From Bispira polyomma (taxonomy: Eukaryota), in the NCBI GenBank assembly GCA_965649765.1, contig OZ287752.1, positions 86,552,001 through 86,616,000 on the forward strand: a stretch of DNA of 64,000 nt, read 5' to 3'. Shown piece by piece: positions 1 to 64,000 of this stretch. Under the pieces are notes generated by a model that was not told the DNA's origin, did not search any database, and saw only the letters and a list, made by a program, of their open reading frames with translations. A program made the translations under genes and the position numbers. Position 1 is the first letter of the stretch, and each line of letters opens with the position of its first letter.

Positions 1-88
1 GTTACATTTGAATGGATTAATGCTGAAGTTAATATATCTATATGTAGTGACATGAGATATAGTAACTGTACTGGGCAAACACAAAGGA

Positions 89-200
89 AATGAACTTCAT
101 CTATTAGCCAAAAATTAGAATAACACAGATTTGACAAGAACCAATTATTGAATGAACTTCATCTATTAGCCAAAAATTAGAATAACACAGATTTGACAAG
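89..200 (+). repeat. Local tandem duplication, period 62 bp
   Basis: AATGAACTTCATCTATTAGCCAAAAATTAGAATAACACAGATTTGACAAG occurs at 89 and 151, but is single-copy in the paralog at ~10203. Confidence 0.9.
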
Positions 201-1529
201 CAAACATGCACCAATTATTTGATTGTGATACAGGAAAAGACTTTTCATTAATCAGGATATTGCCTAAAAGATGGAACAACATTAATAAAAAACGCTGTAT
301 ATATAATAACACAGATTTGACAAGCCTTCATCATTTTCAAGTACACTTGGAATCTGATGTCACTATTACGTGTAAACAACTACATTTACACTGCAAATCC
401 ATGTAATTTCCTCTAGCCTTAATAAGATGCACATCTTTTTGGGGGCAAGGTTGGCTGTGATGATAAACAGTGATGTCTGCTTTTTTACAGCACAATTCCT
501 GTATTCTAATGGAAGATGAAAATAACAACAGAAAAATAGTAGAAAAATGAAGAGTGCCAAGGGCAGTTAACAGTAAATTAAATAAATATAATGGTATATG
601 AATAATAAAATTAAGACTAAACCAAGGCTCTTTTATTAACGAAAATATTTCTCCCTGATTTACTTTAATCAACTTTAATTTAACCTTAAATCTAGATTTA
701 TTTGTCTTCACATAAATTCCAAGTCAGTCGTGGGCTCCAAATCAATTAAGCATATGTTAAGTAGCAAAGTGGGTGGGCGTTAATGACACTGATCCACATG
801 ATTGATATACCTTACACCTTAATGCTATGGAAACTTCTATAACATCACAGTGAAATGGGTGGCGAGAATTATGCTGTTGCTAACTGCTCTTATTTAAAAT
901 AAGAAAGTTTTTATGACTGTCAACACAAAATAAATAATTTTTCTTTGTAACCAACATATAAAGTTTGTGAGACGAAAAGTTTATTCTAATTTAGCATCAC
1001 CCACGTTTTTTTGGTGACACTGGTTTCTGGGAGTATCAAACACTGTTGGCTGCTAGTTGACAACCTTGGGGGTGAAAAGGTTATCACAAATCTGTGGCTT
1101 CAAATCTGACTTATTTAGGTTTATGTAGGTTTTCTTCACCTAGTCATCATAATAGTTTATATACTAAATATATTGAAAAAAAGCCTGCAAAAATCTAAAT
1201 CTAAATCTCCAAATGACATTTGGCCTTTATAAAATAGTTTTCCATTGTGTAGAGGTTAGGGAGTTGGCCTTGTGATCATAAGGTCCCCGGTTCAACGCTT
1301 ATTTGAAGATCTAAGTACATACCACCTATCTCTAATGTGTTTAAAAGGAGCAACTAAAAACCTTCTGATTAGTAAAATAAGCCTTGCTGTTGTAGCTGTC
1401 TTGCCAATGATATCTCATTACATACATCATGTTTCTTCTGCCTTTGATTGAGAGGCAAGTATTATAATGTATTAGAATACATTAGTTACTTGGATTTCTG
1501 GGGATTCCACTTTATAACATCGAGATGCC

Positions 1530-1830
1530 TCAAGATCTAAAGATCGAAACATCTTTGATTCAAACATGTCCTATGTAAAGCATATTGATAACATTTGTAA
1601 AATATCATTGTATCATGTGCATAACATTCGTCAGATTCGAAAATATTTTACTACAGAGGCTACAGAGGTCCTTGTTCATGCATTTATCACATCAAAACTA
1701 GACAGCCTCAACAGCCTTCTTTATGGTCTTCCCAGCTCCCAAATCAGTTGAATACAACGTGTTCAGAACTGTGCGGCAAAGATCATAACATTGAACCGCA
1801 AATATATGATCATGTGACTCCCATTCTTCT
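1530..1830 (+). mobile_element. Decayed L2/CR1-type LINE ORF2 fragment (post-RT region)
   Basis: ORF 1566-1751 reads ICKISLYHVHNIRQIRKYFTTEATEVLVHAFITSKLDSLNSLLYGLP and continues as IQRVQNCAAKII after a stop. This is typical of the L2-clade ORF2 C-terminal region. Confidence 0.85.
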
Positions 1831-3499
1831 CGTCGATGCCTATGTGGGAAAGGTGGTAGTTTTCTACTGTGGACCGCTGGTTTTAGTGCAGAACCTCCAG
1901 CGTTTTCAACTACCCGTCCCAATATAACCTAAACAGACGTTAAATAACCCAATTTAAAAACCCATTCTTCAGAAGCTTTATTGGTTACCTATATGATTAA
2001 AGACCTATTTATTTAGAAAAGCCTATCGCCAAACCTAGTGCCACTATTGTCTTTATTGACAAATATGTTGTAAGAGTTTGTGTCTTAAGTAAATTGTTAC
2101 CATTTGTAAAGCACCCTTGGAAGAGACATATGAATGTAATTAGTATTATAAGATCCACCTCTCTCTGTGAGTTAAGTGTCTAATTATAAAGGAGTTGGTA
2201 GAATCATAATGGAGTCATATAAGACCTGAAGACAGGCCTTGCGGCAGAAGAGGTATAATAATTACTTGGACTTCCAGGGATAAACCCTTTAGCTCCACTG
2301 TTAAGCATTGGCCTCGTGAGCGGGAGATCCATTGATTGAAACGCAAGCAACGTGTAAAAATTCCATCTTTCTTTACAGTATTGTATTGCAAACCAGTGTC
2401 TAATTGCTTCCAATTTTCAATTAAAATATAAAGTTTCTGATATTTCACCACACCTAATTATATTGTTACTCCATCACATTAGGCTTTGCTTTAAGTGTTT
2501 TTTATTTACATGGTGATTTATTAGTTAGTTTAATTACTTACATTACGGTATCACATGATGAGAATTGCTGAAAATCATGACTTGATATTGTTAACAACTG
2601 CCACAAATGATCATGACTTCTCCCAAAATAACAAATAATTAACTTTGGGATGTTTTCATTACTTTTAGATTAAATTTGTTTGTAGTGAATAATATTCTTT
2701 TAAAAAAGTTCAAATTTCTTCATTTAATTAGCAAGTTTTAATACAGTTTTGATGTTGTGCAGATTGGGTGAAATATGAACTGATGCCTCTTCAAACTAGG
2801 CCTAATAACATCATGAAACCCCTTTGTGTTTGTTTTGTGCATGCTTGACTTTGTAAGCCATTTAAAGTCTTGGAAAAAACTGTATACCAGGGTAGATATA
2901 ACAGTAGTATAGGGTGAGTGATATGCCCACAGACTGCAGTTCTTGAGGCACAGGAAGTGGTATCATTTTGATGTCACTACTCTCATTTGCATACTGAGGC
3001 ATATATTAAAAAGGGTTGGAGCTTTGAGTGAACTATAGAAATTCAACCCTCTTAAGAAACACATAAAGGCCATATTGGCCTAGTTGTTAGAAGTGCTTGC
3101 TAATAATCACTGCTCTCTCACTAATTTGAGTCCAAATCATCTTTGTTCCTTTATTTGGTAAAGTCAGTTACTTTCTGTAGTGAAAGTGAAAAAGCATATT
3201 AGCATAAATATTGTAGTAACAAAGCTAGCTATTATGTTAACAACAATTTTTTTTCAGTTTTGAAGGTATTACATATCTTCAAACAGGAAGTAAGATCTAA
3301 GAGGACTTCTAAAAATTAAAATGGGAATTGTAATTAATTTTCACTTTCCTTGCTTAGAACATTTGCTGTAAAAATCACAATTAGCTCCTATTTTAAAAAG
3401 TTTGCTACTTTATACTTTCTATGGCTGTGTTTTTATCTGTAGTGATCAGATTACAAAACACTCACACATTTTTCCATACAGCATGTAAATCCCAGCCGG

Positions 3500-3552
3500 T
3501 TTGCCTACTTATAATGGTGGGAGACGTTGTCTTTAACCCTGGGACAGTCAAG
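3500..3552 (+). other. Degenerate 2A-like (StopGo) motif relic of a LINE ORF2 N-terminus
   Basis: ORF 3421-3657 contains CLLIMVGDVVFNPGT, resembling LLxxGD(V/I)ExNPGP. The paralog at ~23605 is followed by APE-endonuclease relics. Confidence 0.55.
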
Positions 3553-4334
3553 ATCACAATTGTTATTCACGTTAAAATATCAGCAAAGCTTGGGGTACGT
3601 ATGACGTATCCAAAGCACGGTAAACTCGAGACATGTTTCACAACAAGAAATGACTAGAAACTACAAAAATATGCGTGCCTGCCGATTAGGAGATGTAATC
3701 CTCGTGAGTGTATCAACATTAACTTGAGGAGGATTAATACTTGTTTGTGTATTCAGTTTCTGAGGATGAGATGTAATCAACATTGACTATTGAGGGGGAA
3801 TTACTAGTGTGGCTTAGGCCGTGTGTTTTACAACAATAGGTGTGGCGAGATATAATCTTAATTTCATGATTTTTAAACAAAATTTGATATTGAATAGGTA
3901 CTTCTGGACTTGTCAGCTGCTGTTGACACATTTGATCATGATGTCATTACTGGTCATCTTGAAACTTGGTTTAATCTTGTTAATTCTATTTTGACTAACA
4001 ATATACCAACGATACATGTACAGAATTTAGAGCGTTGATACATTATTACTTTAAAATATTTAAAAAAATTTCAGTTAATATAAAATTCAATAATGTATTG
4101 CGTTGCATCTTGTATTTTTCAAATGCTGTATTAATGTAAGGCATCTCCCGACATCCAACAACAAAATAAATTAACCAATAAACAAGACCCAAACACATGG
4201 CCAAGACTGTGGACTGTGAAAAAGAATGTGTGAGTTTACAGTGAGGGAATTAAGGGTGATAATAGATTTTTGAGATATAGGGTTACAGTTTTTTCTTAAA
4301 CTCAGAAACTGTTTCCAGTGATCTAAGTTCAACA

Positions 4335-4815
4335 GAGATACTACTCCAGAACATAGTATGACATAATTAAGAAACCTCTAGATCCAGCCCTCTTAATAGA
4401 ATGAACAGAGAGGGTCTTTCCCTCCTAAGGTTACTGAATCAAAGATGAGTAGCAAAGTATGAGGTTGAGAGGTGGTTGGTGGAGCTGATGGTAAAGGAGC
4501 ATTTAGGGCAACTGATATAAAGCTATCACAGATTCTGGTAATCTTATCAGTAAAAAAGGTGGTGAAAATGTTCGCCAGTGATTTACTATTGCTGTTTTCA
4601 GGTAGTATAGTCTGTTTTTTCCGGTGTAGGGTGCTGTTTCATTTCTCCCAGAGTTTCTTTGAGTCGCCCTCGCTTTTTGTGATCATGTTGGTGTAGTATA
4701 CACGTTTCGCATCATTGATGGTGTTATTGCACCTGGTGATACATTGGCGTAGTCGCGATCTGTTTGCGGTAATTTTGTTTCGGCGCCATGTCCATTTAGC
4801 TTGTCTACACGGCAT
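4335..4815 (-). mobile_element. Decayed L2/CR1 LINE ORF2 fragment (between APE and RT)
   Basis: Minus-strand ORF 4639-4821 reads NRSRLRQCITRCNNTINDAKRVYYTNMITKSEGDSKKLW, followed by ANIFTTFFTDKITRI-like sequence. Confidence 0.75.
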
Positions 4816-7800
4816 CTTCAACTCCCAGTACCTACCAGTGATCCACTCAGGTGCCTACCAACTTTAGAATTTGTATAACTGAACTGGGGTCATTAATGAT
4901 TACTTTAAAATAATAGTTTGTATACACAGATATTTAGGTTACCGACATCAGTTTGATCTCAATGGCGCCTATAAACAGTCTGTAGATGTCCTGATAAAAA
5001 TGCTCGACATTTAAAAAAAACTACAATAATATAGTTGTTGGTAATTTGTGATAAAATGTATTTGTACTATTTTATTCTCAGTTATACCTGTCCTTTATAC
5101 TTGTCATCATACCACGATAAGATAAGATACTCCCCACTTTGTTCAAGATGTAAGTTTAGTATATCAAAACAAACCAGTAATTACTTCTGTTGTTTACTGA
5201 CATTATTAATGTATATATTGGGGAGGTGTAGGGAGTTTGTGTAATGATAAGAAAGTATCAAGTTCTATTCCTGGTACCAGCCACTAGTTTCATTGGTGGG
5301 ATAAGATCCTTGAGCAGGATATGTACACACGTTTGCCAAATAGCTTGGATTACCACTTAAAATGGTGGTCCTCTGTCACTGGGTTCTATGTCAGGTAGCA
5401 GGCTAAAGTTCCTTTGTGACATTGATAAATTGTCAACCTCAAGTCTCCCTCTTCAGGGGAATGACAGAAACTGATCCAGTTGACTGTTGCAGTCAGGAAA
5501 GGGTTAATTAGCACTCTCAGTACCAGATGATGTTAGATATATGTGCGAGTATAAATTTTATTACAGAATATATAACAATAACTTAATGGTTAACATAATA
5601 TTTGTTTTAAGGCGCATTTTCTAATAATATTTTGAAATTTTTAGTACACAGACCGTGTTATAAACCTTTTCAATAAGGACATGACCAGCTTCGGGGAGTT
5701 TAAATAGGAATACAAATTTGCTAAATCTAATTTTTACATTATAAGCAGCATTAAAGTCGCACTTTATAGATGAACCTGTTTACTATGACAATATTAAAAC
5801 ATCCCTAAACTCTATACGTCTTTATTTACGTGTCAAAACCTTCCAATATGACGTCAAAATGCAAATCTGAAAGCCAAAAAGTATAGAATTGGTACCCAAA
5901 ATTATTAACTCCAAAATCACATTTAGAATGATATTTTATGTCAACGACACTTTTTAGCAACTTTCTGTATGAAATATTGTTTAAAATTGAGACTAAAACT
6001 TGGAAAATCTGGTTAATGCTACAGTTTTTATATGTACTTTCATGGGCGCTAGCAGAACGAGTATTCTGCAGCTAAAGGCTGCTATATTTATACATCGAAA
6101 TAACACATTGCACTGCAACAGAAACAACAACGTATCTGTAATGATTAATAGTTTTTTAAGTATAACTTCTGGATCAAATCCTATTCAAGTACAAACCATA
6201 TATGACAGGTAAGAGTAACATAAATCTATACTACATCTTATTACCTCGACAAAATAATGATTTTGGAATTAATTAAAAGATGATTTCAATTAAGAAACCA
6301 CAATGTCGTAATTTTGGTCATTTTAAAACTGCTATGATTGATGTAATCTAAAATTTTGTGACAACCAGGAATAGGTTTAAAGTTTGAGTTCAAATCTACA
6401 AACAAAGCTATCTCTCCAAAGGTGGTTTCTTACTAAATACTTTTATATAAAGTCAAGGTTCTTCTTTATTTCCCAAACTATGTCCCCCATTTTCACATCA
6501 GACCCTCCTACCCCTTCTCACTCTGTGTGTTTTACCCAGAACCCCCAACTTTAAGACTCCTCGTGGGGATTTCCATCCAATTAACGCTCCAAGCGGAGCT
6601 CATTTCACCAGAACATGGGTTATTGCATGCCTCACATACTTTGCTGGCTGTAATCAAGAGCTTCAAAAGTGGCTGCGACAAAAGACAGAATTTTTTTATA
6701 CTGTCTATCTCATTTTATCACTAAATACCAAGGGAATACCATTTCTCCTTCTTTTTTAGTAATTCTGTAATTCTGCACAAAATAAAGAATTTTTGTTGTC
6801 AAAAAAATGCCCAAATCACCATTATAGCAAATAAGCCAAACTGTCAGAACAAATTAGTAAAGTTTTTTAAAGTTTTAAACAAAAAAGCAGTGCTTATAAA
6901 CCTTTATACTTTAAACAACATTAACAACAACAGAAATCTAATATCTAATTGGGGTTTTAAGAGCATAAAAATCACAGAAATGGTACACATGAAGGTGAAA
7001 CATCAAAGGTTAGAAGATGTGTAATTATTCCGAAATATATTGCAATTACATGTATGTATATATATAGACAGCCAGTAGTAAAATATCATTTTCATTGGTT
7101 GGATTGAGTGTCCAAAAGGATAAAACCAAGGTCAAAATTTTTTTCAATGCGTATACGTTTCAACTTTGTTTTAGATTTGTCTACATTCGGAGCACTTTAT
7201 TGATCTCCGTGAGTATCCATCAGCATAGTGGAGCTGACACGTATATTTTTGAATGTTCGAAACATTTGTGGCAGAAAGCTGGTTTCTGAGGGGTTTTGGT
7301 TAGGAATATGTCTTGTTTAGTTCTTGACTGTTTCTGAGGTTTGTACACAACATGGGAGGCAGAGACGTGAGGGCGAGTGTGTTAATCTACTTGACCACCG
7401 AGGCCTAATATACTTTAGTTGCTTTTAACTTGCCTTCAATAGCTTAGGTCATATTACGGCAACCAGATTTAATTGTGGAAGAAACAAATGGAATGCAACG
7501 TTAAAACCTAAAACTGTTTTCTGTTGTTGCCTCGTGCACACTCTGACCTAACACCATTTTCCCCATTTATGTCTAGGATTGGCTTGGAACATTTTTTGTA
7601 AAATTTATCAGAAGAAAACCCTTTTAACTCTTTATGATATAGATAGACACATCTGGTTACAGAAATACATATAAATATTGTAACAATCTTCTTATGTAAT
7701 GTGTTATTTGTTTTCTATAAACTGCCAACTATCAGACTTGAATTATGGGCATTAGCTGACTCTTAAAGGCCTCGGTGGCCTACTAGGGTTCAGAAGCATC

Positions 7801-7944
7801 TGCTTTACAGTCACTGGCCTTTTAGAAATGCGGGTTTGAATCTTGTTGCTACTGCAGAATAATGATACTATAATGATAAAATTGTTGTGTCTTAAAAATT
7901 AAATCCAATCTAACAAAGATGCCTTATCTCCGTAACAGCGTTTT

Positions 7945-8059
7945 CTGTGATTCATTCCTAGTATATTTTTATTTAGAAAGTTTGACAACAAATACAATAC
8001 ACTGTGATTCATTCCTAGTATATTTTTATTTAGAAAATTTGACAACAAATACAATACAC
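7945..8059 (+). repeat. Local tandem duplication, period 57 bp
   Basis: CTGTGATTCATTCCTAGTATATTTTTATTTAGAAA(G/A)TTTGACAACAAATACAATAC occurs twice in tandem. Confidence 0.9.
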
Positions 8060-8755
8060 AAACATTACACAATTAAACAAAAGAAATAAACACAAAGAAC
8101 AATACAAATTACAACACACACTTAACTGTATGATGAATATCAAAACAGTTTTATATTTCAAAAATAAATTGCTGTATATTTTGCCATATAACTTTCATTT
8201 TTACTTTCTTTATTTGAACATTCATATCTGCTGTACCTTTAATATATATTTTACAGTCCTTTCGAAAGGCCCTTTTGTTATTTATTTTACAATCATACAC
8301 GGTCTTCTTCTTGTATCAATTCAAATAACTAAATTCTCTAATAATATAAATAATCTTTTAAATTTCAAACCATAGCATTATATTCATTCCATTCTTAGTA
8401 TAGATATTAATCAGAAAGATACTTTAAGCTAGGGAGAGAAAGCCACTTTAAAAAAATAGGTTTTTGATTTTCTTCCCAAATGAATCAATTAAAGACATAG
8501 TTTGAGATAACACAAACACAGTTAAGTGCTTCTGAAACAATACTTCTACAATAATAACAAAAAAAGTCCCTGCATATGTAGCTAATAAAATCACATATTG
8601 CATATTGAATAAGATTCAACCTCAATTTGAATGCCTCCATAAAATAGTCATGTAAAACCAATAATTATTGTAAAATGGCGCAATGTGCAGTCTTCTCCAT
8701 ACAGAATTATTTTGTAGCAGATCTTTAACTATTAGTTTTCCTCTATATGTATGTT

Positions 8756-9090
8756 GTCCCTGTGGCCTAGTGATTAGAGTGTCGGACTTAGGATCTGTGA
8801 GTCTTGGTTCGATCCTCACTGCAGGCCTAGAGATTGTACCCTGGACAAGGTACTTCACATAAAGTTGTCCCTCTTTATTCAGGTGTATAAATGTGTACCT
8901 GGCCGCTAATGGGTGTTAGTCTTTGTGCATTGTATGTGGCAGCATGGCAAGTATGCTTCCTGAGGGAGCTAAGATTGAAGAATTGGCTACCAAGGTGAAG
9001 AACCCAGGCTGGGTGTGCGAACTGTAAAGTCAGCTGAAACCTCAATAGAGGTGATATCAGACTATAAACCAAAACACATTTACATTTATC
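8756..9090 (+). mobile_element. tRNA-derived SINE with CORE-like central domain
   Basis: Box A TGGCCTAGTGA and box B GGTTCGATCCT. These are followed by GTACCCTGGACAAGGTACTT...CAGGTGTATAAATGTGTACC and a short ACATTT-repeat tail. Confidence 0.75.
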
Positions 9091-11493
9091 AACATTGTGT
9101 CCTGCGTGGGGAACAGACAGGGCTTCAATGACTTCAATGACAAAGTTCAGACAATAAGGTGGTTGTCCCCAAACTGTATATACTATAATTTTATGCATTT
9201 GCAATTGAGTGAATGGATTATTTCACTGTCAATTTTAGTGTTTATGTAAAAGTTTCTCACTAGATATGTTAGTTGTTCATCCAAGATCTATGTTTCCAAA
9301 AAAAAACCCAACTCAAATCATCAGGCAAATCTTAATTTGAAAGTTACAAAATTCTTGTGAGATTCAACAGAAATTTATAAACGTTTTATTTCATAACTAA
9401 TAGAAGGTAAAATTTTAATTTATTTGAGAAAAGGGCATTTTCTTTTAATTCTGGCCACTGTTCTTAAATTAGACAATGCAATGTTTTTAAATTTTGGTTG
9501 GAGATATAATTTCAAATTCTGTTGTGTTTAAACATTTTCTGTCACAATATAATATCTATATTGCTGCTATAATGGCTTTTGCGACAGAAACCCAACATAC
9601 AAATTATGTTATTTTACTTAACGCCTAAAGATATTTTCACAAGTTTGCCCCCAAATGAATAAACTCAGTTTCACAGTCTCTGGTAAAGGTTTTAAAAATG
9701 TATATTTGGTAGTTTTTTTTATATATTTGCAATATGTATCATTCATAAATATGCATTCTGGACTTCTCGATTGGTTAATTGATTTGGTTGTTAGGCTTTA
9801 GAAGATGCCTTGCATCAATAAGAAGTGTTAAAAATGACAAATACAATCCATTTAATATTTGACATAAATTTTTTTCTCAAGTTTGCCTAGTGGCTCGAAT
9901 GACCAGTTAAAATGACGGTCATCTGTCACTGGGTCCTATCCTCAGTGACAGGCTAAATATTCTTGGGGATGTTCATAGGTTATCCTCTGAAGCCGGTGAA
10001 TGTTACAGCCAGGAAAGGGTTAATTGGTGCTCTGAATACCAGATGAAGGTAGATATATGCAAAGAATAAAAGTATTAATATAAATACAAATACAAACTTT
10101 TAAAGTTTACACTTGAATTGATTAATGCTGAAGTTAAATATCTATATGATGTGACAGATATAGTAACGGTAACTTTTGTAATACTGGGCAAACACAAAGG
10201 AAATTAACGTCATCTATTAGCCAAAAATTAAAATAACACAGAATTTACAAGCACCAATTATTGCATTTTGATACAGGAAAAGACTTGTCATCAATCAGGA
10301 TATTGCCTAAAAGATGAAACAACATTAATAAAAAACGCTGTATATATAATAACACAGATTTGACAAGCCTTCATCATTTTCAAGGACACTTGGAATCTGA
10401 TGTCAATATTACATGTCAACAACTACATTTACACTGCAAATCCATGTCATTTCCTCTAGCATTAATAAGATGCACATCGTTTTGGGGCCAAGGTTGACTG
10501 TGATGATATAGAGTGTTGTCTGCTTTTTACAGCACAATTCCTGCATTCTAATGAAAGATAAAAATGACAGAAAAATATGAGAATAATAAACAGTGCCAAG
10601 CAGTTAACAGTGAATTCAATAAATATAATGGTATAGGAATAATGAATTAAGATAGTACCTCACGCCTACTACCCTTTGTGTATTGTGACTAAGGACAAAA
10701 CTAAGGCTCTTTTATTAACGAATGTATTTCTCCCTGACATTGGTAATTATATTGTCTCTGTAAATCAGACAGGTTATCACAAAGTCTCACTGTGTGTTTT
10801 GTACAGTTTTAGGTTTCACTTTTCACTGGAGGTCAGGTTGTATACATATTGATTTATTTAGTCAGTATAATTACCTACAAACCTTCAACGCCACAAAATA
10901 AATAGTATCACATGTTAGGATGTAATTTTCTTGGATGAAATCTATCTGGGCTGACAGCATAAAGGATCTGCTCGTAAATTGTCATGGTTTCCAAAAATAC
11001 ATAATTAAACTGAGTTAAATCAAGTTTTTAGAAGGAACAGGGTTGCATTGTTTGCCTTTTGGTCTCAGCCTCTCACCCAGGAGGGGCTGGCAGGCCCAAT
11101 TTGCCCGGCCAGCCAAAAGAAAATTGACCATACAAAGCAAACAAGTTTGTTACACATTTGGGTTGTTTATTCATACATAAAAACACATGTTAGTAACTAC
11201 CACCCCTCAAGTTGAGGTTACCTTAATAATGTACCTGCTAAATATGATTACTCCTTAATCCTCCCACTTTAAGGTGGCCTTGACCTCAGCATGTTCTTTT
11301 ACATGTCACACTTAAGGTTGCCTAAAGCTGGGTTAAGGTATTGTTAAAGTGATAGCACCCTTGCATGTTGTTAGTTAAGGTTACCTTTCCCCTGAAGGGC
11401 CTCTACAGTCTATTTGTTATGCTAAACCTAGTTTATTTACACTACTATATAATTTGAAATAATGTATGATATAACTTGCCAAACCCAATGTAG

Positions 11494-12495
11494 TTATTTG
11501 TAGGTGTGTGCTGTGGTTAAGTGAGTGTGGAAGGCAGCTGCTACCAGTCCCGCTGTTTTGGGGGTTTTTACCAAGTAACGCCAGATGGCATCTGAACGCC
11601 AACCGCCATGTACCTTAATATGTTGGAGGTCAACGTGGTGGTCGAAAGCCCATGAAGCAGCCGACCTTCTAAGAGCATGGAAGCCATATTCAGCTGGGAT
11701 GAGGCCTATTTGCTGCACTAAGGCAGAGAAAACTTTACGTACGTGGAAGGCCGTAACCACGACGTGTGTACCTGACTGTGTGTATTGAAAAAGAGGGGTT
11801 TTGTTTGAACAGGGGCTGGGGGGGCAAATATTATGCAGGGCCTGTACTGGGCATAAAGGGGAACCTGGAAGGCTAGGGACCTGGACTACCTGCGCTTGCC
11901 CTGACACCTGCATGTTCTTTGCACACTTAGTTATTATGTGAGCCCCGGGCACCCCCCAAACTACGTCCCGTGGTGTGGGAAACCTTGAGGGGTGATAAAG
12001 AGTCGCTTTAGATGGAACCAAGGTTGCAAGTCTAAAGAACCCAAAGAACCCTAACAGTATGATGGCCTTGTGTACCTTAGCCCCTGGAAACTGGGAGACC
12101 AGGGATATTATCTGGATAAGTTTGTCTACAGAAAGCACTCCTTTTACTTTATATCTGAGGGGTGCATTATGAGACACCGCCTTGATCATGAGATGCACTT
12201 TCCTATGCTTTAGCACCTGCAAGGGGAAGTCGTACATCTGGAAGAAGTGGTTAAGTACAGCTAAGTAGCCTTGTAGTGTCTGTGATCTGAGTCCCTGCTG
12301 GGCCAAGAACTCGAGGAATAGTAAGACTGGATTAAGGTCGTGGGGGACCTGGATTTTAAGGTGAGACAAAAAGGCTATATACAGCCTGAATTTAGATTGG
12401 TAAGCCGAGGAGGTCCGGGGCCTGAAACCTGTAGCGATGCGTGAGTGGACATCTTGCAGCAAGCGTCTGGAAAGGCTGTTACCTACAAGAATCAA
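11494..12495 (-). CDS. Tyrosine recombinase of YR element 1 (probably the spliced 3' exon from 12482)
   Basis: FRPRTSSAY N-terminus; catalytic R in FFGFFRLATLVP; HALRR (H-x-x-R); GGWRSDAIWRY (W...Y nucleophile). The ORF starts at TTG, with no ATG at its 5' end. Confidence 0.93.
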   Translation of the reverse strand: MILVGNSLSRRLLQDVHSRIATGFRPRTSSAYQSKFRLYIAFLSHLKIQVPHDLNPVLLFLEFLAQQGLRSQTLQGYLAVLNHFFQMYDFPLQVLKHRKVHLMIKAVSHNAPLRYKVKGVLSVDKLIQIISLVSQFPGAKVHKAIILLGFFGFFRLATLVPSKATLYHPSRFPTPRDVVWGVPGAHIITKCAKNMQVSGQAQVVQVPSLPGSPLCPVQALHNICPPSPCSNKTPLFQYTQSGTHVVVTAFHVRKVFSALVQQIGLIPAEYGFHALRRSAASWAFDHHVDLQHIKVHGGWRSDAIWRYLVKTPKTAGLVAAAFHTHLTTAHTYK

Positions 12496-15085
12496 ATGTC
12501 ATAATTAGGTTTCGACCATTGAATGTCCACCGGGCACCAATTACATGTCTTCAGGTAAAGGACCTCGACCTTGTTTGTGCTGTAAAAATGTTGCCAGCTT
12601 GACAATATATCTGCATACGTATTGTTACTTCCATGAACGTGCTCCACTGAGATGTTTATATTAAACTTGGCCTGAATTAACCATAATGTCCTGGCACAAG
12701 CATTCAGAAAGACATCTTTACCTTTAGACTTATTAAGTATATGGACCACAGCCATATTGTCGCAATGGACACAAACGCTTGTATCCCTCCAACAATCCCC
12801 CCATAGTCTGAAGGCAATCAATATGTTACACATCTCGAAATGCACAATACCTAGGTGTTGTTTATACTCTTGGGGAATATCCACACTATATATTTGCCCT
12901 TCCCAATATGCCCCTAAACTTTGCAGAGAAGCATCTACAAACAATTGTTTTCTAGGGGAGTTCATTTGGTGAATGGCTGTAACCCCATTGTATTCTTGTA
13001 AAAATACACAAAACCAATTAATGTCTTTGTGAAATGAATCATTTAAGGGGACCTTAGTATGAGGGGGAGTGCCTCTTAACACCCCCAAAATCCTGTTAAC
13101 GAACAGCCTGGCAGGCTTAACACAACGGTGTATGTAGATCAATTTGCCTAGCAATTGTTGTAACTGTCTGCGTGTAGCCCAGGACTTGCGAGTCCATTGT
13201 TTACATAATTGGCTGATTTCGCTAAGTTTACTCGCTGGTATCGTCAGGACCCCCGTGCGTGCATTCACATTTATCCCCAAACATGTAACACTTTCTGAGG
13301 AGGAATCTACCTTTTCATAATTAATTGGGAGGCCTAATTCTGTGATTAAATTCTTGAGGGAGTTAAACCCAGCACTAGCCTTTCTGGGAGGCGCAACGCC
13401 CAAGAAATCGTCTAAATACGCGCACGTCCAGTGATCAAGTTGACGCAACAAGTGAGTGACGCAGTCTGACGTCATCTGACACGCGCTGACGCCCGAGGAG
13501 AGGCCAAAGGGCACACTTACGTCCACATAGTAATCCCCCTCCCCAAGGCCCCATAGTCATATGGATCACTCCTCAAATTACGATATGCTCGTTTAAGGTC
13601 GATTTTATATATAAGGGCTGTAGGGCCTATCAAGGCTATCTGGTCCACTAAATCGTCTATAGTTGGATAGGACAATTTAAACTCGACCTCATCAAACACG
13701 TCCTTGGGAATGCAACTGTTTACACTTTTGCCTTTAGGCCATAAGAGATCCACTATAATGCGTCTATTCCCGTCGGGCTTGGGGCGAGACATCAAAGGGG
13801 ATACATGTAATTTTGGAAATGGGCTGTCCGCCAAAGGACCTACAATAGCCTTAAACTGGATTTCAGTGCTAAGATACTTGGCTACATGCTGGGGATAATT
13901 AGAAGCTGAGGCATGATTCACTGTAGTTTTACTATATTGAAACTGGTCATAATCCAGGGAAAGGGGGAAGCCATATTGCAAGTATTCACAAACCACATTA
14001 AAGTCGTAACCCCTAAGGTAGGAACGCCAAGCCTTTATGTTCAATTGGGAGGGGACAGATACTCTGGCCCCCCTATAGTTAGGGCATTGTTCTACTTGGG
14101 CGAGGGCATGAGCTTGTTTAACCCAACCAACCATGTCAGTGTCACTCAACTCCCGGCCTTCAGTCCTGTGAGCTAAATACTGCACAGGCCAACTTGGAAC
14201 AAAGCCCCTCAGCCACTTACCCAACGTTTCCCCCGAGCTAATTGTGACCCCACCGTCTTTCATTGAATCATCCAATTGTAAGGGGCTTATACCTTCAGTA
14301 CACCTTAATTGGGTAACACTCGTGCCAAACTGCCCTTGCAATATAGCTGAGCTAATATTGACTGATTCTTGGAACAATTCAACGGTAGCAACACTTGAAC
14401 TTCCCCCTAACTGGTCTTGTGACCAAGTACAATCACTATCGTTCTCCTCAGAAGTTGACACGCTGGTTATTTTAGCACCCATACCTGCAGAGTAATGACT
14501 CTGGCAGGTGACTTCGTCGGTCAATGACATCTCACTTAAACTATGTGTTGTACTAATACTCCCACTACTACGTCTGCTAATACTTAAAGGACCATAGCCC
14601 TTGACCTGTTGTATGTTACTCTCATTAAGCCCCACACTTGTGGGGGTGAATTGTTTATATGCATCACTATCAATTTCGTCTTGCGCATTATCTACCGACA
14701 TTTCTGCTTCATTTACCTCGATTACCCATCTAGGGCCATCTCTACTACTACTATAATTAGTACTGTTACTGTCCATACTGTTCTTCATAACGCACTCGAC
14801 TACTACTTCACCACTACTATCAGTGTTATCCAGAATACCTTCAGTATCCTGGTTGTTAAAAAGATGCAACCTTTGCACTTGTGATTCGCCTCCCTCCACA
14901 ATCGGCTGTCTCTGTGTTGACCAGAAGTGGTCCTTACTACACCAATTACAGCTACACCTGCCTAAATGCTTATTTTCCCAGAAACTGCTGACTAAGATAC
15001 CTTTGGTGTCGAATTTTTTTGCTACTACTGTAGTGTTACAGCTGACAGGGACCACCGATTTAATACTTGGAGAGAACCGACCCAC
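12492..15085 (-). pseudogene. pol (reverse transcriptase + RNase H) of YR element 1, one frameshift at ~13525
   Basis: RT motifs SPLMSRPKPDGNRRIIVDL, KIDLKRAYRNL, VPFGLSS and YLDD. RNase H motifs FVDAS, HFEM, HCDNMAVV and HVHGSNNTYADILS. Split between ORFs 13517-15085 and 12492-13526. Confidence 0.92.
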
Positions 15086-15089
15086 CTGA

Positions 15090-16313
15090 TCAAACTCGCT
15101 GTTCAGCCTTGTCCTCAGTCGTGGTACCCTTACTTGTCTCCGCCTGCTTCCTCTTACACTTGGTTTCCGGGTGGTCGTAGTTTTTTCTTACTACTCGGTA
15201 ACAATAGCCACAGGAGTGCTTCTGCAACCGACCGCCTTCATAGTGGTCGTGTTCGAATTTGCAGCTGCCCTTGGCGAATTTTGCACACACATTTATTTTC
15301 CCCGAAACGTCTTTGTTACTGTTATAGTCCTTATGGCCTCCCAGCCACCCCGTGTTAGAACTTGCCTTAAGGGCTCTTTGTGTAAACCTTTGCCTTATAC
15401 GGTCGATCTCTACCGGGTCCTCCCAGGACACCATGCCTCTTTCCATTTCCGACAAAATGGACGCATGAGCCCTCTTGGCAGTAGGCCACGATAAATCCAC
15501 CGCATCCTGCATCAGATTATACTGATACTTCAGCATATTTTGCTTCACTACCTCCTTGGTCTCCAACTGCACACAACGGGAAAAACCCTGCACCCACTGG
15601 TATATAGAAAGTTCTTCATAGGTCGGCATTTTTAAAGTGTCTGAAAGCATACAATGCTCATGTGGCCATATTACAGGTACTTTTACCCGCTGATCCCCCA
15701 ATCGATAACGTCCCGACTTTAACTTAGAAGGTAGCATACCTGTAATTTCGTCCCTTGAAAAGTCCTGATATTGCCGCAGCCTTCTCTCTACTTCTTCCTG
15801 GATCGCTGAATCCGTTCTGAGGAACTCCATTGTGGGTAGTTTGTCAGTAGGGCGAGCCGGCTCGGCAGCATTTCGGCGGATGGGGGTCCTATGTTTCGGC
15901 GAGCTGTGAGCCGACGGCACCGGCTCCAGCGAGAAGGCGGAATCTCTCACCCGCTCCTGAGCATCTAGTCTCTCTTCAATTCCCGTGAACCTGTCCATCA
16001 TCCTATCCAGCTTCGTCAGGAGGGCCACGCTTGCCGCCTTCCGTTTAGCGCGTTTCTTGGGGGCCTTACCTCTCACGTCTGCTTGGGATTGAGACTCGTC
16101 CACCGTCGCTAGTGATACTTCTGCAGTTGCTGGCCTCTGTGTAGAAATGGAAGGAAGTCCCGGAGTCTGCGCCTGTTCGCCTTCTGATGATGAGGAGCGA
16201 TCCATAGCTCTCTTTTTTCTACATAAATTACCCAGTGGAGGGTTGTGCACAGAACGGCAAGCTGAACACCGCTCCTTGCGTTTACTCCTGGTGTTATAAG
16301 ATTTAGGTGGCAT
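15090..16313 (-). CDS. Gag-like ORF1 of YR element 1
   Basis: Likely ATG at 16313 (MPPKSYN). N-terminal C-x2-C-x3-H-x7-C knuckle; WPHE...YEELSIYQWVQGF core; C-terminal CCCH plus H-x-C-x2-C...H-x4-C zinc fingers, shared with elements 2 and 3. Confidence 0.85.
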   Translation of the reverse strand: MPPKSYNTRSKRKERCSACRSVHNPPLGNLCRKKRAMDRSSSSEGEQAQTPGLPSISTQRPATAEVSLATVDESQSQADVRGKAPKKRAKRKAASVALLTKLDRMMDRFTGIEERLDAQERVRDSAFSLEPVPSAHSSPKHRTPIRRNAAEPARPTDKLPTMEFLRTDSAIQEEVERRLRQYQDFSRDEITGMLPSKLKSGRYRLGDQRVKVPVIWPHEHCMLSDTLKMPTYEELSIYQWVQGFSRCVQLETKEVVKQNMLKYQYNLMQDAVDLSWPTAKRAHASILSEMERGMVSWEDPVEIDRIRQRFTQRALKASSNTGWLGGHKDYNSNKDVSGKINVCAKFAKGSCKFEHDHYEGGRLQKHSCGYCYRVVRKNYDHPETKCKRKQAETSKGTTTEDKAEQRV

Positions 16314-16898
16314 TTCCAGACAATGATCACCCACTACTATCACATATGACACACATACACCACTTTGCACAATTACACACGTAACACAATAAGATGACTA
16401 AAAACGTTAAAAGTAGTAAATGTACTGTGTTTCTTAGTTTAAAATCCCCACAGAGCTTTTCATGCATTCTGTTCAAAAGCCTTTCCAAGAATGAGGGTTT
16501 TTGGACACTTGTGCACAAGCTTGGGCATTTTGGCGGGAAACCCAAGTTGTCACTTCAATTATGATTAATTGGTGAATGCTTCGACACTAGGTGAGAGGCT
16601 GAAATCTAACGCTGGCATTCCATAATGCACGCGTTCACTACATGCTTTGCTTTTTGGAATTATTTTACCGAAATAAAGTTTAATTTATTTTTGCTCTTAT
16701 CCTTAAAAAGAGACTTTTTGTTTCCTCTGTCAAACCCATCAAGAGGGCTGTAGCATTTTCAATCACTCCTCCCCAAGTTATGGAATAGTTGAGCTCAGAT
16801 CACTTGAAACACTTTCTGAGTTAAGGGAAAAACTTAAAACCTATTTTGTTCAAACTTACCTCCTTGTATATCCGTACATTATTCCTTACAATCTGGCT

Positions 16899-17453
16899 AT
16901 GTTTCTTTGTGTAGTGTTTAAACCTAAAAGGTATAAATTAAATTGCCCTACAGTGTCTCTTGCTGATACACCCCTGTTAAACGTTTCATCTGTAAAATAT
17001 TTAGGAGTTATTCTAACTGACAGTTTTCAAGATGATGAGGAAATTACAAAACAAACTAGGGGGATTTATGCTCGTGGAAACACACTTCTCAGAAAATTTA
17101 GTCAGTGCTCCACCCATGTCAAAATTGAATTACTGCAGGCTTATTGTACTAGTTTTTATTGCTGTCCTCTATGGACAAGTTACAACATAACAAGTTTTAA
17201 CAAAATTCGAGTGGCATACAACAATGTTGTTCGTAGGTTACTGGGATATGGATACAGAGACAGTGCCAGCCATATGTTTGTAAACAATGATGTAGATTGC
17301 TTGCGTGTTATTCTGAGAAAAAGTATTTTCAGTCTCAAAGTACGCATAGAAACGTCCAATAACAATATTGTGAAGGCCTTGTGCAATAATTTTTATTTGA
17401 AAAGTGGCACAATAAGTAAATCCTGGCAAAAAGCCTTATATACATCAAGCTGA
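16899..17453 (+). mobile_element. 5'-truncated non-LTR retrotransposon ORF2 C-terminus (RTE-X/CR1-like, clade uncertain)
   Basis: VKYLGVIL...IYARGNTLLRKFSQCSTHVKIELLQAYCTSFYCCPLW, a typical post-RT LINE region. Confidence 0.8.
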
Positions 17454-17597
17454 TATATTTTGATCAGATATGTCTTTTATCTTGTATGTCATATATTTTA
17501 AAGCCTTTCATACAGAACCTTTTTACTAGTGTACATATTTATCATGTTTTTGTGTGATGCTATTTTATCTTGTACTAATTATATTTTAATATGGGCC

Positions 17598-17770
17598 NNN
17601 NNNNNNNNNNNNNNNNNNNNNNNNNNNNNNNNNNNNNNNNNNNNNNNNNNNNNNNNNNNNNNNNNNNNNNNNNNNNNNNNNNNNNNNNNNNNNNNNNNNN
17701 NNNNNNNNNNNNNNNNNNNNNNNNNNNNNNNNNNNNNNNNNNNNNNNNNNNNNNNNNNNNNNNNNNNNNN
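17598..17770. other. Assembly gap (173 N)
   Basis: Run of n characters. Confidence 1.
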
Positions 17771-18798
17771 CACCAAAAGGCTAAGCCAAGACTTTATCTT
17801 AGATCCATTTTTTTTTGTGCTAGATTTATGACAATGTCTAGACTTAACCCTTTTGTGACTACCACTCCTGATTTACTGTTGCAAATCTAGATTTATTTGT
17901 CTTCACCTAAATTTCATAAGTCAGTTGTGGGCTACCAATCAAAGTGGCTACCTTAAGTAATATACCTTACGCCTTAATGTTATGGAAACCTCTATGACAT
18001 CACAGTGAAATGGGTGGCGAGAATTATGCTGTTGTTAACTGCTCTTATTTAAAATAAGAAAGTTTAACTCCTGCACTTGTAATCTACAAAAACAAGGAAC
18101 TAAGGGAAAATTGGTTTCTGGGAGTAACAAATGTTGTTGGCTGATAGTCGACAACCTAGGGCTCAAAATGTTATCACAAGCCTATCACCTCTGAGAACAG
18201 TGGCTTCAAATCTGACTGGTGCAGCCTTATGTAGGCATGTTTTTCAAATATGCGCTATAGGTCAGTAGTTGTTATGCCAGTGATACTACTGGTTTTCTCC
18301 ACCAATAAATCCAGCCATTATAATAGTATATATACCAAATATATTGAAAAGTGACGCAAAAATCCAAATCTAAATATATATCTGCGAGTGACATTTGGCC
18401 TTGCTCAAATAGTTTTTCAATGTCTAGTGGTTAGGGAGTTGGTGTGACGATCATTAGCTCCCCCGGTTCAACTTCCAATAGGAGAGAGTTGGTCTGGTGA
18501 TACAAAGAACTCCTGTTTGACTCCTGCTGATGCCAATAGGTAAGATGTGAACACGCCATTGCCTACTGATGATGACCGAGGCTATATATTGTAGGACACA
18601 TGATTTGGTGGGTTGATTTGGTTGTGCACTTATTACAAAATGCCTTACTTCACAGAAGCATGTTAAATATAATGCATATGCAGAGTATATGATACAATGC
18701 AATAGTACCCAATGCTTAAAACGTTATAATGATCACTTATTGACTATATCGATTTTTATTTATACCAGAAACTGATGATAGATTATATACTAGTACAC

Positions 18799-20347
18799 AT
18801 CCGACCTCACTGGTAAAAGAGTGTATTGACTTACTCATAACTCCCATTACCAACGTTGTCAATTACTCACTCTAGGGTATTTTTTCCAAACTGCTTTAAG
18901 ACTGCTCATGTCACCCCTTTACTCAAAAAAACCCAGCCTGGAAGAAACATCCTAAAGAACTACAGACCGGTGTCGAATCTCAGTTTTATTTCAAAACTCA
19001 CTAAGAAGGTCTTGGCTAAACAGCTTAATGGATTCATCTCTCAACAAGATATTGCAAATGTTAACCAATCTGCATACCGGAGCTCCCACTCCACAGAAAC
19101 TGCTCTACTCAAGATTCAAAATGATATAGCTACTTCATTGGACTCGGGAAAGGCAGTAGCTCTTACATTACTGGACCTCTCTGCAGCTTTTGACACCATT
19201 GATCACTCCATTTTATATGACTGTTTATTGGACTGGTTTGGAATTGATGGGACTATATTACTGTGGATCAAATCCTACCTCCTAGAACGTAAACAAAAAA
19301 TCAAAATTGGTAGCAGTTTTTCTGGAGTCTTTTTGCTCCCCTTCAGTGTTCCCAAGGTTCTGTCTTAGGTCCTCTGCTTTTTACCCTGTACACTACCCCC
19401 CTCAGTCAAGTTATTTCAAAGTTTAATATTACCCAGCACCTGTATGCTGATGACACACAGATATACCTAGCACTGGACTCCAGGAACTTTGACTCAAGTA
19501 TTACCAAATCAGCCCAGGAGTGGATGGATTGTGCAAAATTAAAACTCAACCCAGATAAAACAGAGTTCATTATTATAGGTAAAAAGCCACCACAGAGTTA
19601 CTTACACCAAAATTTCCTATTTCAATCCTCCAAAATAATATCACTCTGTCAGTGGAGGTAAAAAACCTGGGTGTCATCTTTGACTTGGACAACTCCTTCA
19701 ACAACCATATTGCCAAGGTTTGCTTTGCCTGTTACTATCATCTACGTGACTTGCAACGAATTTGAAGATTCCTTAGCGCTGATACTGCAGTTCTGGTAGC
19801 AAATGCTATGGTCAGTAGTCATTTGGACTATTGCAACTCTTTACTATACGGGGTTAGTAAGGCTAAAATTACCAAACTCCAGCGAGTCTAAAATGCTCTA
19901 TGTTGCATTGTTTACAGGCTTGACAGATTCAGCCATGTCACCCCTTACCTTCAAAAACTCTAGTTTTCAAGGCTATTAACTATTCCCAACCTCCCTACCT
20001 ATCTTCCTTAATCAAGTCCAGCAGCCTCACACTTGGAAATAGACTATATGTTTCATTTCGCCCTAAACAAAAAATTCGAAGGCGCAGCTTTGCTGTCGCA
20101 GCACCAGTAGAATGGAACAGGTTGCCACAAAATGTCAGATCCCAGGAGATACTATCAGGTTTTCGAAGCCAGCTCAAGACTCACTTGTTCAGACTGGCAT
20201 ATCCCCTACCTTAGTAACTTCCTGGTTGTTGCTAACTTGGTAACGACCTTTGCTTGATAAAGGACAATCTCTTTTTGGAATTCAGCGCATTAGAGGATTT
20301 TTAATAATTTTGCGGTATATAAATGCTTCTATTATTATTATTATTAT
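18799..20347 (+). mobile_element. 5'-truncated L2-clade LINE with (TAT)n tail
   Basis: RT motifs YRPVSNLSFISKL, QSAYRSSHSTETAL, LDLSAAFDTIDH, VPQGSVLGP-like and YADD. ATT-repeat tail at 20330-20347. The empty site is present in duplication copy A near 1320. Confidence 0.92.
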
Positions 20348-21944
20348 CACCTAACTCTAATGTGTTTAAAATGAGCAACTAAAAGTAAAACACGCCTTGC
20401 TGTTTAAGCTGTCTTGTCAACCATACCTCATTACATACATCATGTCTCTTCTGCCTTTGATTGAGAGGTAAGTATTATAATGTATCCTGACAATATAAGG
20501 TATAAGAACACCTTAGTTACTTGGATTTCTGGGGATTCCACTTTAACTCAACTGTGAAGCTTGCACTTGTGAGTGGGAGATTCACGGATTGTAACTGACC
20601 AGAGGTGCCGTTTTCTTTCTAGCTTCATAATGTTGAGAGGCCTTAAGATCCAGTTCCTGTAAACCAAGCGAGTTAAGTTTCTGAGTATAAAGGAGGTACC
20701 AGTAAAATTATATGGAGTCAAGACCTAAGGAGAGGTTTTTGGTGAAGGAGAGGTATATAATATATCCCCCTATAAGCGTTGGCTTCATGAGCAGTAGATC
20801 CACAGATCAAAAGCCCATCGAGGTCTAGAAATTCCATCTTTCTTTACAGTGTGGTATTGCAAACCAGTGTCTAATTGCTTCCAATTTTTAATTAAAAGGA
20901 GAGACCTCATCTAGTAAGCTTCTAACATTTTGCCACACCTAATTATAATGTTACTCCATCATATTAAGCCTTGTTTGAAGTTTTTCGACTCGATGTTGTA
21001 AACAACTGGCATATATTATCACGACTTCTCCCAAAATAATAGATAATTAAATTTAAAGCTTTGCAATCTAAATTACTTATGTTAATGAAAATACATGTTT
21101 TCATTACTTTTTGATTAAATTCGTTTTAGTGTATAATATCCTTTTAAAAAAGTTAAAATTTCGTGATTTAATTAACAAGGTTTAATATAGCTTTGATGTT
21201 TGATTTGGTTAAATATAAACTTCTGCCTCTTTAAACTAGGCCTATTTACAACATGAGTCCCCTTTGTGTTTGTTGTGTGAATTTATCAATTATTTTTTTA
21301 CAAAAGTTAAGACATTGTTACAATTACAAAACGTTGAATGGTTCAGACTAAAGTTTGAAATTCATGTTTGAGAACAATATTAATGTATAAACACATAAGT
21401 TGTAGAAAAAAACAACAGATTTCTTACATTTCAGCAATATACATCTATCTTTCAAGATTTCTGAGCTACCACCTTTATTCAAAAAAATTATTTTTTCAAT
21501 TTTATAATGAAATCTAATAGTATCTAACGCCGCATTAACATTTTATTTATTACATTTGGTAACATAAATATATCTCTTTATCATATTAAAAATATGATTA
21601 GTTAACTAATAAATTAATTGTTGTGTGAATAGTAAGCACCATTTAAAGTCCTGGAAAGGAAGATATAACATTAGTATAGGGGTAATATGCCCCAGACCGC
21701 AGTTCCTGAGGCACAGCAAGTTTTTGATGTCATTTCACCCATTTGCATACAGGAAGCGACATCACGGTGACATCAGGAATTGCAATCTGGGGGCATATTT
21801 CTCACTCTAAACTACTTATTATATCAGTTAAGTCTGTCTGGCCTACACATTTCGAAGTGGTACTGAGAAATATAAAAAAAAAAACGCTTGAGCCTTCAGT
21901 GAACTATAGATATTAAACCCTCTTACGTAACAAATGGGCGCCAT

Positions 21945-22170
21945 GGTGGCCCAGTGGTTAGAAGTGCTTGCTAATAATCACTGGTCTCAGACTAATTTGG
22001 GTCCAAATACTGTCCATTTCTTAATGTGGGAAGGTTTGTCAGGTACTTGATGTAGGTCTGTGGTTTACAATGCTTCAGCACTGGTTTCTTCCACCATTAA
22101 ATCTGGCCCTAGTGATATAACTTAAGCTGTTCAAAGTTACCTCAAACACAACTAAATTCAAATTCAATTT
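21945..22170 (+). mobile_element. tRNA-derived SINE with V-domain-like body (related decayed copies near 3075, 18180-18380, 38430-38630)
   Basis: Box A GGTGGCCCAGTGGTTAG; body GGTCTGTGGTTT...CACTGGTTTCTTCCACCATTAAATCTGGCC...GATATAACT; (AAATTC)n tail. Confidence 0.65.
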
Positions 22171-22394
22171 CCTAATAACATATCAGAAATTAAAAGTCAG
22201 AAACTGCTTGCAAATTGGAAAGGAAATTGTTTTAAAGTCGATTTATATGTGTATTTGAAAACAAAATGATGAACTTTTCACTATTGTTCATATATTGTAT
22301 ATATTATTCCAAAGGATTTACTTAAATGTATAAATTTACATATACTAAAATTACTGGATTTACTTAGGCTTTTTTTCTTTTCATTTTGCTTGCT

Positions 22395-23235
22395 ACTACT
22401 CCAAACTTAAACTTAACCCGGACAAAACAGAATTTATTCTCATTGGAAACAAGAAAAACAGTGAATACTTAAAATTGTTCTTTTCGATCTCCCTTCTGGG
22501 AAAAGACATACTACCTTCTGAAAATGCTAAAAACCTGTGTGTCACTTTTGATTCAGCTTTTTCATTTGATACCCATATTTCCAACATCTGTCGTTCTTGC
22601 TATTACCACATACGTGACATCAAACAAATCTGAAACCACATGTCAATGGACACTGCAATAACAGTGGCCAACGCCCTTGTGAGCAGCCGCCTCAACTACT
22701 GCAACTCTCTATTGTATGGAGTTAACAAGTCACAGATTAAAAAACTCCAGTCCATTCAAAACTACCTATGCAGGGTTATTTTTCGACTGGGTAATCATAC
22801 AGACGTCAATCCTTACTTAAAAAACTACAATGGCTGCCCATTCACTCTCGTATTTTGTTCAAAATACACGTTACCACTGTTAAGGCTTCCTATATAGCTT
22901 CCCTTCTCTCCTTCAGTAACCGTAAGAGAGGCAAACCAACTCTCTGTTTCTTTAGTCAAACCCATCAGGAAGGCGGGGTCCAGAGCGTTTTCCTTTGCAG
23001 CTCCTTTGTCTCCCAGTTCACCTCAGATCAGTTGACACACTCATCGGTTTTAGAAAAAAAGCCTTAAAACCCATCTTTTTAACCTCGCCTACCCACCTTA
23101 GCTTACCTCGTGCAGGCTCTGACTTCTTTCCTTACGACTTTGCTATGCCCATGGATTTTACAATTGGATCAATGATTCTTATGTTGTGCTTTAGAAGATG
23201 CCTGGCATCAATATAATAATATTAATAATAAAAAG
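22395..23235 (+). mobile_element. Decayed L2 LINE 3' fragment
   Basis: [15 protein letters not shown] and ANALVSSRLNYCNSLLYG motifs, a 3' UTR, and an AAT-repeat tail at ~23210-23230. Confidence 0.85.
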
Positions 23236-23589
23236 TACTCACAAAATAGAGAAAATAGTTTTCCATAAATGTTTTAGTGATGACTACCTGTTTTTGGTGA
23301 AGAATTGAAGGTTTATTGATTAACGACAAAAAGAAGCATGTCTTATTAAATATGGAATCTCAACAATAACAGTTACAACACTATTTAAAGTGAGTGCCAG
23401 TAAGTCACATCGAAATACTTTCCATCACCATCACAGGCACTTTTAAAACAAGGCAAATCAAAATGGCAAAAAGCGCAAACAGCTCCTTGTTTACAAAGTT
23501 TGCTACTTTATAATTTTTATGGCTGTATTTTTATCTGTAAAACTCAGATTACAAACCCCTCCTACCTTTATCCATACAGCATGAAAAAT

Positions 23590-24090
23590 CCCAACTGGTT
23601 TCCTAACTTATTATGGCAGAAGACGTCCTTAAACATAGGCCAGTCGAGATCACACATGTGAATTGTCATTTACTTTAAAATGAAGGTCCTATGATCTCCA
23701 ATTTGGCGTCCACTAACTCATACTTTGCCTTATCAAAACTCACATTATACCTCAGGATAGCCCTTTTTATAGTAGAACTGACGCCAACCTGTTATTACCC
23801 CATTGTTGCATGCTCCTGTTACACATATTTTATTTTAAAGGTGGTGGGGTTGGTTTATTAGCGAGGAACACATTCACTCTGTATCATTTGAGCATCTGGT
23901 TGCAACTATTGGCTTGCCAAATCATTAAGTCAATATTGTGGTTGTATATACAGACCACCTCGTGCCTCACTTTCTGATTTCCAATTTGATTTGTCCTTAG
24001 TAGTGTTCCTTTAAACCTTGCCTCCATATTTTATATATTTTCAAACAACTGATGGTTATTGTTCGCAGTTTAAATCCATCTTGGAATTAT
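23590..24090 (+). mobile_element. Highly decayed LINE ORF2 N-terminus (2A-like relic + APE endonuclease)
   Basis: Relics of LIMAxDV..., GGGVGLL (GGTGGTGGGGTTGGTTTATTA) and VVxYRPP (TACAGACCACCT). Confidence 0.55.
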
Positions 24091-24239
24091 TGTATTCTAT
24101 TGTATCATGCATTTTTCATGGGTGTTATTGATGCGAAGCATCTTCTCAAGTGTAACAACAGAATTAGTTGACCAATCAAAAAGTCCCCAAAACAGGGAAA
24201 GGATGTGAGGCTGTACAGGGAGGGAACTTTCCTATTTTA

Positions 24240-25318
24240 TTTTCCATGTACACCAGTCCACTCAGCAAGATTATTGCTGCATACAAAACATAAACATTCG
24301 GTTCTATGCTGATGATACCCAACTATACATCCACCTTACACCTGACTCTGCTCACACAGCTTTCACTTCCGCACAGAACTGCCTTTTAAATGTACAACAC
24401 TGGATGGCAGCAAATAAACTCAAGCTGAACCCTGATAAGACTGAGTTTATTTTGTTCGGCTCCAAGTCGCAACCGGAAAAACTGTCCAGCTGTTTCCCAC
24501 TTGATACTCTTGGCAGAAGGCTTTGAGCTGACAAAGTACGCAACCTGGGTGTGTTGTTTGACTCTGAATTCTCCTTCTCTAACCATGTTGCATCGGTGTG
24601 TAGATCATCTTTTGTTTGTCTCCGTGATTTCAGGCGTATTCGACGTTATCTTTCCAAATCCACTGCAATTACTGTTGCCAATGTTTTGGTCACCAGTAGG
24701 CTTCATTACTGCAACTCTCTGTTCCGTTCCTTATCTTGTAGTGATCTCAGACGCTTTCAGAATATCCAACACTCACTGGCACGTATTGTGACCAAAACTT
24801 CTAAATTCTCCCACATTACTCCTGTACTGAAGTCACTGCACTGGCTCACAATAAAATATTGTGTTACTTTAAAAACAGCAACAATTATACATAAATTTCT
24901 AAATTCTGGATTACCCACTTTCAGCCCCCATCTATCCAAAAATACATGCTCAGTCATGACAAGGAGCAATAACCCTGATAAATTATACCTTAATATTCCT
25001 ACTTTCGACTCTTGCATCCACAAATCCAAAGTTCAGTTCAATCATTCCCTAGCTCATGATGGCCCCCTCATTTGGAACAGCCTGATCATGTTTGTCTGGG
25101 TCAAACTTTTTCCTCTTTCAGGAGTAACCTGAAGGCCTACCTTTTTGAACAGGCTTTTCCACCTTAGCCGTCGCAACCATTCCGGTAGTCTTCCTGGTTA
25201 CGACTTCTATCCGCTCACTATTTTTGATTTTAGATTAATGTTTTGGGTTTGTTGCGCCTTAGAATTTGTTGTACAAAGATGAGGCGGTATAAAAGTAAGA
25301 CTAGATTAGATTAGATTA
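24240..25318 (+). mobile_element. 5'-truncated L2 LINE with (TAGAT)n tail
   Basis: [38 protein letters not shown] and HITPVLKSLHWL motifs; tail CTAGATTAGATTAGATT. Confidence 0.9.
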
Positions 25319-27139
25319 CTGAAGGAAAGTAGAGTAGCAAGATGGAAGAGCTGTTTTGAAACAACAGCTTTGAAAGTGGTGACATGGGTTTCAAACAAAA
25401 TGTGATAATAAATAGAAAACCAAAGTAAGACATGGAGATACATCAGTAAGGATACCAGGACGAAAAATGACTCTTAGATAGGTTTGAATGGACTATATAT
25501 AGTTTATAAATAACCACTTTTTTCACCATTACTCTGATTTTGTCTCTTATATCCTCTGATAGAAGTTTTAACAGCCTCAGATATTAGATAACGAAGCATT
25601 GAATATCTTAAAATCATAATCATAATCAATTATAATTGTATTTTAGTGACTTCAAGACAATGAGCTTTCTGTGTCAAGTCAATTTGTGTCTTGTAATTTC
25701 CTGTTCTAGAAATAAGGTTGTCCTTCTTCTGAAGGCCAAGGCTATAACTCCAGTACAAGGCTATCCTTATCATTGACAACAAATCCAATTGGGATACTCA
25801 ATGTAACATTGTTAGCAACTTGTAATTCATCTTAAATCACCATATTTCTGTAGCTATATTCTCTAAACATCTCAAGCTCAACTCACACCTAAATTTAAAG
25901 TCCACATATCTGTTCCTAAAGTTAAGTTAAATCTGAATGGATGTTTGAATTTAGCACTGATTAATTTTGAATGTGTGATGTAATTGACCTCCTCTCTAGT
26001 GCGGAGAGACTGAACCTTTATTTAAGTTGAGTTTGAGTACTGTTAGGACTATATAGAACGTCTAGTGACTTTAGCTACATGGAAATTCACTCAAATTCCT
26101 GTGCTTGTAATAAATGGAGTCTTCTTTGGACATTTCCTAAATGTACACCCCAACAGTTGTAACATGAACCCGTAAACCTTCTAAGGAAATAAGGCTCCAT
26201 TTAAAAATACTCAAAACAGAAACATTGGTAATATAACATATGCTAGTAAAAAAACCACTAGTTGCAGGATATGAATTTTTAAAATATCAAATATAACAAC
26301 AAAAATACAAAAACATTAAACAAATTAGATATCGTTTACTAATGGCTTATCTTGTTATTGTACACACTAAAGTAAATATTTCACGATGGCTTTTAAAAGT
26401 TGAAAGGAATTTTACAAACCTGTGGCGTGTAACCACATTAAGGTACCCATAAAACCTTATTTTTGCATAGTTTGAGAGCAATTTACTAGCTGTCTCAAAC
26501 AAAATATTGTGTTAAATTTACTTCTGTATAATTAAATATATGTTCTTTTCAACACTAGAGTCCCATTGTTTTATTGTCATGTTTACAATAAATGAGTAAA
26601 GTGATGTTTCCTTGTCACAAAGGATACATTTGGATGATGTTGTACTAGTCAATTAGGTGTTTACATATTTAGGTATTACAAAGATGACCTCTACAGGCTG
26701 ATATAGAAATGTAGTTTGTCACAAAAAATTCCAGACATTGACCCTTAGTTAGGGCAATAAATATAAGAACCTGAAGTGTTTTTGTTTTTTCAATGTAAAA
26801 AACCTGAAATGAGCAGATTTCTGTTATAACACTTCTAAATATGTAATATAACACTTTTAAATATGTCACAACCACTTTACAATCAATATCTAATCTGTTC
26901 CAATATTACTTTGATAATCCACCACCTGGTCATTGGTTAACAAAACCTTACTAACTACTAACTATGCTACCAATCTAGTTACTCTGCTATCTGTTAAATT
27001 TTGTCCCTCCCTCTTAGCAGGCGCTTTGTAATATAATGCTTACTAACTTTAGGATTACTATAATAGGACCGGGATACTTATTGATTACTTTAAAATAATA
27101 TTTTGTATACACAGATATTTGTGTTACCAAATTCAGCAA

Positions 27140-28150
27140 TACACTGTTTGTAATCACATCCATTCCAGAGTGTTGGAGCATCATAGGCAAAGCTATTGTT
27201 AAACTGACCTTAAGATTTGTGTACTGCTAAGATAAATCTTGGTACAGTGAGGTACTTTTTTCCAGTCTGCTCCTTCTGATATTATGACTGTGTGTGTAAG
27301 GTGTGAGGTATGGATTCCAGGCCATAATTTAAGAATTTGTCAACTAAAGTAGCTGTTTTGAACATACATCTTAACTCAATGGGTAACCAGGGGAGACTTC
27401 TTAAGGCCGGAGTAACACGGGCGAACTTAGAATCGTTGGCCACCAATCTGGGTAACAAGTTTTAGATGCATAGCAACTTACGAATGTCAGCCTTGGATAA
27501 ACTTCTATAAAGATAATTACAGTAGTCCAGACGACTTGTAACCAGGGCATCTGCGACTATAGTAGCAGTACTGGTTGAGAAATAGCACCTAACCCTTCTT
27601 AGATCCCTCATTTGGATGAAACAAGACTTGCAAACGTCATAAACTTGTTTGGGAAAGGAAAACCTGGAATCAAACCACACCCGAAGTTTCTTGACAACAC
27701 TTGCAGGATACAACTTGTTTCCTAAAATATTGACTGGAAAAAAATCCTTAAATCTATCAGCCTGTGATCTTGATCCAAATAGTATGAACTCAGTCTTGTC
27801 CAGGTTTAATTTAAGCTTGTTGGCAAACATCCATTTTCGAACATCACTGAGACAACTTTTTAGACTATCGAGAACAGTTGTTGCATTTTTATATGAGAGA
27901 TGAGCACACAGCTGTGTGTCGTCAGCATAAAAGTGGTACTTGATATTGCAATCTTTGCTGACGATATAGCTGAGCAGAGTAGTGTACAAAGAAAACAAGG
28001 TTGGGCCCAGGACTGACCCTTGGGGAACACCAAACTCAAGCCTAAACAAATCTGACAGAGTGGAGCCTATTTTGACAGACTGAAATCGATTTGAGAGATA
28101 TAAAGTGAACCATTTGAGAACTGTACCATGAAATCCGAACCAGGATGACA
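27140..28150 (-). mobile_element. Decayed L2 LINE RT fragment
   Basis: ORF 27462-28049 contains FGVPQGSVLGPTLFSLYT, FYADDTQL, KLKLNLDKTEFILFGS and LVTSRLDYCN. Confidence 0.9.
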
Positions 28151-29390
28151 GGGGTACAATTAGAAAGGGGAACTTTTTTTACAGATAATATGGTATATTC
28201 GGCAGAGAGTTAAAGACAAATATTGCAAATAAACGAGTAATTTCTCCTGATTGTAACAGATCTGGCAAGTCAATATGCCACATGTAAACACACCTCATTC
28301 TATTGCTATTCCATAAGGTCTTACATTTTTTCAGTGTTTTACAAACAATCAGATACAAACCTTCCACTAATAGAATCACATGCAAAGATGCCATTTAACA
28401 AACAAAATTAACAAACTTGTGTAAATTGTCATAACATCCGCAGTAAATAATCAACCCGGGACTTTGTAATCCCATATCAAATATATGCGAAAAACAGTTA
28501 TTTTAAAATTATTTCACAAAGCAGCATCAATTAATAATGTAAATACTTGAGTATTGCATGCGAATATAGGAACAGAATGATCTATCAATGATGTGAATCT
28601 ATATCAATATAATTTGAAGGGTATTCCCCCATAAAATTATTTACACCAAAATTATTTCCTGTGTGATTAATTTGTTTGTGTTAGAAATGTGTATTAAAGT
28701 AATTATTGATTTAGCACATGCTCGAAGTTTGCACCTATATATCTGATAATGATGTGCACACATCAAAATGTTTTTGTTTTATTTCGAAGTGAGTAATAAG
28801 TCCCTGTGGGCTGGGAATGACAATCAATTTTTACTGTTAATTGTAACAGGAAATGGATATACTAGTCACAGTCCCCCACACTCCCAAGTCAAGAATAACA
28901 AATCCATGAGGGTATATACTTTTATTATATAAAATGTATATGTAAAAATGTAAAATATATAATCTAAACTACTGCCTATATACATTTCAATTTTTAAATT
29001 TTAATACAACTATAAAGGTTACATTGTTTTAAGGCTTTAAGTTGAGATCACGTATAAAATTCTTAAATTAACAATTTTTCCAAACGTAAGTATTTTGAGT
29101 TTAAGTTTGCACTTAAACTTGTTTTAATTTATGGTGCTCTTAACTTAAGTTAAGAGTACACTTAAACCCAAATTGTAAGGTGACCTTAACTTGATGAGTC
29201 ACCAAGGTGAAGTTAAACTGAACCAGTTTAAGATTACCCTAACCCGCAAAGGGGTTCTTATGACTTTAAGATATGAATATTTAAAAACCCCGTTGACCTC
29301 AACTTTCACAATTGTTTTAATTTCACATGTGTTACTATAAACAGAAAACCTCAAACCCAACTAGTATGAGTAGAAAACATTTTGTAGGAT

Positions 29391-30371
29391 TTAACAAAGT
29401 CTGGAAGGTGGTAGCCACTTCTGTAGTATTTGTGTTTGATTGTATATATGTATACACGCAATCCGACGTCCAGGTGCCATGCTCCTTATTTGCTGTATGG
29501 GCACCTGCACCTGATACGCCAGAGTGGCACCTGAATGCCGGAAAGCATGAAAAGTGAAAAAATTTGATGGATATCCCAACTTTTCATTAAATTTTGCCAA
29601 ATTCTTTCTTACCCTAGAGTCAGTGACTACCTGACGACCAGTAGTTGTCAAACATTGAAATAAGGGCTCATTCTTTCCTGGCTTGTACAATCTGAATAAT
29701 TTTTTTAACGCCTCATACGGACATATTGACAAAACTTTAAGTCTGGGGAGAGTAATTATTTGAACTTTATCTCTGTTCTGCAATGTTTTTGACCACTTTA
29801 ATAATCGTTTGACCGTGTCTTTTTCAAAAAATACATCACCACCAGTAAAGTGACGTGATGCGTCAAAATCTTTGACCGAATGCGGAACCAGATTGGACAA
29901 CCTGAAGAACCCAAAGAAACCTGTGAGGAAAATGGCTTTAAATACATCTGAATTGCTTAAGTAGGCACACTGCCTTATTAACTGTTGTAGGGTATCAATG
30001 TCTAATACATTTCTGTTGACCACAGCATGTTTTCTGTTTAACTTTAGAGACTTTAAAAAATACTTGATTTTGGGGTGATCAAAAAGATGAAATGGCAGAT
30101 CATATATTACACACATTGCTTTTAATGCAGATATATAATTGGCTATCATGTGCACAGATACCTTGTTTATTACCAGATATTCTAGAAAAGACATGACATT
30201 TTTCACCTCTAGAGCTTCTAATGCTAGCCCTGTACATAAGCAAAATGCGACAAATGTCCTGAATAAACCTTGATAACAGGATCTTGTCTTGGGTCTAAAA
30301 GCTGTGTGTAGCCTGTGATTTGCTCCTGACTGCAAAGCCCTAAGTGCTTCAGTGCCTACAAAACAAAGCAT
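29391..30371 (-). pseudogene. Tyrosine recombinase of YR element 2 (frameshift near C-terminus)
   Basis: AFRPKTRSCY, FFGFFRLSNLVP and FTFHAFRHSGAT motifs; the HGTWTSD segment is shifted out of frame at ~29480. Confidence 0.92.
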
Positions 30372-30424
30372 AGTATCTTCACGTAACTAAAACGACATGC
30401 TTAGTTACTAAAGTGTTATTTTAT

Positions 30425-32889
30425 TTACAATGTGTTATCTATTTGTGTTAATTCTATTGAAGTCTGTAACCATATAGGCTTGTGTACCAGTGAGTTTATC
30501 TCCATACAATTATCTACTGTATTTTTCCATCTGGATAGCAAATCTGCTATTCTATTATCTTTGCCTAAAACATGCACGTACTTTAAATCAATATCCGCTG
30601 TGGCTGCAATATACCACACGTTTCTGGCACATACCGACAAGAAAGGGTCTCTAGCTTTTCCTGAGTTCAGAACGTGAACGACTGCTTGGTTGTCACACTT
30701 AATTAGTACTTTTGTTCCCTGCCAATAATTTTTGTATAATCTCAACGCAACTACAATGTTGACCATCTCAAGGTGAAAAATACCAAAATTTTTTAAATTT
30801 AATGGGATGGGGAGGTGATACACTAATTGCTTCCATCTACCTCCCAAACCATACAAGCAGGCGTCCAGTTCCAATGTGTGATCAATCCTCTTGTGGCCAT
30901 ACATAGATACACCATTATATTTTGGTAGAAATTTGTCAAACCACCTTAAGTCTTGTTTGAAACTTTCTGTCAACTCGACTCTGTTTGGATTTGCTATACT
31001 TCTTAGTAGCTCCAACATTCTGTAAAGGAAGTATCTCGCCGGTTTGACACATTTGTGAATATAAAGTAGTTGTCCTAATAAGGACTGCAACTGCCTTTTT
31101 GTACAATAATTTTTTGTTTGCCACTGCTTTACAGTGGATTTTTCCTGTAGTTTTTCTTCCGGTATTGCTACCGTGCCTTCGACAGTATCAACAAGTATCC
31201 CCAAGCACACTGCTTGTGTGCTGGGAGCTACCAACTTTTTCTGGCTGATTGTAAGACCTAATTTTTCCATGACATCATATAGACATTCGAATGAACGCTT
31301 TGCGACTGTGGGCGTGCCGTACCCTAAAAAGTCATCTATGTAGTTTATAACACTGAAGCAAAGCTGACGCATAACGTAACGCACTGCGTCACTGACGCGT
31401 TGTAAAAACTGACTATCATGATGACTCCCAAATGGGAGACACGTGTCGATGTAGATACCTTGCCAATTTAATCCCAGCAGATCATAGTCCAAAGGATCTA
31501 TTTTTAAATGACGAAAAGCGCGACTAACGTCTAGCTTGTATATGTGCGCCCCTTTTCCTAGTTTTGCAAGTTCCCTAGTAAGGTCATCACTGGTAGGAAA
31601 ATTTAATTTGGACTCAGCACCTAAGTAACTGTCTTTGTCTACCCCAGCATTCACTTAATATCCTTTAGGCCAACTTAAATCTATTATGACTCGTCTGTTG
31701 TCTGAATTGGGCTTGTGCCTAGTCATGAATGGGGAATGGTGATCATTTTCAATTGGGTTTTTTTCAAAAGGACCTATTAAGGCTCCAAAATTCTTTTCCT
31801 CGTTTATGTAAACACTGACATCTTTTGAATATTCATTCGCCGATTTGTGGTTGTCCACATCACTCTTTAGCTCACAATTTCTATTGAATCCCATGGGGAA
31901 CCCAAATTCCAATAACTGGAGCAATTGACTATCCCAATAGCCACTTAACATTTTTCTCCACTGACTTATATTTAGCTGGGAAACCACGGGTATTCTCGCC
32001 CCCATAAAATTGGGGCCCCCAACCTTTTTCACCTCATTATGTCTCTTGATTGCACATTCAATACTAGGCTCTCTGTTTGTTTTGTCAGAAGTTATGGGAT
32101 CACTCAAGGGCACAAAACCAAACTGACACTCTGTTTGTTCTTGAAATTGATTAAAACTTTTACAATCCCCCCCCCAGTCTGTTTGGTCATGAAACAGTAT
32201 AGAGTTGATAAACTTGTCGTCCATGCCATTTATATTATATAACAGTAGGGTTTCGTGCTTAGAGTTGTCATGTGAGTCATTTCTGACCCGTTGTCGATTT
32301 GTGTGAGGAGGAAATTTCCCCTCTGTCTTTTGTCTGGCTTTTTGCTGGCAGGTGTAAGCTGCTGCTTGTTCACCTCCACATGTGCATTACAAGTTGTCAC
32401 GTCAGTTGGTTTTACCTGTTGTGTACTACTAACCGTCTTGCTAAATTGTCGTGTTTTGACTTCATTAAGTCTGTTTTTTACCACACTGGCATAAGACCTA
32501 GCAGTTACATCACAATTAACAGCCCTGTATGTACACAATATGTTTTCTAATGGGCGAACCATTAGACTTTCCACCACACTCTTTATAATGTTACTGTTGT
32601 AAAACATTTTGTCACTATATTTTTTGGTGCCCTGAACCCGTGTTGTCTTACACATTTTAAAACCTTCCAGACTAGTCAAATCTTTAGTCTGTCTAAAATT
32701 GGCAGAATGTCCTGCCGTGGCACTCACACTGTCACATTTAGGTATTGGACTCATGCGCCCTACAGTTGTATCTACTGGTTTTTTAACTAGACTAAAAACA
32801 TCACCTGTGTTTATGTTTTTTGCCCGATTCATCTCTTTATATTTACAGCTGCCCTGCAGTTCAACACTCTGTGGACAGCCAGTTATTCG
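30425..32889 (-). pseudogene. pol (RT + RNase H) of YR element 2; one frameshift (~32230) and one in-frame stop (31655-31657)
   Basis: SPFMTRHKPNSDNRRVIIDLSWPKG, KLDVSRAFRHL, LPFG, YIDD, LDACL, KCDNQAVV and HVLGKDNRIADLLSRW motifs. Confidence 0.92.
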
Positions 32890-33839
32890 TTTTTTGTTTC
32901 ATTTTTCTTAGAAAACAGACAGTCTTTTTCTGGGTGGGACAAAATGCGCCCTATTGTCACACAGTGAGAACAGATATGTCTGTGCAACTTTCCCCCAATT
33001 TCATGATCTTTACTGTGTTGACACGTTCCTTTTTGAAAGAATTTACAAAACCAGGGCATGAGCTGCTTTTGCGCCTTGCCATGTGAAATCAGTGGCATCT
33101 TCCATTAGGTCAGCCATGTACATTACCACTTTTTCTTTTTCTCACTGTCTGACTCTTGTATGATATTTTACAAAACCCTTGCACCCACTGAGATAGAGAC
33201 AATTGGTCGTAGGTTACTCTGTTTCTAGTGACGCCCCCTAATATTTCCTCATGAGGCCAGGCTACTTTATTCTTCACTATTACCTCTACTGGGCCGCCTC
33301 TTTTTGACTTTATTTTACTTGCATTATCAATACCTGTGTTTTGACTGTCTTTCTCTAGTTCCCTTAGTCTACTGTCTACACGACGCTGGAATGAAGCAGA
33401 GCTTCTCAATGTTGACAAACTTGGCAATACTTGTTCCTCATCTGAGGACTCACTATCAGAACTATCACTTTTAATTGACTTTTTATTTGACACAGTTCTA
33501 CTTAACTTTCCACTTGCTTCCTTTCCCTTCTGACGACTTGTGCTGGACTCCTCGACCCTGTCTTTCACTGCCTCTAGTCTCGCGTTTACCTTCTGTAGCT
33601 GCAACAAGATCTGCCTCTGGATACTGTCCTGGTCATCGCCGCTCGCTTTCTCTGCCAACTTCTTGCTGCCTCGGTAATCGCCCCCCATGATTACTAACTG
33701 AAGTGTCCTTCACTACACGGGTTTCCTCCATGGTGACCTCACTATCTGTCTCAACATGTATGTCTCTATTACATTTTTTTCCCGTCGGTGGAATATGTCT
33801 GTTGCCGCATTTTTTACACAATGCTTTCAACTGTGGCAT
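32883..33839 (-). pseudogene. gag of YR element 2 (frameshifted)
   Basis: MPQLKALCKKCGNRHIPPTGKKC knuckle; VAWPHE...YDQLSLSQWVQGF; CKFFQKGTCQHSKDH...HICSHC...HPEKDC; ends TKNE*. Confidence 0.85.
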
Positions 33840-35562
33840 ATTTAATTCTGAGTTTATATTGCAATGTTTGCAATTAAGTCACTGAAAAGAGATAAGTACG
33901 AGCCCACAGAGCTACTTTCTGGCCACACCAGTTCTTGGTTTTTAACTCGGCTTACAATTTGACTAATGCGCAAGAATAACACATAAGTTAGACCGTCCCT
34001 TAATCATCAGCCCGAGGGCTAAACCAAGCCTGAGGTTGTCAGAGAGTAACTGTGAACTATAAACACTGTCCGTGACGAAAGTTCCATCCGTTTCAATAAA
34101 ACACTAAAATCCTAAAAAGTCCTTGACAATTGTATCATATATAACATAAAATAAACAGTTTGTATAAAATGTAAATCATCAAAAACAAGACAACAAAATA
34201 TTTTCTGCCACACTTGTCTGTGGCTAATTTCAAACTGACTTATGTTTACTAATAAGTCTCTTTGCTTATTGCTCTTAACCAAGCAAATCAAAGTACCTTA
34301 ATTTCCACATAACAACATGGGGGTTGTTTATTAATGACTTAAACTTTTTTACCTGTCTTACCAACAGACTGGTACCCTCATGAATTTCAGGTCGTGAAGG
34401 ACTGACAAGGGCAATGCTTTAACACTGCCCCCGAGTAGTTGTCACTGTAATAAACAAATATCTGCCTATAATTGAAATATATTCTTTTCCCCACTTTTTT
34501 TTATGAAATTCTTTAAGTTTACTTATTTAAAATAAGCTTCAAAAACAATTTTAATGGTGTACTATTGGCGAGGATGTATATTAAATTAAGCATATTCACT
34601 GTACTAAACCTAGTGTGCAATAAGACACCAATAAGTAGAATTTGTAGTCAGGAGCTGCTTGAAAGGAAAAATACTGCTTTAAAATGACGTTCCTATTTCA
34701 TATTTTTATGTTAGTTTTAGGGTGGTTTACATAACATTCTACACTTTCTACTAACAGTAATTGTTACTATATTAACATTGGGACCCGTTGGCCTAGTGGT
34801 TAGAAGTGTTAGCTTCATAATCATTAATAAAATAATTTAAGAGATTTGGTTCCGAAAATAATAATACCGTCTATTGGAATGGCCAGAACACCACTTCATA
34901 ACAAATGCACACTTCATAACAAGCTTTTTATAGATGCCAAACAATGAGCTTCAGGATGCGAATCGGCTATTTTCGGAATAAAACAAACCAAAAGTAGCTT
35001 CCGATATGGCCCAAACACTGCTTGGAGCTCACGACCCACAATACTTTTTAAACCATCATTTTTATTAAACATCGATATTATCACTTCTTTACTGCAATTA
35101 ATAACATATTTATCGGAATTACAATTCTACAATTAGTACTCAGGATGACTGGGTCATCACTAATGCAAGCATGCCATGTTAATAAGCTGCTCTGACAAAC
35201 TCTAGCAGCGAAATATATAAGACTGTTCTTTAACAATTTCTCCATGTATATTTTGGTGATGACAATGAATTTGAGAAGGAAAGCACGGGAAGTACAACAA
35301 TACTATTGAAAGGAATCAAACTGAGAGACAAAATATGTCAATAATATTGACCAGAAACATTTTAATAAAAAAGAAATTAAAAATAGTATTAATATTATAG
35401 CTTTCTATTATTAGTTCAACAAGCCTCTGATCTGTTCCAATTCGAAGTATAAATGTGTGCTCTTTATGTTAATGTAAGTTTATAAGTAAAAATTCTTCAG
35501 AGGCCCCTGTACCCCCAGAAATCTCAATGAATACTCCAGTTGGAGGTACTAGTTTTACTTAA

Positions 35563-36418
35563 GGGGGGTTCGGCAAAATAGGCCCAATTTTAAAGTCGGG
35601 AAGGTCGGGCGAAAAAATCAATAATATCCACTGTTTGGGCGGGAAAATGACATTGTGTCCCGACCTTGCTGATCGAACTGATTGCACCCCATTTTGACGG
35701 GCCCACGACCCAGATCTCACTTTACTGATCCTCTTACTAGGATCTGACGTATCGCCCTAGGATCGAACTTATCAGCAATACGATTTGACGGATTCATATC
35801 CCCGAGCATAAGGATCGAACGTATAAAAAGTCAAAGTCGGGACTGTTATGGTATAATATAGATGACAAAATGAGGTTATTGTAACTGAAATAAAAGAATA
35901 ATACATGTTTAGACCTCATTTTTGATGAAAGTTTGTTAAAAATAACAGCAAAAAATTTCATCGTTCGTGTAGATGAACTGCACTGGAAGTGGATTTGATG
36001 TCGCAAAGATAAACACTTTTTAAACTGATTTCTGTTATTGAGACTGACAAAATGGGCTTTTATATGTGTCTACATACATAAATTCTTTCTGACCTTCCAG
36101 ACCACCATGTTTTCGCCCCTGGACCTATACTTTCGACGGGCCAGCATTAGGACAGGCCGGGAGTGATATTAAGACCTATCAGACAGAACGTATCGCCAAT
36201 AGGATCGAACTTATTCGCCAAAGCCCACCTTCCTGTTTTTAGAGGTCGGGGACACAAGTCGGGACACTTTCACAAAATATCAAACTTTTTTGATATTTTT
36301 CCTGACCTTCCCGACCACCCCGTTTTCGCCCCCAGCCTATATGTTTTGCCGATTTTCCTGTTATCGATCACAAACTTGGGAAGGTCGGGGACTAAATCCT
36401 GAATGTAGAACCCCCACT
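35563..36418. mobile_element. Non-autonomous DNA transposon/MITE flanked by TTAA (Kolobok-like)
   Basis: TTAA at 35559-35562 and 36419-36422. Imperfect TIRs GGGGGGTTCGGCA... / ...TGTAGAACCCCCACT. The CpG-rich interior has repeated GGGAAGGTCGGG and GGATCGAAC motifs in both orientations. Confidence 0.7.
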
Positions 36419-36422
36419 TTAA

Positions 36423-36660
36423 ATACACCTTGTCACTACATTCTACAATATATTTACATTATACAACTATTGTTATACATTTTTGCTTTAATATAATTTA
36501 AATTTACGAACACCTTAACTTTCGTGTATAGTTTAAGGCTACCTTAGTAACACTTACTTTTAAAACTAAGGTTACAACAGTGTTTATAAATAATTTAACT
36601 TTGAAGTGACCTTACCGACAGTAAGGCTACCTACTTTTGCACCAACAGTGCTTACAAATA
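36423..36660 (+). repeat. Orphan remnant resembling the 3' (B) repeat of the YR elements
   Basis: TTCTACAATATATTTACATTATACAACT resembles the start of B1/B2. It is followed by TTAAGGCTACCTTAG, TGAAGTGACCTTAC and GTAAGGCTACCTAC. Confidence 0.5.
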
Positions 36661-39600
36661 ACTTGAAACTAACTAGAACTATGCAATAACCTAATAACCC
36701 AATCTAATCTCATCCGGTTTCTTTCTTTAATATGATGTTGTAATAAACTTCGATTGAAGGACCTATTGACCTTTTTTTTAGAGTGATCCAGTTATTGTGG
36801 GAAAATAAAGCATTTTCCATGTTTTATACGTCTTCCTAGCATATAACAGGTTTTATGTGAGAAAATTAAACCTCGCCATAATTGACATTAATTGACATTA
36901 TGATTGAAATTGCTCATATTATTCCCACTGATCCCTGGTTTAAAGGCACACCTTCTAGAGAGATATGAAACAATCAACCTCTGTGAAGACTGGCTATCAT
37001 ATATACATCCACATTCAGTTAATGTATTACATAAATAATGACAATGAACTACTGTAGTTACAGTGGCCATAGTGGAGTTTAGTCATAAAGTGAGAGTCAA
37101 ACAAAACCAGTTGTGTAACAATAGTTTGTTGATAAGTAATAAATTTAATGCATTAAACAGCAACTAACAGAAATGTGATACCCATGGAAATTTAGATTGA
37201 TTACTGTGTTTACAATAAATTAAGTCTTCCTTGGAGTTTTGTTATATGTACACACAAACAGTTGCAGCATAAATCATTTTTGAAGTTTGAATTGGAATTT
37301 AGTTAAGTTTTTTAATGGCACTTCAACAGGTTAGGTCATATCGTTGCTGCCAGATTTAAAGGTGGAATAAACCAGTGCTTTTATCCTGTAAACAGTTGGC
37401 CTGCCATGACCCATTAACATATCAAGCTAATAAAGACTCCATTTAAAAGATATCCCCTAAACAGAAACAATAGTAATAAATCAGTCAGAGAAAAACTGAT
37501 TAGTTGCAGAATATAATATTTTGATATGAAATATTATAAGAAAAATTGCAATAAGAAGGAGAGAAAGTTAAATATGAAGGACTATTGCTGGCGCTTACTG
37601 TACTGCAGAATAATGAGCATGTGAAGAATTAAAGCTTCTATTTATCAGTTGTCTGAAACATAATACATTCTTACATTGACTTGTTACAACGTCTTAAGGT
37701 TAAAGTCATTTGTCAGCTTAGTACAGTAAACATTATAGTATGAATGTTCTTTTAGGTTTTTTTTTGTACCATTTTGTTCAATTTGCAACAATAAATAAAA
37801 TATCAAATGGTGCCTTGTTTTTTAACAATAGTCTTATATTTCTCTATCATCCTATTTTTGATAAATCAGTAAGTGATGTTCTCTCGTAAAATTTGATACA
37901 GTTTTGATAATGTTGTGATAAGCAATTATCTATTGACAAAAGTATGAATTAGATAGAAACTGTCAAAAGGTTGGAAGAGAAATAGAGCTTGGAAATAGAG
38001 CTTTGTTTTGTAAAACCACATATATGATATGCCAACCAAATATAGAGTATGTTCTGGTTTGTTTGTTATTTTTCTGTGGATGTTTGTGCAAGAGGCCTGT
38101 GGTTTTATTGCAAATACGCTTGTCCTTATTTAAGTCCCATAATTCAAATCTTTACATGTAATGGTAGCAATTAAGTTATGTGAGGTTTTGTGACTTAGAA
38201 TTTTGTGACTTAGAATTTTGAGTTGCGATTAAATAGTTTTTACGTAAGTTTAATAATGGTGTGTTTTGGTAAAGATAAAGTAGTGATTTACAAGAGGACA
38301 TGTTTCAATGCTTCTTTAATCATGTGTATTTTACCAAAGCGCAGTATCAGCTATGTTTTTAGTATTTTTTAGTTACCAGTATAACAGTGTAAGAGACATC
38401 TTATATACAGACGTCAGGGGGAAGTGAGGGGCCTCGATGTCCCAGTGGTTCACAATCACAGGCCCCATACAAATGTACAATAGAATCATGTAAGAAAGTT
38501 TGTCACATGGGTCAGTGGTTTAGAGTGGCTTCAGCAGTGGTCTCTTCTAGCATTAAATCTAGACATGCCGTAATAAGACCTGAGCTTTTAAAACTTAAAC
38601 ATGATGTAATATGATGCAACTAAATTCAAATGTAGGAGGAAGTGATACTGAGTCATACAAAATAGATTCACCATTAATTTTGTTAAAACAATTCATTATC
38701 TGTTGCTGAATGCTGGATAATGCTGAATCATATGAATCACAGGAATGACCACATGTTTGAGGATTTTTTTTTTTGAGTTACATGAATTAGAATGATCCCT
38801 TGTAGCCCGTGTGTGATCGTAAGCCTAACTCCCCAAAAGACAAATGAGGAAACTGGAAATAAATGATTTATATATTTGTGTTACTGATGGCCCTTGTCAT
38901 GTTAATCATACCATACTGAAACATATGATGTTTTACCCTTTGATAACAGTCAAGGTTAATATTACAAACTAATTAGGTAAACATCTGGAGATTATTGCTT
39001 TCAATAGGAGAGTGATGTTTTATATTTATTTTCTGGGTGTTTTACACAATAAAAAACATTGATAGGTTACACAGCAGAAGTTTGTTATTCTCTGCTACAT
39101 GTACAAGTTCTAACAATAATATGGGACTGTTATTTATTTACTATGGAATTTGTTTTACCAAAATATGTACAACCAGATCTTAAGATATTATTAAAATCAA
39201 TGTAGTTTTTGTAAGAAAACACACTAGGACGGGGTTTTTTACTTTGGTTTCTGTAAGGAGTTTTTCACAGCCTCAGATATTCCAGAAAGAAGACATAAAG
39301 ACATTAACTATAATCATATTTCAGGACATTAAGACAATGAGATTTCTGTGTCACTCAATTTGTGTCTGCTAATTTCCTATTCTGAAAATAGGTTGTTCTT
39401 TTTCTGAACATCAAGCCTACACTGTGCGTATTTAGGGATATCATTATCAAGAGAAAAACTAATCTAAGAGATTTTCAATTCAATTTTAGCCAGGAACAAG
39501 TAATTTACTTGAAATTCTAAAAATTTTTAATTACTCTTATTTAAGTCTCCGACAAACTTCTCCCAACAGTATAATTTGAAGCCAGATGCCTTTTGCTACC

Positions 39601-41854
39601 TTATTTTAATTGATATTTATTTACTTTATAATGCTTTGACTTAAAACTAGATGTTTATAATGTATCAAGAGATCTCTGACTTCATTGAATTAAATGTGAG
39701 CTTTTCACAATAATTGATGGTAATACAGATATATAAGATGCCAAAAGGATGCCTTGCATCTTTTAGAGCACAAAAGTGAAAAGTAAGACGAAATGGATAG
39801 TCAACACAATACAGCAGTATTGATCACCACCAATGGGTGGTGTTCATATCTTGCCTAAGAAGGTTATCCCCTAATCACCATTATGGTAATACCAGTAGTT
39901 GTATAACCAGGGAACTTCTGATTACCATACCAACTGTTTAACTACTATATCTGTAGTATGTTCTAAGTAGCAATGAATAATAAAATTGATGAACCTTTCT
40001 CGTTCTAAGTTTCATTTTCACATGTGGGTCAGGTTCTAAATATGTTATTTTGCCAGTGTGAGATAGAAGTGCTTGTAAAATATTTAACCTCCAATTATAT
40101 ACAGCTGCTACTAAGTACCATGACTTTTATTATGTATGAGTACTGGTATGTGACCCTTTTTTCATTTCATGATTTCTTACAGATTTATTGATGGAAGAAA
40201 ACTGAACCACGGTAAGTCACCGAGCTTGCAGCAAGTACTTGATAAACTTTCCCACATGAAGGAACAAACAGGATTATAACCTTTTACCCTAAACTATTAT
40301 ATTATTAACATATGGTGACTGACTTGTCATGTGCGTCACTCTGCAGTGACTCAAACAAGTGAGCTCTCTTGTCTGACAACGTATATATCTTGAGGAGTCA
40401 AAATACAGAAAGTTCTACTAATCCAGTGTTTCTTCCAGAAATGTCGTCGTTATACTGCTTGGCATTTGGTGCAATAATGATAAAGTTTTTGATTGGTGCT
40501 TCAAGTTGTTTATCTCATTTACTTACAATTGGTAAGATACTGAAATGTGGTAAATTCTATCTTAAAATACAATGGATTGTGTGTCAACTGCCGGAATAAT
40601 TATGTCACAAATGTGTATTTGCATTTTCTATTTATTGTGGAGTCAAAGCACTAATTTATGTTTTTATTACTAGTGACAAAGTACAGCCAAACAGCACTAG
40701 TAACTGTCATTCCCCTAACTGAAGACAGGAGATGATATCACCTATAAATATGTCCTAGGTCCTTTAGCCCTGACCACGGAGAATACAACCCAAACTGAGG
40801 CCCTCCCTGTTCCAAAGTGAGTGTGTTATTGTGACTAGTTTTTAGGCCTTTCTTCATAGGGATTTTATCTTAGATTAACTTTATTTTTCTGATTATCACT
40901 TCAACATTAAGAGCCAAATATAATTTAGTGTATGGTAAGAGTGTGAATTATTGTGTGACAAAATTGTTAATTCAGTGTCATACAAATATTATCTTACAAC
41001 CTAAAAACTGTACAACGTTTTTTGTCCAATAACTCCTTGTCCTTCTGCTTTTGGGGTTTTTTGATTGGGATGGAATTTAGGTTATAGAATTTATCCCACA
41101 CACTAGAACTACATCAAAATGTGTTATTGTATTGGAAACCATTGTGCAGTATTGACAAAAGGTAACTCACTTTTTTCCCCTTGTAAAGATTCCTCTTTGT
41201 AAAGGGTTACAACCATCCGACCGCGTAAAACTATGCAAATATTAACTTAAAACTTCCACAAGAATAATGACACTTTTTTCTTTCTTAAGTTGTATATTAT
41301 TAGTACACCAAAAAGTACATTGTGATGTGCAATCTAAAATATAATTCACATATGTACAAACAGCAAATATTTAAACAACAATATGTGAGAGGAATCTGTG
41401 CAGTTAATTTGTAAGGATCTGCCATGTATAAAGTAGAAAGCTCCAAAATATATTAACAAGAGTTTTCTTCTTTTAAAAATAACACTAATGTTGATATGGT
41501 CACTGTTTACTCGGGCCCACTTGGCATCCCTGCACATATTAATCTGACACCCCTCAGCTGGGACGGCTCAATTCAAACCAATCAATAAAGGCTTTGTATA
41601 TTATTTCTAAAATTGCTGTGCTCTTTTATAAAGATGGCGGCACCCTTTTCAGAATGAATACAATATCAGGCAGTGCCTAATAAAAAAGGTAGGCCCTGAA
41701 CCTGTGGAATCCACTTACATTAGATATAAGTAGAAGTTAGCCACAGGTCGAATCAAATCTTGTGGATACTGGTCATTCAACTTATAAAGAGTCCACTACA
41801 AATCATCCATGTTTTCACATACTGCCACATAAACTAAGCACAGTTTTAATCTTT

Positions 41855-43276
41855 TTATCCCAAGTTTATTAAATATTCTAGACCTAACCGGCGCACCACA
41901 GCGATAAACCGTTTGTATATTGCAGCCTGAAAGTGTAGTATTCTGCCCGAGTATCTTTTGACTGTTTGCAATTGTTTGCAAAATTCCAGGGTGAAAATGC
42001 CTGGTTGTTTCAAGCATTGATGTCTATAGTGCTATACCTTGGCCATCTTATCAGTACTAGAGCCACGTTTGTGTTGGCTTTTGCCGATTTTCTGATGACA
42101 AAAATGGGAAAAAGCTGCTAAGCAAAAGCGAGGATTCAAGATTATTTTTCGCCTATGTTTGTCTGATACACCATACAGGTAAGCCGATGTCTTCAGTGGA
42201 TAGAAACTCTCTTGTGCTTCATTCTCGGTACCAATAAAAATTTTAAATAGAGCAAAGCTTGGAAAGGTAAAAGTCGTGGACCATGAATCGTTACCAGTAC
42301 AGCTTGCCAACATTTGGGTGTAGTTATCATGGTGCTGTGGAATGATAACCTCATCTATGTCAATAGTGACTATGTACTTGTAGCGATACATGTTTCTGTA
42401 CAGGCACTCATTTAATGATGTCCTCACAGAGATGTCTGCTACAAAGACATCTGATAAAGAATATCTCCAGATAGGTGAAGGCTGATGGTAAAGCAGGAGT
42501 ATACCTCTATTTTTATAATATTTAAATACTTTCTGAACTGGTGGAGATAGCTGCATTGTTCTGTTGTAGATGTTAAACTCAGTGACACCGAAAAGCCTGT
42601 TGGTTTCAAACCATTCTATTAGCCATAGCGCCTGCTCTGGGCCGAAATAACCAAAGGACACTGCATTGGCTTCACACATACCAAATACATGATCCACTTG
42701 AGTAGGCTTCGATGGGTATGTCACTTGAATATACACAGTGGTATTGGTACAAGGTGTTGGCATAAAAGATGCATGAGTTATAGTCACGTTTTCTTTAAAC
42801 ACCTTCTGAGGTATTCTGCAGCTTATGATAAAGTTATGGAACACCTTCCCCTTGGCGGTGACATGTCGCTTCGTGCCAAGACCTGTCACGGTGCTAAGAA
42901 TGATCAGTGGTGTGTCAATAAGCTTTGCATTGGTCCACAGGTAGCAATATGTCGATCGTTTTAGCTTGCCAATACTGTTGCCAGTGGCAAAAACAAGAAA
43001 CCTGATATATACACTGCTGTTAAAACTTGGTCTGTCAGCGTAGCAGGCATGTAAGCCATACACTCTATCATCTATGTCATCAGTGGGGACAAAGGCTTGA
43101 GCCTGCCAATGATGGTCTTCATCTCTGTACTCTATACTGTCTATGTCTGGTATTTTGATGGTAAATGGACAATCAACCAGATCGTCAAGGACCTCTTCCT
43201 CAACCCTTTTCTCTTCTGATTTTTGCTTTGTGGAAGGAAATGATATTGGAAATTTATTGACATAAAGTGGTGGCAA
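41855..43276 (-). pseudogene. Glycosyltransferase family 92 (DUF23) catalytic exon with in-frame TAG at 42032-42034
   Basis: LIEWFETNRLFGVTEFNIY, VFKYY, LNECLYRNMYRYKYIVTIDIDEVIIP (DxD) and KIILNP motifs. Reading through the TAG gives AKV*HYRHQC... to TAA at 41855-41857. No N-terminal TM anchor is present in this ORF, so the upstream exon(s) were not identified. Confidence 0.85.
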
Positions 43277-43599
43277 TATATAACAATTTGTGAAAAAAAA
43301 ATATATTCAGGAAACTTTTTAAAGTTTAAAATGTATAAATCAAAACACTAGAAATTCCTTTAAACAGGTCATATCACAAAGGCCAGATTCAATGGTAGAT
43401 AAAACAAATGCTAAAGTTTGTAAACCTGTGGTCTAGAGCAAGTGCCCGACCAATAATCTATGAAAATATTGGAATGTATTGATCTTTTAAAAATAAAAAT
43501 ATATATTGTTGGAAGCATTCAAATCATACAGAGGTTGTTACTAACTTACTAATGTATCAAGTAACACTGCCATTTTAAACTTATATAGATTAAATTGTA

Positions 43600-43800
43600 A
43601 CTGTGCAAGGTAGACCCACATGGGCTAGCTAGGTCAGTGCTGCCAGTAATTTGTTAAGTCCAGGGTCTTGACCCCTAAGCTAATTGGCGAACTCTGCACT
43701 AATTGACCCTTGTCTTCCCGCCGTTTTTGTGGGGATATCACTTTTAATATTGAAGTCGAAGGAGCAACACCGCCATTTTTATTTTTCATTTTATTTTGTT
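43600..43800 (+). repeat. Split direct repeat A1
   Basis: Near-identical to 49007-49207 (GGTAGACCC...GCTAGCTAGGTCAGTGCT...TTTATTTTGTT). Confidence 0.95.
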
Positions 43801-44105
43801 TGTGATTTTAATTTTTGTTAAGACTCTAGAACTGTTTACGTTGTGCTATCTAACTATATTTGGGATTGATCACACGGACGTTCTGGACACTATAGATGAA
43901 GTCACGACTACAGTGGTGTTTTGTACTCATACTTTGAGTCTTGTGTATATCCTTGTCTGAAATCTGATAAAGGGAAAAATCCCCTCATTATATTCTCATA
44001 TTAATACCTATTCTATTAATACACTTTCACATCCAAATTACTAGCCAGTAGTATATACACATGTATCAAAGCGTGAGTGTTCTTATATTATTCAGAGAGT
44101 AATAA

Positions 44106-45099
44106 ATGGCTCCGAGAAAACATATAATTGCCTTAAATGTGGCACAAATCACCAGAAACCTATAGATAGTAACTGTAAATTAGCAGCTAGACTGCTTACT
44201 GACGATGAGGAAGTGCTGAACTCTGCTTCGACTAGTGAAAGTCAAAGTCCTGGTGACATTAACATTCAGATACTAAACGAACTACGTGCTCTGAGCGGTC
44301 GAAAGACCAAAGTGAAACGCCAGGTAAATCACAGTCAGCATAGAGCCCAGACTTCTCCAAGTCGGGGAACACCTGTAACAACCAGTCCTGCACCTCGACC
44401 TGCTGCACTACTGCCTGATCCGGAAGACGTCTTAGTACCCACCATGGACACACTTAGGTCTTCACAGAGTCTACAGACTTCCGTGGACACACGTCTCAAG
44501 GAGCTAGCTATGATAAATATGACAGGTACGTTCAAGTCCCAGAGGGGGCTAGTGATACGGTCTGGGTGAGCAAACAGGTCCCTTGGCCACAGAACTTTAT
44601 TTTAGGTGGACATAGTAAATCTAGATTCTCATATGACTCATTAACAATGCCCCAGTGAGTCGCTGGTTTCTCAAACATCATTAGAGAAGAAAGTAATGTT
44701 GCAACCAGGAATCTAATGTTAGAGTACTTATCGGACCTCATGAAGGACGCTCATGACTTATCCTGGAGGACGGCTAAGGGAAGTCATCCAGTTCTATCCT
44801 GTAAAATGGAAGAGGGGAAGGTGTCATGGGACGAGTCCCATAAACTAGATAGAATTAGGCGGGCTCATGCCCAGCGGGTAATTAATTCCAGCCAAAACTC
44901 TAGCCAAAAAGGTCCATCCAGGAAAAGTCATGACAAGGGTACTCCATGTAAGTTCTTCCAAAAGGGTACTTGCCCCCAAAAAGGGGATCATGAAACTAAG
45001 GGAACCACTTATCTGCATGTGTGTAGTAATTGTATGTTGAATAGGCGGTCTTTTCCCCACCCTGCAAAAGATTGCAGAAAAAATGCAAAAGACGAATAA
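44106..45099 (+). pseudogene. gag of YR element 3 (frameshifts and stop)
   Basis: ATG at 44106 and CLKCGTNHQKPIDSNC knuckle after a 1-bp slip; VPWPQN...YDSLTMPQ*VAGF; CKFFQKGTCPQKGDH...HVCSNC...HPAKDC. Confidence 0.85.
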
Positions 45100-47570
45100 G
45101 GCACTGCAACAATGCAGTGCCCTTATCAAATCCTAGTGATCAATGTTATCTAGATAAAAGCACCAGGTGGATTGAAAAAATATTTTTCAATGGTAGAACA
45201 ATGGACAATGAACTTTTTACTGAGAGGTATAGTGAAAAACAATTTCATGGTAGAACTGTATATAACACTACTGCTAAGGTTCAAGCTAGTATGCACTGGA
45301 GTACAGACTGGGCTCGGTTCAAAAAGAAATCCTACGTGGACATTTTAAAAAATGGTAAAACAAAACAAAGTCAGGAAAAACACATGTCCTCCAGTACACA
45401 CCGCACAAAAACTAACCAAACTGTGAAATTTCCAATGTGTAAAGTAACAATGAAAAACAGTACTGTTTTACAAAAAAGTATTAATCATGCATGTTTTGCC
45501 AACCTTTCAGGAAAGTCTGACTGCTCTGTCAGCAAAGAGGTAACCAAGGTGGTTGTTAGGGGTAAATCACGTACCATTTTCCCTTCCCCTAGAGTAGGTG
45601 TGAAACCTGATAGTATGGGAAAATCAATTAAAACTTGCAGCAATGGGGATGGGGGAAAAGGTGTGAAAATACACAACCATACAAAACCTCCTTTCTTTGT
45701 TTCACACCTGCGAGAAGGTGCCAAAAATTTTGTCCCCACATACAATAGGTTTTTCCCTCTTTCTGTAGGTCATGGTGATATTGACAATAGGATCATTCCC
45801 AAAACAAAACCTCTTGATACTGGGAGAGAAACAAAAGGCCATAGCAAAGGCAAAAGTAAGGGTTCACCCACAACTTCCATAGGTAAAACAAAAACATTGG
45901 AGGCTGATAAATATGATTTAGAACTCCAACTGAGACCCAAACACAGGGACCTTATAAGGGAGGCCCATAACGTCCCCATATTCCAACAGTGGAATTCACA
46001 GACCACAGACAAGTATGGTTTTGTTCGTTTAGGTGACATTGAGGTTCCTGAGTCAGATAAAAGGGTTACATCACAGGCTACATTAATTCAGTTACATACT
46101 ATCATTAGTGCAGCAAAGTGTCCCAATTTTATAGACCCTCAAATTGAGATCAAGTCATAACTTAAACCTGACTTCTGGGAAAAATACCTCAAAAAATATA
46201 TTTATTGGGATTCCCAACTACCCTTCTTAGTCAGATATGGTTTCCCCATGGACTTTAAGGGGGATAGTCCCCTCTCACACGTAGAACAAAACCATAGCTC
46301 AGCGGTAAACTTCCCTAATGACATTGAGGCCTATTTAAAAGAGGAAATTAAATTTGGGGCTTTGTTAGGGCCGTTTGACAATGCTCCCATACAGAACCTC
46401 CACGTGTCCCCATTTATGACAAAAGAAAAACCGGGGCTCCTCATAGGCGTGTTATTATTGACCTAAGCTATCCACATGGTGAGTCAGTTAACACTGCTTT
46501 AGCAAAGGACAGATATTTAAACACACCCTTTGTCCTCACACTTCCCACAATTGACACAGTAACCAGTAAAATTTGGCGCCTGGGTCGTGGTACTCACATA
46601 TACAAGATTGACGCCAGTCGAGCATTCCGTCACGTAAAGATGGAACCGCCTGACTATCACCTGCTAGGCCTCAAATTTGACAAATACTATGTAGACGTTC
46701 ATTTGATACATTGCACCACTTGCTACAAGAACTAGGTTTTGCAATAAGTGAAAAGAAACTAGTATATCCTGGTACAAAAGTTACATGTCTCGGGGTCTTG
46801 GTAAACACGGAAAATTTCACTGTATCACTGCCCCAAGAAAAACTAGCAGAAACCATCTCCCTAGTTAAAGATTGGCAGAAAAAACAAAGTTGTACAAAAC
46901 GGGAACTCCAATCACTTCTAGGCAAGTTACTTTATGTTTCAAAGTGTGTCAGAGTATCACGTGTCTTCATAAACCGTATGTTAGACATCCTTAGAGTAGC
47001 AGGTAATAGTAAAAAAGTCACACTCACAACTGAATTTAGACAAGATATCAATTGGTTCAAAAATTTCTTCCTGTCTTTAATGGCACAGCATTTTTTTACC
47101 ATGACCCAACCACTGACTGCATCCAACTGGATGCTTGTCTTGAAGGACTCAGGGGCAGGTGTAATGACCAAGTATATGAGTATTCCCTTCCCCTGGGGTA
47201 CCTTGACCTTACTATTGTGCATTTAGAAATGCTCAACATACTTGTAGCCATACGGGTCTGGAAGTCTCTATGGGCAGGCAAAAGACTGGTAATTCAGTGT
47301 GATAATGCAGCAGTCGTAGCAATCTTGGGTTCGAGTAAGACTAAAGATTTAACATTGGCAGCCATAGCCAGAAACATCTTTATGGAAATAGCTGCTGTCG
47401 ACATCAGCTTAAGAATCATTCACATTCTAGGTAGAGATAATCATGTGGCGGGTCTTTTGTCCAGATGGCAACTGACCCAGGATAGAAACAAAAAACTCAC
47501 AAACTTAGTGCCTAATCAGCAGTGGGTGGAAGTGAGTAATAGTATGTTGAAAATAGATTGGTCTATCTAA
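45072..47570 (+). pseudogene. pol (RT + RNase H) of YR element 3; several lesions, YxDD segment deleted near 46700
   Basis: HVSPFMTKEKPG, KIDASRAFRHV, ELQSLLGKLLYVSKCV, LDACLEG, QCDNAAVV and HILGRDNHVAGLLSRW motifs. Confidence 0.9.
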
Positions 47571-47576
47571 TTGTAG

Positions 47577-48525
47577 ATGTGCCCTCTCACCTCAGACAGA
47601 TAGCCATGCAAGCAACACACAGGGCTCACCAGGCTTTCAGACCCTCCACTGATAAAGCCTATTCAAACATGTTTAGAACATAAATACCAATCATATTTTC
47701 CCACTTGTATTGTTATCATTTTTGGAAGTACTAGTGGTTAAACACGCCTCTGCTTCCTCTATTTCCAACTATCTTTCTGCAATCAAAGCCAAGATGGCGC
47801 TATTTGGCCTAAATGTCTTTGTTTTCTCTGACCCTAGAATCAGGTATTACCAAAAATCACTCTTGCTCAATAGCCCTTTCAGGGCCAAAATAAAAACAAT
47901 TATTGACATACCCCTCCTTACCCAAATCATTCAATTCTGTGACACAATGTATATGGGCCAGGTTTTTAAGGCACTGTATTTGATAGCATTTTTTCCTTCC
48001 TAAGGATCTCCAACCTGGTCCCCTATGCAGTTTCACAGTTTTCTCCCCTACTTCAATTGGCCAGGGGTGACATTATTTTCAACCCTACTACCCCTGCATC
48101 CACCTCATAAGTGGACTAAGACACTGCAGTCCAAAAATGTAGCCAAAGTACTAAAAATTCCTACCTTACTTTCCTCTCCCCTCTGTCAAGTCTCAGCAGT
48201 CAGGGCTTTGCTAGCCATCACACCAGGCCATAGAGACTCCCCTCTTTTCCAGTTTAAAAAGAACAGTACCTGGATGCCATTGACTGATACCGAGTTCGAG
48301 CTAACCGAACAAGCATACTCCAGCGCTTGCGATTACAACATTCCAATATTACCTTCCATACCTTCCGGTGTTCTGGTGCCACCTCGCTTTCAACAGTAAT
48401 GTCCCTATTCAAGAGATACAGAGTCATGGCACCTGGACGTCAGATTTCGTCTGGAAATACATAACCCAAGACCATAATGCCTCCGAAGAGTTGGCCCTGG
48501 CCTTTCACATTCCACTACTACCTAG
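47577..48525 (+). pseudogene. Tyrosine recombinase of YR element 3 (frameshifted)
   Basis: AFRPSTDKAY, FLRISNLVP, KWTKTLQ, ITFHTFRCSGAT and HGTWTSDFVWKY distributed across frames. Confidence 0.9.
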
Positions 48526-48532
48526 TTGGGCT

Positions 48533-49010
48533 TTGGGGTTGTTCATTTACATTTATTCTATACTATATATTATACAACTGTTAAATATCTAAATATTAAA
48601 TGTTTGGGGCCACCTTACCACTCTACTTTTAAACCATTAACTTAATTCGCAACTCTTTATCAAATTTAAAGGGTAACCTTAACAAAAAGTTAAGGTCACC
48701 TTAAACTCAAAATCTTACACACTTTAAGGTGGCCTCATTGTTAAAGTTAAGGCTACCTTACTTTTTCAAAATTTTATGGTCACCTTAAGTTATTCATAAT
48801 TTAAGGTCACCTTACTTATTAACTTAACTTCCCGGTGCCTTAATTTAAGGTCACCTTATCTCATCCACTTAAACTCTTAGTGCTAGGGTAGCCCCTATAC
48901 TCAGTATATGAATAAATGTTAGAGATTAATACAGTCATTAAAACATATCCCCACTTTGCCTCTTTTTATTGTGTTCCAAATCCATTCCCAACTGCACTGG
49001 TAGGGCACTG
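48533..49010 (+). repeat. Split direct repeat B1 (contains palindrome array and AATAAA at 48911)
   Basis: Near-identical to 49639-50116. Confidence 0.95.
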
Positions 49011-49207
49011 TGTGGGGTAGACCCGCAGGGGCTAGCTAGGTCAGTGCTTCCAGTAATTTGTTAAGTCCAGGGTCTTGACCCCTAAGCTAATTGGCGAACT
49101 CTGCACTAATTGACCCTTGTCTTCCCGCCGTTTTCGTGGGGATATCACTTTTAATATTGAAGTCGAAAGGGCAACACCGCCATTTTTATTTTTTATTTTA
49201 TTTTGTT
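49007..49207 (+). repeat. Split direct repeat A2
   Basis: Near-identical to A1; abuts B1 through the shared ACTG. Confidence 0.95.
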
Positions 49208-49638
49208 CCCACCCACTCCCCATCAGCAACTATTGATAGAGTATTCTGTTATCACTCATTGTGTAACGTGTATTTTTGGTGTGTACTCTAGTGTGTTGAA
49301 TATTATTTGTGTAACATAACCATGATGTCATATTAACTCTAAGTTGTCTAGTTTCAGACACAAGATTGAGAATGGAAGGGCAAAACTACTTCCTGGACAA
49401 GACATGGCTGCACAGCAAAAAGCAACACATGAACTTGTCCTCAGATCTATTCGATTTCTCGATTTAATTGTGCGATGTCTATATGAATGTATCTGGAAAC
49501 TATGGTTATTGTATATGCTAGGGGTGTAAGGTCTGAGTGAGTTAAGATGCTGCTTTCCTTGGACTCTTGATATGGATTAGTGTATTCTTAGGCTTTTAGC
49601 TAGAACCATGATTTTAATTATATTATTTTTATCCTCTA

Positions 49639-50116
49639 TTGGGGTTGTTTATTTGCATTTTTATTCTATACTATATATTATACAACTGCTAAATATCTAA
49701 ATAATGTTTGGGGCCACCTTACCACTCTACTTTTAAACCATTAACTTAATTCGCAACTCTTTATCAAATCTTAAGGGTAACCTTAACAAAAAGTTAAGGT
49801 CACCTTCAAGTCAAAATCTTACACACTTTAAGGTAGCCTCATTGTTAAAGTTAAGGCTACCTTACTTTTTCAAAATTTTATGGTCACCTTAAGTTGTTCA
49901 TAATTTAAGGTCACCTTACTTATTAACTTAACTTCCCGGTGCCTTAATTTAAGGTCACCTTATCTCATCCACTTAAACTCTTGGTGCTTGGGTGGCCCCT
50001 CTACTCAGTATATGAATAAAAGTTAGAGATTAATATAGTCATTAAAACTAATATCCCCACTTTGCCTCTTTTTATTGTGTTCCAAATCCATTCCCAACTG
50101 CACTGGTACGGCACTG
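49639..50116 (+). repeat. Split direct repeat B2
   Basis: Near-identical to B1; ends GGTACGGCACTG. Confidence 0.95.
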
Positions 50117-50984
50117 ATAATGGAACTCTGAAAGCAAAATCCGTTTTGAAAAAAAAACATTTAAACTAATCTAAAAGGTATCTTTTATCTAGGTGTAAGA
50201 TTATTCCTCTCATGGCAAGTTAATGAGTTAATGTATTAATTCTCAACAGTGTTTATCTATACTGTTATGCACATGTATGTAAAATTGCCTTGTGATTTGT
50301 GCAGTTAAAATTAACCTCAAGGGTTTACAGTCAAAGTTAGCAGTTATAATACTAATTGACAATGTTTTTATGTTTAAGATTACTAGAAAACAACTAATCA
50401 AGCTCCAATATATATTTGATCAAGTGAATTCATATCATAAAATACGTATATGTTTATGCTTAAGTGAAATTCTCAAAAGCTAGAATAATTGGCACCTTTT
50501 GCCCATAAATTATGATCTATCAAAATATCTACCTTAAGGTCTCTTTTACAAATTTGGCTTGATTAGCTTCGGCACGCATACTTCTCTGAAAGATTGTTAT
50601 ATCTATTTGCAAAACTGTTGCATATGTTAACAAAATAAATATCACACAAAATAGAAAAGTGTGAGTGTTAACCTCACAATTTTTTAAGATGTTTCTACTC
50701 TAAAGTCTACAAATATGTACAAGGGAGGAGGGTTGGGAGATTTTTGACGTTGTTAGTTTGACTTCTGACTTAATAATGAGTTTATCATGGAAAGGACGTG
50801 AAAACATTGAGGAGAGTAAGAGGGACTTGTCTTCTGACTCATCAGTGAGATTAATGAAAAGGGGCGCGAAATCGCCAAGGAGAGTAAGAGGGTTATTCGG
50901 TGCTGATACCTAGATGCAGCACTAGGGTTGGAGTGACTGTTATAAGCAAATAGTTTTAAAAATACAAGTGCAGTGAAGAATAGA

Positions 50985-51090
50985 TTTTTGATTTGCAATT
51001 AACGTTTTGGGTTTGTTGCGTCTTAGAATTTGTTGTACAAAGATTAAGCGCTATAAAAGTACGACTAGATTAGATTTAGATTAGAATAGA
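50985..51090 (+). mobile_element. L2 LINE extreme 3' end with (TAGAT)n tail
   Basis: GTTTTGGGTTTGTTGCG(T/C)CTTAGAATTTGTTGTACAAAGAT...GACTAGATTAGATT matches 25240-25318. Confidence 0.85.
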
Positions 51091-51766
51091 ATTTTCGCGA
51101 CTGACTAGCCATGCTACTTTGTGGCAGTGATGAAGACATGTATATTCGATAATGTGTTCACCTCACTTAGTTTCTGACAAGGAAAAAGAAAATGACAAGA
51201 AATTAACCATGCTGTGTTAAACTCATATGTTGATATTATGTTTTGGATCAATAATTGCAGCCACATGTATTTGTTTGTAACAATAAAAAGTATGACAAAT
51301 ATTGCGTCAGTTTTGTATCAGTGCATTATCATTTACCTTAAAACTTTACCACTACACTTTAAAGAAATTAAATTGGAACTACATTTTATTGTATTTGGAA
51401 TTTGTATTACTAAAAATACTTTATATGCTAACAATTTTTTTTTGAAACGGCCCCTCAAAATGGCCTGACACAGGTTTTTTGGTTCCTGCTATATTTGGCA
51501 AATATTATAGTTATATAATGTCAGTTATAAACAATACTTCTGAAATATTGTCGTGATAACTACATGGAACATGAAGATATGAATTATTTTGGTTTACGTG
51601 CTATATTTTAGTTTTAATGGAACTTTTGAAAATCATGCATTCCTGTGAAGGACATTGATATGCATGATACATATCGTGTGGTTAATATTGACATATTGGT
51701 AAAAACAGAGAAGTTTAGTGTTTGGTTTGGTTTTTTTCATACTTCTATAAATGATGTTTTCAAGTA

Positions 51767-53167
51767 ATGGTTAAGCAAAAAAGAAAACACAGAAAGAGTG
51801 GAAACACCCCAGATAATAAAAATAGCCCAGAAGAGAAAAAACAAAGAACTTTGGATAACTTTGTAAAAGGGAATATGGCTAAAGCAGGTGAAGAAATGCT
51901 TCATGAACTGAGTGATTTTGGTGAACAAGATTCACCAACTTCAACTGGTGGTAAGACAGATAGTGAATTAATGCTAAAGGAAATACTACATATGGTTAAA
52001 GCTAACAACAGTAAACTTGATATCTTAACAAAAACAGTAGACAAGGTTGTAGCTGATGTCAAAAAGCAAGGTAGAGAAATAGAAAATCTGAAAGAGTCTG
52101 TATCGTTTACCCAAACAGAAATTAACACATTAAAAAAAGATCTGAGAGATGTAAAACAAAAAACTGTGAGTGACGCAAAAGTCACATGCTTGGAATCGGT
52201 CATGAAGCAACAATACAAAGCGATGCAAGAAAAGTTAACCAACATGGAAGCGTACTCGAGAAGAAACAATTTAATCTTTGAAGGAATCTCTGAAACAGAG
52301 AATGAAAACTGTTTTCACAAGGTTATACAACTCTTACAACAGGATCTAAAAATAGAAAATGCTGGAGAACGGATAAAGTTGGTAAATGCCCACCGAACAG
52401 GCATGAAGGGTCTTCATAGGCCAAGACCTATATTGGCCAGATTCCACTATTACCCAGATGTAGTTGAAGTGTATAAACGGAGATTTGGACTGAAATATGG
52501 ACAAGGATTTACAAAATATTTTATACTACAGGATTATCCGGATAAGATGGTGAGAGTTAGGCAACAGCTTAATCTGGTTTTAAAAGAGGCAAGAAGAGTG
52601 CAGATGAAGGCATATATGTTCAAAGATAAATTGTGTGTTAACGGAAGAGTCCTCGGATTACAAGACTGCTATCATCTGCCAGGAGTTGATGTTCACAGGA
52701 TTGGGATGAGACATTCTGCTGATAGTGTTTTGTTTCATGGTCGCTTCAACCCACTCAGTAACTTCTACCCAACCAACTTTACAGTTGATGGTATCAGTTA
52801 CAGCTGTTCAGAGCAGTACTACCAGTACCAGCATGCTCTGTTCTGTGGTCAGACCCGTATGGCCTCTAATATCCTGTTTGAAGAAGATCCAGTAGAGATG
52901 AAGAAGTTGGCAGCCAGACTGGAGAAGGAAGAATGGCAACAAAAGTTTGCAGTACAGGCGATGACAACGTGTTTGAGGGCTAAATTCGAACAAAATAAAC
53001 AATTACTCAAATTCCTAAAGGATACTGGTGAAAGACAGTTGATAGAGTGCAACAAATATGACTCGTTCTGGGGAAGTGGTGTCAGCATTACAGACAAGAA
53101 TGCACATAGAGGAAAAGGACAAAATAAACTTGGCCAGTGCTTAATGCAAGTTAGAAGCGAACTGTAA
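51767..53167 (+). CDS. LINE ORF1p (coiled coil + RRM + CTD) fused to C-terminal NADAR/YbiA (DUF1768) domain
   Basis: aa ~60-160 coiled coil. SRRNNLIFEGISE, AHRTG, RPRPILARF, QDYP and KLCVNG mark the L1/Tx1 ORF1 fold. aa ~321-466 carry the NADAR signature LSNFYP..F.VDG..Y..SEQYYQ...W...M...LRAKFEQN...L..TG...LIE...DSFWG.G...GQNKLGQCLMQVRSEL. The ORF is uninterrupted. Confidence 0.92.
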   Translation: MVKQKRKHRKSGNTPDNKNSPEEKKQRTLDNFVKGNMAKAGEEMLHELSDFGEQDSPTSTGGKTDSELMLKEILHMVKANNSKLDILTKTVDKVVADVKKQGREIENLKESVSFTQTEINTLKKDLRDVKQKTVSDAKVTCLESVMKQQYKAMQEKLTNMEAYSRRNNLIFEGISETENENCFHKVIQLLQQDLKIENAGERIKLVNAHRTGMKGLHRPRPILARFHYYPDVVEVYKRRFGLKYGQGFTKYFILQDYPDKMVRVRQQLNLVLKEARRVQMKAYMFKDKLCVNGRVLGLQDCYHLPGVDVHRIGMRHSADSVLFHGRFNPLSNFYPTNFTVDGISYSCSEQYYQYQHALFCGQTRMASNILFEEDPVEMKKLAARLEKEEWQQKFAVQAMTTCLRAKFEQNKQLLKFLKDTGERQLIECNKYDSFWGSGVSITDKNAHRGKGQNKLGQCLMQVRSEL

Positions 53168-54087
53168 GATCTGTAAGTAGTGTAGTATTGCATTCATTTT
53201 TTTTTTCTTCCATTGGGACAATTTATATATGTATAAAAGTAAGAAGAATCAAACAAAAAATAATTTATAAAGCCATTGATAGGTGAATGACAGTCACTAA
53301 TCTTGCTACACAACAATATATTGTAGTATAATATGTTATTTCCCCTTAAAAAAAGAAAAGATAGGAAACATGTAAATTCTCTTATTGGTTAATAAAATAT
53401 ATTCATCTTTAGATTTTAATATAGTGTCATTTTGTGTGTGGTGTATTCTATAGAACATAGCTGACAAGAAAGAAAAATAGGACAATTTAGAAAAATGCCA
53501 TATACAGGGGCAAAAAACTTGTGAGATGGCCCCTCTAAAATTCATGTGGTGGACTGAAATGACCTGCACAGAAGTAAAATTATACTTGATGTGTACTGGG
53601 CCTCAGAGTCCTTATTCCAACCCAGTGTTTTTCCTTGTTCATTTTGATCTTTACAACATTAACACCGAAAAGTCTTTCAAGGGAACACCAGCTTCTATTT
53701 TCAGGCTTCAATTTGGGTTTCCTATTTTTGTTTTTTTACTTGTTGAAGAGGAGAGCTGTTTTTGTGTAATTTACAGTACTTTAATATTGTCACTTGTGCT
53801 TAGTGTTATATTTCATGTTTTGATCTGTGTTGAATTTGTCACAAAACTTTGTGGTCAGTGTGAAAGAAATACCATTAGTGCTAGAATTAATGATTATATG
53901 AACTTAGGCCCATTTTATACTATGAAGTAATAAATGAGAGTTTAACAGAACTTTTAGTAAAGATTATTTCTATTCAATGGCTTCTGTTATACAGTAGTAA
54001 ATTTCAATATAAACATTTTAAAATGAAATTGGATGTGATAGTTATCCTTAATTTTGAAACTTTTAGAGAATTACAATTGTTTGTATA

Positions 54088-57000
54088 ATGATGATGACCA
54101 AGTTAAAAATTTGTAGTATGAATGTCAGAGGTATAACTGATAAAACAAAACGAAATGATCTTTTCAACTGGCTCAAACAAAAACACTTTCGATATATTGT
54201 TTACAAGATATCCATGTAGGCCCTGGTAAAGAACTGCTATTAAAACAGGAGTGGGGTGGACAGGTCCTAACTAATGTGGTCGCATCTGATTCTAGAGGGG
54301 TAGCCATATTGTTTGAAAATAAAATTGATTTGAAAATTTCAGATGTTTATAAAGATGATAATGGCAATGTTTTAATGGTTAAGATTGATATAGAAAATAC
54401 AATCACATTTTGGCTAGTAGTGATATACGGCCCAAATAGGGATTCTCCAGAATTCTATAATAATATTAATACTTTACTACAAGATAAAACTGAGGTCCCA
54501 GTTATATTGTGTGGAGACTGGAATTTGGTCCTAAATTTTGAAAAAGATACTTTGGGATATAAAAAAGAAAATAATCCAAAGTCCAGGGGAAAATTACAAA
54601 ATATTATAGATATTTATGAGCTTGTTGACACATGGAGATCTGTGAATCCTGAAGCACAGTGTTATACATGGACAAGTGCCAAAAAACCACTGCAAATGGC
54701 TAGATTAGATTATTTTTTGGTATCATCTGACATTCATTCTAAAATTAGTAAACATATTATATCTTTTGCATATAGAAGTGATCATTCGTTTGTGGGAATT
54801 GAAATTGATATGCAAGAGTTAACCAGAGGTAAAGGATTTTGGAAATTTAATGTGTCTTTGTTATATGACCCAGATTATGTCAAAAAAGTTAAAAATGAAT
54901 TAAAAAATATAGAATTAGATTTTTGCAAAACGGATGGTCACAATACATGTATCTGTTTAAAACAAATGTTATTGGAAGTAATAAAGTTATGAATAAGGGG
55001 AATAACAATTAGATATGCAGCCTTTAAAAAGAAAAATAATTTACAAAAGGAAAAAGATTTAGAGATTAAAATTACGGCACTAGAAGCTAAGCTTGCACAA
55101 AGAAACTATCCAGACCAAAATATTCAACATGAAGATATGGTATGCCTTGAAAAATATAAGGAAGATTTAAAAGTAACTAGACAGCCAAAATTAACAGCCT
55201 TAATGATGAGATCAAGGGCACAAATTTATGAGTATAATGAAAAGCCATCGAATTATTTTTGTAATTTGGAGAAACGAAATTATTTAAATAAATTAGTCTC
55301 AAAATTAGACAATGGGAACAAAATTTTAACTGATCAAGGTTTAATACTAGAAGAAATAAAAAATTATTATAATGACTTATATGACAGTAAAATTTGTCCA
55401 GACACTTCACCACATTTAAAAATATTTTTAAATGAGAGGAATATTCAGTGTCTAAGCAATGAGGAAATAAATCATTGTGAAGGATTAATAACCGAACTTG
55501 AGATAAAAAGAGTCCTAAAAGACATGAAAAATGGGAAAACCCCAGGTTCAGATGGTTTTCCATCGGAGTTTTATAAATTTTTTTGGACTGACCTCAATAA
55601 ATTTGTTATGGACAGTATAAATGAAGCCTTTGAAAAGAACGAGTTATCTATAACTCAGAAACAAGGGATCATTACTTTAGTGCCTAAACCAGGTAAATCA
55701 AGACTATCTCTCAAGAATTGGCGTCCCATTACATTGGTGAATGTTGACTATAAGCTTATATCAGGTGTACTTGCTTTGCGAATGAAAAAAATTCTACCCA
55801 AAATTATAAGTAACGCTCAAAAAGGCTTCTTGAAAAATCGATATATTGGCGAAAATATAAGGACTACATATGATATTATCCATTTTCTCAAATTAAAACA
55901 AAGAACTGGCTTACTTTTGCTCATAGATTTTGAAAAAGCCTTCGACTCTCTAGAATGGGCTTACATCAGAAAAGTTCTGTATGCATATAAGTTTGGACAA
56001 AATTTTATAAAATGGTATAACCTTCTCTATAATAATTCCTGTAGCTGTGTTGTTAATAATGGCTTCTTCTCTGAATTTTTTTAATTTACACAGAGGGTGT
56101 CGACAAGGGGATCCGCTTAGCCCTTATTTGTTCATACTAGCTATAGAACCACTCTCTTTAGAGATTAAGCAAAACAAATCCATAAAAGGTGTTAATGTGG
56201 GCAATATAATAAGCAAGATAGGTCACTATGCAGATGACACCTTCCTTCTGTTAGATAAAAGTGAATCCTCATTACAGGAAGCTATTCAAACTTTTCAGAG
56301 ATTTTATCTGTGCTCTGGTCTAAAAATAAATGTAGATAAAACACAATGTGTATGTCTTGGTAATAACACAGCTGCAACAACAATAAGTGGGGATTACAAT
56401 TTAGTATGGACAGAACATTTTAATCTTCTTGGAATTAAGTTTGATAGAAATTTGAATAAAATGGTTGAAATTAATTTTAAAGATGCTATCACTAAGATCG
56501 AAAAACTTTTATTTCAGTATAAGAAATATCATTTATCCCTCATTGGAAAAGTCACTGTTATCAAAACACTTGTTCTTCCCAAATTAGTTTATCCACTCAC
56601 TGTTCTTCCAGCTCCCTCAGAAGATATATTTCGAAACTTACAAAAAATTATTAAAGATTTTATTTGGAAGGATAATGTCCGCATATCAACATCGCAACTA
56701 GAGAAAACAGTGTTACAGGGTGGGTTAAAATTACCTAATATTAGGGTTTTTCATCGTACATTGAAACTATCATGGATAAAGAGATTAATAGAGTCTGATG
56801 GCACATGGCAACACTTATTTGGACACACTATTGGTAGTATGACAAAAAAAAGCTACTGGGAATTAGACACAACCTCACTCAACAAAAATTTGGATTTAAC
56901 TGGAAACAAATTCTGGTACGAAGTTACCAAATATTGGATTGAATATAAGCAAAATTTTGAAACAGATTTAGATTATAGATGCTTCCCCTTGTGGAACACA

Positions 57001-57876
57001 TATTTTATTCAAAATAAAAACTTAATTTATAAGCAACAGTATTTTCAAAGTAAAGGTCTAAGCTATATTAATGACCTGATGCATAAAGATGGAGGCTTTT
57101 TGGGTTACAATGATTTTTGTACCAAATTTAATACAAATATCAATTTTGTCGACTTCTATAGCCTTATGCATTCAATACCGAAGGAATGGAAAATGTGTTG
57201 TATCACAAAGTTAGGTCAGGTGAAACATAAAATTTTAGAAAATGTATTAAAAATGCCAAAAGTTTGCAACGGTGTATATTGGAAAGTTATTGGAAACATT
57301 AAAGTAGAAAGGTCACATATTTCAAAATGGTCAGCTATCCTTAATAAAACACTTGACCCTGAAAGCATGAGTGGTTTTTATAATACAAATTATAGATGCA
57401 CGATGGAAACTAGAATGAGGGATTTTCAGTATAAAATTATCCAAAGAGTTCTTCCTACAAATAGGTATTTGAAGCTTTGCAAGTTAAAAGATACAGACAA
57501 CTGTTATTTCTGTAATAGTGAAGTTGAAACTATAGAACATTTGTTTTGGTAGTGCTCGAAGATTAATTCCTTTTGGTACTTAATAGCAGAAAGGCTAAAG
57601 TCCGCTTTCGATATACAGAACATACTAAAGTCCGAAAACATACTACTAGGATTTACAGGACATAGCAATAACAGACTTATAAATCATGTATTGAATATTG
57701 TTAAAAGATATATTTATGTAACCAAATGTAAAGAAGAAGTTCTCAGTGTAACGGCTGCCATTAACTACATCAAATTTTATTATAATATCGAAAAAATAAT
57801 TATTTCTAGAAAGGGTGGCAGTAAAGAAATTTTAGAGGAAAAGTGGAAACCATTGTCAACATTTTTAAAACACTAA
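54088..57876 (+). pseudogene. LINE ORF2 (APE endonuclease, RT, C-terminal zinc knuckle); 2 frameshifts (~54190, ~56080) and 2 stops (54990, 57550)
   Basis: APE motifs SMNVRG, CLQDIH, IYGPN, CGDWN, RLDYF and SDHS. RT motifs KTPGSDG, WRPITLVNVDYK, DFEKAFDS, GCRQGDPLSP and YADD. C-terminal CYFC...ETIEHLFW*C. Confidence 0.95.
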
Positions 57877-58275
57877 TTTGGGTATTAAATTTTAAAATAT
57901 ATGTAGTATTATTTATAGAAATAAGCAGCTATAGTCAATTATTTTTACATTATCATCATTTGTGACACACACTTCTGTGTTTTTGTCTGAATTCAGACTT
58001 CTGTATTGTTATCTGATTTGAGCCAAGGCATTTGAGTATGAAAGTGTTTGTATCACACCGACATTCATCATATTTTGTGGAGCTCTGCAAAAAAAAAAAA
58101 AAAAAAGTGTACAGTAACTGAAAACTGGCATCTATGTTGAAAATTACTATCTATGTTTTTAAAACACCGTGGGGTGTGTGTCAGCTGCCAGAAATGTGCA
58201 TTTGCTTTTAAATATGTACTATTTATCATATATTCATAATGCTAATTAATATATACTTGCCTGATTAAGAGCAAA

Positions 58276-61200
58276 AAACCATCACCTGTCATCCATCTAA
58301 CTACAGTACAGTAAACCATCACCTGTCACTCATCTAACTGGAGTACAGCAAACCATCACCTGTCATTCATCTAACTACAGTACAGTAAACCATCACCTGT
58401 TACTCATGTAACTGGAGTACAGCAAACCGTCACCTGTCACTCATCTAACTGGAGTACAGCAAACCGTCACCTGTCACTCATCTAACTGGAGTACAGCAAA
58501 CCATCACCTGTCACTCATCTAACTGAAGTACAGCAAACCATCATCTGTCATTCATCTAACTGAGGTACATCAAACCATCATCTCTCATTCATCTAACTGA
58601 AGTACAGCAAACCATCACCTGTCATTCATCTAATTGAGGTACATCAAACTATTACCTGTCACTCATCTAACTGGAGTACAGGATACCATCAACTGTTATT
58701 CATCTAAATACAGTACAGAAAACCATCATCTCTCATTCATCTAACTGAAGTACAGCAAACCATCACCTGTCACTCATCTAACTGAGGTACAGCAAACCAT
58801 CACCTGTCATTCATCTAACTACACTACAGCAAACCATCACCTGTCACTCATCTAACTACAGTACAGTAAACCATCACCTGTCACTCATCTAACTACAGTA
58901 TAGCAAACCATCACCTGTCATTCATCTAACTGAAGTACAGCAAACCATCACATGTTATTCATCTAACTACAGTACATCAAACCATCACCTGTCATTCACC
59001 TAACTGGAGTACAACAAACCATCACCTGTCATTCATCTAACTGGAGAACAGTAAACCATCACCTGTCACTCATCTAACTGAAGTACAGCAAAACATCACC
59101 TGTTATTCACCTAACTGGTGTACAGCAAACCATCACCTGTCATTCATCTAACTACAGTACAGCAAACCATCACCTGTCACTCATCTAACTGGAGTACAGC
59201 AAACCGTCACCTGTCACTCATCTAACTGGAGTACAGCAAACCATCACCTGTCGCTCATCTAACTGAAGTACAGCAAACCATCACCTGTTATTCATCTAAC
59301 TGAGGTACATCAAACCATCATCTCTCATTCATCTAACTGAAGTACAGCAAACCATCACCTGTCATTCATCTAATTGAGGTACATCAAACTATTACCTGTC
59401 ATTCATCTAATTGAGGTACATCAAACCATCACCTGTCATTCATCTAACTACAGTACAGCAAACCATCACCTGTCATTCACCTAACTGGAGTACAGCAAAC
59501 CATCACCTGTCATTCATCTAACTGGAGTACAGCAAACCATCACCTGTCACTCATCTAACTGAAGTATATCAAACCATCACCTGTCATTCATCTAACTGAA
59601 GTACAGCAAACCATCACCTGTCACTCATCTAACTGAAGTACAGCAAACCATCACATGTTATTCATCTAACTACAGTACAGCAAACCATCACCTGTCATTC
59701 ATCTAACTGGAGTACAACAAACCATCACCTGTCATTCATCTAACTGGAGAACAGCAAACCATCACCTGTCACTCATCTAACTGAAGTAGAGCAAACCATC
59801 ACCTGTTATTCATCTAACTACAGTACAGCGAACCATCACCTGTCATTCACCTAACTGGTGTACAGCAAACCATCACCTATCATTCATCTAACTACAGTAC
59901 AGCAAACCATCATCTCTCATTCATCTAACTGAAGTACAGCAAACCATCACCTGTCACTCATCTAACTGAGGTACAGCAAACCATCACCTGTCATTCATCT
60001 AACTACACTACAGCAAACCATCACCTGTCACTCATCTAACTACAGTACAGTAAACCATCACCTGTCACTCATCTAACTACAGTATAGCAAACCATCACCT
60101 GTCATTCATCTAACTGAAGTACAGCAAACCATCACATGTTATTCATCTAACTACAGTACATCAAACCATCACCTGTCATTCACCTAACTGGAGTACAACA
60201 AACCATCACCTGTCATTCATCTAACTGGAGAACAGTAAACCATCACCTGTCACTCATCTAACTGAAGTACAGCAAAACATCACCTGTTATTCACCTAACT
60301 GGTGTACAGCAAACCATCACCTGTCATTCATCTAACTACAGTACAGCAAACCATCACCTGTCACTCATCTAACTGGAGTACAGCAAACCGTCACCTGTCA
60401 CTCATCTAACTGGAGTACAGCAAACCATCACCTGTCGCTCATCTAACTGAAGTACAGCAAACCATCACCTGTTATTCATCTAACTGAGGTACATCAAACC
60501 ATCATCTCTCATTCATCTAACTGAAGTACAGCAAACCATCACCTGTCATTCATCTAATTGAGGTACATCAAACTATTACCTGTCATTCATCTAATTGAGG
60601 TACATCAAACCATCACCTGTCATTCATCTAACTACAGTACAGCAAACCATCACCTGTCATTCACCTAACTGGAGTACAGCAAACCATCACCTGTCATTCA
60701 TCTAACTGGAGTACAGCAAACCATCACCTGTCACTCATCTAACTGAAGTATATCAAACCATCACCTGTCATTCATCTAACTGAAGTACAGCAAACCATCA
60801 CCTGTCACTCATCTAACTGAAGTACAGCAAACCATCACATGTTATTCATCTAACTACAGTACAGCAAACCATCACCTGTCATTCATCTAACTGGAGTACA
60901 ACAAACCATCACCTGTCATTCATCTAACTGGAGAACAGCAAACCATCACCTGTCACTCATCTAACTGAAGTAGAGCAAACCATCACCTGTTATTCATCTA
61001 ACTACAGTACAGCGAACCATCACCTGTCATTCACCTAACTGGTGTACAGCAAACCATCACCTATCATTCATCTAACTACAGTACAGCAAACTATCAACTG
61101 TCATTCATCTAACTGGAGTACAGCAAACCATCACCTGTCATTCATCTAACTACAGTACAGTAAACCATCACCTGTTACTCATGTAACTGGAGTACAGCAA

Positions 61201-63030
61201 ACCGTCACCTGTCACTCATCTAACTGGAGTACAGCAAACCGTCACCTGTCACTCATCTAACTGGAGTACAGCAAACCATCACCTGTCACTCATCTAACTG
61301 AAGTACAGCAAACCATCATCTGTCATTCATCTAACTGAGGTACATCAAACCATCATCTCTCATTCATCTAACTGAAGTACAGCAAACCATCACCTGTCAT
61401 TCATCTAATTGAGGTACATCAAACTATTACCTGTCACTCATCTAACTGGAGTACAGGATACCATCAACTGTTATTCATCTAAATACAGTACAGAAAACCA
61501 TCATCTCTCATTCATCTAACTGAAGTACAGCAAACCATCACCTGTCACTCATCTAACTGAGGTACAGCAAACCATCACCTGTCATTCATCTAACTACACT
61601 ACAGCAAACCATCACCTGTCACTCATCTAACTACAGTACAGTAAACCATCACCTGTCACTCATCTAACTACAGTATAGCAAACCATCACCTGTCATTCAT
61701 CTAACTGAAGTACAGCAAACCATCACATGTTATTCATCTAACTACAGTACATCAAACCATCACCTGTCATTCACCTAACTGGAGTACAACAAACCATCAC
61801 CTGTCATTCATCTAACTGGAGAACAGTAAACCATCACCTGTCACTCATCTAACTGAAGTACAGCAAAACATCACCTGTTATTCACCTAACTGGTGTACAG
61901 CAAACCATCACCTGTCATTCATCTAACTACAGTACAGCAAACCATCACCTGTCACTCATCTAACTGGAGTACAGCAAACCGTCACCTGTCACTCATCTAA
62001 CTGGAGTACAGCAAACCATCACCTGTCGCTCATCTAACTGAAGTACAGCAAACCATCACCTGTTATTCATCTAACTGAGGTACATCAAACCATCATCTCT
62101 CATTCATCTAACTGAAGTACAGCAAACCATCACCTGTCATTCATCTAATTGAGGTACATCAAACTATTACCTGTCATTCATCTAATTGAGGTACATCAAA
62201 CCATCACCTGTCATTCATCTAACTACAGTACAGCAAACCATCACCTGTCATTCACCTAACTGGAGTACAGCAAACCATCACCTGTCATTCATCTAACTGG
62301 AGTACAGCAAACCATCACCTGTCACTCATCTAACTGAAGTATATCAAACCATCACCTGTCATTCATCTAACTGAAGTACAGCAAACCATCACCTGTCACT
62401 CATCTAACTGAAGTACAGCAAACCATCACATGTTATTCTTCTAACTACAGTACAGCAAACCATCACCTGTCATTCATCTAACTGGAGTACAACAAACCAT
62501 CACCTGTCATTCATCTAACTGGAGAACAGCAAACCATCACCTGTCACTCATCTAACTGAAGTAGAGCAAACCATCACCTGTTATTCATCTAACTACAGTA
62601 CAGCGAACCATCACCTGTCATTCACCTAACTGGTGTACAGCAAACCATCACCTATCATTCATCTAACTACAGTACAGCAAACTATCAACTGTCATTCATC
62701 TAACTGGAGTACAGCAAACTATCACCTGTCACTCATCTAACTGAAGTACAGCAAACCATCACCTGTCATTCATCAAACTGGAGCACAGCAAACCATCACC
62801 TGTCATTCATCTAACTACAGTACAGCAAACTATCACCTGTCATTCACCTAACTGGAGTACAGAAAACCATCACCTGTCATTCATCCAACTGAAGTACAGC
62901 AAACCATCATCTCTCATTCATCTAACTACAGTGCAGTACACCATCATCTCTCATTCATCTAACTACAGTACAGCAAACCATCACCTCGCATTCATCTAAC
63001 TGAAGTAGAGAAAACCAACACCTGTAACTG
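58276..63030. repeat. 37-bp tandem satellite, ~128 units, with higher-order repeats
   Basis: Consensus AAACCATCACCTGTCA(T/C)TCATCTAACT(GGA/GAA/ACA)GTACAGC; unit starts at 58276 and 58313. Diagnostic variants recur at offsets 1184 (32 units), 1591 (43 units) and 2775 (75 units). Confidence 0.97.
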
Positions 63031-63239
63031 TCATCTCCCTAACAGAAGAAGCTGGATCACAGCAGCTGGATAATGACATAATTTATATCAACATATCCAC
63101 AATTCTTCAGCCTTACCCTCTAAACCACTGCAAACACTTTTTGGGATTTAGGTGTAGTGTTTTCTATCATATAAATGTAGTACACATATTACTGTTAAAA
63201 CTATATTATCTTGATACTTGTCTTTAATTCAGTAACCCT

Positions 63240-63548
63240 GAGATAGGAAAGAGACTTTCTATTTCCTCTGTTAAACCCACCAAGATGGTTGGATCTAGAG
63301 GTTTCTCTATCGCTGCCCCTATGTTATGGAATAGTCTCCCTGTTAAGCGTAGATCACCAGAACAATTTTTGGGTGTAGCAGAAAACATATCACTTTTGAC
63401 TCACTTCTCCCCTTAGTTCCCTCCTTGTACACTCCCACATCCTTCCTCACAATCTGGCAATGTCTTTTTAGACTTCTCGATTGGTTGATTGATTCAGTTG
63501 TTTTGTTTGAGAAGATCCCTCGCATCAATAAGGCACGTCAAAAAATGC
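63240..63548 (+). mobile_element. Decayed L2 LINE 3' end
   Basis: VKPTKMVGSRGFSIAAPMLWNSLP, plus a 3' UTR GACTTCTCGATTGGTT...GAAGAT.CCT.GCATCAATAAG shared with 9760-9830. Confidence 0.7.
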
Positions 63549-64000
63549 AAAATTCGATATAGTAGAACTATGCACCACATACATACACAGAAGGAAAAAT
63601 TGTTGTCTGTATAATACCCAATGTATAAATTTGTAAAAAGAAATATTCTAATTAGACAAAATAACATGCAATGTGTTAACTTAAGGATGTCCTTACTTGA
63701 GACCTACAATGCTCATCATAATATTCTACTAATAAGTAATTTGAGTTTAAAAACAAAGCCCCGGAGAATGTATTGTTGTCTGTAAAGAATCAGCTGTATT
63801 ACATTTTACATACAGTTGTTTACCAATGTCATTCCAGTTTGGCTGTAGTAATTTCTGTTTTAAAATTTTACAGTGATCTGATATAAAGTTATACACAGTT
63901 TACATGTATTTTATATTATTGTATAAATCTACCACAAGATAGATAATGTGAATGTAATTATATTATTCTAATAGACCCAGTAAAACACAGATAAGATCAA

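Follow-up and report, generated by a model that had tools for sequence, protein, structure and literature searches.

This locus raises the question of why a 15-bp palindrome should recur just downstream of the tyrosine recombinase (YR) gene in three retroelements of Bispira polyomma, and what kind of molecule would read it. The elements lie in one stretch of 64,000 nucleotides, referred to below as the window. An earlier note on this DNA had pointed out the palindromes, and all the sites it quoted are found where it placed them. Its figure of about eight copies per repeat agrees with a search by TTAAGGYNRCCTTAA at up to three mismatches for both B repeats of element 3, and the same motif does occur in elements 1 and 2 (Table 1). 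The claimed distance of ~100–400 bp to the recombination junction corresponds to site centres lying about 150–400 bp from the end of B. The spacers, described as short and unique, are short indeed (7–29 nt in B1) but not foreign, as adjacent sites are alike as direct repeats. A CRISPR-like repeat–spacer array was considered and rejected, the spacers being inherited across copies and neither regular nor acquired.

For the pattern TTAAGGTNACCTTAA at up to three mismatches, 100 shuffled versions of the window give 7.1 +/- 2.6 matches, with 13 as the largest count; the window itself contains 34. Around a centre that reads Y-N-R, symmetry continues in weaker form out to about +/-12. A fourth cluster, absent from the earlier note, has no match in the library of B repeats.

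The elements themselves are of a known kind, namely Ngaro retrotransposons, as seen from the repeat layout, the order of open reading frames (gag, RT/RNase H, YR) and the lack of a methyltransferase match (the 22 window ORFs scanned include none with a Dam match at E <= 0.01). Self-comparison of element 3 gives the order A1-ORFs-B1-A2-C-B2 with split direct repeats, a layout also present in other families (L154, L156, L157, L164, L165, L175, L182); elements 1 and 2 retain one B each. In the accessible text of PMC9210276 and PMC8547959, the layout of Ngaro (order DIRS) is A1-ORFs-B1-A2-B2. The likeness to the elements described there and in PMC3783388, as far as these texts go, covers the split repeats, the gag-RT/RH-YR order, the missing methyltransferase match and the solo or collapsed forms. 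The elements of this animal differ from those described by an extra C segment between A2 and B2, the array within B, a CCHC finger at the N-terminus of Gag and gag–YR splice signals; the string "palindrom" occurs nowhere in the main texts of the three papers. In the families examined, B is built in a constant way: a TTGGG-type head, an insert filled by the array, AATAAA, a CCC(A)A-type tail and a terminal ACTG. Among the full copies inspected, the distance from the last site to the B end is 131–207 bp, often near 150–160.

Table 1. Positions of the Ngaro elements, their repeats and the palindrome arrays in the window
Feature	Position	Strand	Basis or remark
Single B repeat, element 1	11066..11479	-	5 sites at 11212-11389
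YR ORF, element 1	11494..12498	-	Start without nearby Met; phase-1 acceptor signal near 12483
Gag ORF, element 1	15090..16397	-	Finger 16221-16268; donor signal near 15740
A1 of element 1	16453..16642	-	Matches A2 of family copy L088
Single B repeat, element 2	28869..29358	-	3 sites at 29129-29242; 5' edge approximate
YR ORF, element 2	29391..30386	-	
Splice signals, element 2	Donor 33334, acceptor 30356	-	
Gag N-terminal CCHC finger, element 2	33771..33818	-	
Fourth cluster, 3-4 degenerate sites	36504..36635	+	No adjoining YR; likely B fragment
A1 repeat, left end of element 3	43600..43800	+	Self-comparison
Gag-like ORF, element 3, broken	44117..45081	+	N-terminal CCHC finger 44129-44176
Phase-1 splice donor signal in gag, element 3	near 44526	+	
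RT/RNase H remnants, element 3, frameshifted	45087..47567	+	
Tyrosine recombinase remnant, element 3, frameshifted	47522..48526	+	
B1 repeat, element 3	48533..49010	+	TTGGGG head, array, AATAAA, CCCCA tail, end in ACTG junction core
Array in B1, 8 sites	48604..48859	+	Motif search, TTAAGGYNRCCTTAA, <=3 mismatches
AATAAA 3' of array, likely poly(A) signal	48911..48916	+	Same order in other families
A2 repeat, element 3	49007..49207	+	Self-comparison; 95% identical to A1
C segment, unique, between A2 and B2	49208..49638	+	Common to family copies
B2 repeat, right end of element 3	49639..50116	+	Self-comparison; 95% identical to B1
Array in B2, 8 sites	49708..49963	+	Motif search

Apart from these elements, the window contains a tandem satellite of 4.7 kb (58276-63036; period near 37 bp), two intronless ORFs, one with a NADAR domain (51755-53167, +) and one with a glycosyltransferase family 92 domain (42032-43306, -), as well as LINE-type endonuclease and RT remnants (54159-57552, +; 18841-19368, +; 27462-28178, -). 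Elsewhere in the genome, many copies of the element-3 family are collapsed, ending at B1, or solo, with A-C-B only; such loci include L003, L004, L011, L013, L015 and others, together with L017, L020 and L025. Two of the nine truncated or solo copies tested, L052 (about 3378-3830) and L069 (about 3146-4938), are 5'-truncated Ngaro copies lying between long stretches of host DNA duplicated in direct orientation (47 and 83 bp; 96% identity), which may stem from one-ended joining by YR finished by repair. The YR-like matches at L190 and L194 lack Ngaro features, are possibly of Crypton type and have no array.

Genome-wide, the motif follows the recombinase gene: behind the YR of 66 non-redundant elements, 124 sites (at most two mismatches) fall within 500 bp, against 16 in the preceding 6 kb, and a second peak further downstream corresponds to B2. 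Exact sites number 4088 in the genome, where Markov models predict 28–65, the pattern written backwards gives 13, and the same arms with an R-N-Y centre give 26, which is the chance level. A sample of 40 stretches, the first listed places on contig C1, comprises nine places directly behind a YR remnant, ten that match the B library (L073 and L075 marginally, L083 possibly through flanking DNA), 12 other arrays of at least three sites, three pairs and six singles; 67 of 80 control windows are free of any site. None of the 40 places belongs to a recognisably different class of element, except for a captured piece of B: three B-like places represent one such piece inside a TA-flanked inverted-repeat element. 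Most sites thus derive from Ngaro B repeats, with a minority left without assignment.

The TA-flanked MITE with short terminal inverted repeats that carries the Ngaro B piece and its array was found at L055, L064, L076 and L216-L235; it is present in at least 40 copies at 97–99% identity, mostly inside a larger repeat. L048, L067 and L068 have perfect sites in DNA for which a genome search of limited sensitivity gave a single occurrence; these sites may be old B remnants below that sensitivity. The array at L048:3330-4045 has 8–9 sites at a spacing of ~90 bp, a single genomic occurrence and no nearby YR, and would be either an old remnant or a host element. L051:3150-3400 is a 28-bp unit in tandem with one site per unit. 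As for other hosts, no array was found in 15 distant metagenome loci (best segments 23–45% identical), 13 of which have no site at up to three mismatches, and the search of viral contigs found nothing.

The matrix of the site was derived from 191 sites of 118 B regions in 53 clusters, 11 loci without an anchor and two non-Ngaro YR loci having been left out of 131. It is two-fold symmetric, with weaker symmetry at +/-10 and +/-12. Motif positions are 96.2% identical across 25 family loci and spacers 90.3%; between families, the values are 82% and 70% for 13 pairs, the masks being drawn on one member per pair, which favours the motif, and the copies being related. There is a weak preference for an 11-bp spacing: of 181 pairs, 9 are at 11 and 9 at 22. 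The symmetry, the specificity of the centre, and the lack of both G-U bias and covariation make the motif look like a double-stranded site for a symmetric, that is, dimeric, protein and not like an RNA hairpin. Of the two possibilities raised earlier, a conserved cis-element for a dimeric protein thus agrees with the concentration of sites behind YR, their symmetry and their better preservation than that of the spacers. RNA hairpins find no backing in covariation or wobble bias.

The latter possibility deserves a closer account. Each site might form a 6-bp stem with a Y-N-A loop in RNA or single-stranded cDNA, or the whole B might be a branched domain that Gag would recognise for packaging or strand transfer. 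Several observations lean this way. The B of element 3 folds at z = -6.8 with AAUAAA inside the stem, and fold prediction pairs the AATAAA of B1 with the B head; head–tail pairing is modestly family-specific (371/10000 permutations); and DIRS-1 cDNA is single-stranded according to the accessible part of PMC7192593. The sites are also polar, the A/C to G/T counts at the centre changing along the array from 63:19 in its first third to 45:22 in the middle and 25:31 in the last, and A at +1 is stricter than T at -1 (108 and 93 of 119). Double changes within the same pair exceed expectation at up to three mismatches (38 vs 17), but only 11 of the 38 are complementary, no more than their expected share. 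Flank pairs 8–12 do not covary in 119 sites (score 182 vs 199 permuted), and G-U is not preferred over A-C on either strand (core counts of 30 vs 32 at up to two mismatches and 56 vs 68 at up to three). Neighbouring or best-partner sites are no more complementary to each other than to sites of other families, and pairing of the first site with the last proved null or weak. Excess folding does not differ between the strands, the sense strand being favoured by 18 of 40, and palindromes fold well by construction. Taken with the chance-level frequency of the same arms around R-N-Y, these results make an RNA or cDNA structure decidedly unlikely as the function of the array.

The B repeat that holds the sites is another matter, since its two ends may pair as RNA. 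For the head of B (TTGGG or TGAGG), most families have a complementary tail just 3' of AATAAA (CCCAA or CCTCA), at 48527-48953 in the window, and one clade shows a matched change. By energy, the head–tail duplex is not significantly better than with swapped partners (377/5000 permutations; 40/53 clusters). A possible role for such a stem would be RNA control of read-through at the poly(A) signal of B1.

If the site is a duplex one, a known DNA-binding protein might be sought for it, and the nuclear-receptor half-site noticed earlier invites monomeric receptors of the ERR or NR5A type, binding on both strands. The commonest left half, TTAAGGTCA, is an instance of the ERR element TNAAGGTCA, in which C is the commonest base at N, and the TTA extension is among those tested (PMC10484738, accessible text); in mouse embryos, Nr5a2 has been placed on a SINE subtype (10.1101/2022.05.17.492379, in the part available). 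The fit is nevertheless poor, and a standard receptor site can hardly be maintained: C stands at the position preferred by ERR in 1 of 240 half-sites, and TNAAGGTCA is present in only 28 of 120 sites. Unlike the element in the text of PMC10484738, the array word is strictly palindromic, has T and not C at position 2 and leaves the central base free. A monomer gives no reason for strict symmetry, and the half-sites overlap by 3 bp, unlike IR3. Receptors of this type are very unlikely readers of the array.

It might also be supposed that nothing reads the array at all, and that an ancestral palindrome was amplified by slippage and carried along as a neutral by-product. Adjacent sites do share their flanks as direct repeats (4.4 of 12 positions, vs 3.6 when read as complements), and both the 28-bp tandem run and the capture by the MITE inflate the number of sites. 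Against this, three deep lineages whose B repeats cannot be aligned have the word unchanged, and it is better preserved than the spacers, so that a purely neutral origin appears highly improbable.

The three lineages emerge from a quick YR tree of proteins from this genome and from ENA, in which 82 of 119 rows were kept after collapse at 90%. Arrays are present in the lineage of element 1, in that of elements 2 and 3 and in L294-L297, with array-less lineages and ENA proteins not belonging to the set standing between them; the YRs of elements 1 and 2 are 29% identical. The earlier note would have given up its proposal if the motif were absent from active family members, and this is found in part: several young multi-copy families with B1 and B2 98–99% identical are array-less, and the array-less set includes a group of near-identical YR copies. 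The array is thus not needed by all Ngaro elements and is no universal accessory site of the YR. The number of sites per B varies from 0 to 10. In a short-finger clade (L260-L264, L292, L299), the B inserts contain a repeat, TAAGTGCA, and 0–1 canonical site.

In array-bearing families with an intact 5' end, Gag begins with a finger of the form C-x2-C-x3-H-x2-P-x-[GD]-x2-C. One clade has lost this finger, another has one longer by five residues, and L301/L302 add a further finger-less lineage; all three are array-less. Counted by rows, at least three sites are present in 30 of 37 with a short finger, 0 of 8 with a long one, 0 of 5 without a finger and 4 of 16 unassigned, 17 of the labels being set by hand. 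Counted by lineage, however, arrays occur in 3 of 5 with a short finger and 0 of 3 with a lost or lengthened one (P about 0.18), and the association of array and finger is for this reason a lead only. Two short-finger lineages (L261/262/292/299 and L304) have 0–1 site. The clades have little of the finger in common beyond C, C, H, P, G and C; the other residues vary widely among array-bearing clades and are acidic in that of element 1. The anchor motif could be located in 36 rows, and by hand count gag has a phase-1 donor in 33 of them; the start of YR has a phase-1 acceptor in 48 of 66 rows. These signals would join the finger to the recombinase in a predicted product composed of the finger, a long helix and YR; the helix, at residues 60–95 behind the finger, comes from a low-confidence predicted model (pTM 0.35). 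Neither the finger nor Gag hits a Pfam family over the cut-off, Gag has no Atlas match, and the low-confidence model has no fold match.

These data give some ground for regarding the array as arm-type sites of the element's own recombinase, that is, of the Gag N-terminus (CCHC finger and predicted long helix) spliced to YR, although such a reading must be called unlikely. A finger paired by a coiled coil would bind palindromes 130–400 bp from the ACTG crossover, and the bound array would help to build the integration complex, by analogy with the N-terminal domain of lambda Int. The accessible text of PMC4880445 describes lambda integrase as having an N-terminal domain on a YR core and repeated non-core sites away from the crossover, with five arm sites on both arms and IHF, Xis and Fis sites between them. 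The likeness would lie in a small N-terminal domain joined to the YR core, here predicted by splicing, and in distant repeated sites; in contrast to lambda as presented in that source, there are 0–10 palindromes, as putative sites, on one side only. The splice signals, the modelled helix, the row counts, the third lineage (L301/L302) and the placing of the last site agree with this proposal, which accounts for the association with the finger as well as for how far the sites lie from the crossover. On the other side stand the lineage count, the two short-finger lineages nearly devoid of sites, the freely varying number and spacing of sites and the finger's lack of a Pfam match. Moreover, the DNA word stays unchanged while the surface residues of the finger are diverse. 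A two-headed recombinase with an arm-type array, lambda-like regulated integration and the joint loss of array and finger in three lineages is accordingly a doubtful, if attractive, proposition.

The reading favoured here, at somewhat less than even confidence, is that the array is an enhancer-like cluster of duplex sites for one dimeric factor of the host, probably a transcription factor. It is favoured because the word is constant across diverse fingers and recombinases, the number of sites is free and active families exist without the array. B would act as an enhancer-like module, its sites being bound by the host protein, and would occupy a U3-like place, 5' of both the poly(A) signal and the joint between B and A. 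From their downstream position in an integrated copy, the two B repeats would stimulate an internal promoter in A1; the proposed circular intermediate would have B immediately 5' of A. That the arrays grow by short tandem duplication and hold 0–10 sites suits a regulatory cassette open to tuning, and not a recombination site of fixed form. LTR elements have enhancer repeats in U3. The array resembles these as a cluster of like sites, variable in number, that precedes the poly(A) signal of a terminal repeat; it differs from them in that the repeat is split, so B stands downstream of the ORFs in an integrated copy.

Some facts speak against a host factor. No known factor has been matched to the site, TNAAGGTCA being present in only 28 of 120. 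Other elements would be expected to borrow such sites, and none of the 40 sampled places is in another class. The polarity of the sites is not required by an orientation-free enhancer. In addition, arrays are lacking from all three lineages with a lost or lengthened finger, an indication that the reader is a protein of the element itself. The evidence for the host factor and that for the arm sites would both be accommodated by a mixed form, with the finger touching a host protein seated on the array.

In the literature searched, with subscription papers (including the original description of Ngaro) and supplements outside its scope, the array is not described, and no description of a cis-signal of Ngaro was found; the string AAGGTCACCTT turns up in papers on unrelated subjects, judging by their titles. 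New here are the array in the B repeat of a known kind of element and its confinement to lineages with a short-CCHC-finger Gag. Priming and integration of DIRS-order elements are still largely a model, according to the accessible part of PMC7192593. The tools now to hand are a defined 15-bp site, an inactive control with an R-N-Y centre, array-less families and a candidate protein of the element, so that one binding experiment could separate the readings. If a host factor reads the array, the elements would have spread about 4000 perfect sites for it through a 1-Gb genome, some of them via a MITE. If the Gag finger does, this would be a eukaryotic retrotransposon that uses the arm-site logic of phage integrases.
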